IMG/VR virus record: IMGVR_UViG_3300044472_000006
Span: 1-44,994 of that record
Reading direction: 5' to 3' (one strand)
Length of the DNA: 44,994 nucleotides
Source: a virus
Lineage: Duplodnaviria > Caudoviricetes
Shown: piece after piece, positions 1-44,994 of the stretch
Layout: each line of letters starts with the position of its first letter
How positions within the stretch are numbered: the first letter of the stretch is position 1
Notes under the pieces: generated by a model
The model's database searches: none
Seen by the model: only the letters and a program-made list of their open reading frames with translations
What the model was told of the DNA's origin: nothing
Position numbers and translations under genes: made by a program

Positions 1-1505
1 GATGGTAGCGCGCCTGTAACAAATTGACCATCTTGCTCGAGTCGATTCTCAAAAGTTGGAACCTCTTGACCTAATACTGCTGGTTTAATTGTATGAAAAG
101 CTTGATCAAGAGTCATTCCCATCTTAGGCTTGGCCGGCGTCATCATTCCAGGTTGAGATTTCAACTTCTGAAAAGCTCGAAAATCAACTACTTCTGGGTC
201 AGCAAATGTCTCTGTGATTCCAAATTGACAAGTTTGAAGCTCGATATTAACAAGATCATTCTTCATATCTTGAATATCTTGCGCCGGCATTCCTAAAGGA
301 CTTGCATGAACTGTTGCAGATAGCGGAGACTTAGAAATAGTCCAATGTTCATCTAGATTTTCTTCTTTAGCCTTAATGAAGATACGATTCATCAAAGTAA
401 TAAGAGCGCCTTTAGGAAACTGAGCTTTTAGATTTTGAGCTTCCTCATCTTCAATTCCCAAAAGATTAAAAGTCCAAGGACGAAGCCAAACTCGACGAAC
501 TGTTACTAGTCGAGAGTCAGAGCCGTAATATTCTAAAGGAGTACGACCCCATCTCTCATAAGTCTGATACTGATTAGTTCCCTTAATCCGACGAACGAGG
601 TCAAGTTTAGTCTCTTCGTCTAAATCAGGATCAGTTAAGACTAATTCCTGAGCTAAAGATTCGTGAATTTCGGTCTCGAGAACTAGATAAGGAGTCGATT
701 TGACATCATATATGTAGGAAGGAACTGCGACGTTTAGAATTCCATAGCACTCAAGAATTTCACGAACCTTAGCAACATCTTCAGTTCCTGTTTGTTCATT
801 AATATATTCAGTCTTGGTTTCTAGTTGAGACTGAACCGGACCGCAGTTTGGACAGATATTTTGAACTGACTGATCTTCAGGATTAATCTGTTCTTCAGTC
901 TCTTCCTGGCAATTAGGACAAGTTTGAACAGCTGTCTGCTTCTCGACCATTCCAAACATTGGCTTTTTATTAAATCCATACTCATCACACTGATGAGCAT
1001 AATTATAAAAAGCTACAAAGTGTTGATTCCAGAGAATCCAGAGAGCATGAACAAAAAGAGTCTCAATCTCATTATCGCGCTCGATCTTGTCAGCAAGCTT
1101 ACGATAAGCTCTAGCTGTAATAAGATCATCGAAATCATCAGCATCTCCTGGAAAGAACTTTACATAAGGAATGCCGGATGAGAGCGCTGCAATTACTGTT
1201 TCTCCGAACGCACGATAGAAGTTTACAATCTTAGGAACTAATTCAAGTTCGCCGGGATCGATTTTATCAGCAAATTCTTGAGGATCAAAATTAGGAAGAC
1301 CAGGAGCGGACCAATCTCCTAGTCTTTCTGACCAGAATAGACGCTGATAACCTTTAAAATAAAGCTCAAGCTTCTTTGCGAGACGAATCATTGTATCTCG
1401 CGGAGCCCGATCTTCATTTAAAAGTTTCTCAACTTCAGAGACAATACGATCTTGTAGTTCTTTAGCAATTGGTCCGACTTCGTTTTGCTCGGCTGATTCA
1501 ATCAT
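1..1505 (-). CDS. Portal protein, N-terminal part (runs off the window start); contains a CPNC...CPNCG zinc-ribbon insert
   Basis: Manual translation from ATG at 1505 (MIESAEQNEVGPIAKELQDR...IVNFYRAFGETVIAALSSGIPYVKFFPGDADD...GQFVTGALPS) is open to base 1. It is missing from the ORF track because it has no stop inside the window. It lies downstream of TerL and appears to continue at 44994. Confidence 0.8.
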   Translation of the reverse strand, partial: MIESAEQNEVGPIAKELQDRIVSEVEKLLNEDRAPRDTMIRLAKKLELYFKGYQRLFWSERLGDWSAPGLPNFDPQEFADKIDPGELELVPKIVNFYRAFGETVIAALSSGIPYVKFFPGDADDFDDLITARAYRKLADKIERDNEIETLFVHALWILWNQHFVAFYNYAHQCDEYGFNKKPMFGMVEKQTAVQTCPNCQEETEEQINPEDQSVQNICPNCGPVQSQLETKTEYINEQTGTEDVAKVREILECYGILNVAVPSYIYDVKSTPYLVLETEIHESLAQELVLTDPDLDEETKLDLVRRIKGTNQYQTYERWGRTPLEYYGSDSRLVTVRRVWLRPWTFNLLGIEDEEAQNLKAQFPKGALITLMNRIFIKAKEENLDEHWTISKSPLSATVHASPLGMPAQDIQDMKNDLVNIELQTCQFGITETFADPEVVDFRAFQKLKSQPGMMTPAKPKMGMTLDQAFHTIKPAVLGQEVPTFENRLEQDGQFVTGALP

Positions 1506-1666
1506 GAAGTTTTAGTTGGAGAATCCACAAAAACATTAACTAGACCAGCGAGAGCAGCCGCTCCTACTACCCACCAATCAATTGCATGTTTGGATAGCAT
1601 AGGAACTAGAACGCCGGCCGCTGGTACTAAAACTAACGAGATAGCGTGTTTTAGTTGAAAGCTCAT
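1502..1666 (-). CDS. 54-aa two-TM membrane protein, holin candidate
   Basis: MSFQLKHAISLVLVPAAGVLVPMLSKHAIDWWVVGAAALAGLVNVFVDSPTKTS. Its stop overlaps the portal ATG (ATGA). Confidence 0.55.
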   Translation of the reverse strand: MSFQLKHAISLVLVPAAGVLVPMLSKHAIDWWVVGAAALAGLVNVFVDSPTKTS

Positions 1667-2029
1667 TTATTTTGTTTCTACAGGTCCAGTCGTGAAAGAT
1701 AGACTAGACGCTAGAGGAGCCGCTGTGAATTGTTTGAGTGCAGCTTCAATAGTTGAGGCATTTTCAGATAGATCGGCGAAGACTGATTCTTCAACTTGAC
1801 TAACTGGAACATCTGGGTATCCGTCGATTACTAGAGTCTCAAGAGAATTTTCTGCCGCCGTTAGGAGTGCAAATCGACGATCATAAATTGTAATACTTTT
1901 CTGAACTTCTTCTTGAGTTCCGGGCTCGAGATTTAGTCGAGAAAAATCTCGAAGACCCTCTAATTGAGGAGTAATAGCTGCGATTGCGGCTTTAATTTCA
2001 ATAATTGCGGCGTCAACAGCTGTTGCCAT
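1667..2029 (-). CDS. Hypothetical helical protein with C-terminal SLSFTTGPVETK motif
   Basis: ORF track; AGGAG RBS upstream; tight packing with neighbours. Confidence 0.7.
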   Translation of the reverse strand: MATAVDAAIIEIKAAIAAITPQLEGLRDFSRLNLEPGTQEEVQKSITIYDRRFALLTAAENSLETLVIDGYPDVPVSQVEESVFADLSENASTIEAALKQFTAAPLASSLSFTTGPVETK

Positions 2030-2040
2030 TTTAATGCTCC

Positions 2041-2075
2041 TGGGAGCTAGGAAATTGGAGGGTTCCTAGCTCCCA
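2041..2075 (-). promoter_or_regulatory. 13-bp perfect hairpin abutting the RBS of 1667..2029
   Basis: TGGGAGCTAGGAA-N9-TTCCTAGCTCCCA. No U-tract follows on the minus strand. Confidence 0.6.
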
Positions 2076-2081
2076 TTTAAT

Positions 2082-2411
2082 CTACTTAGGCTCTACTGGA
2101 CCCGCAGAGAATCCAAAATTAGCCGCCGCCGCGCTGGAAACAGTTAGAGTAACAGTATCTGAGATAGTTGTTACTCCTGCTCCTAGATCAGCGTCCGCTG
2201 ACACTAGATAAACCGTGTCTGCTAGAGCTACACCAGATACAGCTTTAAATGCCAGCGGAGCATTTACAGTATCCTGTTCTACAGTCCCATCACCAGATTG
2301 AACTACTACTGTGATTGGACCATCAACCTGTGCTGGATTTCCTTTATCGGTTAAAGGAATTACGTTTACTGTGATTTTTTGTTCATTATTACAGGCTACA
2401 GCAAAAGGCAC
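2082..2411 (-). CDS. Ig-like beta-sandwich virion/surface protein
   Basis: V/T-rich beta pattern with PLTDKGNPA and VTLTV motifs; resembles 28051..28410. Confidence 0.55.
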   Translation of the reverse strand: MPFAVACNNEQKITVNVIPLTDKGNPAQVDGPITVVVQSGDGTVEQDTVNAPLAFKAVSGVALADTVYLVSADADLGAGVTTISDTVTLTVSSAAAANFGFSAGPVEPK

Positions 2412-2422
2412 TTCTCACCTCA

Positions 2423-3466
2423 CTATTCAGTTACATGTACGGAATTCGATCTCGTACCATTTCTCGATTTTACCCAAAAAGTTGCAGTCGGAGTCGTTTT
2501 CATTTGTAAAGGATTAGGAACTGCATGTAATCCAGGCGCTGGACATCCTACTACTTGAATCGGATCAGAGAAGAACCATTTGTAAGGTCCAGCTTTATTC
2601 TCACAAATTCCTCTTTGATTAATTCTCTTACAACAAGCATCATCTCCGCATTCAGGACCTAGAGGACGATGCCGCGGCGGAGTATCTTGAGATGGAGTCG
2701 CATCTAAAAGTTTAGTACACTTTCCTACTTGGCTAAAGAGTTTTAATGTAATTCCTTTAACTTCTGGACAATTATCGGGATTAAAAGGTTGACACGTTGG
2801 ATCTGGAGTTGGAGTCGGAGTTGGTAAAGGTGTAGGAGTAGGAGTAGGTCCAGGAGTCATAGGTTCAGATAAAGAAGCCGGTCTACAAGTAGAACGATAA
2901 GATCCTTCTCCCCAACGAGGTTGGCCAGAAGAAAGAACCCGATCAAAATTCTCACTATATCCTTCACCCTTCTGAACTGCTAATTCTTCACCATAAAATG
3001 CTGTTCCGAATCCTCGAAACCAAAGACCGGGACTAAGTCGAGTATAAAAAGCTCTAAGACTTTCGCCGGGATTTGGTTTAAGTGCACTCGAACCAGTTCC
3101 AAAAACTGCATCAACTGCCCAAAGATAGTTACTTGAAGTTCGAGAACAAACTTCCGGCGGCGGAGTATTTGTATTTTTCCAAGTAAAAGGAGGATTTGTA
3201 GGTCCTGGTTGAGGAGTAGGAGTGGATGTCGGAAGAGGAGTAGGTGTCGGTTCAGGAGTAGGAATTGGAGTAGGTTCAGGAGTAGGAGAAGGAGTAGGAA
3301 CAACACAATTTTTCTGATAAGCATCAGTCGCTTGTTTACAAAGTTCTCCATTGGGAGAAGATAAACAAGCCTGTTCCATTGCATCTTTTAATTTTGCACA
3401 GTCAATTTCGGAGCATTTTGGTGCCATGAGACAAACTGCGAATACGACTAATACAGCTTTTTTCAC
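2423..3466 (-). CDS. Exported (lipo)protein, Cys-rich with Pro-Thr linkers
   Basis: Signal-peptide-like MKKAVLVVFAVCLMAPKC, two PT-repeat linkers and three Cys-containing domains. Confidence 0.7.
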   Translation of the reverse strand: MKKAVLVVFAVCLMAPKCSEIDCAKLKDAMEQACLSSPNGELCKQATDAYQKNCVVPTPSPTPEPTPIPTPEPTPTPLPTSTPTPQPGPTNPPFTWKNTNTPPPEVCSRTSSNYLWAVDAVFGTGSSALKPNPGESLRAFYTRLSPGLWFRGFGTAFYGEELAVQKGEGYSENFDRVLSSGQPRWGEGSYRSTCRPASLSEPMTPGPTPTPTPLPTPTPTPDPTCQPFNPDNCPEVKGITLKLFSQVGKCTKLLDATPSQDTPPRHRPLGPECGDDACCKRINQRGICENKAGPYKWFFSDPIQVVGCPAPGLHAVPNPLQMKTTPTATFWVKSRNGTRSNSVHVTE

Positions 3467-3789
3467 TTTCGATTCCTCACATCTACCTTCGTTTCAATTG
3501 TGTCTAATTTTTCAAGAATTTTTATTTGAGATTCTGCTAAGTTCCTTACTTGAACAGAAAGAATCTGCAATTCAGTATGATCAGATTCAGCGGCAAGAAG
3601 TCGTCGATTAACATCTGAAAACCAGGTTTGTACCAGAAAAGCGGATACAGTTAACAATGCGCTAAATAGAATCCCCGTCTTTACTCTCACCGCTAACCTT
3701 CTCTCCCCGCCGATTCTTTGATAACTGTTCGAGCTTGGTTCTTGTTTCGTCCCAGGATCTGATTCTTCGGATTGGATCGAATGATTCAC
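3463..3789 (-). CDS. Single-TM plus coiled-coil protein (lysis accessory/holin-like); true start probably near 3690
   Basis: GILFSALLTVSAFLVQTWF hydrophobic segment followed by a heptad-like tail. Confidence 0.5.
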   Translation of the reverse strand: MNHSIQSEESDPGTKQEPSSNSYQRIGGERRLAVRVKTGILFSALLTVSAFLVQTWFSDVNRRLLAAESDHTELQILSVQVRNLAESQIKILEKLDTIETKVDVRNRK

Positions 3790-3967
3790 TATTGCCTCGC
3801 TGAGGATTTAGCAACCGATTCAAATATTCATCCCGCTCTCTTCTAGCTATTGCTAGCTCAGACTCAAGAAACTGAATATAATCTGACTTAGCAACTGTCT
3901 CACTAGTTATAGAAGAAGGATTTATTTCTAGAAACGCTTTTAGTTTCTCTCGAATGATCTGAATCAT
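3662..3967 (-). CDS. Hypothetical protein downstream of TerL
   Basis: ORF track; helical, protein-like composition. Confidence 0.55.
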   Translation of the reverse strand: MIQIIREKLKAFLEINPSSITSETVAKSDYIQFLESELAIARRERDEYLNRLLNPQRGNSESFDPIRRIRSWDETRTKLEQLSKNRRGEKVSGESKDGDSI

Positions 3968-5552
3968 ATTTTGCCATCTGAATATAGAAATCAGTCTTAT
4001 CTGTCTTCATTCCTAGATTTGCGATGATAAGACCCAGTTTTCTACGATCTTCAGCCTCTCTCTTTGATGAGAGAACAAGATTATTTACAGCTTTAAGAAG
4101 ATACCGAAGACAATCATAAGAGTCATCTCCGTCTACCTTCTTAACATCCTCAGCGAGTGTACCAGCATAACCAGGATCTTTGTCCGAATAGACCATTAAA
4201 GGAATAGTCTTAACTAGATCAGTACAGTGAGAGAAGATTTGAAGTTTAGGAAGATTAGTTTCGGGATCTTCAGGAAGGAACATTTTCTCATATTCCTTCT
4301 GAGCTGTTTCTCCATGCCGCCGCCAGATATCTTGAGCTTTTTCTGGGGAGTATCCTTCTGACGGCTTATATCTGTGTGGCCGCGACCGCCATCTCAGGAA
4401 TTCGTGTACCAATAATTTTCCGCCAACGCGATCATTGTCTGCCTTCGATGGATTGAAGCCTGAGGAGTCATGGAATTGCTCAGCAATGGTCTTTTCAACA
4501 CCAGTAGTATTCCAGGCGGAAGGATCAAGGACAATAATCCCAAGGTTTTCATCAAACTGAGACATACGACGGATATTACTAGCCCAAGTAGAAATGTACT
4601 CTTTCTGTCCGACGTACTGATTATATACGTACACTCTTCCTTCAGGTGAAACGGCGGCCCAGAGAGCAGAAGTTTTATGTGCATAACCCCAATCGACAGC
4701 AAGAATCTTTGGCCACCAATCAGGGATGGGAAAAGGTTCAATTACATGAATTGCATTAGCTGGCTCATCTGGTAAACTCTGGGCTCTAAACTCTGTAAAT
4801 ACTTGCCCAGAGAAAATAAACCAGTCGCCTTCGACTAACGCTCGTCTTTCTGCTTCTGGAAGAATTGCAAGACGATTTCGATAGTTAGGATCTTTCTTAT
4901 CAAGATAAGGATTATCCTTAAGCTTAGCCGGGATGAAGATTCGGAAGGACTTAGATTTACGATCAAATATCTTCTTATGTCCTTCTTTCGCTGGCTCTAC
5001 AAATCTTTCCCTGACCCAAGCTAGTCCAACACCTTCCGGGTTCGTCGCGGCTCGCACAATACGAGGAAGATTATTACCTGACCGGCAACGAGAAGTAAGG
5101 TAAGTATATTGAAATTGAGTAAAAGCCGTAAGCTCATCGAAACCAATATAATTATATTCAGCAGTCTTATGACTCCGAGCATCGTCGTCCGTTTCCATAT
5201 ACGAGAAACGAATTGTAGCACCTGATTTAAATGTCCAAACATGTTGTTGTGCATTATACGCGCCGCCGAAGTCATAATAGGAAGGTCCGGAGACATCGTC
5301 GTCGGGATTTCCTAATCCTGTCTTAGATCGAAGAATTAGAGATTCTTCTAATTCGGGAAATGTACGTCTAAAGATGATTCCGTGAAACTTTGGGTTCTTG
5401 TAGAATTCTCGAACCAGAGGAAGCGCTAATAGAACTTCTGATTTTCCGCCGCCGGCTGCTCCGCCGTATAGAGCTTCAAATATATCATCGGGTAGAGCTA
5501 GAAACTCAGCTTGTCGTGCTGACGGTTTCCAGATTTTTTGAGTGGCGGGCAT
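3903..5552 (-). CDS. terL: Terminase large subunit
   Basis: PSARQAEF Q-motif, Walker A YGGAAGGGKS, Walker B YIGFDE, ATNP motif III, nuclease AVDWG and DDSYDCLRY. Confidence 0.95.
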   Translation of the reverse strand: MPATQKIWKPSARQAEFLALPDDIFEALYGGAAGGGKSEVLLALPLVREFYKNPKFHGIIFRRTFPELEESLILRSKTGLGNPDDDVSGPSYYDFGGAYNAQQHVWTFKSGATIRFSYMETDDDARSHKTAEYNYIGFDELTAFTQFQYTYLTSRCRSGNNLPRIVRAATNPEGVGLAWVRERFVEPAKEGHKKIFDRKSKSFRIFIPAKLKDNPYLDKKDPNYRNRLAILPEAERRALVEGDWFIFSGQVFTEFRAQSLPDEPANAIHVIEPFPIPDWWPKILAVDWGYAHKTSALWAAVSPEGRVYVYNQYVGQKEYISTWASNIRRMSQFDENLGIIVLDPSAWNTTGVEKTIAEQFHDSSGFNPSKADNDRVGGKLLVHEFLRWRSRPHRYKPSEGYSPEKAQDIWRRHGETAQKEYEKMFLPEDPETNLPKLQIFSHCTDLVKTIPLMVYSDKDPGYAGTLAEDVKKVDGDDSYDCLRYLLKAVNNLVLSSKREAEDRRKLGLIIANLGMKTDKTDFYIQMAKYDSDHSRETKSVSRNKSFFYN

Positions 5553-5557
5553 TAAAT

Positions 5558-6028
5558 TTAATAAAGAAGACTAAGAGGAAGTAACCAGAAAAATGTAACG
5601 ACCTTTAACTCTCCAGAACCGCCAGTAAATTCAGCGGCGCCATCGTGAGAGAATGTAATTGATTCTCCAATTCCCTGACCTGGACCGGCACCATAAACTA
5701 CAGAATTAAGATTTAGAGCCATATTAGGAATTGTTATAACTGCTAAAGATTCAACTGTAACTGATAATCCAGTAACTAGAAAAAATCCGTTAGTAATTTG
5801 GCCATATACTGGATACCGTAACCTAAAAGAAGTTGCACCTCCTCCGCCTCCATATGCAGCTCCAGCTTTCTTATTAGCTAAACAAAGATAAGGAACAATT
5901 AAATATCCGGGAGTAGCTGGAACAATTTGAACGGGAGTAGCACGCAGAGTCCTAATCTGAGCCTCTGTAATAATAACAGAGTTTGACTGTTCAATTAAAT
6001 TTTGTAATTTAGAGGGTCTATTAAGCAT
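5558..6028 (-). CDS. Beta-rich putative virion protein (paralog family A)
   Basis: ITEAQIRTLRATPVQIVPA...AGAAY...GSGELKV aligns with 6936..7391. Confidence 0.65.
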   Translation of the reverse strand: MLNRPSKLQNLIEQSNSVIITEAQIRTLRATPVQIVPATPGYLIVPYLCLANKKAGAAYGGGGGATSFRLRYPVYGQITNGFFLVTGLSVTVESLAVITIPNMALNLNSVVYGAGPGQGIGESITFSHDGAAEFTGGSGELKVVTFFWLLPLSLLY

Positions 6029-6384
6029 CAGACTATCTTAAGAGGATTCTGTAGAAAGTTATAACTCGTCGGCGGCACAGTTGTTGGAAAAGAGACGGCT
6101 ACTCCTCCGGAGACAAGTCCGGTACCGTCGGCATGAGCAGTAATCTGAAGAGCACGAGTGAAAGCTTCAATTTCGTGAATATTTCGATCTGCGTTTTGAT
6201 TTGCTCCTGTTAGAAGAACAAGAGCTTTTGAAAGATTTAAAGGATCGTTAGGATCAATCCAAATCTTCTGAACAGTTCCTACTGTTCCAGAGACATCTTG
6301 AACAGTATCTCCAAAGCCGGCGAGACCTGAAGTCGTGCCGCCGTATTTATTTCCAGCTTTATCTAGGATATTATCTAGTGCCAT
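6028..6384 (-). CDS. Putative virion protein (paralog family B); start at MALDNILDKAG
   Basis: Shares GNxYGGT, GDxVQD, HADGTGLVSGG and LxNPxK with 6389..6733. Confidence 0.7.
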   Translation of the reverse strand: MALDNILDKAGNKYGGTTSGLAGFGDTVQDVSGTVGTVQKIWIDPNDPLNLSKALVLLTGANQNADRNIHEIEAFTRALQITAHADGTGLVSGGVAVSFPTTVPPTSYNFLQNPLKIV

Positions 6385-6388
6385 TTGG

Positions 6389-6733
6389 TTAACCAACCTT
6401 GACTGGATTATTAAGAATATGGCCTTCAGTCGGAGGATTGTTTGAAACTGCTGGACCTTGGCCGCCGCCGGATACGAGTCCGGTTCCATCAGCGTGTGAG
6501 ATAATTGTTAAAGCTTGACAATCCGCCGCTGGGACTTCGTGTCGATTTCCATCAGCTAGTACATCTGTTAGAACTACACAACGATGTTGAGAATTCCCTA
6601 AAGGATCTAGCATCATTGCTGTTACGGTTCCGAGAACGCCATTACGATCCTGAACTCTGTCTCCTACGCCGGACTGATTATAAGAAGTTCCGCCGTAGTT
6701 ATTGCCAACAATATCCAAAACTCCTACAGCCAT
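6389..6733 (-). CDS. Putative virion protein (paralog family B)
   Basis: AAGGAG RBS; clear similarity to 6028..6384. Confidence 0.75.
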   Translation of the reverse strand: MAVGVLDIVGNNYGGTSYNQSGVGDRVQDRNGVLGTVTAMMLDPLGNSQHRCVVLTDVLADGNRHEVPAADCQALTIISHADGTGLVSGGGQGPAVSNNPPTEGHILNNPVKVG

Positions 6734-6742
6734 ATGAACTCC

Positions 6743-6927
6743 TTAAGAATAAGCTAAAGGCTGACCATTGATCCAAACACGAACTAACATCTGAATAACT
6801 AAATCACATGTACCGCTGGAGTCGTAAAGGAGGTTAAAACTTGAGCAGATGGAATTACAAACCTTCTGTAAAGAAGAGGAGGTAAAAGCTGGGACTCGAA
6901 GTTTAGAAGCTTACCATATTCTAACAT
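6743..6927 (-). pseudogene. Internally deleted, frameshifted third copy of paralog family A
   Basis: The N-terminus MLEYG...RRFVIPSAQVLTSFTTP is joined out of frame to a C-terminus SGTCDLVIQMLVRVWINGQPLAYS*. The span is 185 nt, not a multiple of 3. Confidence 0.6.
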
Positions 6928-6935
6928 TAGAGTCT

Positions 6936-7391
6936 CTATACAAAAGCGAAGGACATCGGCCAGATATCATAGATACAGAAAATTGTGACGTTCCCTGTTC
7001 CTAGAGTCATGTTGGCTACGTTATTTCCAACCACTAAAGGTGCGCCATTAATTGCAGTCACTACCGATGCAGTAAATGGCCCACTGCCAAAGATAGTTAA
7101 CTGTCCAGTTTGATCTAGAAATCCAGCCGGAGCTACAGTTGCCGCCGCCGCACCTGCTATGTTAGTCCAATAGATTCCAAAAGAAGTAGAAGCATTTAGA
7201 GTATAAGCCGTTCCAGCATCTTTAACCGCATGGAACCAACGAGGAACATAAAAGAATCCAGACACTCCAGGAACAAGAGTAATCTGAGTAGTGAAAAGAT
7301 TTAAGAGCTGCGCGTTTGTAACTACTAAACGCGAGAATCGACGAGGAACTAATACTTCTGACCTAAATGGCCGACCAATTACTGAAGGCAT
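6936..7391 (-). CDS. Beta-rich putative virion protein (paralog family A)
   Basis: VTNAQLLNLFTTQITLVPG...AGTAY...GTGNVTI. Confidence 0.7.
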   Translation of the reverse strand: MPSVIGRPFRSEVLVPRRFSRLVVTNAQLLNLFTTQITLVPGVSGFFYVPRWFHAVKDAGTAYTLNASTSFGIYWTNIAGAAAATVAPAGFLDQTGQLTIFGSGPFTASVVTAINGAPLVVGNNVANMTLGTGNVTIFCIYDIWPMSFAFV

Positions 7392-7435
7392 TTCGATCCC
7401 TTTCTATAGACTATAATCTGAAATTGAGTCTATAG

Positions 7436-7987
7436 CTATTTAGTTTCAACCTCTACAACATTATACTCTTCTAAGTTCCTCTGCCCCGGCGCGAAGATAA
7501 TTACTTGAGCCGCGGCGGGTTTATCTGTTTGAGGTCTGACTTTATCAAAGACATTAGCTAGAGATACTGCGACGGAGGCAATTTCTCTAACTGGTCTTTT
7601 CTCTAGTAATTCTGGCTGGATAAGATTAAGAGCTCCCATTAGTTTATCTACAGCAGACTCAGCAATCTTATCCGATTTCTCTGTAATCGAAACTCTAAGT
7701 TCCTGATTAGAGATTTCCGATGCTGTCTCTTTATTGTGAGTCGTCACTCCTTTCTTATACGCTGTTACAGATGACTTACTCACTCCAAACATATTTGCGG
7801 TATTCTCAATCGTATCGAACTTAGCAGTTAGGCCGATCATAGCTCTTTCTGCTGTAGTTCGATTTGTACTTCCTTCTGTTCGTGCCGCGCTTCGATGTTG
7901 ACCTTTACCTGTAATCTTATGAATGATATTAATCGCATTATCTTCCGACTTCTCTCGTTCTTCAGCCTGTTCTCTAGTTAGGATCAT
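7436..7987 (-). CDS. HTH DNA-binding protein, terminase small subunit candidate
   Basis: HTH-like IENTANMFGVSKSSVTAY, helical middle and a beta C-tail (QVIIFAP). It lies upstream of TerL. Start MILTREQ follows GAGG. Confidence 0.5.
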   Translation of the reverse strand: MILTREQAEEREKSEDNAINIIHKITGKGQHRSAARTEGSTNRTTAERAMIGLTAKFDTIENTANMFGVSKSSVTAYKKGVTTHNKETASEISNQELRVSITEKSDKIAESAVDKLMGALNLIQPELLEKRPVREIASVAVSLANVFDKVRPQTDKPAAAQVIIFAPGQRNLEEYNVVEVETK

Positions 7988-8106
7988 TGCTTCCTCAAGC
8001 TGTTTTGTAGAAAAGAAATTACCGTACTCATTAGAGCGACACCAATAGTCCAACCGATTCCGAGGCCAAATGCGATCTTAATTGCAGACCAAATATCTTG
8101 AGGCAT
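7984..8106 (-). CDS. 40-aa membrane peptide
   Basis: MPQDIWSAIKIAFGLGIGWTIGVALMSTVISFLQNSLRKQ; ATGA overlap with the next gene. Confidence 0.55.
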   Translation of the reverse strand: MPQDIWSAIKIAFGLGIGWTIGVALMSTVISFLQNSLRKQ

Positions 8107-8115
8107 TATTAAAAT

Positions 8116-8152
8116 GCTAAGGAGACTAGAGGGTTTAGCTAGTCTCCTTAGC
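8116..8152 (-). terminator. Intrinsic terminator-like 14-bp hairpin
   Basis: GCTAAGGAGACTAG-N9-CTAGTCTCCTTAGC, followed by AUUUUAAU on the minus strand. Confidence 0.65.
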
Positions 8153-8246
8153 CCAGCTATTTACGCCGCGACGGGTAATTCAGCATTTAAAGTTTCTGCC
8201 GTTCACCCGATGGTTAGACACACCAGAACAACGATAAAAGGCCGAA

Positions 8247-8585
8247 CTAAATCACTGCCTCAATGAAACAAAGATTTGCAGCGTTTACTGTTCCTACTAA
8301 ATAGAGATCATGTAATTCGATTAAAGGAATAGCAAAAGGACCAAACTCGATTAATTCTCCGGCGCCGGCTTGAGCAAATGCGTTCGCTGGGACGTTTGTA
8401 ACGTTTGATAGACCTAAATAGATAGCATTAGCCGCGCCGGTAGCATTACGAATACGAAGCTGGAATGCTTTAGTCGATCTAGCCGTTCCAGTCGTAGGAT
8501 TTCCAGTTTGAGGAATATTTAGAATCGTCGGATCGGTTAATTGAACGGCGGCGGCAGTTAGTACGTATTGAAAACCGATTACCAT
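8247..8585 (-). CDS. Small beta-sandwich protein, first gene of the leftward block
   Basis: IRNATGAANAIYLG pattern, as often seen in small phage structural proteins. Confidence 0.65.
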   Translation of the reverse strand: MVIGFQYVLTAAAVQLTDPTILNIPQTGNPTTGTARSTKAFQLRIRNATGAANAIYLGLSNVTNVPANAFAQAGAGELIEFGPFAIPLIELHDLYLVGTVNAANLCFIEAVI

Positions 8586-8595
8586 TTAGAGTTCC

Positions 8596-8631
8596 TATAC
8601 TTAATCAAGTCCTTATACTTAATCAAGTCCT
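8596..8631. repeat. 18-bp tandem duplication TATACTTAATCAAGTCCT x2
   Basis: Two exact copies directly upstream of the 8585 start. Confidence 0.85.
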
Positions 8632-8853
8632 CAAACTAATAAAAAGAGAGAAGAGAAACTATCGTCGTCATTCTGACATTTAGAGTCCGAATCTCATTCA
8701 AACTCGCTCCTTGTCGATAGACCTCTCCTCTAAAGAGGTATACGCATAACAAGGAGTCTTTGTTCTACCTTTTATGAGACTCTATTCTTAGATGGGACCC
8801 TAATTTGAGATTTGTATATTTGTAATTTTATTAACGTACATACTAGCGACAGC

Positions 8854-8869
8854 TGCAATTTCCATGCCA
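8854..8869 (-). promoter_or_regulatory. Sigma54-like -24/-12 element facing the leftward genes
   Basis: TGGCAT-GGAAA-TTGCA matches TGGCAC-N5-TTGCW. Confidence 0.55.
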
Positions 8870-9003
8870 GATGGGACCCGTAAAAAGACGTGTACGTATG
8901 TAAAAGATTGTCAAGGTTGTAAAATGTTTGTAAAATCTTTGATGTAAAAATTACAACTGGCATGAGAATTTTTCCCGTGCCAGGTAATTAATACCGACTC
9001 GGG

Positions 9004-9019
9004 CGGCACAGACTTTGCT
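9004..9019 (+). promoter_or_regulatory. Sigma54-like -24/-12 element
   Basis: CGGCAC-AGACT-TTGCT. Confidence 0.5.
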
Positions 9020-9134
9020 AATGCAAATACTATTCCATTAGACTTGTTAAAAATCATAAATAGTTGCGCGGGACTGTAAAGACATGTCACAGACAACAAT
9101 CATGCCAGGTAAAATCTCCCGATTGACTGACTAC

Positions 9135-9150
9135 TGCACAATCTGTGCCA
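9135..9150 (-). promoter_or_regulatory. Sigma54-like -24/-12 element
   Basis: TGGCAC-AGATT-GTGCA. Confidence 0.45.
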
Positions 9151-9262
9151 GGTTTAATTATGTAAAAAGAAGTGAAATGACCAGCGGTCAAATGTCCGAC
9201 TTTCGGACAAATGAAACATGTCAAGTGAAAGATTGTAAAAAGAAAGAAAGGGAAAGATTACC

Positions 9263-9278
9263 GGGCATAGGTCTTGCT
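9263..9278 (+). promoter_or_regulatory. Sigma54-like -24/-12 element upstream of the first rightward gene
   Basis: GGGCAT-AGGTC-TTGCT. Confidence 0.45.
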
Positions 9279-9348
9279 AGCAAATAAATCTTTTCAAAAT
9301 GGGAACCTTCTCAGGTCAAATCCGTACAGTCTAGTAAGGAGAGTTTAG

Positions 9349-9531
9349 ATGAGAAAGGGTTGGGATAAAGATCAGTATCTTCTCAAGACAATAGTCTCAG
9401 AGAAAGATGTACAAGCGGAAATCCTCAGAGAGGCTATCCGTCGGCTGGAAGAGGCAGGAACCTGCCACGCTAACTTCCATCTTCTGGCACTCACGCTTTT
9501 CGGTAACCAAATGGAGACCACTGAGAGATAG
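9349..9531 (+). CDS. Hypothetical early protein
   Basis: AAGGAG RBS upstream of the ATG. Confidence 0.6.
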   Translation: MRKGWDKDQYLLKTIVSEKDVQAEILREAIRRLEEAGTCHANFHLLALTLFGNQMETTER

Positions 9532-9535
9532 GATT

Positions 9536-9780
9536 CTGGGAACAAAGACGCTCCCAGACTCGTATAGCTCATTAGAGAGGGACGAGACAGACGAGCGAGG
9601 CAAAAAGGACACAGATGGGAAAAATGCCCGATCAGAAACTGGAGGCTAACGTCAAGGTTGCTTGCAATAGCGAAGGGTCGATAAAAACTTAGGGTAGCGC
9701 CTAATAAGATAATCGACCGCGGGACTAAAAAACCGAAACAGGGATTAAATCCTGGTAAGCAATCTTGACGCTAGCTTCCA
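9536..9780 (+). ncRNA. Candidate structured ncRNA (hairpin series plus a long-stem multibranch domain)
   Basis: ~25-bp closing stem 9640-9665/9755-9780 whose G-U pairs form only on the + strand. Internal stems are GGTCGAT/ATCGACC, TTAGG/CCTAA and CAGG/CCTG; upstream hairpins are TCTGGGA/TCCCAGA and CTCGT/ACGAG. Confidence 0.55.
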
Positions 9781-9815
9781 AAGAGAGCTAGAAAAGAAGA
9801 AAGGTTGAGAATCAA

Positions 9816-10223
9816 ATGAGTCTGAAGTTTGAGAGTGCGAAGGCAAAGACGGATGCTGGTGACGTCGAATACCAGCGAATCGTCGTAGATCCCGAGGACG
9901 CGGACGTTGATCTTCAGGAATTGCTTACGTTCTTTCAGAGCAATTCGATCCCGGTTGGTTACGAGAAGGTTTCCCGTGGCCGAGTAAAGGAAGATGAAAC
10001 GCGGGGAACGCCGGGGCTTATCAATTTCGCCCTCCGCGGTTACAATCAGAAGGTGTATACTGACACCGTCCTGGCCAACAAGGCTCCGGAAGATCCCGTG
10101 GTCAAGATGGCGGAGAAGCTTTGGGGAAAGGGCGAGGGGCTCTTCTCTCAGATCCCGGCTTTCGCTAACTGTACCTCGGCGGAGGAAATTGAGGCCCGTA
10201 TGCGTAAGGATGCTGCTGCGTAA
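9816..10223 (+). CDS. Hypothetical early protein (GC-richer codon usage; ends ...KDAAA)
   Basis: ORF track; protein-like composition. Confidence 0.75.
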   Translation: MSLKFESAKAKTDAGDVEYQRIVVDPEDADVDLQELLTFFQSNSIPVGYEKVSRGRVKEDETRGTPGLINFALRGYNQKVYTDTVLANKAPEDPVVKMAEKLWGKGEGLFSQIPAFANCTSAEEIEARMRKDAAA

Positions 10224-10261
10224 AAGTTTCGCACAGGTTTCCGGTAATCCTTAAAACCGGA

Positions 10262-10318
10262 CGTTTTATCCGAGTATCGAGAGTTTATCTTAGATCCTTT
10301 CGATACTCGACTAAAACG
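10262..10318 (+). other. Long intergenic hairpin (processing site or terminator)
   Basis: CGTTTTA..CGAGTATCGAGAG-loop-CTTTCGATACTCG..TAAAACG. Confidence 0.6.
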
Positions 10319-10327
10319 GAGGATTAG

Positions 10328-10483
10328 ATGAATACTCGTAAATGTACTAACTGTAAACAGACTAAACCCTGGTACTCTTCACTGCTCGCTTTCAGAAAGA
10401 CTTATCATTTCTGTTCAAAGACTTGTGAGGAAATTTTCAAAAATCAAAACTTCGAAAAAGAAAAGAAAAGGGATCTAGAATGA
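10328..10483 (+). CDS. 51-aa zinc-finger protein (CxxC...FCSxxC, TRASH/YHS-like)
   Basis: GGAGG RBS; MNTRKCTNCKQ...YHFCSKTCEE. Confidence 0.65.
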   Translation: MNTRKCTNCKQTKPWYSSLLAFRKTYHFCSKTCEEIFKNQNFEKEKKRDLE

Positions 10484-10662
10484 ATCCTGAAAAGTACAAG
10501 GCGCTTTAGGGTCGTTACGAGAACGAAAAGCGTAGACTTCGTAACGAGAGCCTTGAGCGTGCTGCTAGGGTCCTTGCTCTCGCTAAGAAGACGGACAACA
10601 TCACTATCAAACTCAAGGCTATGAAACTCTATCACAGTATCATGAACCGAGAGAATGAATAA
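10480..10662 (+). pseudogene. 61-codon reading frame interrupted by an in-frame TAG at codon 10
   Basis: MNPEKYKAL*GRYENEKRRLRNESLERAARVLALAKK...RENE. It overlaps the upstream stop (ATGA) and the downstream start (TAATG). Confidence 0.55.
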
Positions 10663-10856
10663 TGGAGAAGATATACTACTACGTCGATTGCACGTGTGCC
10701 CATCACGAACGGTTCCAATCCTTTCAAAACGAAACTTGTGCCAGAGACTACTACGACAAACTCTCTTGTCCACACAAGATTCTCTATACAGAAACCAACG
10801 ATCCAGAGAAACCGTTTCACACCCTCGAAGAATCCTTTAAGGATAACCTAAAATGA
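10662..10856 (+). CDS. Hypothetical protein (similar to the N-terminus of 12533..12781)
   Basis: YYVD...F...A..YY..L....KILY is shared with 12533..12781. Confidence 0.65.
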   Translation: MEKIYYYVDCTCAHHERFQSFQNETCARDYYDKLSCPHKILYTETNDPEKPFHTLEESFKDNLK

Positions 10857-11077
10857 ACAAATCAAAACTTGTCGAGTACAAAAACATGTACGTAGTCCTT
10901 CTCCCAAATGAAAAACATATAATCTGTATGGGTTGTGACAATAAGTGGGATGATAACTACGTCTACTACTACTACGACTACTACTACTACTACTACTACT
11001 ACGACTACGACTGTGACTACTACTACGACTACTACTACTACGACTACAAACCGGATATCTCAAATAAAGGAATCTAA
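10853..11077 (+). CDS. Small protein with CxxC and a Tyr/Asp low-complexity tract
   Basis: ATGA-coupled to the upstream gene; stop is 1 nt before the next ATG. Confidence 0.55.
   Translation: MNKSKLVEYKNMYVVLLPNEKHIICMGCDNKWDDNYVYYYYDYYYYYYYYDYDCDYYYDYYYYDYKPDISNKGI
10955..11047. repeat. (TAC/GAC)n trinucleotide microsatellite, about 31 units
   Basis: Directly visible ACTACTACT/ACGACT array. Confidence 0.95.
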
Positions 11078-11078
11078 A

Positions 11079-11345
11079 ATGAATAAACACAAATGTCTAG
11101 TCTGTTCTAACTCTTTCCCTTGTGATCTAAGCCTCTGCTCGGAGAAAGAGTCAAATTCAATCTGTGAAGGATGTTTGATCGACTCACCAGGATTAGAGAA
11201 GCTTCTAGATCAATTCTTTCCTTACGATTCTCGAGAATTCGCTCGACGAGTTTATCGTAATGGGAAAGATAACCGGGATTTTGACACTGATGGATGGGAG
11301 AGTAGTGCCAGACGTTATTCTGGCATAAGGCGTTCCCGTTTATAA
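11079..11345 (+). CDS. Cys-rich hypothetical protein (start MNKHKCLVC)
   Basis: AAGGA RBS; CxxC, CxxxxC, CxxC. Confidence 0.6.
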   Translation: MNKHKCLVCSNSFPCDLSLCSEKESNSICEGCLIDSPGLEKLLDQFFPYDSREFARRVYRNGKDNRDFDTDGWESSARRYSGIRRSRL

Positions 11346-11379
11346 GTCTTAATCTTAATATCCTTAACAATACCCTTAA

Positions 11380-11964
11380 CATACCTTGTAGGTGTCCTTA
11401 ACTTAGGACACTTTGTAAGAATTTCAGAGACTTTTTCTGGATTTTTCCGCTCTTTTTCTCCCCTTTTTCCGCTCTTTTTCCTGGTTTTTTCTGGATTTTT
11501 TGGGGGTTAAGTCTTTGACTGGTATAGAGATAGGCTGGAAGAGAGATAGGTATCTGACCCCGGGGAGGGGTGTGTGTCAAGCTTGCCACGGTGTCCGAAA
11601 ATGGGAAAAGTGTCCGGTTCCGGACAGTGTCCGGTAATGGGATGGTCGTTAGTACCCTTCTATATTATATATGATATATATACATATATATGAATCAATC
11701 ATCCAACCTCTTGGATCGGCAATTTTTCCCGTGTCTCTTTTACCACACTGTCCTCTTTTCTGGACGTGTCCACCTTGACACAACCCCCCTACCTGGGTAG
11801 AGATACCTACCTCTTAACGGAACATTCCGGCCGTAAGATCCGTATACTCCGTTAGATGCGACCCTCCACGACACAGAAAAAATACGGAAAAACCGGAGAA
11901 AAAACCCGGAAAAAAGCCGGAAAATCTCAGAAAAAACCTCTGTAAAACCTACAAACAAGGTATG
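11380..11964. repeat. ~600-bp imperfect inverted repeat with phased T-/A-tracts and a central TA run; candidate replication origin
   Basis: CATACCTTGT (11380)/ACAAGGTATG (11955); GGTATCT...GTGTCAAG/CTTGACAC...AGATACC; T-tracts 11430-11502 mirrored by A-tracts 11877-11937; TA-rich core 11661-11692. Confidence 0.75.
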
Positions 11965-12027
11965 AAAGGTTAAAAGAGTACATTTAAAAGATAATCGAGA
12001 ACAGATCTTTCAAAGGAAAGTAATCAA

Positions 12028-12531
12028 ATGACAATCGAGATAAATAAAGAATCGGGAGAATTCGAGCCGCGCCGGGAGAATCACTCCAGCGAAACACCGC
12101 CGACTGTTTCAAAGAATTATGCTAACATCTCGAATATACAATCGGCAATGAAGAAAGAGGATTTCATGGCTCATTTCAACGAGATTCTGAATAAATCTCC
12201 TAAAGAGCTACTCTCTTCTCTCTACTGTCAAGTACCAGATAAGATGATAGCAGATATGACACCGGACGAGAAATTGGAATTCATTCACTTTCTCGATACA
12301 GCACAGAAGATTCAAAAAGTCTACTGTATGTCTGTAAAGGTTCAATTGGACGAGGAGATTGAATCTTCCGATATCGAGACAAAAAAGCGAATTCGGGCCG
12401 CCGATGAAAAGTATATCGTAAAGCCAATTGAAGAAGTCAAAAAGAAGACAGATCAAGAGAAAGCAATTGCTCTTTTGAAGAAAGCCGGTCTTTCAGACGA
12501 TACTATTGCAAACATGCTGAAGGGAAAGTAA
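12028..12531 (+). CDS. Hypothetical protein
   Basis: AAGGA RBS; helical, charged protein. Confidence 0.75.
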   Translation: MTIEINKESGEFEPRRENHSSETPPTVSKNYANISNIQSAMKKEDFMAHFNEILNKSPKELLSSLYCQVPDKMIADMTPDEKLEFIHFLDTAQKIQKVYCMSVKVQLDEEIESSDIETKKRIRAADEKYIVKPIEEVKKKTDQEKAIALLKKAGLSDDTIANMLKGK

Positions 12532-12532
12532 A

Positions 12533-12781
12533 ATGAAATACTACGTTGACACTGACAGAATTCAAGACGACTGGCGAGAGTTTGAAGACTTCGGCGCGGC
12601 TGAGAAGTATTACAATTCCCTCGACGAAGGATTCAATAAAATCCTCTACAACGAAAAATTTGAGACAATCTCAGAGCATTTAGAAAGTAAAGTGCACAAG
12701 TGTCTAGGACAGCTGAAGTGTAAACTTTGTAAGTGTACTCACTTCATTTGTAAGCATTGCCGAAAGGAGGCTGAAAAGTGA
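12533..12781 (+). CDS. Hypothetical protein with C-terminal Cys cluster
   Basis: HKC...CKLC.C...CKHC. Confidence 0.65.
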   Translation: MKYYVDTDRIQDDWREFEDFGAAEKYYNSLDEGFNKILYNEKFETISEHLESKVHKCLGQLKCKLCKCTHFICKHCRKEAEK

Positions 12782-12993
12782 AATATCAAGTCTTCGAAAG
12801 CGGAAGGCCAGCGCAGTATCCTAACTGCAAGGTCGCTCCGTGCTGGAATAATTCAACATTCAATTCCTTCATTGAGGCATACAACTACGCAAAGAATTGG
12901 TGCGGAAATTTCTGGCCAGGATCATTGATCCTAAATAAACCAGTTGATATTTCAGGATACGGAGATACAATCGAAATTCGAAGGATTGACTAA
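12778..12993 (+). CDS. Hypothetical protein
   Basis: AGGAGG RBS; GTGA overlap with the previous gene. Confidence 0.65.
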   Translation: MKYQVFESGRPAQYPNCKVAPCWNNSTFNSFIEAYNYAKNWCGNFWPGSLILNKPVDISGYGDTIEIRRID

Positions 12994-12994
12994 A

Positions 12995-13300
12995 ATGTGC
13001 TACGAAGAGAATTGTCCCCATTCTATCTACTGCAGCTGCGAGGATTGTATGAAATTCACAAAGCAAAAGAGAGATGCTTACTATAATAAGTTTGATATCG
13101 TCGAAGCATATTACTTGTTCTTCTCTAATTATCACGAAGGTCAAGGAAGTGATAAGTACAGAAGGCTAAGTAAGATGTCTTACTTCAAGCCAAGATTTTC
13201 TCTCACTTACAAAGCTCTCTCTGAGAACTCAAAGAATATCTACGACAATCTTGTAGATAATTATCGTGATAGCATCTACTATCATGATTACAAGTATTAG
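12995..13300 (+). CDS. Hypothetical protein (start MCYEENC)
   Basis: ORF track; tight packing. Confidence 0.6.
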   Translation: MCYEENCPHSIYCSCEDCMKFTKQKRDAYYNKFDIVEAYYLFFSNYHEGQGSDKYRRLSKMSYFKPRFSLTYKALSENSKNIYDNLVDNYRDSIYYHDYKY

Positions 13301-13308
13301 AATAAAAA

Positions 13309-15240
13309 ATGAGACTTCTAACTAACTGTCCTAAATGCGGCGTAAAGGCGATCAATAAATCTACTTTCACTCTTCAAGGTAAGAAGTATATAGAACTAAA
13401 GTGCCGCCACGTAATCATCGAAGAAGAAGGAAAGGAAGAGGATTACTCAGACTATCAATCTTCCGACGGCCGAAGACTCTATCCATTTCAAGTTGAATCC
13501 TGCCACTTTCTCGAAAAGGCTAACTTCAATGGTCTAGTTGCCCATGAAATGGGTCTGGGTAAAACAGTAATCTCTCTTGCCGTGCTTAAAAAGCATCCTG
13601 AATTACTCCCATGTATGATCTTGACCAAAGCAGGATTGAAGTATCAATGGTATTCAGAAATCATCCGCTGGACAGGTCTCGTCCCTCAAATTATCGAAGG
13701 AAACGATGCTCCTTTGACTTCTATCTTCAAGATTTTCATTGTCTCAATCGATAAACTAAGATCAGCAGAATGGCTAGATACTATTCAAGTCAAGACTGTC
13801 ATTCTTGACGAGTGTCAGTCGATTAAGAATCTTCAGAGTAAACGAGCACATCATGTAATGAAACTCGTTAAAGAAGGATTTAGAGAGAAGATCGTAGATC
13901 ATAATAATTCGACAGAACGAATTACAATGATCGCCCGCGACCTTTTTAAATATCATGGCATCTCTGAAAGATTTGAATTAAAGTTCTCAAATCTTGGCTC
14001 TTATAAACTCGGTGAGTGTTCAGTTCGAGCCGCCGGCGAAGGAATTATTAAAGGAGTCATTCGTATTTCAAAGTCCCACGCGGAGAAAGACTCTGAAGAT
14101 AACGTAATCGAAACAATTCTTCATGAGATTACACATGCAATAACTCCCGGCGCCGGACATAGAGATATCTGGTTCAAAACAGCGAAAGATATCGGTTGTA
14201 CCGAAGGTGCAGTTTCTTGGTGTGATGGAACGATTGAAAAGAAGGAAGAATTTACTGAGAAAGTTAAAGTAATCGCTCTTTCTGGAACGCCAATCAAGAA
14301 TAGAATTGACGAATACTTTCCAATTCTAAACATCCTCAAACCTGAAATCTTCTCTTCTTATCAATCTTTCATGTGCAATTGGGTAGGGAGTTATTTCGAT
14401 GGCAGAAAGACTCGTTCTGGCCGTTTGGTCGATCCGGAAAGATTTAAAGAGAGAACTAAAGACTTTATCATTCGATATGAGCGAAATGAAGTCCTACCCG
14501 ATCTACCGAAGATCAATCGTATGTTCAGGTACGCCGATCTTGGTGCGGACATCGAAAAACTCTACAAGAAAGAAGTAGAACGATTTAGTGAATTCTATGA
14601 CCAAAAAGATGGTAAGGTTGGAGGAAAAAATCAAGGAGAGACTCTAGCTTTTCTTACTCGTATGAGACACTTGACCGGCCGCGGCAAGATTGATATGACA
14701 ATCGATTTTGTCTCAGAGTTTCTTATCGAGACGGATCGAAAGATTGTAATTTTTACTCATCATGATGATGTCCATCAAAGTATCAAATCCAAACTTACCT
14801 CTATTTGTAACGACGGCGGCTTCAATCCTCCTCTATCTCTAGTTTCATCTTTGACTCCGGAGGAGAGAAATAAGACCGTTCTTAAGTTTGCTGAGAACGG
14901 CAATCGAATAATGATCGCTTCAACTCTGGCCGCCGGCGAGGGTTTAAATCTTCAGTTTTGCTCTGATTGTATTCTCCATGAAAGACAATGGAATCCGGCA
15001 AATGAGGAACAAGCTGAAGGAAGATTCTCTAGAATCGGCGCGGCTTTTTCTTCTGTCGATGCAACTTACATGATTGCACTTGGATCAATTGATGAATTCT
15101 TTACAAAGCTGGTAGAGAATAAGCGTAGAATCGTTCACGAAGCTTTGGACGGTAGGAAAGCTAATTGGGACGAGTCAGAAGTTCTTCAGGATCTATCCGA
15201 CATGATTCGTGAGCATGGAAGGAAAGAGTGGGGATTTTAA
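13309..15240 (+). CDS. SNF2-family helicase/translocase with N-terminal zinc finger and an inserted SprT-like HEXXH domain
   Basis: LYPFQ, EMGLGKT, ILDECQ, LSGTP, GEGLNL, WNP..EQAEGR; insert contains ILHEITHA...GH...W. Confidence 0.9.
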   Translation: MRLLTNCPKCGVKAINKSTFTLQGKKYIELKCRHVIIEEEGKEEDYSDYQSSDGRRLYPFQVESCHFLEKANFNGLVAHEMGLGKTVISLAVLKKHPELLPCMILTKAGLKYQWYSEIIRWTGLVPQIIEGNDAPLTSIFKIFIVSIDKLRSAEWLDTIQVKTVILDECQSIKNLQSKRAHHVMKLVKEGFREKIVDHNNSTERITMIARDLFKYHGISERFELKFSNLGSYKLGECSVRAAGEGIIKGVIRISKSHAEKDSEDNVIETILHEITHAITPGAGHRDIWFKTAKDIGCTEGAVSWCDGTIEKKEEFTEKVKVIALSGTPIKNRIDEYFPILNILKPEIFSSYQSFMCNWVGSYFDGRKTRSGRLVDPERFKERTKDFIIRYERNEVLPDLPKINRMFRYADLGADIEKLYKKEVERFSEFYDQKDGKVGGKNQGETLAFLTRMRHLTGRGKIDMTIDFVSEFLIETDRKIVIFTHHDDVHQSIKSKLTSICNDGGFNPPLSLVSSLTPEERNKTVLKFAENGNRIMIASTLAAGEGLNLQFCSDCILHERQWNPANEEQAEGRFSRIGAAFSSVDATYMIALGSIDEFFTKLVENKRRIVHEALDGRKANWDESEVLQDLSDMIREHGRKEWGF

Positions 15241-15241
15241 A

Positions 15242-15415
15242 ATGAGTCAAAAGTTCTACATTACCCCGAAAGGAAATAAATATGATTCTCTTCTCATTGA
15301 AGAGATCCTTAAAAAGGATCTTATTAACAGTGAGCTTATTCTTCCAGAGGATAAGGAGTTCTTTCAACTCGTCTATAACACATATTGGCAATCACCGAGT
15401 CACACACGACAGTGA
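15242..15415 (+). CDS. Hypothetical protein (start MSQKFY)
   Basis: Directly follows the helicase stop. Confidence 0.5.
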   Translation: MSQKFYITPKGNKYDSLLIEEILKKDLINSELILPEDKEFFQLVYNTYWQSPSHTRQ

Positions 15416-15454
15416 ATACTGGTATGAATATAGATTTGGAATTTGTATAAATAA

Positions 15455-15637
15455 ATGGAAGCTATGACTAAGACAATGACTCACGAACACTTCTGTCCTC
15501 TTTGTAATTCATTCTATGAATGTATAGAATCATACTGTGCCCCCGGACAAGTAACTCACGATAAACAAATGTACTGTTTCAAATGCTGCACTACGATGGT
15601 TGAGAGGAAAGTTGAGAAAAACTATGAGACTGACTGA
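15455..15637 (+). CDS. Small Cys-rich protein
   Basis: HFCPLC...C...C...CFKC; same spacing style as 11079..11345. Confidence 0.55.
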   Translation: MEAMTKTMTHEHFCPLCNSFYECIESYCAPGQVTHDKQMYCFKCCTTMVERKVEKNYETD

Positions 15638-15794
15638 TCTAATTAATAAACTTCAAGATAGAGAGTCTATTAACGAAGACCCGGAGGTTTTTATAATCGA
15701 CTCTCAGGGTAAAGAGGTAAAAATCTTTGATGTAGTCCACTGGTATAACTCCACTGTTATCGGAATCGATGCTTTGATTAAAGAAAACGAATAA
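15624..15794 (+). CDS. Hypothetical protein (start MRLTDLINKL)
   Basis: M..(D/E)LI..L...DPEV pattern common in small phage proteins. Confidence 0.55.
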   Translation: MRLTDLINKLQDRESINEDPEVFIIDSQGKEVKIFDVVHWYNSTVIGIDALIKENE

Positions 15795-15806
15795 TAGGAG
15801 AAACAA

Positions 15807-16073
15807 GTGAATCTCACAATCCCACTCATTCTATCTAAAGCCCTCGAGTTAGGATCTACAGAATATGCATTGTCTCACGGGGCAAGAGAAATTAATCCTC
15901 TTCTCCAGAATCGAAGCGCTCGTATCGCTATCAATACTTCTTATGGTTCTGTTTCTGCTCTCACGTATAAAGAACTCCATAAGCGAAAGCCTATCTTGGC
16001 TAATGTGGTTGCTGGTATTGTTATTGTTGGAAATTCCTATTTGGTTCTTAGGAATGTGAGGAATTCTCGATAG
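15807..16073 (+). CDS. Membrane protein, DUF5658-like (GAxExNP)
   Basis: STEYALSHGAREINPLL plus a C-terminal hydrophobic helix; AGGAG RBS. Confidence 0.55.
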   Translation: MNLTIPLILSKALELGSTEYALSHGAREINPLLQNRSARIAINTSYGSVSALTYKELHKRKPILANVVAGIVIVGNSYLVLRNVRNSR

Positions 16074-16122
16074 TAGGTTAATTATTTCAGTAAGTTAAAC
16101 CCTCCAAATTTTAGAGTTTCTA

Positions 16123-16314
16123 ATGAACCGATATCAAGTCGTCGTAATCAAGTCTATTCGTGAGACCTATTATATCAATACTGATACTGCTGAAAGCGCA
16201 GAAGATTTGATCTATGATCAGGTTCTAGATACAGAAATTCAGCTCAAACCTGACCTTATCGAAGTTAAGGATAGTTTCATTCAATCAGTTACTGATTTAG
16301 GATCTATTGAGTAA
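16123..16314 (+). CDS. Hypothetical acidic protein
   Basis: ORF track. Confidence 0.6.
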   Translation: MNRYQVVVIKSIRETYYINTDTAESAEDLIYDQVLDTEIQLKPDLIEVKDSFIQSVTDLGSIE

Positions 16315-16321
16315 TTTATGC

Positions 16322-16508
16322 CCCGCTACTTGCTTGTTCATGGCGCACGAAGCGGTCAGTGATGCTTTCTAGAATGCCGTTGCTACGGTCTAGAATCGCC
16401 TACAACGGGCAAAAGGTCGCTGGAACGAAGGGACACTCGTCCTCGTATAGCGTACCAGGAGAGCCCCGTTTTGGCGGTTCTAGGGGGTGTGGTCAGGCAG
16501 CCACACTC
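16322..16508 (+). other. GC-rich structured intergenic element (RNA or ssDNA hairpin system)
   Basis: CTAGAATCGCC/GGCGGTTCTAG and AACGGG/CCCGTT nested stem; alternative TTCTAGA/TCTAGAA hairpin; GGGTGTGG/CCACACTC hairpin. Confidence 0.5.
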
Positions 16509-16704
16509 GAAATATCGAACAAAGAAATTGCGTATTCGATTAGAATCTAAATCATGTAAGAGTTGTAATAAACTCTTACCGAAACTCCGAAGATTAGATA
16601 AGAAGTTTTGTGATGATAAATGTCGTATTCATTTCTGGAGTAGAATGAATCCTCGCATCAAAATGTTCGAGTTAATCAATGAAGAAAATCATAGTAACAA
16701 TTAG
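16471..16704 (+). CDS. Zinc-finger protein (CxxC...KFCxxxCR); start uncertain
   Basis: CKSCNKLL...KKFCDDKCR. Confidence 0.55.
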   Translation: MAVLGGVVRQPHSKYRTKKLRIRLESKSCKSCNKLLPKLRRLDKKFCDDKCRIHFWSRMNPRIKMFELINEENHSNN

Positions 16705-17089
16705 CCGCCTTCTAGAGGATGAGTACCTTCCAGAACTTCTCAAAGATCCAATCGAATACGTTGACTGTGATCTATTCGAATTCTTTGATGATGAAACGAC
16801 TAAAATTGAAAGAGTAGAGGTAGAGAATGATAATTCTTAAGATTCCGCGGCAGGATAATCTAATTAATTTCCTTGCCGAAGTCGCTAAGAATCTAATGAT
16901 CATTGCTGTTTGTTCTATTCTCTTTCTTACAATTTACTATGCAAACCTCTGAAGAAGATTACTTTCTAAAAGTCGAGAAGACTCGAGTTCTTAATGAAAG
17001 AACTGTTAAGTCTTCCAGATTTGTCGCCAAAGAGATCATCATCTATGATAGATTCGGACATATAGTTAAAAAGATCACAGGAAAGAATC

Positions 17090-17311
17090 TTGATTGAAAC
17101 AATCAATACACAGTGTAAACGTTGGGAAGCAGATATTGATACTCTTCAATATCTAATTTCAAAGGTTCTCTGGGCAAGATCAGAGGAAGATCCTATTGAT
17201 ATTCTTAGAGAGATGCGAGCTAAATGCGAACGACTCTCAATTGAAATAGGAGAGTTCATTGAGCGGCACAAAGAAGGTAATAGAGATAGTAAAGATGAAA
17301 TCTCTACCTAG
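17090..17311 (+). CDS. Hypothetical protein
   Basis: ORF track. Confidence 0.5.
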   Translation: MIETINTQCKRWEADIDTLQYLISKVLWARSEEDPIDILREMRAKCERLSIEIGEFIERHKEGNRDSKDEIST

Positions 17312-17568
17312 ACTAGACTTCACAGAACTTCTTAGAGACAGCTGGAGAATCTATAAAAGCGTTCCTCAAAATAAATACGCTAATACAAAGAGGCTTTAAA
17401 GAATTCAAATGCTAACAGAACGAGACTTGCGATTTTATCTTAAAACTTGTGAAGAGGAACTTAATCGAACAAAAGATCAATCTGTCTATGCAAAGAAAAC
17501 ATATTCTCTAAACGATCTTCTCAAAGCTAGAATCAATGAAATTCTTTACATCCTAGGAGATACAAAAG

Positions 17569-18390
17569 ATGTCGTCTAAGATTATCTCAATTTCTCCCTC
17601 CACTCTTAATCTCTATTCGTCTTGTGCTCGTAAATTCCAGTTCGAGAAGGTTCTCTCTTTCCTTCCTAGAAATAAGTCAGTTTCTCTAGAGAAAGGCGAT
17701 CTCTTTCATAAGTTTCTCGAGTCCTATTATCAAGGAAAGATTGATCAACGGGAACAGAATATTGTCCGCTCAATTGAAGATGGCCGCCGCCATTCGATTA
17801 ATCTTGGATTAGGAGTAAATGATATTGAAGGCGAAGTAAAAGTATTTAAGGAATATGCTCTTCATTATGCCGGTGAGAATTGGATTCCGATTGCGGTAGA
17901 GAAACCTTTCGATATCTTTCTGACTGAAATTGATGGATACGAATTTCATCTCGAAGGAAAGATTGATCTGATCGTCAAACAGAATGAGCAGATTACTCTA
18001 GTAGATCATAAAACAACTTCTAGATTTTCAGATCCATCTCCCCTATCTCATCAATTTATGGCATATGCTTGGGCTCTCGAACAGAATCTAATTATTGTTA
18101 ACACAATCGGTCTTCAAGAATCTTACACGGGGGCACAGAGATTTCGACGAGCAATTCTCAATTTCGATGATTCTGTTCTAGATGAATGGAGGGAAAACGC
18201 ATCCTATATCTGTACAATGATTAAACTCGGAATGGAGAAAGGGTTCTTCCCTCCTAATTTCACCTCTTGTGATAAGTACGGCGGCTGCATGTTTAGAGAT
18301 ATCTGTTCAACTAGACCAGATACAAGAGAGTATAAACTGAATCGAGACTTCGTTAAAGGTGAGCCTTATGACATTTTTGGTGCAAAATGA
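17569..18390 (+). CDS. PD-(D/E)XK nuclease, Cas4/AddB-like with putative Fe-S cysteines
   Basis: N-terminal C (SSCARK), GDLFH, VEKPF, GKIDL, VDHKT, QFxxY and C-terminal CxxxxxCxxxxxC. Confidence 0.85.
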   Translation: MSSKIISISPSTLNLYSSCARKFQFEKVLSFLPRNKSVSLEKGDLFHKFLESYYQGKIDQREQNIVRSIEDGRRHSINLGLGVNDIEGEVKVFKEYALHYAGENWIPIAVEKPFDIFLTEIDGYEFHLEGKIDLIVKQNEQITLVDHKTTSRFSDPSPLSHQFMAYAWALEQNLIIVNTIGLQESYTGAQRFRRAILNFDDSVLDEWRENASYICTMIKLGMEKGFFPPNFTSCDKYGGCMFRDICSTRPDTREYKLNRDFVKGEPYDIFGAK

Positions 18391-18714
18391 GAACTAATGA
18401 ACTTCTCTCCGGTCTAAGACAAAGACGGAATGAACTCAAGAATGAACTAGCTGGAATTGAAGCTGCAATTGCAGGGCTAAAAAACACGGTCTAATCTATC
18501 AAAAAAAAAAAAAAAAAAGAGACAGTATACTTTTAAGTTTAAAGCAAAGTGTATTTACTGCGGAGAGGAATTTAACGCTCCAAGACAACTTCAAAAGTTT
18601 TGTTCCAAACCCAAGAAGTGTTCTAATCTTTGGTGGGAGGATGAGAAAAAAGGAAAACACACTGTCTCTGCTACCAACAAACCCACTATTCTTATTCCAG
18701 GAGCAAAGAAGTGA
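18387..18714 (+). pseudogene. Coiled-coil plus zinc-finger gene split by a +1 frameshift at A6, with an A18 tract
   Basis: MRTNELL...IAGLKNTV* (18387-18494). The +1 frame gives KTRSNLSKKKKKKRQYTFKFKAKCIYCG...KFCSKPKKC...GAKK* with no start codon of its own. Confidence 0.6.
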
Positions 18715-18902
18715 CATCTTCGCCCAGAAAACATTTGATTGAAAGCGAAGACTGGATCAAGAATCATACTGATCCTTTTACTAAGATGATTCTTGTGGAT
18801 GCAAAAGAATTGCTTCTTCTAGTGAGAAAGAAGAATTTTTACCAAGATCAATATGAGAAAGAATTAGGAAAGTATCATACTGATCCTATTGAGAAATCGT
18901 AA
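18711..18902 (+). CDS. Hypothetical protein
   Basis: AGGAG RBS; GTG start. Confidence 0.55.
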   Translation: MTSSPRKHLIESEDWIKNHTDPFTKMILVDAKELLLLVRKKNFYQDQYEKELGKYHTDPIEKS

Positions 18903-19150
18903 TGAGTCATATTCATAAACTTAAGAGAGTAAAAGTAAAGAAAGTCATTTACAAATGTACAGAATGTCCATCTTGGTATCCAGAAGCTTTAGCTTTCGGA
19001 GTGAAAACTATTTGCTGGAAATGCGGAGATGAGTTTATTCTCCGCAAGCTAAAGAACAATCGAGTTAAACCTATTTGTGATAAGTGTAGAGGAATTCTCT
19101 CTCCTGAGATTGATGTCGATAATTTAATGAAAGGTCTCGGACTAAATTGA
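18902..19150 (+). CDS. Zinc-ribbon protein
   Basis: HxH...CxxC, CxxC, CxxC. Confidence 0.65.
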   Translation: MSHIHKLKRVKVKKVIYKCTECPSWYPEALAFGVKTICWKCGDEFILRKLKNNRVKPICDKCRGILSPEIDVDNLMKGLGLN

Positions 19151-19602
19151 AAACCTCTGATCTAGGTAAGTCATTTATCAAATCCTGGGAGAGTCTTAGT
19201 TTAAATGCTTACCAAGATCCAATCGGTCTTTGGACAATAGGATACGGACACGTTAGACACGTCAATCCGATAGATATAATTTCAGAAGAAAGAGCAAATG
19301 AACTTCTCGAAGAAGATTTAATTCCCGGCGAAGGATGTTTAAATTTTCATTTTAAAGAATTAAATCAAAATCAATTCGACGCTCTTTCATCTTTCATATT
19401 TAATCTCGGAGTAAATACATTCCTAAAATCCTCTATCTTTAAATTTTTAGAAGCGAAAAGACTCGAACTCGCAGCTAGATATATTAAATTCTATAATAAA
19501 GCTAGAAATAATGGTGAGCTAATAGAGCTACCAGGATTGACTAAGAGACGAAATTCAGAGTTTATAATGTTTACTGATGGGAGTTATCTAAATAACGAAT
19601 GA
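19147..19602 (+). CDS. GH24 phage lysozyme (endolysin)
   Basis: E-x8-D-x5-T triad (WESLSLNAYQDPIGLWTIGYGH), QNQFDAL.SF.FNLG and GL.KRR..E. Confidence 0.93.
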   Translation: MKTSDLGKSFIKSWESLSLNAYQDPIGLWTIGYGHVRHVNPIDIISEERANELLEEDLIPGEGCLNFHFKELNQNQFDALSSFIFNLGVNTFLKSSIFKFLEAKRLELAARYIKFYNKARNNGELIELPGLTKRRNSEFIMFTDGSYLNNE

Positions 19603-20330
19603 AACTAAAAGACGTCGATCTAAAGAAACGATTTATGATCGCATTAATCGGCCAAACCGGCGCAGGTAAATCCGCCGCCGCCGGTTCATTTCACAAAGTA
19701 GGACCAATTAAATTTTTTGATTTCGACGGCCGGATGAAAGGTGTAAAGAAAGTCCATCCCGATGCAGACATTGATTTCGATTCCTACGGACCAAAAGAAC
19801 TCAATTCAATCTTTAGACCTGCATTCAACAGTCTCGTTCACTCTTGTCCTTGGAAGACTATTGTAGTCGATTCACTAACTTCACTCTCAGTTACTACGAT
19901 TACTGCCCAGATGTTAGCTAGAGGAGACAGTGGTAAAACTACCAAGGGTGGCATTTATGTAACAGGCTGGGATGAAATTAATGGAGAGACAGTTTTCATT
20001 TCACAGATTCTAGATGTTGCAAAAGTTCTTCCTTGTAACGTCATTATGACTTTCCATCCGATCACACGAACAGTAGGAACTGAAGGTAATGCGCAGAAGA
20101 TTGAAACGGTCGCGGCGTACGGAAATAAGATCAATCAAATAGCTCTAAACTATTTCGATGAAGTGTACTATATTGATACAGAGAAAGGATTTACCGATAA
20201 AGATCCAATGAAACGAGTCGCATACACAGATGCAAACACAAAAGCGATCGCAAAGTCAGCTCTCCCGCTACCGCCGAAAATGGATATCAGCGGCGGACTG
20301 TACGATGCGATCATGTCGTATCTCAAGTAG
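19599..20330 (+). CDS. P-loop ATPase, AAA_24/Sak4-like recombination protein
   Basis: GQTGAGKS, FDFD, IVVDSLT, FH and FDEVY; sits between a Cas4-like nuclease and an SSB-like gene. Confidence 0.75.
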   Translation: MKLKDVDLKKRFMIALIGQTGAGKSAAAGSFHKVGPIKFFDFDGRMKGVKKVHPDADIDFDSYGPKELNSIFRPAFNSLVHSCPWKTIVVDSLTSLSVTTITAQMLARGDSGKTTKGGIYVTGWDEINGETVFISQILDVAKVLPCNVIMTFHPITRTVGTEGNAQKIETVAAYGNKINQIALNYFDEVYYIDTEKGFTDKDPMKRVAYTDANTKAIAKSALPLPPKMDISGGLYDAIMSYLK

Positions 20331-20339
20331 GAGGTAAAG

Positions 20340-20537
20340 TTGGATCAAGTAGATCATATTATGCAGTTTTTTCAGTATGAACATCTACCTCCACATCTGC
20401 AAGAAACCTCTAAAGAATTTGCTAAACTAGCAGATATTTTGATAACGTCTCTACCAAGAAATTCTGAACGTACCGTAGCCCTTCGTAAATTACTTGAAGC
20501 AAAAGATGCAGCAGTCAGAGCCAAACTAGCAAAATAG
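20340..20537 (+). CDS. Small helical-hairpin protein, possible Tad1/Acb2-like anti-defence sponge
   Basis: FF.YEHLP.HLQ...LP...ERTVALRKLLEAKDAAVRA; AGGAGG RBS. Confidence 0.5.
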   Translation: MDQVDHIMQFFQYEHLPPHLQETSKEFAKLADILITSLPRNSERTVALRKLLEAKDAAVRAKLAK

Positions 20538-20549
20538 GAGAATAAGCAA

Positions 20550-20939
20550 ATGCCAGCGCTCACGCCGACAATTCAAGACATCAAAGCCTCAGAGCCAATT
20601 CCGCCTGGACGCTACCGAGCGAAGGTCGAAAAGCATGAGGAGAAAGTCTCAAAGCCGAATAAGGATACCGGCGAGACTTCAATGAATGACTGGGTCCATT
20701 TTGAGATCCTCGATTCCGGAGATTTCAGCGGTCGGAAACTCCGGCATTGTTTCTCAGAGAAGGAACCCAATCGTCGCTCCGCGATTCAATTCTTCCAAGC
20801 ACTCGGAGCGGATGTCGTTCCTGGAGAATCTTACAAGTTTGAGAATGCTCCGGGTCGGGAACTGTATATCTTCGTCCGTCAAGAGTTGTACGACGGAAAG
20901 ATGCTCCCAAAGATTTCAGACTTCCAGAAGATTGACTAG
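20550..20939 (+). CDS. OB-fold ssDNA-binding protein, DUF669-like
   Basis: PIPPGRY..KV...E.K.SK...FEILD.G.FSGRKL; located after the Sak4-like ATPase. Confidence 0.7.
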   Translation: MPALTPTIQDIKASEPIPPGRYRAKVEKHEEKVSKPNKDTGETSMNDWVHFEILDSGDFSGRKLRHCFSEKEPNRRSAIQFFQALGADVVPGESYKFENAPGRELYIFVRQELYDGKMLPKISDFQKID

Positions 20940-20964
20940 TTTTCATAGAAAGAGAGACTAGTCA

Positions 20965-21081
20965 ATGTCAAGTATTGATGGACCTGATGACGATCTTGAT
21001 TCTGATCTTCCAGACGAAGACTGGGAGGATGAAGAGGAGGAGGACGATAACGAAGACAGAGAAATTGGCGGAGAAGAGTAA
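20965..21081 (+). CDS. 38-aa hyperacidic peptide
   Basis: MSSIDGPDDDLDSDLPDEDWEDEEEEDDNEDREIGGEE (22 of 38 residues D/E). Confidence 0.6.
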   Translation: MSSIDGPDDDLDSDLPDEDWEDEEEEDDNEDREIGGEE

Positions 21082-21163
21082 CTAGTCAGAAGGATCGGCT
21101 GTACTTCTGATTAAACCTTGAGCCGCCGCAAGGGTAAAGATACGGCGGCATTTAAATAGTTAT
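21078..21163 (+). ncRNA. Candidate structured cis-regulatory RNA
   Basis: Closing stem GTAACTA/TAGTTAT, stem GTCAGAAG/CTTCTGAT, and alternative pairings CCTTG/CAAGG versus GCCGCCG/CGGCGGC. Confidence 0.45.
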
Positions 21164-21299
21164 GAGAAAGCAATGTATCGTCAGAAATCCTCGATGTTAT
21201 AAGAAGAGAAAAGCAAACAAGAGATGTAAGATGCACTATATGAGAGGTCTTAGACATCTTATTACTTTCAGACCAAATGAGAAACTAAGATTTATATGA
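21162..21299 (+). CDS. 45-aa basic Cys/His peptide
   Basis: MRKQCIVRNPRCYKKRKANKRCKMHYMR...; ATGA overlap with the next gene. Confidence 0.55.
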   Translation: MRKQCIVRNPRCYKKRKANKRCKMHYMRGLRHLITFRPNEKLRFI

Positions 21300-21481
21300 A
21301 TAAACGATATCGGATCCTTTTCTTAAACGCTAATGGTACAGTAACTCTACTCGAAGTCTCTACGGAATTCTCAAATCTCTCTAATATTATCAAGTCATAC
21401 GATCATGAAGGATGTACATTTCGAGTAGAGCGGATTACAGATATTAGTGATCTTGTAAGAAAGGAATATGAAAAATCCTAA
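21296..21481 (+). CDS. Hypothetical protein
   Basis: ORF track; overlap-coupled to neighbours. Confidence 0.55.
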   Translation: MNKRYRILFLNANGTVTLLEVSTEFSNLSNIIKSYDHEGCTFRVERITDISDLVRKEYEKS

Positions 21482-21854
21482 GTTCGATTCTCTTCTAAAG
21501 AAGATGTCAGAGATTCATGACAAGAAGAACTCTGACTATGCAAACGACTCAAATCCCTACTCTAATTTTGAGTTCGCATCATCTTTTTCTCAAGTCCCTT
21601 TATACAAAGTATATCTAGTTTTAATCGGAGTCAAAGTTGCTCGCTTACATGAACTCTTGGGCAAAGACAAACAGCCGAAAAATGAAAGTATTGATGATAC
21701 TCTGCTCGATCTTGCAACTTATACTGCTATCATGTCCTCTCAATTGATAAGTGAAGATGAAGAGATACAGCTTTATAATCGGAACAGACTTCGGCCTTCA
21801 GATGACAATCTTTCAATCGATTTCTCTAATGGAGGGAGTAAAGAAGTTATTTGA
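21468..21854 (+). CDS. DUF1599 / nucleotide-modification-associated domain 1 (Nmad1)-like protein
   Basis: KKNSDYA...NF...K..RL...ESIDDTLLDLA.Y. Confidence 0.7.
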   Translation: MKNPKFDSLLKKMSEIHDKKNSDYANDSNPYSNFEFASSFSQVPLYKVYLVLIGVKVARLHELLGKDKQPKNESIDDTLLDLATYTAIMSSQLISEDEEIQLYNRNRLRPSDDNLSIDFSNGGSKEVI

Positions 21855-21940
21855 GATTCTAGAAAAAGGAATAGAAACAAGAAATAACCAGCATCCTTAT
21901 CTGAAATCTGAAGAGATTAAAGATTTCTGGTATGTAATTT

Positions 21941-22159
21941 ATGAATGAGAGAGATGACGAGAGGAAGTCAGAAACAGTCTGGATCCTATTAGGATTCCAT
22001 CCAGATACTTCTCCTAGAATTGTCTATGATGAGATTTTGAGACTCAGAGAAATTGCTCGAAATGAAGCGAAACAAGCTGAAGAGATTAAGGCACTGAAAT
22101 CCGAGCTAGCCCAAGAACGTCTAACTCTCAAAGACTTACCAGCGTTACCAGAGAAATAA
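21941..22159 (+). CDS. Hypothetical protein
   Basis: ORF track. Confidence 0.55.
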   Translation: MNERDDERKSETVWILLGFHPDTSPRIVYDEILRLREIARNEAKQAEEIKALKSELAQERLTLKDLPALPEK

Positions 22160-22168
22160 ATAAAGATT

Positions 22169-22255
22169 GCCGCCGTGGTAAAACTGGCAGACACTCTTGG
22201 CTTAAACCCAAGCGACGAAAGTCAAATGCGAGTTCGAATCTCGCCGGCGGCACCA
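22169..22255 (+). tRNA. tRNA-Leu (anticodon TAA)
   Basis: Acceptor GCCGCCG/CGGCGGC plus ACCA; anticodon arm CTTGG-CTTAAAC-CCAAG; long variable arm; T-arm GCGAG-TTCGAAT-CTCGC. Confidence 0.93.
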
Positions 22256-22261
22256 ATTTAA

Positions 22262-24694
22262 ATGTCTAATTATGTTCCAGGAATAGGAAATCCCGCCGCC
22301 AAGTTAATGATAGTCGGCGAGGCCCCAGGAAAGTATGAAGATGAAAGATGTGAACCCTTTGTCGGTCCTTCAGGTGATATTCTTAACAGCCTGTTGACTG
22401 ATATTGGTGTCTCAAGATCAGAAGTCTATATCACAAATATTATCAAGTATCGCCCTCCCGATAATGATCTTCGCCGTTTGTCTGAAATCAACATCAAAGT
22501 AGAAGATCAACTCCCTCAACTCTGGTCAGAGATTGACACAATTAAACCTAATGCTATTCTTGCTCTAGGAAATTATGCCTTTCACCATATTACAGGGCTC
22601 GGAAAAATTGACAAGAAAAGTAAGTCCGGATACTCCGGTATATTTGATTACCGCGGGTCAATTCTTAGTCCGATTAACAGGGTCTACCCCAAAGTCATTC
22701 CTTCCATACATCCAGCGAACTTACTTCCTGGGCGGGAAGGTATATCATTTGGCACCAGGGCTTACATCAAGCTTGATTATGGACGAGCAGCAGAAGAATC
22801 AAAATTTAAAGATTTTCGACTTCCACAAAGAAACATCGAAGTCTGCCGCTCGGCGGCACAACTGTACAGATTTCTAGAAACATATCGGTCTCATGATGAG
22901 GTCTCAGTTGATATCGAAACTTATCAATGCATCCCTTCTTGTATTGCTCTGGCTTTTGTTCCTTACCACGCTATATCTATTCCTCTTCTACGTTCAATTG
23001 ATCTAGTATCAGATTCAGATCTAGTAGTTATCTATGAGCTATTAGCTAAGCTCTTTCAGCGAGTTAAAGTTCTTGGTCAAAATATCAAGTTTGATGAACA
23101 GAGGCTCTTCTTTACTTCACGCCTTCCTATTAGAGTTATATACGATAGTCGCATTCTTATGCATTGTCTGTACCCTGAATTTCCTGGACGACTTCAATTC
23201 ATCACTAGCATTTTTACGAAGGAACCATATTACAAGGATGAAGGAAAAAGTTTTGATCCTTCTAAGGATAAGATCGAAAGACTCCTAATTTATAATGCAA
23301 AGGATGCCGCGACTACTCTAGAAGCTCATCAGGTAATGATTAAAGAGGCTGAGGAGAGAGGATTATCTTCCTTCTATAATGATTATCTGATGAAACTTCA
23401 TCCTATCTATGTCAATATTGAACGACGAGGATTTCGAATTGATAAAGATAAAAGAGAAGAACTTAGAAAGAAATATGAGATCCTCCAGAAAGAACATCAG
23501 AAAGAGTTAGACGATCTCGCAGGTTTTTCAGTCAATGTCGCCTCTCCTAAAGCTGTTCCTAAACTTCTATATGAAGTTCTTAGACTTCCAGTAAGAGCGG
23601 GATGTGATGAAGATACTCTAGTAGCACTATTATGCAATAATACTAAGAATGACAAACAAAGACGAGCTATCGATCTAGTACTTAAACTCCGACGATTCCG
23701 AAAGACTAAGTCTACTTATCTTAATGCCGAACTCGATTTCGACGATAGACTTCGATGCTCAATTAATCAATGCGGAACTGAGACAGGTAGACGATCTTCG
23801 TCTGTTCTCAAGCCGCCAACTAGACCGATTAAAATCGGTATCTCTTTACTTACTCTTACAAAGAGAGGAGATATTGGTTCTGATATTCGGGAGATGATAG
23901 TAGCAGATGAAGGTAAATCAATTTGCGAAATTGACGTTGCTCAAGCCGAAGCTCGTGTCGCTGCTATTCTTAGTGATGATAATGAAACGCTTGAAATGTT
24001 CGACACGATCGATATCCACTCTCGAACAGCACATTGGTTTTTTGGCACTGAAGAATCTACTATTAAATCAAAATTTCCTGATCAAAGATATTCAGCAAAA
24101 GAAGGACGATATTTAGGTCAATACGGCGGCTCAAAAAGGCGTCTAATGACTTCAATAGCATCTAATGCTTATAAACTACATATCGGCTGTGCTCGGATTG
24201 ATGAGTGGCATTGTGATGGGAAGCATCTTAATCCCTCAGAATGGAAATGCGGTCAATGGCTCGAGGCGTTTCATTCCTATACTCCAAAAATTAAGAAAGT
24301 CTTCCACAGAGCTGTTCAGAATCAGTTGATGACTGATAGAACAATCGTCGGACCTTTCGGACGATCTCGAACTTTCTTCGAGAGATATGATGATGAACTA
24401 TTAAGATCAGCCTACGCTCATGCCTGTAGTTCAATAGTAGCAGATCATGTCGGGCATGCAATGATTAGATTGATTGAGATCAAACCTGATATTGAGATTC
24501 TTCTTGAATTTCATGATGCTCTTTATTTTCAGGATTACGACGACAAAATTCTCGAGACTGCTAAACTAGTAAAGAATGAACTTGAAAAAGAAATTGACTT
24601 CTCAAAAGGATCGTTTAAGCGAGGAAAGTTAAAGCTTCCAGTTGACATAAAGATTGGAAAGAATCTTAAGCATTTGAAAGAAATAAAGCTTTGA
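22262..24694 (+). CDS. polA: Family A DNA polymerase with N-terminal family-4-like uracil-DNA glycosylase domain and 3'-5' exonuclease
   Basis: UDG: GEAPG, FVG.SG, TN..K.RP, HPA. Exonuclease: DIET, N.KFD, YN..D. Polymerase: TETGR.SS, D..QAEAR, R..AK.......YG, HD. Confidence 0.92.
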   Translation: MSNYVPGIGNPAAKLMIVGEAPGKYEDERCEPFVGPSGDILNSLLTDIGVSRSEVYITNIIKYRPPDNDLRRLSEINIKVEDQLPQLWSEIDTIKPNAILALGNYAFHHITGLGKIDKKSKSGYSGIFDYRGSILSPINRVYPKVIPSIHPANLLPGREGISFGTRAYIKLDYGRAAEESKFKDFRLPQRNIEVCRSAAQLYRFLETYRSHDEVSVDIETYQCIPSCIALAFVPYHAISIPLLRSIDLVSDSDLVVIYELLAKLFQRVKVLGQNIKFDEQRLFFTSRLPIRVIYDSRILMHCLYPEFPGRLQFITSIFTKEPYYKDEGKSFDPSKDKIERLLIYNAKDAATTLEAHQVMIKEAEERGLSSFYNDYLMKLHPIYVNIERRGFRIDKDKREELRKKYEILQKEHQKELDDLAGFSVNVASPKAVPKLLYEVLRLPVRAGCDEDTLVALLCNNTKNDKQRRAIDLVLKLRRFRKTKSTYLNAELDFDDRLRCSINQCGTETGRRSSSVLKPPTRPIKIGISLLTLTKRGDIGSDIREMIVADEGKSICEIDVAQAEARVAAILSDDNETLEMFDTIDIHSRTAHWFFGTEESTIKSKFPDQRYSAKEGRYLGQYGGSKRRLMTSIASNAYKLHIGCARIDEWHCDGKHLNPSEWKCGQWLEAFHSYTPKIKKVFHRAVQNQLMTDRTIVGPFGRSRTFFERYDDELLRSAYAHACSSIVADHVGHAMIRLIEIKPDIEILLEFHDALYFQDYDDKILETAKLVKNELEKEIDFSKGSFKRGKLKLPVDIKIGKNLKHLKEIKL

Positions 24695-25002
24695 ACTATC
24701 TAAACTTCGGAAAGAGAATAGCTCAGCGTTCACCGAATAACTTTAAGCATTCAACTATTATTCTTCGCGGCGGAAAGGTTGTCTCATATGGCTATAATCA
24801 TGATGATATACATGCCGAACAAAATGCATTGTCAAAGCTGTGGCCGAATAAGAGAAAAGGTACGACTGTTCTTAACTTCCGTATTGGCCGCCGTGGTAAC
24901 TTACTTAACTCTAAGCCTTGTGAATTTTGTTTAGAGTTAATCCGCAAGTCAAAAGTGGCAAAGATCATCTATAGTACAGAAAATGGATTTGAGGAACTAT
25001 GA
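24691..25002 (+). CDS. Zn-dependent cytidine/dCMP-deaminase-fold protein
   Basis: H.....GG...S.GYN, HAE, SKPCxxC, I.YST. Confidence 0.88.
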   Translation: MNYLNFGKRIAQRSPNNFKHSTIILRGGKVVSYGYNHDDIHAEQNALSKLWPNKRKGTTVLNFRIGRRGNLLNSKPCEFCLELIRKSKVAKIIYSTENGFEEL

Positions 25003-25274
25003 GTGAAATAATCAGAGAAGTTGATGAGTCCAATAAACCTTTTCCAGATAAACACTTAGAATTAGGGCTTCGAGTTGATGAGGCAGCAGAGCAACTTGAT
25101 AAAAGTTTATACCAGTTATTCGAGGCTTGTAAAGCTTTATTAAACTCAGATAGTTATAGCTCTAGTCAAGCTCTAGAGAGTGTTAAGCAGTCAACTTTAG
25201 CTAGTAGACTAAATGAGTCAATCTTAGCTCAGACTACAGTACAGTGGCTAAATTCTAGGAGGAGAAGTGGATAA
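24999..25274 (+). CDS. Hypothetical protein
   Basis: GAGG RBS; ATGA overlap. Confidence 0.6.
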   Translation: MSEIIREVDESNKPFPDKHLELGLRVDEAAEQLDKSLYQLFEACKALLNSDSYSSSQALESVKQSTLASRLNESILAQTTVQWLNSRRRSG

Positions 25275-25455
25275 AGAATTCTCACGACCAATCTTAGATT
25301 TTGGTCCTTTTAAAGGAAAGCCAGTTCCTATTGACCAGGCTTCGACATCTACTCTTCAATATATAATTGACAATTATGCTCTTCCCAGCGATCTACATAC
25401 TCAGATTGAGAATCAATTAGTTCTCAGGAAATTGATTGAGGAAGTTGATGCTTAA
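25267..25455 (+). CDS. DUF3820-like small protein (divergent copy)
   Basis: LDFGPFKGKPV.I......LQYI. Confidence 0.55.
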   Translation: MDKEFSRPILDFGPFKGKPVPIDQASTSTLQYIIDNYALPSDLHTQIENQLVLRKLIEEVDA

Positions 25456-25627
25456 GATCGAGATAATGCCGTTCGGAAAATACAAAGGCGAACGAATCGA
25501 GAATATTCCTACAGATTATCTTGAATGGGCATTGGGAGAATGGAACTGGGAAGATCGAAGGATTCTCTACGAAGAGTTTGCTAATCAATTAGCTCTAAGG
25601 CGAGGAGAAGGAGTTAAAAGAGAATGA
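25448..25627 (+). CDS. DUF3820-like small protein
   Basis: MPFGKYKGERIENIPTDYLEW. Confidence 0.75.
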   Translation: MLKIEIMPFGKYKGERIENIPTDYLEWALGEWNWEDRRILYEEFANQLALRRGEGVKRE

Positions 25628-25715
25628 AGAAAGAAAAATGTACAGTTAAAGACTGTAAGAGAATTTTTTGGACTCGATCAAAATCTCCTATTTGTTGGAA
25701 ACACCGACAGACTAA

Positions 25716-26879
25716 ATGACAACTTTTCTCGACGACTTGCTCGATATGACAAGTGAGTTTGAGACTCCAGAAAACTATATCTATTGGAGCGGTCTTTGTG
25801 CAATATCGGCGGTCGTTGGAAGAAAGATATGGCTTGACAAATTCGGTTATAAGCTCTATCCAAATATTTACGTTCTCCTTGTCGGAGACTCAGGACTTCG
25901 AAAGAGCTTCGCGAACTCTATTGCAGAAAAACTAGTAGAACCTTTACATGTCACTCGAATTATTGGAGGAAGAAATTCAATTCAGTCGATCGTTAGTGAA
26001 ATGGCAAAAGCGACAACATTTGAAAACGGCGGGCCGCCGCTGTTAGATTCCTGGGCCTTCCTTAACTCCGGAGAGTTTATCAATCTAATCTTAGAAGATC
26101 CTCAAGGTATCTCGATTTTAACTCAATTATATGATGCCAATTACAATCAGAAATGGACGAATACTCTCAAATCTTCTGGACGAGAGATTCTTAAGAACCC
26201 ATACGTCACATTACTCGGTGCTTCAAACGAAACTCTACTTAATCAGGCATTACCCAAAGAAAGTGTTACAGGCGGTTTTGTCGCAAGAACAATCTTTGTC
26301 CATGAAAGCAAGCGACGTCTACTTAATTCGCTTATGGATGCGCCGGCTAGAGCTATTGACTATAGCAAACTCTCTGAATATCTTCGAGCCATTTCCACCC
26401 TTAACGGACCATTCAAAATTGAGGACGCGGCAAAGAAATTCTACAAAGAATGGTATCATGAATTCTATGCGAAAAAACACGAAGATAAAACGGGCTATAC
26501 GGATAGAATGAATGATTCTGTTCTAAAGGTCGCTATCCTTTTATCTCTAAACGAAGATTTAGATTTAACAGTTAAGCAAAGGCACCTAGAAAAAGCTCTA
26601 GGCTCCTGTATACAATCCGGAAAAGCTGTAGTTAGAAACTCTGCCGCGGCTGGAAAATCTGAGTTGGCAGAGAAAACTAGAATAGTCCTTTACGATCTAA
26701 TTAAGAATGATGAAATCGCTCGAATCAAATTTCTACAAGCTCATTACGGTGATATTGATTCAATTGAATTTGATCGAGTAATTGACAATCTTATTCAATC
26801 AAATGCAATTGATGTATCAAGGAGAGAGAAGGAGTCGTATTATAAATTAAAGCCAGAGATTAAGGAGAGATATCTTTGA
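25716..26879 (+). CDS. DUF3987/YfjI-like P-loop ATPase (putative replicative helicase) with C-terminal winged-helix-like tail
   Basis: ETP..Y..W, YPN.YV.LVG.SG.RKS, LT.LYD, GG..AR..FV. Confidence 0.75.
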   Translation: MTTFLDDLLDMTSEFETPENYIYWSGLCAISAVVGRKIWLDKFGYKLYPNIYVLLVGDSGLRKSFANSIAEKLVEPLHVTRIIGGRNSIQSIVSEMAKATTFENGGPPLLDSWAFLNSGEFINLILEDPQGISILTQLYDANYNQKWTNTLKSSGREILKNPYVTLLGASNETLLNQALPKESVTGGFVARTIFVHESKRRLLNSLMDAPARAIDYSKLSEYLRAISTLNGPFKIEDAAKKFYKEWYHEFYAKKHEDKTGYTDRMNDSVLKVAILLSLNEDLDLTVKQRHLEKALGSCIQSGKAVVRNSAAAGKSELAEKTRIVLYDLIKNDEIARIKFLQAHYGDIDSIEFDRVIDNLIQSNAIDVSRREKESYYKLKPEIKERYL

Positions 26880-27109
26880 AACGAGTATTCGAGTACAAGG
26901 ATTTCTGTCCTCAAGGTCATCCGTATGATGAACAGAATACATATATCTATAAAGGGAATAGACGATGTAAACGCTGTAATTTAGATCGATTCCTTAGACG
27001 CCAGAGAGCTAAGGATGCTCAGAAGAGAATCGACAGACGAATAAAAGAAATTGAGGAAACTAAAGCTCAATTACGAGCGATGGGAGTAAAAATAGATGAT
27101 GTTTCTTGA
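26876..27109 (+). CDS. Stand-alone CPxGH...RxCxxC zinc module (usually appended to phage HNH nucleases) plus coiled coil
   Basis: CPQGHPYDEQNTYIYKGNRRCKRC. Confidence 0.7.
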   Translation: MKRVFEYKDFCPQGHPYDEQNTYIYKGNRRCKRCNLDRFLRRQRAKDAQKRIDRRIKEIEETKAQLRAMGVKIDDVS

Positions 27110-27305
27110 GTTTCATAATCGTCAAGGGTATGTAATCAAGCTTAATATTGGAGCTGTAATTGCATTTCTTCAACAAGAAGAGGAAACTGTAGTAATTTGT
27201 ACAGGAGATGTTCGAATTATGATTAAAGAGTCAGTAGAGGAAGTTACTAAGATTATTGATCGAATGATTTTCTCAATGAATGCTCAGGCAGGAATTAGAC
27301 GATGA
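27096..27305 (+). CDS. Hypothetical protein (FlbD-like pattern)
   Basis: I.LN...V......T.I......I..KESVEEV. Confidence 0.55.
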   Translation: MMFLEFHNRQGYVIKLNIGAVIAFLQQEEETVVICTGDVRIMIKESVEEVTKIIDRMIFSMNAQAGIRR

Positions 27306-27511
27306 ATGAACTGTATCAAATCGATGATGAATTCGGAGTAGGAGGAGTAGTCGTCCAAGATGATTTTGTAGTGGACGCTCCTCCTTACTACCGATTCTTG
27401 ATTGCAAAGAAATTCTCGGACTGGTTAAAAAGACGTCCAAAATATATTAAGGTAACGCAAATCCTTTCATCTTCCGCCGCCGACCTCTCATTTCGAATCG
27501 TTCAAAAGTAG
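27302..27511 (+). CDS. Hypothetical protein, last rightward gene
   Basis: GG.VV....VV.APP; overlaps the converging gene. Confidence 0.55.
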   Translation: MNELYQIDDEFGVGGVVVQDDFVVDAPPYYRFLIAKKFSDWLKRRPKYIKVTQILSSSAADLSFRIVQK

Positions 27512-27665
27512 GAGATTCACTTTTCTCATGCTCAGGAGACTCAGTCTCAGATTCATTCGCTCCTTCTCTCATAGCAATTTTCTGCTCTCGAGGATTAAGT
27601 CTTCTCTTACCTCGAACCTTTTCAATACTAGAAGCAAGATTTTTAATCGAACCAAAATTATTCAT
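27447..27665 (-). CDS. Small charged protein ending RRRKMKGFALP
   Basis: ATGA-coupled to the upstream gene; shared C-terminal motif. Confidence 0.7.
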   Translation of the reverse strand: MNNFGSIKNLASSIEKVRGKRRLNPREQKIAMREGANESETESPEHEKSESPTFERFEMRGRRRKMKGFALP

Positions 27666-27847
27666 AGTGCCATTCCCTTCATCTTTTTCTTCCTTCTAAT
27701 ATCTATATTATGTTTAGCTTCCGCCGCTGCACCTTTAGCGGTCTCCTTATTCCCATGCATATAACCAAGCTTATTCATCGTTCCATAGATTGCACCAGGA
27801 TTATCACCGTACTCTTTTTTAAGTTTCTCTTCTAAGAATTTAGGCAT
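27662..27847 (-). CDS. Small basic protein ending RRKKKMKGMAL
   Basis: MPKFLE.KLK.EYG...IYGTMNK.GYM.G.KET.KG. Confidence 0.75.
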   Translation of the reverse strand: MPKFLEEKLKKEYGDNPGAIYGTMNKLGYMHGNKETAKGAAAEAKHNIDIRRKKKMKGMAL

Positions 27848-27849
27848 GG

Positions 27850-28044
27850 CTAGAGTCCCATTCCCTTCATTTTCTTTTTTCGTCGTAGTTTTCCTAGGGT
27901 CAATGCAAGCCTCGATCTCTGTCCAACTTTTCCAGAACTGTGTTTATGCTCTTCAGCAAATTCATATGTAGATTTACCAGCTGTTTTAGCTGAAGCTGTA
28001 AGAGCACCTTTATGTTTGATAGCACCTTGAATCCAGTTAGACAT
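27850..28044 (-). CDS. Small basic protein ending RRKKKMKGMGL
   Basis: WIQGAIKH.GAL...R.RLA.TL; GAGG RBS. Confidence 0.75.
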   Translation of the reverse strand: MSNWIQGAIKHKGALTASAKTAGKSTYEFAEEHKHSSGKVGQRSRLALTLGKLRRKKKMKGMGL

Positions 28045-28050
28045 GATTCC

Positions 28051-28410
28051 TCACTTAGAAACGGCTGTACCAACAGTTACACTAATAGAAGCAATCTGTC
28101 TAGCTACTCTAAATTTTAAATCATTATGAAGAGTACCAGCGCTGACAGTAATAATAGTTTCGCCCTCGGCTTGAGCAATTACCCAGCATCTATTAGAGTC
28201 GGTAGTATCAATTACTGTTGTTACAATCGCAGAGTTTCCAGTACTACAGGAAATTCCGCCTGGAATAGGCATAACACCGCCGGTATTATCATAAGCTACA
28301 ACATCCACAGGACTCTTTTGAGCGGGGGTTAAACTAAATGCAGCTTCCGGCGGCTGAGCAAATAAAACAGACGCTGTTAAAATAATGACAAAAAGAACAA
28401 ATTTTTTCAT
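28051..28410 (-). CDS. Secreted Ig-like protein
   Basis: Signal peptide MKKFVLFVIILTASVLFA; AYD..G, S.GN..I.T and A..EG.T.ITV Ig-like pattern. Confidence 0.7.
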   Translation of the reverse strand: MKKFVLFVIILTASVLFAQPPEAAFSLTPAQKSPVDVVAYDNTGGVMPIPGGISCSTGNSAIVTTVIDTTDSNRCWVIAQAEGETIITVSAGTLHNDLKFRVARQIASISVTVGTAVSK

Positions 28411-31400
28411 CGAACAGAAGCCCTAAATCCTTTCTTTTTCTTGGGTTCCTCAGAAAATCTCGGTTCTCCTTCATATTGGAAAGACTCTCCGAGAAGTCCA
28501 GGTAAATATGTCGCTAACGAACCAATAGGACCTAGTTCTGATAGTTCTTTCAATGGATCAGTTACACTCATTGGCTCTAACATTCCTAATGCCTTTGAAG
28601 GCACTTCAGGAAGATCAGCGAGATCAGATAGGCCGGAGGTTTCCATCTGTGCATACTTACCCGGAGCACCCATCTTATAAATATCAGCCCAAGGAGGAGC
28701 GATTCGACCAGATCCAGTATCAGGATTGAACCAAAGATTAGTATAGTTCTTAGGACCAGTAACTAATTTACCTTTACCAGATCGTCTTCCTATGTAAGTC
28801 TGAATGAGTCTTACAACATCAGGAGTAGCCGAACCAAAAGGAGCCCAAGTTAGTTTACCAAATCGAGCTTTTAAGAATCGAGGAGAATTTGGATCTAAGT
28901 CAGCCTCTGCTCCTAGCATTTGACTTGCACCTAAAAGAGCCACGCCCGTTCCAACAAGAGCACCAGCCTGACGGAGGTATTCTTTGCGAACATTTGCAGG
29001 CATTTCGCTTCTCGGGTCAAGTAACGCTTGCACAGTTTTCCCAAATTGTTGGTACTTTGATAAAGAAAATCGAGTTGACCAAAGAACATTGTTCAGGAAT
29101 GGAATTGCACGTTCACCTTTTGTACCAAGAGAGCCCCGTCCAGTTGTCAGATTTGCAAGCTGTGCCGCTGCTTCATAATTAGATTTATTCTCAGGACTCA
29201 TCTCTCCAAGATTCTTTGTAAGATTATCGAAAAGATGGGCTCTCATTAAATTCACATACACTTGTGAAGATCGTTCAGCCGCGGCAACGCCTTTTCCTAG
29301 GATTGGAATTTTAGGAGCATAATAAGATCCATGAATTTCAGCCGACGGGTCGAAACCAGAACCGATAAATTTTCCTCCAGCCTCTTCAAACAAAGAAGGC
29401 TTAACTTGTCCGTTTTCAATCCGAGGCTTAAATTTTGGATGATTCAAAAGCGATAATTCAATTTCTCTGGCTTTCTCAGGCGAGAAAAACGATTCGACGC
29501 TTTTCTTCAACATTCCAGCAGCTTCAATCGGATGGGCTAATGTCGCCGATCGAGCTTGTCTTAATGGAACGCCGATGTCAAGAGATGATTTTATCGATCG
29601 AAAGAATCCAGCAGCTTCTGCGAGATAGTCTCCTAAAGACTCAGGCTTTTTTGGACCGACTTGAGATTGACGAACAAAATTATTGGCGATATCGTCGATA
29701 GGACTTTTACCTTCTCGTTCTTTTGCTTGTTCAGTTTCAATTTTTCGTTGAAGAGCATCAGCCTCAGCTTGTTGTCTTACCTGAGGTTTAATTTTATCCG
29801 CTTTTGCAGCAGCTAGTTCTTCGCCTTGTTGACCTTTAAGAATCTGATTCTGAAGTTTTAGTTTCTCTCGCTCGGAACGAAGTTCGGCTGCTTTCTCATC
29901 TCTGCCATTTTTAATCTCTTCGGCCTCCATTGCTCTTAGGATTTTATCTTGTAAAGCAATTCTATCTCTAGTAGGCTGATCACGAATTTCTTCTCCCGCC
30001 TGCCCTTTTCCTACAGCATCAGCGATCTTAACAGTATCTCTAAATTCAGATTGTCTCTGTCTCTCTTGAGCATGAGCCTGATCTGGATTAAGAATTTGAT
30101 CTGGAGTTAAAGCTTCGTCCGTCGGCGATTCACTAATAATTTCTCCAGTTTGTTTATCAATCCGAGCTGGTTTCTCTGGAAGCGGCTCAACTTGAATCGG
30201 CGGCTCATTCTCATTTGTCTTCCCCTCCCCCAAGAGCTTCTCAATCTCAGAGGTAAGGTCATGATATCCTCCTTCTTCTCCTAGAGTTCTCTTCGCTTGA
30301 GCAGAAGTAGGAATGGATTCACCGAAAGACAAATCTCGATGCTGAACAGTAGTCTCTTCTCCAGAAGCTTTTCTGATACGAACTACATTCCCAGATCGTT
30401 TAATAATCTGAACTGGCTCTCCTTGATATTTAACTTCCATTCGGGAGAGATCTTCTTCTGGAGTCTTTCCCTTCTGTCTCTCAAGAATTGACTTCCATCT
30501 CTCTCCGAGATTAGCTTGTTCTTCAGGAGTCAAAGTCTTCTTTCCAAATATTTTATTCTTAACAGTTTCGATCTCGTTCGCTCTGGCTTCTAATTCATCT
30601 CTAGAAGGACGAGTTTCTTCCAGATCCCACATGCCTCTTTCCCTAACCATATCTCTTAGAGGAGTGGTACTTCTTAATTCTCGATATAATTTTATTAAAG
30701 CCTCTCTATCCCTTCCAGCAAATCCAGTAGAGTATTCATGAGGAGTTTCAGTTCCTCGATAGAGAGCGGATTTAGTAGCTTCATGAGGAGTTTCGAAACT
30801 AAAGTCCGCCGCCGTTTCTTCGGGTAGCAGATTACCTTCAGAATCTACATAAGCTCCTTCAAGATTATATCCGTAATCTTTAGCAGGATATCGTTCTCTC
30901 TTCGGAGGACCTTGACCTAAGTCTTCAGCAAATTCAGAAGAAGCTCCTCGAGCTTTTCTTTCAGCTACTGCATAGCCGTGAGGTTTCTCAGCTTCAGTAC
31001 CATGAGTTTTTTCATGAGCGATTTTATCTGCAATAGACTGTACAAATTCTTCAGGAGAAGCAGACTCTTTAGCAATATTACGAAGGTTTAAGTAAATCTT
31101 ACCCCTAATATTTTTAGCCCTAGCTCTCGGATCAGCTGTAAAACCTTCAAGCTTCGCACCAGTCTCTTCACCCGTCGCATATTTAGCCGCATCCTCAGCG
31201 GTAACATCAAAATATTTAGAAATAGCTCTAGCAGTTTCTAATGATTCCGGCGAGAGATTTCTATACGCATCTTGATCTTCAGTATTTTCAAATTTAATAG
31301 GTTGTTGAAATTCAAGATCAGTTACATCAGGAGTCTGAGCAGATTTAGTTTTCTCAGCTTTTAGGGCTGATTCGATTTCAGTTTTCGATGGCGGCAGACG

Positions 31401-32114
31401 ACTTCCCGAAACCTGAACTCCTTCGGGTTTAGCTTCTGGTAGATAGTCTTTAGCTAGTCCGACTCCACCTAATGTTCCTAAAGTTAAGTCTCCAAGAGCT
31501 TGAACAGCCTCTTCAGGATCTCTCTCTTCAATAGCTTTCTTTCCATGTCCATAAGCATTACCAAGAGCCATTCCTGTAAAGCCAGTTTTGACAGCTTGAC
31601 CTGCAATCGGAACTTCTTCCAGTCCTCCAAGACCAACATAGGTTAAAGGATCAAGTCCCATTCTGCCAGCGAATTTAGCAGATCCGCGGCCGATATCTCT
31701 AGATACTGACGGCGGCTCACCTTGGATAGATTTTGGCTCAGTTTGTTCAATTGGTCCACCGCCGAAAGGATTAGCTCTCGATTCAGTCTTTAATACATCC
31801 GAGAGAGGAAGAGTATATTCTTTTTTAGTTCCAAACAAAGCATTAGCTAACATTTCATCAGGAGAGGCTTCGTCAGAAACTGGAAGTCCTAATGCTCTAG
31901 CACCAGCTCTAGAAAGACCACCGATACCTTTATTATATGCTAGTCCAAGAAGATGTAAGGTAGGATCAATTACGTCCTCTTTAGCTACATCTCCGATTGT
32001 AGAGAGAACTCCTTTATTCTCTAAAAGATCTCTCTGAGCAATATTAGTCTCAGGATCTATATCCTCTAGATCCTCGAGAAGATAGTTTCTCTTACGAGGA
32101 ATGAAGCTAGCCAA
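28407..32114 (-). CDS. Large internal virion/ejection (polyvalent-type) protein with HEXXH motif
   Basis: 1235 aa, last large gene of the core-protein block; IYLN...IAHEKTH zincin-like motif; charged helical linkers. Confidence 0.7.
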   Translation of the reverse strand: MASFIPRKRNYLLEDLEDIDPETNIAQRDLLENKGVLSTIGDVAKEDVIDPTLHLLGLAYNKGIGGLSRAGARALGLPVSDEASPDEMLANALFGTKKEYTLPLSDVLKTESRANPFGGGPIEQTEPKSIQGEPPSVSRDIGRGSAKFAGRMGLDPLTYVGLGGLEEVPIAGQAVKTGFTGMALGNAYGHGKKAIEERDPEEAVQALGDLTLGTLGGVGLAKDYLPEAKPEGVQVSGSRLPPSKTEIESALKAEKTKSAQTPDVTDLEFQQPIKFENTEDQDAYRNLSPESLETARAISKYFDVTAEDAAKYATGEETGAKLEGFTADPRARAKNIRGKIYLNLRNIAKESASPEEFVQSIADKIAHEKTHGTEAEKPHGYAVAERKARGASSEFAEDLGQGPPKRERYPAKDYGYNLEGAYVDSEGNLLPEETAADFSFETPHEATKSALYRGTETPHEYSTGFAGRDREALIKLYRELRSTTPLRDMVRERGMWDLEETRPSRDELEARANEIETVKNKIFGKKTLTPEEQANLGERWKSILERQKGKTPEEDLSRMEVKYQGEPVQIIKRSGNVVRIRKASGEETTVQHRDLSFGESIPTSAQAKRTLGEEGGYHDLTSEIEKLLGEGKTNENEPPIQVEPLPEKPARIDKQTGEIISESPTDEALTPDQILNPDQAHAQERQRQSEFRDTVKIADAVGKGQAGEEIRDQPTRDRIALQDKILRAMEAEEIKNGRDEKAAELRSEREKLKLQNQILKGQQGEELAAAKADKIKPQVRQQAEADALQRKIETEQAKEREGKSPIDDIANNFVRQSQVGPKKPESLGDYLAEAAGFFRSIKSSLDIGVPLRQARSATLAHPIEAAGMLKKSVESFFSPEKAREIELSLLNHPKFKPRIENGQVKPSLFEEAGGKFIGSGFDPSAEIHGSYYAPKIPILGKGVAAAERSSQVYVNLMRAHLFDNLTKNLGEMSPENKSNYEAAAQLANLTTGRGSLGTKGERAIPFLNNVLWSTRFSLSKYQQFGKTVQALLDPRSEMPANVRKEYLRQAGALVGTGVALLGASQMLGAEADLDPNSPRFLKARFGKLTWAPFGSATPDVVRLIQTYIGRRSGKGKLVTGPKNYTNLWFNPDTGSGRIAPPWADIYKMGAPGKYAQMETSGLSDLADLPEVPSKALGMLEPMSVTDPLKELSELGPIGSLATYLPGLLGESFQYEGEPRFSEEPKKKKGFRASVR

Positions 32115-32157
32115 GGAAATTCCTCATTTGAAATTTACGATAAGGTTCCATTTCTTC

Positions 32158-32358
32158 TTACTGTTCTTGTTCAGGATTACCAGATAGTCCTCTTAGACCA
32201 GCTAAAAGGATTGGATTAGGTCCTCCTGAATCTTCTCCAGTAGGAGGAGTATCTCCACCTTCTGATAATGGCTGACCTTCAATTCCATAATGTCCTTCAA
32301 AATTATCAGGCTGACCACCGTACATAGATTTAAGTTTATTAAAGAAATTACCAAGCAT
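32158..32358 (-). CDS. Small Gly/Pro-rich hypothetical protein
   Basis: ORF track; packing. Confidence 0.5.
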   Translation of the reverse strand: MLGNFFNKLKSMYGGQPDNFEGHYGIEGQPLSEGGDTPPTGEDSGGPNPILLAGLRGLSGNPEQEQ

Positions 32359-32360
32359 AA

Positions 32361-32744
32361 TTATCTTCCAAAGGCAGCATATTTAGCTCCCATTGCCGCC
32401 GCAAGAATATTCTTTAAACTAGGACTCGAAGTAGTTTCATCCATCTTAAAAGAATCACCGGCGATAGGAGCAATAACATTATTCATTAGACCAGGAGATA
32501 ATTTGGCAGCTTCATAGCCTCCGGCGATGAGAGGCGCTCCGATAAGATTTGTATATTTAGCAATAGGATTAGATTCGCCCGCAAATTGAGCGAATCTATC
32601 ATATGGAGCTAATTCTTCCTGAGAAGAAGGAAGATCAGAAGAGACAGTTCCAGGAGTCTCTCCGCGAGCAACTCCTACATCTGATTGAAGTTTATTAGGA
32701 TCATTACCACGACGCTTTAACGCTTCTAGAAATTCGGCCATCAT
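32361..32744 (-). CDS. Hypothetical virion-associated protein
   Basis: ORF track; ATGA overlap. Confidence 0.65.
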   Translation of the reverse strand: MMAEFLEALKRRGNDPNKLQSDVGVARGETPGTVSSDLPSSQEELAPYDRFAQFAGESNPIAKYTNLIGAPLIAGGYEAAKLSPGLMNNVIAPIAGDSFKMDETTSSPSLKNILAAAMGAKYAAFGR

Positions 32745-33769
32745 CGGTCAATCTCTTCTTCCTCTGTTTCTACCGATCCAGGGATATTAGTATCTATTGG
32801 AAGAGAGAAATTATTACGAGTCATCTTCATTAGCTCTTGTGCTCGAGAATTTACTTTAGTGAGAAAATCTTTAAGAGCCTGTCTATCTTCAGGTTTCAAT
32901 GGCTGCTCAGTATTTTTAGTTCCGAATAAAGTACCCTGAGGAGCAGTCTTAGTTTGTTTTAGTCGATAGTTACCTTTACCATCATCCTCAAGATACTGAC
33001 GAAATCCGGGTTCAGAAGTTAATACATTCTCAACAGCTTGTTTACGAACTTGCATTGGATTATTATATACAGGTTTGTCAGTCATTCGAGGACGATTAGC
33101 GTTAGTTTCTGCCGCCGCGGCTCTAGTCTCGGCGGCTCCAGCTAATCTAGCTGCTGTCTCTTCCATCATTCTCTCATGTCGTTCACGCTCTACATCTCGC
33201 TTAGTCTGACTAAGATTGTCAGCTTTTCGATCAGCATCAATTGAAGCTTGTCTATCATTCGCAGCTTTTTCTAAAGCAAAATGATGTCGTCCGTATTCAT
33301 CTGCTCTCTTAGATTTAAGAACTTCATCCATTTGAGTATTATAATAACGACGTTGAGAAGAAACGTCTCTTTCTTCGATATCTGCTAACTCTTTAGCAGT
33401 ATCCGTCTTAAGTCTCCAATCCTGTCTAGCTTCATTTAATTTATGATTAGATGCATTTTCAGTAAGTTTAGGCTCTTGAGCTAATCCTCCAGCTAACGCA
33501 ATAGCTAATCCTTGCCATTTACTGGGTTTAAGTTTCTCTCTATTTGGAAAATCGCTAGCCAATTGAAGGAATCTATCTCTTAAAGGATGAGGAGCATCAG
33601 GAGGAGTATCAGTTAAAACATCTCCTTGATCTTCTCCTACATTCTGATCAATTTGATAAGATGCATTCTCATCTGGTTCTAGTCCAGCGCTGGCAGCAGC
33701 TCGATCGTTGTAAGGGATAAAAATTCGACGATTTCGACTATAGTTTGGAAAATTAAATGAGCTACCCAC
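32741..33769 (-). CDS. Putative ejection/internal virion protein
   Basis: Short hydrophobic segment followed by a charged coiled coil; position in the core block. Confidence 0.6.
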   Translation of the reverse strand: MGSSFNFPNYSRNRRIFIPYNDRAAASAGLEPDENASYQIDQNVGEDQGDVLTDTPPDAPHPLRDRFLQLASDFPNREKLKPSKWQGLAIALAGGLAQEPKLTENASNHKLNEARQDWRLKTDTAKELADIEERDVSSQRRYYNTQMDEVLKSKRADEYGRHHFALEKAANDRQASIDADRKADNLSQTKRDVERERHERMMEETAARLAGAAETRAAAAETNANRPRMTDKPVYNNPMQVRKQAVENVLTSEPGFRQYLEDDGKGNYRLKQTKTAPQGTLFGTKNTEQPLKPEDRQALKDFLTKVNSRAQELMKMTRNNFSLPIDTNIPGSVETEEEEIDR

Positions 33770-34730
33770 TTAATCCTCCTGCAACTCCGCCGGCTAGACC
33801 ACCAACAACCATTCCAGCAGGACCACCAACAACCCCGCCAAGAACACCTTTACCAGCACCTTTAAGCGCAGAGCCCCAATTCCAGCCTTTTTTCATTTTA
33901 TCACGAGCTTCTAGGTTTCTTTCCATTTGATCATTATACATACTTTCACGATTCAAACCTAAATTCTCATACATTCCAACTTCACCTGGAGCTTGACTTC
34001 TTAATCCAGCATATCCTTCGCCAGCGCCAAGAGCTAATCTTCCAGCATCAGATAATAATCCAGCGCCGGCTAATCTACCTTGCTGACCCATTCCTGCTAG
34101 ACCTAATCCTAATCTACCAGAACCCTCAGCAGCAGCTTCTTGTAATCCTGCAAGTCCAGAAGCTCCAGAGAGTTTACCAGAATGTACCGCATTTGCAATA
34201 GCATTCTCAGTATCAAGTGCAGCTTCTTGAGAACCGTGAGCCTGATCTCTAGCCATTTTAGCCATTTGACCAGAATAACCAGGACCAAATCCGCCAGTAG
34301 CAGCACCGGCAGTTCCTAATTGACGTTTAAGAGCAGCGAAAAATGATGGCAGAACTCTATTACCAGCGGCACGAGTATTAGCTAATTCTTCTGGAGTATA
34401 GCCGCCAGTTTTAATAAAATCACTGTAGAGTTTTCCAGCTTCTCCCGTAGGGAGTCCTCGAAAATCTGCGATAGATCGTTCGACATTTGCTCTATCAGCA
34501 GGATCAATTCCGCCGCCGGACATTAATGATTCCGCGGCGGCGTTAATTGCCGGTAATTGGCCTAGAGCTGTATTATAAGCCCCAGCTGCACCAGTATATG
34601 ATTGATTAGCTCTAGTCTGAGCATCAGAGATTGCTGGATTGTATCGACCAGCGTTTTCATCTCTTTGTTGTTGCTCATATTTATAAAGGTCCTGAGATTG
34701 ATTTCTCGGACTATTTTTGTTTTTACCCAT
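33762..34730 (-). CDS. Putative ejection/pilot protein (Ala/Gly/Gln-rich, C-terminal glycine zipper)
   Basis: GKGVLGGVVGGPAGMVVGGLAGGVAG. Confidence 0.65.
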   Translation of the reverse strand: MGKNKNSPRNQSQDLYKYEQQQRDENAGRYNPAISDAQTRANQSYTGAAGAYNTALGQLPAINAAAESLMSGGGIDPADRANVERSIADFRGLPTGEAGKLYSDFIKTGGYTPEELANTRAAGNRVLPSFFAALKRQLGTAGAATGGFGPGYSGQMAKMARDQAHGSQEAALDTENAIANAVHSGKLSGASGLAGLQEAAAEGSGRLGLGLAGMGQQGRLAGAGLLSDAGRLALGAGEGYAGLRSQAPGEVGMYENLGLNRESMYNDQMERNLEARDKMKKGWNWGSALKGAGKGVLGGVVGGPAGMVVGGLAGGVAGGLSG

Positions 34731-35094
34731 TTAATTCTCTCACAAGACAAGTTCCTTTGATGTCAACGAAACTAAAATGATTCCTTAGTACGTCAGCAAA
34801 TTTCTCATCTTGCGTGAAAACATGAAGTTCAGAAATCTTAGCTTTCTTCGTCTCAAAAATTGCAGCTTCCATTAAAGCTCGAAGTGCTTCGACCTTTTCT
34901 CGAAATCTTGCAGTATCATCAAGTACCAGCACGGCCTCTGCGAATAGCTTGACTGCACCATAAGCGAGTATTCGCCCAGCATCATCAATGACTCTATCCG
35001 AAATAATGTCTCGAATATAGTCTGTTTCGTAGTTTTTTCCTGTACAGAGTCTTTGTATGTTGCTGACATCGGAGTTTATACTTTTCCGAATCAT
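34723..35094 (-). CDS. GNAT-fold-like protein typical of podovirus tail/core blocks
   Basis: MIRK....D...I, G.ILAYG, L...F.F. Confidence 0.55.
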   Translation of the reverse strand: MIRKSINSDVSNIQRLCTGKNYETDYIRDIISDRVIDDAGRILAYGAVKLFAEAVLVLDDTARFREKVEALRALMEAAIFETKKAKISELHVFTQDEKFADVLRNHFSFVDIKGTCLVRELNG

Positions 35095-35927
35095 GAGATT
35101 GAATTAACAGTAGGCATTCCGCCGCCTTTAACAGTAGGAGTAGGCATTCCCCCGCCCATAGGACGACGGCGTCTAAATAGAGGATTAGTTACTCCTGTAC
35201 CTCCAAATCCACCAGTACCAATCGGATTCATTCCACCGCCGGCAAATCCAGTATTTTGAGGAATTGTAGGATTCATTCCTGGACTTCTCATTGAAGATGC
35301 GTTTAATCCGGCCGGGGCCGCCGCAGGAGGAGCGGTCATTGAATTAACTGCCGGAGTCTGAGTTTGTTGAGGCATCGGCGGCTGAGTAGTTTGAGGAGTT
35401 CCGTAAAGATTTCCCCATCCTCCCCAATGTTGAGGAGCAGTATATTGACCTTGAGCCACCGTTGTCCCCCATTGTGCAGTATCTGCCGGCGCTCCATCTT
35501 CTGTAGCAGGAGCTGCTCCACCTTCTCCGGCTGCTGATACTACTCCACTAGCTCTATTCTTATCTCTTAAAGCTGTAGCCTGAGCTAGCGGCATCCCTTC
35601 TGGAACACCTTGTTGTTTACGATAAGCAATAGCAGCAGGAGTCTGATTTGCAGGATCTAATTTATCCCAATGCCTATTTGCAGCATCAACTGCCCAGTCT
35701 GCATTCCCGGCAGCAATATTAGAGTATAGAGCCTTACCGTGCTCCTTCTCCCCGGTAATACCCATATCTTCTAATGAACGACCACGTCGAAGATTATACT
35801 CAATCCATTGATGCCGTTTATTTAATTGCTGCCGCCATTCTTTTGTACCTCGTTTATATCCGAGGTCATCTCCAGAAGGTACTTCTTCTCCAATTACCCC
35901 GGCGCCGGTTTTACCATGTAGAGGCAT
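35091..35927 (-). CDS. Gly/Pro/Met-rich low-complexity virion-associated protein
   Basis: ORF track; C-terminal GGGMPT repeats. Confidence 0.65.
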   Translation of the reverse strand: MPLHGKTGAGVIGEEVPSGDDLGYKRGTKEWRQQLNKRHQWIEYNLRRGRSLEDMGITGEKEHGKALYSNIAAGNADWAVDAANRHWDKLDPANQTPAAIAYRKQQGVPEGMPLAQATALRDKNRASGVVSAAGEGGAAPATEDGAPADTAQWGTTVAQGQYTAPQHWGGWGNLYGTPQTTQPPMPQQTQTPAVNSMTAPPAAAPAGLNASSMRSPGMNPTIPQNTGFAGGGMNPIGTGGFGGTGVTNPLFRRRRPMGGGMPTPTVKGGGMPTVNSIS

Positions 35928-35939
35928 CTTATTTATCTC

Positions 35940-36632
35940 TTAAGTGATTACAGGAACTTCTTCCCAAAGAAGCATAGAAGCTGCTGAATGCGCTACTGGA
36001 GTAGTAGTCGCAAGTAAAGCTAAAACTCCACCAGGAGGAACAATATACTGACCATCTAAGTTCTCAACGAATGAAACTTGTTGAGCTTGAGGACCAACAG
36101 CAGTTGCTAAGAATGCAGCGTTAGAATAAGAGCCGCCTCCCAGTGATGAAGCACCAAATACTACTAAGTTATTTGTCAATCCTGTAAGAGCAACGCCAGC
36201 CATATTTTTAGTTGCTGATGGTCCGGCTTGTAGAGTACGTCTATTAATTGGAGTGCCGCCAAGAGTTAATGCCGCATTTGAAAAAGATCCTGCCCAAGCA
36301 AAAGGTGCAGCGCCAGTAGCCTGTAAAGCTGTAACTGTAATTCCAAGCATTGCTTGAAGAATTACAAGGTTAACCTGAGAGGTAAGAGGATTCCAAACTC
36401 CAGCAATTGGAGTGCAAGTTGCTCCTAGAGTACCAGTAGTAAAAGTGACGTTGGAAATTGATGTAAGTCCCATACCTCCAGAAAAGAGAGCCAATCGGAG
36501 ATTCTGCTCAAAGAATCTTCCATGGAGTTCAGAGACAATCGTCTCACCAAGATTTCCTTGGCGAATAGGCTGAGTTCCTACTCCAGTTGCAATTAATTGA
36601 GGCCCAACTTGTCCTGAAATTTGAGTAGGCAT
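35940..36632 (-). CDS. Putative tail fibre/structural protein
   Basis: Thr/Ala/Gly-rich; WNP, IVPPG and WEE motifs. Confidence 0.6.
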   Translation of the reverse strand: MPTQISGQVGPQLIATGVGTQPIRQGNLGETIVSELHGRFFEQNLRLALFSGGMGLTSISNVTFTTGTLGATCTPIAGVWNPLTSQVNLVILQAMLGITVTALQATGAAPFAWAGSFSNAALTLGGTPINRRTLQAGPSATKNMAGVALTGLTNNLVVFGASSLGGGSYSNAAFLATAVGPQAQQVSFVENLDGQYIVPPGGVLALLATTTPVAHSAASMLLWEEVPVIT

Positions 36633-36818
36633 CTATAACCCTTCCCGTTTTATTCTTTCGTATTCGATTAGAATACTTAGCTTGTCAGAAATCTCTCGAA
36701 GTAATAATTCAACTTCAGGAGAGAAAATAGCAAACTCTCGGACAAGCGAGGCTTTTCGATCAGTAATATCCTGACCGGATTCAGTTGCTAAAAGCGGCTT
36801 AGCTCTACCTTGACTCAT
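36633..36818 (-). CDS. Small structural-block protein
   Basis: LLREISDKL coil; tight packing. Confidence 0.6.
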   Translation of the reverse strand: MSQGRAKPLLATESGQDITDRKASLVREFAIFSPEVELLLREISDKLSILIEYERIKREGL

Positions 36819-37171
36819 GATAGCGAAATCATCCTAACACCAGCTAAATTAAAAGATAAATTTCCAAGAAGACTCTTACATCTCATCACGTCAGTTGAAT
36901 TAAGAGTATCCCCAGTTGTCGCTCTGAACGTATCATAAGGATTAATAATTACATTCTGATAAAGATACTGCTCAGGAGAATCAGCTGCTCCTAATGGAGC
37001 GATCGAGATATAGTAGTAATCCGGATAGGCTGATGGATTTGAGATAGTTAGAGTAGAAATAACAATCTGCTCATTATCATCAGCAGTCAAGAGATCAGTT
37101 AAGATATCAGCTAAGGGCTTAAGCTGAGCTAATATTTCAAATGATTCCTGAACAACTATAGGAGTTGACAT
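36815..37171 (-). CDS. Small beta-sandwich tail protein
   Basis: VISTL.I.N...TL...D......LSF...G. Confidence 0.65.
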   Translation of the reverse strand: MSTPIVVQESFEILAQLKPLADILTDLLTADDNEQIVISTLTISNPSAYPDYYYISIAPLGAADSPEQYLYQNVIINPYDTFRATTGDTLNSTDVMRCKSLLGNLSFNLAGVRMISLS

Positions 37172-37410
37172 TATCCACCCATTAACATGAGAGTTGGAGC
37201 CCAGCGAGTATTTCCAAGAATTGAATTCTTGACTGTATTGAAATTAGTAGTGAGAGCAGCCAATCTTTGTTGAGTAGTCTGTGAAGAATTATCGATTGCA
37301 TGAAGCGTATCTAATAACTGTTGATCATTCGTAACGATTCCGTCAATTAAAATCTTGATCGGAATCTCTAAGGGGGTATTAGTAGAACTCATGCTGGCCT
37401 CTGTGACCAC
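37171..37410 (-). CDS. Small tail protein ending LMLMGG (start probably MSSTN at 37392)
   Basis: Coiled coil plus terminal LMGG motif. Confidence 0.6.
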   Translation of the reverse strand: MVTEASMSSTNTPLEIPIKILIDGIVTNDQQLLDTLHAIDNSSQTTQQRLAALTTNFNTVKNSILGNTRWAPTLMLMGG

Positions 37411-39308
37411 ATTTGTTTAAGGAAGAAGACAACATCATTTAAATCAGAACAATAACTATTAACTGCATTACAACTAATTCCTACTGAAAGTCTCTCATTA
37501 GTTACATTCCAAAGAGTAACAAGATCAGCAAAAGGAGTAAGATTTAGTGTTCTATCAATAGAAAAATCCTGTGTATCTGTAATATATCCGCGAATATTTA
37601 GAGTACCGTTCCCAATAATTCTTAGACGAGATCCTGCAAAGTGAAGTAATACAGTATCCGAATCATCAATATAAGGAAATATAATCTGCCAGTAGATAGG
37701 AGTTTGATCATATTGCCACGGCGGCACAAGAGGCTCCCCACCAGTTTGACCCTCTCCTCCTACTTGATCGAAATTTGAAGTATCAAAGAGAAAGAATAGA
37801 TCAAATTTTTGAAAGAAATGAAAAATCGTCTCCTCAGCAGTGGTAATTACACCTAGAAAAGGAGCATTACTAGTATCAAGATTCTGGCAAGTCCAAAGAG
37901 ACCAGCGAATATTATCAGGATCTAATCCATTGTTGAAATCTCCCATTAGAACATAGCCATATGTTCCATCATTTGAGACTACGAATAATTGCTTGCGAAT
38001 CGAATCAACGGTAACAGCTGAGTTCTTTCCGAAATAGGTACGCCAAATACGATCAATTACATAACTAAGAGGACGATCTGAATATCTTCCATAGAATTGA
38101 AGTAGTCCAGAATCATCACAGACTAGTAAGGTATCCTTAGAGTCTCCTTTAGAATCAAGAACAGCGGTAACTCCATCCGGATTTCCCGTTCCATAGCCAC
38201 CATCAATTGTTGTAATAGGCCATGTATTAGGCGCATCTCCATTTGCTATGGTAGCGATTGTACGATGCTCTTTCCAGAATTCAAGGGATCCTCGATATTC
38301 TCGAGTATTTCTAATTCCGCCGCCGTCACCTGGAGAAACTAAAATAAATCCTTCGGTTGTATCAAAAGATTCTGGTTGACCAGTTAGAGAGACGCGTGCA
38401 ATTGAATCTTCGCCGCTTGAAGCAAATCCTACTAAACTACCTTGATAAGTTCCGAAGCCTAAAAATGCATTAATAACTTCGGCAAGATCAAGAAGATAGT
38501 CTGCCGAGTCTAAAAGTTGTGAGTCAAGATCGTCAATAGTAAGAGTAGTAGTTACATTATCATTAATAGTCCCATCGGGAACAAAGAAAAGTTCATAATG
38601 TGATGGATTGCCATCATAAGTCTGAATACGCTTTGTCATTAAAATATGGCGTTTAGATACATATGCAGGTCCAACTGGGATATTTGTAAGATTAATTTTT
38701 CGTTTTCCAGGAGCAGTATAGAAAATTACAGGTCCAGGTTTAGTGATAAATCCAGTATCAGTCTCGTAAGCTACTGAAATTAGATGCCTACCTTTAGTTA
38801 CATGTCCTCCAACAGCTCCAGTAGCAGCAGCAAAAGTAGGACCAACTGGAGCAAGTCCAGCAGCTAATCTAGCTACTCCAGTTCCTGTATATACATAAAC
38901 AAACTCGCCGGGAAATCCATTAGTTCCATTATGAGGAGTAATATATGCTCGATCAAAAAGCGTAATCATCGAGAAATCAGTTGCTGCATTTCCTAGTGTA
39001 AGAATTAAAGTTGGAGTACCTGTTGGATCAACATCATAAAAAGTTGGGGCGCCGCCGCCGTACATCATAATATAGTGCGGAGACTGACCTACTTTCTGAT
39101 ATTGATGTACTCTTATTGGAAAATCATTGATTACGTTAAATCCTTTAGGATGAATTCCAAATCTAGTTCGAGCAGTCTTATTAGCAAATTGAGAGTTCCG
39201 GTTAAGTCTGTGATACTCAGACGGAACAGACTCCTGACTTCCCCGATCAAAGTATCCGTTATGTTCGGATAGTGAGATTGTATTATGTGACCTAATCATC
39301 GGAACCAA
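37389..39308 (-). CDS. Tail nozzle/stabilisation protein (P22 gp10 / T7 gp12 position)
   Basis: Beta-rich 639 aa with N....R.G near the N-terminus, S....PE.F and WS.W; located after the adaptor. Confidence 0.6.
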   Translation of the reverse strand: MVPMIRSHNTISLSEHNGYFDRGSQESVPSEYHRLNRNSQFANKTARTRFGIHPKGFNVINDFPIRVHQYQKVGQSPHYIMMYGGGAPTFYDVDPTGTPTLILTLGNAATDFSMITLFDRAYITPHNGTNGFPGEFVYVYTGTGVARLAAGLAPVGPTFAAATGAVGGHVTKGRHLISVAYETDTGFITKPGPVIFYTAPGKRKINLTNIPVGPAYVSKRHILMTKRIQTYDGNPSHYELFFVPDGTINDNVTTTLTIDDLDSQLLDSADYLLDLAEVINAFLGFGTYQGSLVGFASSGEDSIARVSLTGQPESFDTTEGFILVSPGDGGGIRNTREYRGSLEFWKEHRTIATIANGDAPNTWPITTIDGGYGTGNPDGVTAVLDSKGDSKDTLLVCDDSGLLQFYGRYSDRPLSYVIDRIWRTYFGKNSAVTVDSIRKQLFVVSNDGTYGYVLMGDFNNGLDPDNIRWSLWTCQNLDTSNAPFLGVITTAEETIFHFFQKFDLFFLFDTSNFDQVGGEGQTGGEPLVPPWQYDQTPIYWQIIFPYIDDSDTVLLHFAGSRLRIIGNGTLNIRGYITDTQDFSIDRTLNLTPFADLVTLWNVTNERLSVGISCNAVNSYCSDLNDVVFFLKQMWSQRPA

Positions 39309-39952
39309 GGACCAATTGTATTTGGGCGGCGGCGAGTTCTAAGACTTTGGTTATTCTTAACACTCATTCTAATCAGAGTATCTAGAGCACTATCTGCATC
39401 CGCCTGAAGTGCAGAAGCCCTATCAGGATTTTCTCCAATAGTAAAAGCTGCCAGCGCCGCCGTTCGAGAAGATAGGTAAGTCTTAGCATTTACTACAATG
39501 ACTGGATTAGACAGACCTGTAATTGTAGGAATAAGATACCGATATCTCATCCTCACATGTCGAGTAGTTGTATTTCCAATTACATGAATGTCATTTGCAG
39601 TATAGGACCAGAAGTTGAAAGATTCATCAGGAGTTAAATCAGGTAGAAAAGTAACACGAACAATTAAAGTATAATTAGGATCTAGCGATCCAGCTGGTTT
39701 TTCATGAAGTTCAATAGGTTCAACAAAATCTGCTGGAAGAGGTAATAAATCAGTAGTTCCAGGAGGAAAATCAGGAAATTCAAAGAAAGCTTCAAAAAGA
39801 ACTGGGACATCACTTAAATCAAGCCGCCATCCTAATTCATCATGAGCCTTCTTGAAATAAGGTAGTAGAATAGTACTAGTAAATAGCTGACCAGCCTGAT
39901 CGTTTAGCAGAGCTTGTGCTTCTGTAATACAATCACCAACTGTATAGCTCAT
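39296..39952 (-). CDS. Head-tail adaptor protein
   Basis: TV.D.I..A..LLND...LL.Y...A..EL, LP.DF. Confidence 0.7.
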   Translation of the reverse strand: MSYTVGDCITEAQALLNDQAGQLFTSTILLPYFKKAHDELGWRLDLSDVPVLFEAFFEFPDFPPGTTDLLPLPADFVEPIELHEKPAGSLDPNYTLIVRVTFLPDLTPDESFNFWSYTANDIHVIGNTTTRHVRMRYRYLIPTITGLSNPVIVVNAKTYLSSRTAALAAFTIGENPDRASALQADADSALDTLIRMSVKNNQSLRTRRRPNTIGPWFR

Positions 39953-40590
39953 ACCGTAGCAAAGCTTTCTTTCTTATACTTCCCAGGTTGCATAATAAAT
40001 TTGCAATTAGGACAAAGTACAGCAAGAGAAGAAACTACTGTACGACATGCGGAGCATTTAATCATCTGCTCTTTAAGAGGATCAATATTCCATTCACGTT
40101 CAAGTTGAAGAACTGATGCTGCAATTCGCTGATCATCTAAGATTACACGATGATTGTGATATTTATTCCAGTCGTTATCGGCAATTTCACAAAGAGCCTT
40201 GAACCATCGAAGTTGATTCTGTCGAACCTGCTCAAGTTTCTCAGTTTTCTCCTTACGAACTTTATCTACATCGAATTCACCTTCGAACCAAAATAGAGCT
40301 GGAACTTTCTCTTCTGGAACATCAACAGCTACTTTTGCCTGAATATAATCCTCACAGATAGCTTTAGCAATCTGAGTTGCTGGTACAATATGAGTAAGGA
40401 TATCAGGAGTTCGATCATTAGTCTGATAGCCAAGATATTGAGTCCGAGTACCATCCTCAACTACTAAACAGGTTAGATTTTTCGTTTCATCATGAAGATC
40501 AACCTTAGGAAGACGATAAACTGAAGGATAAAGGCCAACTTTATGCTCATAAATCGCCCATGGTAACATCGAACAAACAGTAGCTTTCAT
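39949..40590 (-). CDS. Hypothetical protein with C-terminal zinc ribbon
   Basis: CSAC...CPNC. Confidence 0.7.
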   Translation of the reverse strand: MKATVCSMLPWAIYEHKVGLYPSVYRLPKVDLHDETKNLTCLVVEDGTRTQYLGYQTNDRTPDILTHIVPATQIAKAICEDYIQAKVAVDVPEEKVPALFWFEGEFDVDKVRKEKTEKLEQVRQNQLRWFKALCEIADNDWNKYHNHRVILDDQRIAASVLQLEREWNIDPLKEQMIKCSACRTVVSSLAVLCPNCKFIMQPGKYKKESFATV

Positions 40591-41147
40591 TTCGATACCT
40601 CTAAATTTGCCATTGAAATACCTTCGCCTAAGTGTAATGAATCTTCAATTCCTGAACGCTGGACCATTTCGAGAAAAAGTTTACGCTCCTCTTCTCGCTC
40701 TGCTAACTCCGCCGCGTCCCAATCAGCTTCAGTTTTAGGATTTTTCCGAGCATGAATCTGACCTTCATAGAACCATCTAACTAGAAGTAGCACAGCTTTT
40801 AGAATTGGCTCTTGATATTCATTCTGTTTCTTATTCAAAACATCCCGAAATACCCAGATACATTCATATCCATTATGATTAGGAAGCTCTCGGCTCATCT
40901 CAGAAGGAAGTCCTTCTAAAGACTTCTCAAGAAGCCATTTTCCTCGATGCACAGGAGTAGGATATTTAGGAACATATCTAGTTTCTGTTACTTCTCGCAG
41001 AAAGTTTCCATGCTCATCAAAGTCTACGAAAGTTCCTTTCCTCCACTCAAATTCATCATTTGCAAATACAATACGAAACTTAGGACGTCCATTAGCTTCC
41101 TTACCAAATTTAGTTCGCAATACTGAATTAATATACGTAGAGTTCAT
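40587..41147 (-). CDS. Hypothetical protein downstream of the capsid gene (start MNSTY)
   Basis: GGGG RBS; the longer ORF-track start overlaps the capsid gene. Confidence 0.7.
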   Translation of the reverse strand: MNSTYINSVLRTKFGKEANGRPKFRIVFANDEFEWRKGTFVDFDEHGNFLREVTETRYVPKYPTPVHRGKWLLEKSLEGLPSEMSRELPNHNGYECIWVFRDVLNKKQNEYQEPILKAVLLLVRWFYEGQIHARKNPKTEADWDAAELAEREEERKLFLEMVQRSGIEDSLHLGEGISMANLEVSK

Positions 41148-41199
41148 AATTCCCCAAGGCCGTTTTTCAGAGGTAGGAGAACGGCCAAACTCCGGAGAA

Positions 41200-42459
41200 C
41201 TAATATCCGCTCGGGATCGAAAGAGTGTCGATGAAAGATGCTCCAGCAGGATTCTTATGGAAAAGATTAAAGCTGGCAACGATATAGAAGAGTTGTGATG
41301 TTGCAACACCTCCTAGAGCGTCACGAACCTCGAAGAATTTCTTTCCACCAACTTCATAGAATCCTACAGGATTCAGTTCTGCACGACCCCAGAACTGTTT
41401 TACGCAGAAATCAATTCTGGTACGATCCCAGAGGAATGATTTCTTGACAGGGGCACCAGCCATCTGCATATTATCATTGAAGTAAAGATTCACACCTTCT
41501 TCTTTAGCTTCTTTGAAAATAGTCGAAACCAGCATCGCAAGCTCTTCGTAAGCCTGAGCCTGCGCAGGATGCATCCAAGCCATGATATCAAAGTTGGAGT
41601 CGATACCTACACGATCTCCAATCTTATTAATAGCAAGGCGAGCAAATGGAAGTGCGAATGCACCTCCGGCGGCTACTCGGTTTGCACGAATTTCAGGAGT
41701 AGTTGAACGATCAAAGCCGAGCCAAGTTCCAGTTGAAGAGGCATTGTGATGATATTGTACACCGAGAAGTCCTACCGGCGGAGTTGAAGAAAGTCCAGAG
41801 GCAACAAGTCTATCCGTTGCGATGATACCTGCTACACCAGTCGGGATACGAATTTGGTTGTTAGCAAGATCATAGAAAACGATCTTTTGTTCGTTTCCTA
41901 CAGTCCTGTTTGTAGTCAGGGCCGCGTTGTAGATATTAATATACTGACCAAAACGAGGAAGTTTGGCTCTGAAACCATCAGAAGCTAGAGTCAGTGTATC
42001 AAATCCAGTCGGCGTATTTGTTGAAACTGCTGAAATCGTTCCTAGAGTTCCATCGCCAGCGCCCATACATTGAGCATCGACGTTGCGTCGAAACTCGGGC
42101 ATCGCTTTCGCGATTAGTTCGCGAAAATAATTTACTACAGACTTACGAGTCGAGTCCGAAGCCCATTCAGCTTTCTTCGTCCACTCTACACCAAACTTAT
42201 GATGTGTGGAGTTAATCAAAGCCTTATCGTAAGTCGGACCATCTCCTCGACCTAGTCCACCACCATCAGGGTTGAAATATCCGTAGTAACCTCCAGGCCG
42301 AAGCTCCAGAGGAATACGCATATCTCTACCTGAGATTACTTCTACGTCCGTACCCTTATCTACCCAAGCATAATAGGTACAATCGCGTTCGAAAAGCGTT
42401 TGAACATCGGGCAGGACTCGTTCTAGTTCTGCACCTAAAATCTTATCTTCTTGTGCCAT
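41200..42459 (-). CDS. Major capsid protein
   Basis: 419 aa downstream of the scaffold; G.GDGTL and GL.G..Y patterns. Confidence 0.8.
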   Translation of the reverse strand: MAQEDKILGAELERVLPDVQTLFERDCTYYAWVDKGTDVEVISGRDMRIPLELRPGGYYGYFNPDGGGLGRGDGPTYDKALINSTHHKFGVEWTKKAEWASDSTRKSVVNYFRELIAKAMPEFRRNVDAQCMGAGDGTLGTISAVSTNTPTGFDTLTLASDGFRAKLPRFGQYINIYNAALTTNRTVGNEQKIVFYDLANNQIRIPTGVAGIIATDRLVASGLSSTPPVGLLGVQYHHNASSTGTWLGFDRSTTPEIRANRVAAGGAFALPFARLAINKIGDRVGIDSNFDIMAWMHPAQAQAYEELAMLVSTIFKEAKEEGVNLYFNDNMQMAGAPVKKSFLWDRTRIDFCVKQFWGRAELNPVGFYEVGGKKFFEVRDALGGVATSQLFYIVASFNLFHKNPAGASFIDTLSIPSGY

Positions 42460-42561
42460 CTAATTATCTCCCAAAACAAAAATTGATTGTTTTAGGAAAC
42501 TTGTTTTTAGCGCGCTCTCGAACGCGATCATCTCGAGACCGTTTCCTTTTTGTTTACCTTA

Positions 42562-43056
42562 TTACATTCCACCGACTTCAACGGAGGCAAAATCTGCATC
42601 CGGTCGGCAGAGGCAAACAGTAAATGATGGATCTTGGTTAGCAGCCGTAGTTGTAATGTTTAGAGCACCGCCAGAAGTTTGATTAACGAATACTTCTAGA
42701 TAGTCTCCAGCTACTAACTCTAAAATTGCAGCGGTCGATTGTGAAGTTACTAAAGTCGCCGATTTAGCTGACTGACGGCCAATGACGCCGGCACCATTCT
42801 TTACGAAATAAAGTTCACGATCACCAGTGGCCGAAGCTGCGAAAGTAACGTTTGCTACGCAGTGATAATAGCCAGCCCTTTGAATTGTAATACGAGAGGG
42901 GTTGACGGAAGAACTCCACATTCCGAAGATGTTGCCGCCAGCTCCGATAGCAGCTTCAAATGGAATTACTTGGGGAGTTCCTGAGACTGCAATTGAAAGA
43001 GTTGCAGTCGTCCTCGTTACGCGTGCAAACTTAATATTGGCAATGTTCAGACCCAT
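42562..43056 (-). CDS. C1q/TNF-like jelly-roll protein (decoration or receptor-binding candidate)
   Basis: IPF, SRITI..AGYY...A.V.F, L.AGDYLEV.V.Q.SG. Confidence 0.7.
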   Translation of the reverse strand: MGLNIANIKFARVTRTTATLSIAVSGTPQVIPFEAAIGAGGNIFGMWSSSVNPSRITIQRAGYYHCVANVTFAASATGDRELYFVKNGAGVIGRQSAKSATLVTSQSTAAILELVAGDYLEVFVNQTSGGALNITTTAANQDPSFTVCLCRPDADFASVEVGGM

Positions 43057-43101
43057 ACATTCTCCGTTAGAGATACTTCATTAACACTCGCGTGAAGGTC
43101 T

Positions 43102-44265
43102 TTACTTAACATTCCTCATCAAGAAGTCACGATCCGACATCTTATTAGCTAATTGTTTATCTGTAGCTTTTCCAGCCGGTCGCTTATTTCCTCCGCCGCC
43201 GGCTGGAATTTGAGGTTTATTTGACTTTATAACTTGTTTAGAGATTCCAAAGTATTCTTTCTTATATTTTGAGATTAGATTAGGAAGATATAGTCGTGCA
43301 CGAGTTACATATTGAGCCTGTAAAGCTTTCTTAATTGCTGGAGTATATCCCTCTGCATGGGCACGATTAACTAATGAGGACATACGACGCATATGATCTC
43401 TATCAGCTTCTAATTGCTCACCTAAAGCTTCCATCACGGTATCAATATATGACATACGCTGCATATTAGTAGCTTGAAGATCTCGAGTAGCGTTTAAAAC
43501 CTGAGAAGCTAGATACTCATGAGTCTCATCTTGAGTTGACTCCGCAAAATTACTAAAATCCTGTCTTTGTCTCTCAGAAAGTGTACGCTTTAACTGTTCT
43601 TTTTCAGGATCAATAGTTGGTTTCTGATCCTGAGGAAGTTCAGTATCATCATAGATAAGATTTGCAATATGCTTTACAGCTAATACAAGATTTTTATCCT
43701 GCCGCCGCTCACCTTCTTTCTGAACCTGAGCAAGTACACGACGAACGATAGGTTCAGTGGTCTTGAAATAAAGATCAGGACTTTTCTTTAATAGTGCTGG
43801 AAGAAAATTACTTGAGAACCGCTCAAGAGACTCACTAGAAGTCTCAGAAACTGCATTAAGAAGAGGAGAAGCTTTACCACTTAGAATATTCTGAGAAAGA
43901 CGATAGAAGTTCTCATAATTCTCAACAACTTCTTTAGCCTCATCAGGAGAAGAAAAAACCGAAGAATATTGAGCATCTCTAAAGATCGCTCGACGAACCT
44001 CGGGATTCTTCTTCAGAAGATCAGGATAATCTTTATTAAGTTTATTAACAATATCCTTGGCCTCTAAAGGAGTTTCTTCTTTTTCTTCTTCAGTCTTCTC
44101 TTCCTCAGCTTCTTCTTCCTCTGAAGAAGCCTCTTCTGTCTCTGGTTCTTCAGTCTCAGTCTCTTCGGAAATATCTTCTCCGACTCGATTTAAATAATCA
44201 AGATCAGATTCATTCTTTTCAATTTGTTCAGTATCGTCAGAAACATCAGCAACATCATCAGCCAT
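43102..44265 (-). CDS. Scaffolding protein candidate
   Basis: Very acidic N-terminus and helical body; lies between portal and capsid. Confidence 0.7.
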   Translation of the reverse strand: MADDVADVSDDTEQIEKNESDLDYLNRVGEDISEETETEEPETEEASSEEEEAEEEKTEEEKEETPLEAKDIVNKLNKDYPDLLKKNPEVRRAIFRDAQYSSVFSSPDEAKEVVENYENFYRLSQNILSGKASPLLNAVSETSSESLERFSSNFLPALLKKSPDLYFKTTEPIVRRVLAQVQKEGERRQDKNLVLAVKHIANLIYDDTELPQDQKPTIDPEKEQLKRTLSERQRQDFSNFAESTQDETHEYLASQVLNATRDLQATNMQRMSYIDTVMEALGEQLEADRDHMRRMSSLVNRAHAEGYTPAIKKALQAQYVTRARLYLPNLISKYKKEYFGISKQVIKSNKPQIPAGGGGNKRPAGKATDKQLANKMSDRDFLMRNVK

Positions 44266-44994
44266 TAGCCTGCTCCTGTTCTTGCGGCGGCGGAGGATTC
44301 ATCATTGCTTGCTGCTGTAAATATTGCTCATGCATTTGCTCGTGAGCAACAATATTATCATAAGCAGCTTTATTCGTTAATAATAGAGCACGTCCTGAAG
44401 GACTATTTAAGAATGCCCGACATACGGCGATATGAATCTGATGATTATCAATTGTAGGTTGGATTCCTACAGATGGAGTGAAAGTTGGCGGCAGAGGTTG
44501 TCCATCTGGACCTAATTGAGGTTGACCAGTATTAAGATCAATCGGCGGCGGATTTTCCATAGCCTGACCAGCTTCAAGTTCTTTAATTTCCTGAAGCTGG
44601 ACATTTCTATCGTCAGCGCCGGGGATATAAAGCTCAGAGAATCCGAGATAGTCTGCAATCATCTGGGCATTATTGGGATCGTAAATTACATTACTAAGAG
44701 TTGGATCTTTAAGATTTAAGAAACCAAGGATAGCATCCTGTTTCTGTTTCCAGGACATCGGAAATTGCTCAGAACTTTCACTAATTACATCACCTACATT
44801 TCCAGTCAGTTCATCTAGCTTGATCCAGATATTAATAAACGAACTACCGTGCTTAGTAACAAATTTCTCATCAAATTCTAAATTATCTCGATATTCTTTG
44901 ACTGCCTTTGCAACTGCTTTTCTATAAGTATTGTTAAGCATCTTCCAGGTAAGAGATAATCTCTGTAACGCCTGTGAACCTGACTTTTCATATT
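44258..44994 (-). CDS. Portal protein, C-terminal part (open to the window end)
   Basis: The frame is open upstream of 44941 (..YEKSGSQALQRLSLTWKMLNN); DNH..H...C motif and Q/P-rich tail. Confidence 0.8.
   Translation of the reverse strand, partial: YEKSGSQALQRLSLTWKMLNNTYRKAVAKAVKEYRDNLEFDEKFVTKHGSSFINIWIKLDELTGNVGDVISESSEQFPMSWKQKQDAILGFLNLKDPTLSNVIYDPNNAQMIADYLGFSELYIPGADDRNVQLQEIKELEAGQAMENPPPIDLNTGQPQLGPDGQPLPPTFTPSVGIQPTIDNHQIHIAVCRAFLNSPSGRALLLTNKAAYDNIVAHEQMHEQYLQQQAMMNPPPPQEQEQANG

Follow-up and report, generated by a model that had tools for sequence, protein, structure and literature searches.

Fusions of a UDG domain to a family A DNA polymerase (UDG-PolA) are known from SP15-/SPO1-like phages, where the enzymes of phiLo and YerA41 combine an N-terminal family-4-like UDG domain, with its catalytic Glu and His, with exonuclease and polymerase domains (PMC13697223 and PMC10201439). 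The polymerase encoded in our window, a stretch of 44,994 nucleotides that represents a complete circular phage genome, has the same layout. SP15-like enzymes, however, are at least 1000 aa long, with two large inserts (1 and 2) and a domain at the C terminus, and the 810-aa window protein falls outside that description. The 45-kb genome also differs from those of SP15-/SPO1-like phages in that no thymidylate-synthase homologue, PolX or ligase was detected in it. The N4-like PolA (cluster 17 in PMC10201439) resembles the window enzyme in its length of 800-900 aa and its fused family-4 UDG domain, and the N4-like system, as covered there, shares an MCM-related helicase and the lack of any known DNA modification with the window phage. 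Unlike the N4-like PolA, which according to the same text has lost the UDG catalytic residues, the window protein and 107 of 119 homologues keep them, and the AEP primase domain carried by the N4 helicase (PMC4889955) was not detected in the window DUF3987 protein.

Among stand-alone enzymes, the family-4 UDGs of Thermus thermophilus (1ui0) and Thermotoga (1l9g) have the GE(A/G)PG, PFVG, TN and HP motifs in common with the window UDG, but the latter lacks the 4Fe-4S cysteines and is fused to a polymerase. The CCPol-MP-Cch2 system of SCCmec (PMC7581432) also places a family A polymerase beside a helicase and a small conserved protein, with no classical primase; CCPol, however, is missing most of its exonuclease and has no UDG, whereas the window exonuclease is full, Cch2 is a D5-type helicase rather than a DUF3987 protein, and priming by the window PolA is putative. 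Finally, Gordonia phage GTE2 (HQ403646) has a deaminase gene that overlaps polA, as in the window, but its product is a classical dCMP deaminase accompanied by a thymidylate synthase, a dCTP pyrophosphatase, a kinase and a primase, companions that the window lacks.

An initial annotation had read four neighbouring features of the window, an Nmad1-like gene, a tRNA, UDG-PolA and a deaminase, as a candidate base-modification or uracil-handling module, and all four were recovered in place (Table 1). Our overall reading, of which gene content, motifs and distribution are the directly established part, is that these genes are probably not linked in a base-modification module: UDG-PolA belongs to the core genes, and its product likely replicates the genome and excises stray template uracil, the others are accessory, and the bases of the DNA are likely ordinary. 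The flagged module would then mostly be an accident of gene order.

Table 1. Coordinates of the features discussed in the text
Feature	Position	Strand	Remarks
Dispersed 7-mer GCCGCCG/CGGCGGC	1854..44550	both	55 overlapping copies, 49 separate sites
SNF2-like helicase with SprT-like insert	13309..15240	+	core module
PD-(D/E)XK exonuclease	17569..18390	+	core module
Small conserved zinc-finger protein	18902..19150	+	His/Cys plus CxxC..CxxC; 71/95 dereplicated loci, window included
Sak4-like recombinase (AAA_24)	19599..20330	+	core module
SSB-like protein	20550..20939	+	core module; DUF669 match weak
Nmad1/DUF1599-like small helical protein, 128 aa	21468..21854	+	accessory; 19/92 dereplicated relatives
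72-aa ORF between Nmad1-like gene and tRNA	21941..22159	+	no family match
tRNA-Leu(UAA)	22169..22255	+	6 nt short of polA start; acceptor stem GCCGCCG/CGGCGGC
UDG + 3'-5' exonuclease + family A polymerase, 810 aa	22262..24694	+	UDG E=1e-26, PolA E=4e-35
Minimal basic zinc deaminase, FirrV-1-A29 viral family	24691..25002	+	HAE/PCEFC; PF00383 34 bits
QSregVF_b-type small ORF	25436..25627	+	polA-helicase interval of subclade locus L118 holds one too
Stand-alone DUF3987 helicase (SF6, MCM-related)	25716..26879	+	core polA partner; no primase domain detected

A core UDG-polymerase of an uncultured phage family

A large uncultured phage family has UDG-PolA among its core genes, together with the exonuclease, the zinc-finger protein, Sak4, SSB and the DUF3987 helicase, and core synteny is kept across 95 dereplicated loci, the window counted in. 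The two domains are fused in all of the best 120 homologues, and in four phages from GenBank the gene next to polA encodes the DUF3987 protein; the closest GenBank PolAs share merely 22-28% identity with the window protein. Single-protein locus searches returned no match for PolA and none for the deaminase, while the pattern of the subclade polymerase described below matched no viral contig and five metagenome sequences, three of them by chance. The profile of the zinc-finger protein matched generic zinc fingers only, and PADLOC gave no hits for the 10 proteins run. Many small ORFs of the window carry no annotation.

The UDG domain has the family-4 motif A GE(A/G)PG, the motif B His and the Glu, Phe and Asn of the uracil pocket (E20, E26, F33, N59 and H150). 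As annotated initially, the GEAPG and HPA motifs are intact and the KC position reads KY; PF and TN are intact as well. In family-4 UDGs, four cysteines hold a 4Fe-4S cluster. Here, Y63 replaces the cysteine of TNxxKC, the fourth cysteine is missing as well, and the protein, which begins just ahead of the UDG core, has no N-terminal CxxC. The TNxxKC cysteine is found in none of the 119 homologues, and its loss is family-wide. Judged by these motifs, the window UDG appears to work like a family-4 enzyme but does not qualify as a member of the family, having no Fe-S cysteines.

Since these cysteines are gone and the UDG site has decayed in some clades of the family, the domain may be partly structural. 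It seems quite unlikely, however, that its main task is to guide the template or aid processivity, the proposal made for N4-like PolAs, with weak or no uracil excision. Both the missing TNxxKC cysteine and the decayed pockets speak for such a role, but 107 of the homologues retain all five pocket residues (E20, E26, F or L at 33, N59 and H150) at about 40-55% overall identity. We favour a fused UDG that likely removes stray uracil, its role being uracil exclusion and not uracil generation; to this extent the uracil-handling part of the initial annotation stands, while the rest of its module idea is mostly unsupported.

Family A motifs A, B and C are present in the polymerase (D558; R609, K613 and Y621; H751-D752), as are all catalytic residues of Exo I-III (D217-E219, D278 and D348), and residues 187-806 of the model align with Klenow (Z 34.5, rmsd 3.3, 519 aligned). 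Residues in motifs 2, B and 6 are unusual. The subclade to which the protein belongs has L530, Y617 and S723 at the positions of E. coli Q677, F762 and Q849, a triad seen in 3 of 119 homologues, and carries a Cys/His insert in the fingers. Such rare active-site changes could mean an altered substrate.

By analogy with the phiLo and YerA41 enzymes, as presented in PMC13697223, the UDG would remove dU ahead of the polymerase site, the resulting abasic site would be bypassed and repaired by host enzymes, and the phage would be guarded against dUTP-rich pools and cytosine deamination. The DUF3987 hexamer would unwind the DNA, with the exonuclease, Sak4 and SSB supporting recombination-linked replication. 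The homologues define an abundant UDG-PolA group that has kept the uracil pocket and lost the Fe-S cysteines, in phages where no thymine-modification pathway was detected, and in that respect it differs from the SPO1/SP15 and N4 groups as described in PMC13697223 and PMC10201439.

The deaminase and base modification

The CDA-fold zinc site (HxE and PCxxC) is present in the window deaminase, together with the traits of the FirrV-1-A29 family, namely a minimal fold of about 105 aa with S14, H20, N36, HAE, R64, KPCxxC and Y94. Its fold is that of the minimal deaminases of giant viruses and phages in this family (TM 0.92, rmsd 1.4 A; Atlas 0.96), for which 1496 representatives were collected at E<=0.001. 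A routine dCMP/dCTP deaminase, raising dUMP for host thymidylate synthesis, with the uracil that results being cleared, in this lineage alone, by the fused UDG, seems rather doubtful. PF00383 exceeds its cut-off, the PHROG and GenBank labels read dCMP deaminase, and a phage dCMP deaminase is the top PDB match (TM 0.70), but RibD, cytidine deaminase and TadA match equally well (TM 0.65-0.75) and the FirrV-1-A29 family is much closer. In dCMP deaminases, the GYN strand and HAE are joined by a long loop; in the window enzyme four residues separate N36 from H41, compared with about twenty in the GTE2 enzyme, and the protein is strongly basic (pI 10, in a comparison that had no dCMP-deaminase control and in which the query may favour basic matches). 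We lean towards a polynucleotide such as tRNA, more than dCMP, as the substrate, a judgement that is about evenly balanced. A literature search of main texts, few of them from subscription journals, found no report of a FirrV-1-A29 substrate. FirrV-1-A29 deaminases emerge as a widespread viral family, minimal, basic and often tRNA-adjacent, with a tRNA gene within 2.5 kb in six of nine other loci. This closeness may come from shared accessory regions, and XacN1 and RAS14, which contribute two of the six loci, may be related.

The overlap between the polA stop and the deaminase start, which had been noted initially, is real (4 nt, TTGA) but not special, since 4-nt overlaps recur along the operon (19147/19150, 19599/19602, 24999/25002 and 26876/26879). 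Nor was a partnership with polA borne out by distribution, and on this point the condition under which the initial annotation would have given up its module did apply. The deaminase is absent from the polA-helicase interval in 81/81 dereplicated loci spanning that interval, from all 40 related whole records (its own genome serving as positive control), and from L117 and L118, the two loci that share the window's polymerase variant. An HMM built from 142 deaminase sequences matched one of 119 loci, a pattern search gave four loci of which one was true, and a word-indexed search returned nothing but the deaminase itself; among the genomes examined, a FirrV-1-A29-type deaminase next to polA occurs in this one alone. 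The gene is a sporadic accessory, a rare add-on.

With the deaminase unconserved and no thymidylate synthase, the base-modification module proposed initially is mostly unsupported. Thymidylate synthase was found neither among the 53 window ORFs scanned nor, as a PF00303 homologue, in any of 40 relatives, in a whole-record search that did not extend to ThyX and dUTPase, and scans of the window revealed no nucleotide kinase and no glycosyltransferase. Six-base palindromes are avoided in the window (609 versus 730 expected), AGATCT occurring 5 times against 23.5 expected and CTGCAG once against 8.3. Because a thymidylate-synthase homologue is missing and restriction sites are avoided, virion DNA is likely unmodified. 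We give very little credence to the idea that the deaminase, Nmad1 and UDG-PolA jointly remodel the nucleotide pool and, in the manner of SPO1- or SP15-like phages, place a modified pyrimidine in the genome. It is true that UDG-PolAs whose sites are intact have been described from T-modified phages (PMC10201439 and PMC13697223), that Nmad1 prefers the slot ahead of polA, and that motifs 2, B and 6 of the polymerase contain unusual residues, but the thymidylate-synthase and restriction-site results count against the idea, as does a deaminase that is not conserved and, unlike that of GTE2, has no dCMP-deaminase loop.

The variable slot before polA

The Nmad1-like gene lies upstream of polA, as had been noted, but not directly so: about 400 bp, the 72-aa ORF and the tRNA come between. 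Against DUF1599 (PF07659), the 128-aa ORF scores 16.9 bits, below the gathering cut-off of 25; it matches ESM Atlas clusters containing DUF1599 (0.95; TM 0.65-0.70), 10 of 15 aligned family members match DUF1599 weakly at E<=0.1, and the family profile had no PDB match. Of the 19 copies of the gene, 14 lie no more than 1.2 kb upstream of polA, and the gene and the tRNA tend to be found together (Fisher p=0.007, for loci that are not phylogenetically independent), so the slot near polA is not random. Slots flanking polA in relatives' loci are variable, with a ParB-methylase and deoxyribosyltransferase-like, MazG-like and dNTP diphosphohydrolase genes among their contents. The Nmad1-like gene and the tRNA fill one such variable slot and are accessory. 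Nmad1, which we take to be MazG/dUTPase-like, may clean the nucleotide pool, a suggestion made with low confidence. The tRNA-Leu(UAA), present in 32/92 dereplicated relatives and the near-exclusive tRNA of the family, likely supplies UUA decoding; carriers use TTA more (0.30 versus 0.18), although the share in the window is low (0.16) despite the tRNA.

Priming and the iterated G/C words

The earlier remark that no primase is recognisable was upheld, and the missing primase is the most interesting lead of this analysis. None was found in the 53 window ORFs scanned or in the relatives searched, where Prim-Pol and Toprim primases were absent from 40/40 genomes in a whole-record search that did not extend to the PF01896 primase. 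A PHROG label of 'DNA primase' on 25716-26879 was rejected, the gene being the stand-alone DUF3987 helicase. It had been suggested that the deaminase and UDG create abasic sites and nicks, either priming replication or harming the DNA of the host, an explanation we find hardly credible. The two genes are adjacent in this genome, the deaminase is basic and no primase was found; however, neither the deaminase nor a primase was detected in the 40 relatives, which means that the family cannot be relying on the deaminase for priming, and single C-to-T neighbours of GCCGCCG are not depleted.

GCCGCCG is ~26-fold above expectation on both strands of the window, and relatives have other clade-specific G/C words, including AGCGGC and ACGCGC and several near-palindromic (CG)n words, at spacings of 1-2.6 kb per strand. 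This per-strand spacing is evener than that of matched words (p=6e-6); with both strands of the window pooled, it is no evener than random (p=0.2). In the GTE2 control, one strand has a word at even intervals (3.3-fold, p=0.0007). An intended positive control failed, the presumed NrS-1 priming word not being enriched in NrS-1. Judged by eye, no polymerase or zinc-finger residue tracks the word across clades. A tie to the ParB-methylase was rejected, as the word occurs with and without it, and the lack of depletion among single C-to-T neighbours makes a VSP-like repair origin less likely. A literature search with the same reach as that for the deaminase found no report on the words of this family.

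Primers most likely begin at the iterated words, made by PolA itself or by host DnaG, a view that we hold with slightly less than even confidence. The main alternative, only a little less probable in our view, is that the words act as Chi-like sites of the host, at which AddAB/RecBCD is stopped, the 3' ends feeding Sak4-driven recombination-dependent replication, and are no primase signal. Similar motifs are listed in PMC8022716 for Bacillus (AGCGG, compare AGCGGC) and Lactococcus (GCGCGT, compare ACGCGC), the core genes include the exonuclease, Sak4 and SSB, and the words track clades, as host range would, but the near-palindromic words and the even per-strand spacing fit poorly, and lagging-strand priming would be left unexplained. 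As for priming by PolA, it is on balance unlikely that UDG-PolA and the DUF3987 helicase, perhaps with the zinc-finger protein, start DNA de novo at the clade-specific word with no primase gene. Selection would in that case have put the word, here GCCGCCG, on both strands about every 1-2.6 kb, and the active-site changes of the subclade would belong to word specificity; if true, the replisome would be of a novel type that primes itself and proofreads uracil, with start sites readable from the genome. Priming by primase-less phages becomes testable, in that the genome names candidate start words that differ by clade and through which self-priming, host-primase use and Chi-like function can be separated. 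Within the flagged region, copies of GCCGCCG lie at 22169, 22245, 22851 and 24124, with a further copy at 24887.

A conserved UDG-PolA gene and its passengers

Three reading frames cross the joined ends of the window, which is therefore one complete, circular phage genome (96% completeness by CheckV). Its minus strand carries the structural genes and its plus strand a replication operon encoding a SNF2 helicase, a PD-(D/E)XK exonuclease, a zinc-finger protein, an endolysin, Sak4, SSB, the block from the Nmad1-like gene to the deaminase, and a DUF3987 protein.

Features of the window and of two deaminase-bearing IMG/VR loci
Feature	Position	Strand	Remark
Pro/Thr-repeat protein	2423-3466		adjoins terminase gene
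(ACT)n-like tract	10938-11059		long, low complexity; separates two gene blocks; may be an origin or a variable region
SNF2-like helicase	13309-15240		interrupted by SprT-like domain (residues 219-298)
Intergenic hairpin	21122-21150		GCCGCCG/CGGCGGC arms; upstream of Nmad1 block
Nmad1-like gene	21468-21854	+	
tRNA-Leu(UAA)	22169-22255	+	
tRNA-polA gap	22255-22262		CCA end 6 nt ahead of polA start
UDG-PolA	22262-24694	+	
Deaminase	24691-25002	+	
Two tandem small ORFs	25267-25627		QSregVF_b type, PFG(K/P)(Y/F)KG starts; between polA and helicase; one found again in L118
DUF3987 helicase	25716-26879	+	
Close word pairs	33111/33130, 34512/34535		resemble the hairpin
tRNA-Ile(UAU)	L075:7321-7395		rare
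tRNA-Ile(UAU)	L125:2021-2113		rare

A protein search returned 1309 relatives among 7998 scored candidates, and all of the best 120 of these 1309 combined UDG with PolA. Two scans of viral contigs yielded at least 114 polA loci, from an estimated 840-860 or so stretches. When 114 viral-contig loci, the window and two metagenome loci were collapsed at 90% PolA identity, the resulting 95 loci had one gene order in common: exonuclease, zinc finger, Sak4, SSB, variable slot, polA, variable slot, DUF3987. Four GenBank phages encode remote counterparts of polA, the helicase and the exonuclease. Throughout the family, the polymerase gene belongs to the core.

The predicted UDG-PolA model is confident (pLDDT 92) and Klenow-like, and all five uracil-pocket residues are intact in 107 of 119 homologues. 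The replacement of the TNxxKC cysteine by tyrosine, noted in the initial annotation, is real but not specific to the window: none of the 119 homologues retains the cysteine, making the change a family trait. Fused UDGs of phiLo and YerA41 were shown to excise template uracil, with bypass of the abasic site (PMC13697223). An excerpt of PMC10201439 reports N4-like fusions as inactive and SPO1-like fusions as active; by length and gene content, the window's group matches neither as described there.

Of 92 relatives, 19 carry an Nmad1-like gene, which in 14 cases lies a short way upstream of polA. DUF1599 is placed with dUTPase and ThyX in part of bioRxiv 2021.07.29.453957, an association that fits nucleotide-pool cleaning as well as modification. 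tRNA-Leu(UAA), present in 32 of the 92, accounts for 35 of 38 tRNA genes across 114 loci, is accompanied by higher TTA use (24 versus 38 loci) and is nearly mutually exclusive with a ParB-N6/N4 methylase (36/92). Acb2/Tad1-hairpin and cold-shock genes also recur in family loci. As no ribosome-binding site lies in the tRNA-polA gap, tRNA processing would give a nearly leaderless polA message.

The genes of the block were all confirmed as observations, with qualifications; their reading as one module was mostly not supported: UDG-PolA is conserved and the other three are passengers. The favoured reading of the block is uracil exclusion in a genome of ordinary DNA.

The deaminase and base modification

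The proposed coupling of deaminase to polymerase did not survive a neighbourhood survey. No deaminase lies between polA and helicase in any of 81 loci spanning the interval, or in two short metagenome loci with the window's polymerase variant (L117 and L118). Of 44 near-complete records, 40 were searched, and none of these 40 gave a hit either by Pfam or by our own profile, which recovered the window's gene as a positive control. An HMM of 142 homologues matched in one of 119 loci (L075, whose record is outside the 40), where the gene sits 3.9 kb upstream of polA. Deaminase and polA are not linked genes.

The fold of the deaminase is nearest to FirrV-1-A29 (TM 0.92) and about equally distant from the solved structures of dCMP, cytidine, RibD and TadA deaminases. 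Unlike the classical deaminase of Gordonia phage GTE2 it lacks that enzyme's loop; it is basic, as are 98% of the 142 relatives, and a tRNA lies within 2.5 kb in six of nine other inspected loci, with none within 4 kb in three. Fold, missing loop, charge and tRNA proximity together lean weakly towards an RNA or ssDNA substrate. Both IMG/VR deaminase loci carry tRNA-Ile(UAU), of which there is only one among 114 family loci.

A base-modification module was likewise not borne out, with no pathway visible. Thymidylate synthase was detected in none of the 40 records, and neither it, nucleotide kinase nor glycosyltransferase appeared among 126 representative neighbour proteins, whose nucleotide-related matches were ParB-methylase, deoxyribosyltransferase-like, MazG-like, dNTP diphosphohydrolase and NT5C. 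GTE2 exemplifies the full nucleotide gene set that the window lacks, and clusters PolA, deaminase, thymidylate synthase, pyrophosphatase and kinase genes. Six-base palindromes are avoided in the window, several strongly, as would be expected of DNA exposed to host restriction.

A polymerase variant and the lack of a recognisable primase

The window PolA has leucine at the E. coli Q677 position, tyrosine at F762 (the family residue is histidine), serine at Q849 and a Cys/His insert in the fingers, features it has in common with four close proteins of 51-55% identity (one of the four ends before the Q849 site). Three of 119 homologues carry the full triad; the tyrosine and serine changes are also seen singly elsewhere. 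In the E. coli polymerase, Q677 and Q849 sense the minor groove; the changes may reflect either looser checking or fit to a special template.

The initial annotation recognised no primase, and this held: searches of the window and of 40 relatives' records detected no Prim-Pol and no Toprim_2. Excerpts describe DUF3987 as an MCM-related replicative helicase often fused or adjacent to primase (PMC4889955) and report helicase activity for a PriCT-DUF3987 protein (PMC11724360). CCPol-MP, a family A polymerase priming together with a small partner (PMC7581432, in part), offers a precedent; self-priming by PolA is a candidate activity, but a rather unlikely one.

Clade-specific dispersed words

The interest of this family lies in a primase-less replisome combined with clade-specific words, which stand as facts of sequence. 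GCCGCCG occurs 55 times in the window against 1.9 expected (~26-fold), on both strands and in all frames, between 1854 and 44550. Within 29,403 coding bases it fills 43 of 190 protein-permitted places, whereas 300 synonymous shuffles gave 1.9 copies on average and never more than 8. Family loci at least 9 kb long numbered 86; in 37 of them the leading 6- or 7-mer was a G/C-rich word enriched at least 5-fold, and another kind of word passed this level in 19, some loci being in both sets. Relatives' words differ by clade (CGCGCGC, AGCGGC, CGGCAC, CCTCGC) and track the PolA tree. The window's word is absent from L117 and L118 (2.6 kb together) and is therefore not tied to the polymerase variant. 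Across the whole or near-whole records of seven relatives picked for strong words, enrichment was 4.7-19.5-fold; top words reached 1.9-6.4-fold in a set of seven controls from unrelated phages, and the values for four distant relatives were 2.1-4.8-fold.

Mean word gaps were 0.9-2.6 kb per strand, and in 15 strand tests taken jointly the spacing was more regular than that of 268 matched words (p=6e-6), most single tests not being significant. Such density and evenness are compatible with Okazaki-type start sites, and a priming signal is a plausible reading, if somewhat short of an even chance. Some relatives' words resemble Chi-like motifs catalogued in PMC8022716 (excerpt), and Chi-like sites are a possible, slightly less likely explanation; a function other than these two is rather doubtful. 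GTE2 shows an enrichment of CCACAC, whose 58 sites on one strand are spaced evenly (p=0.0007).
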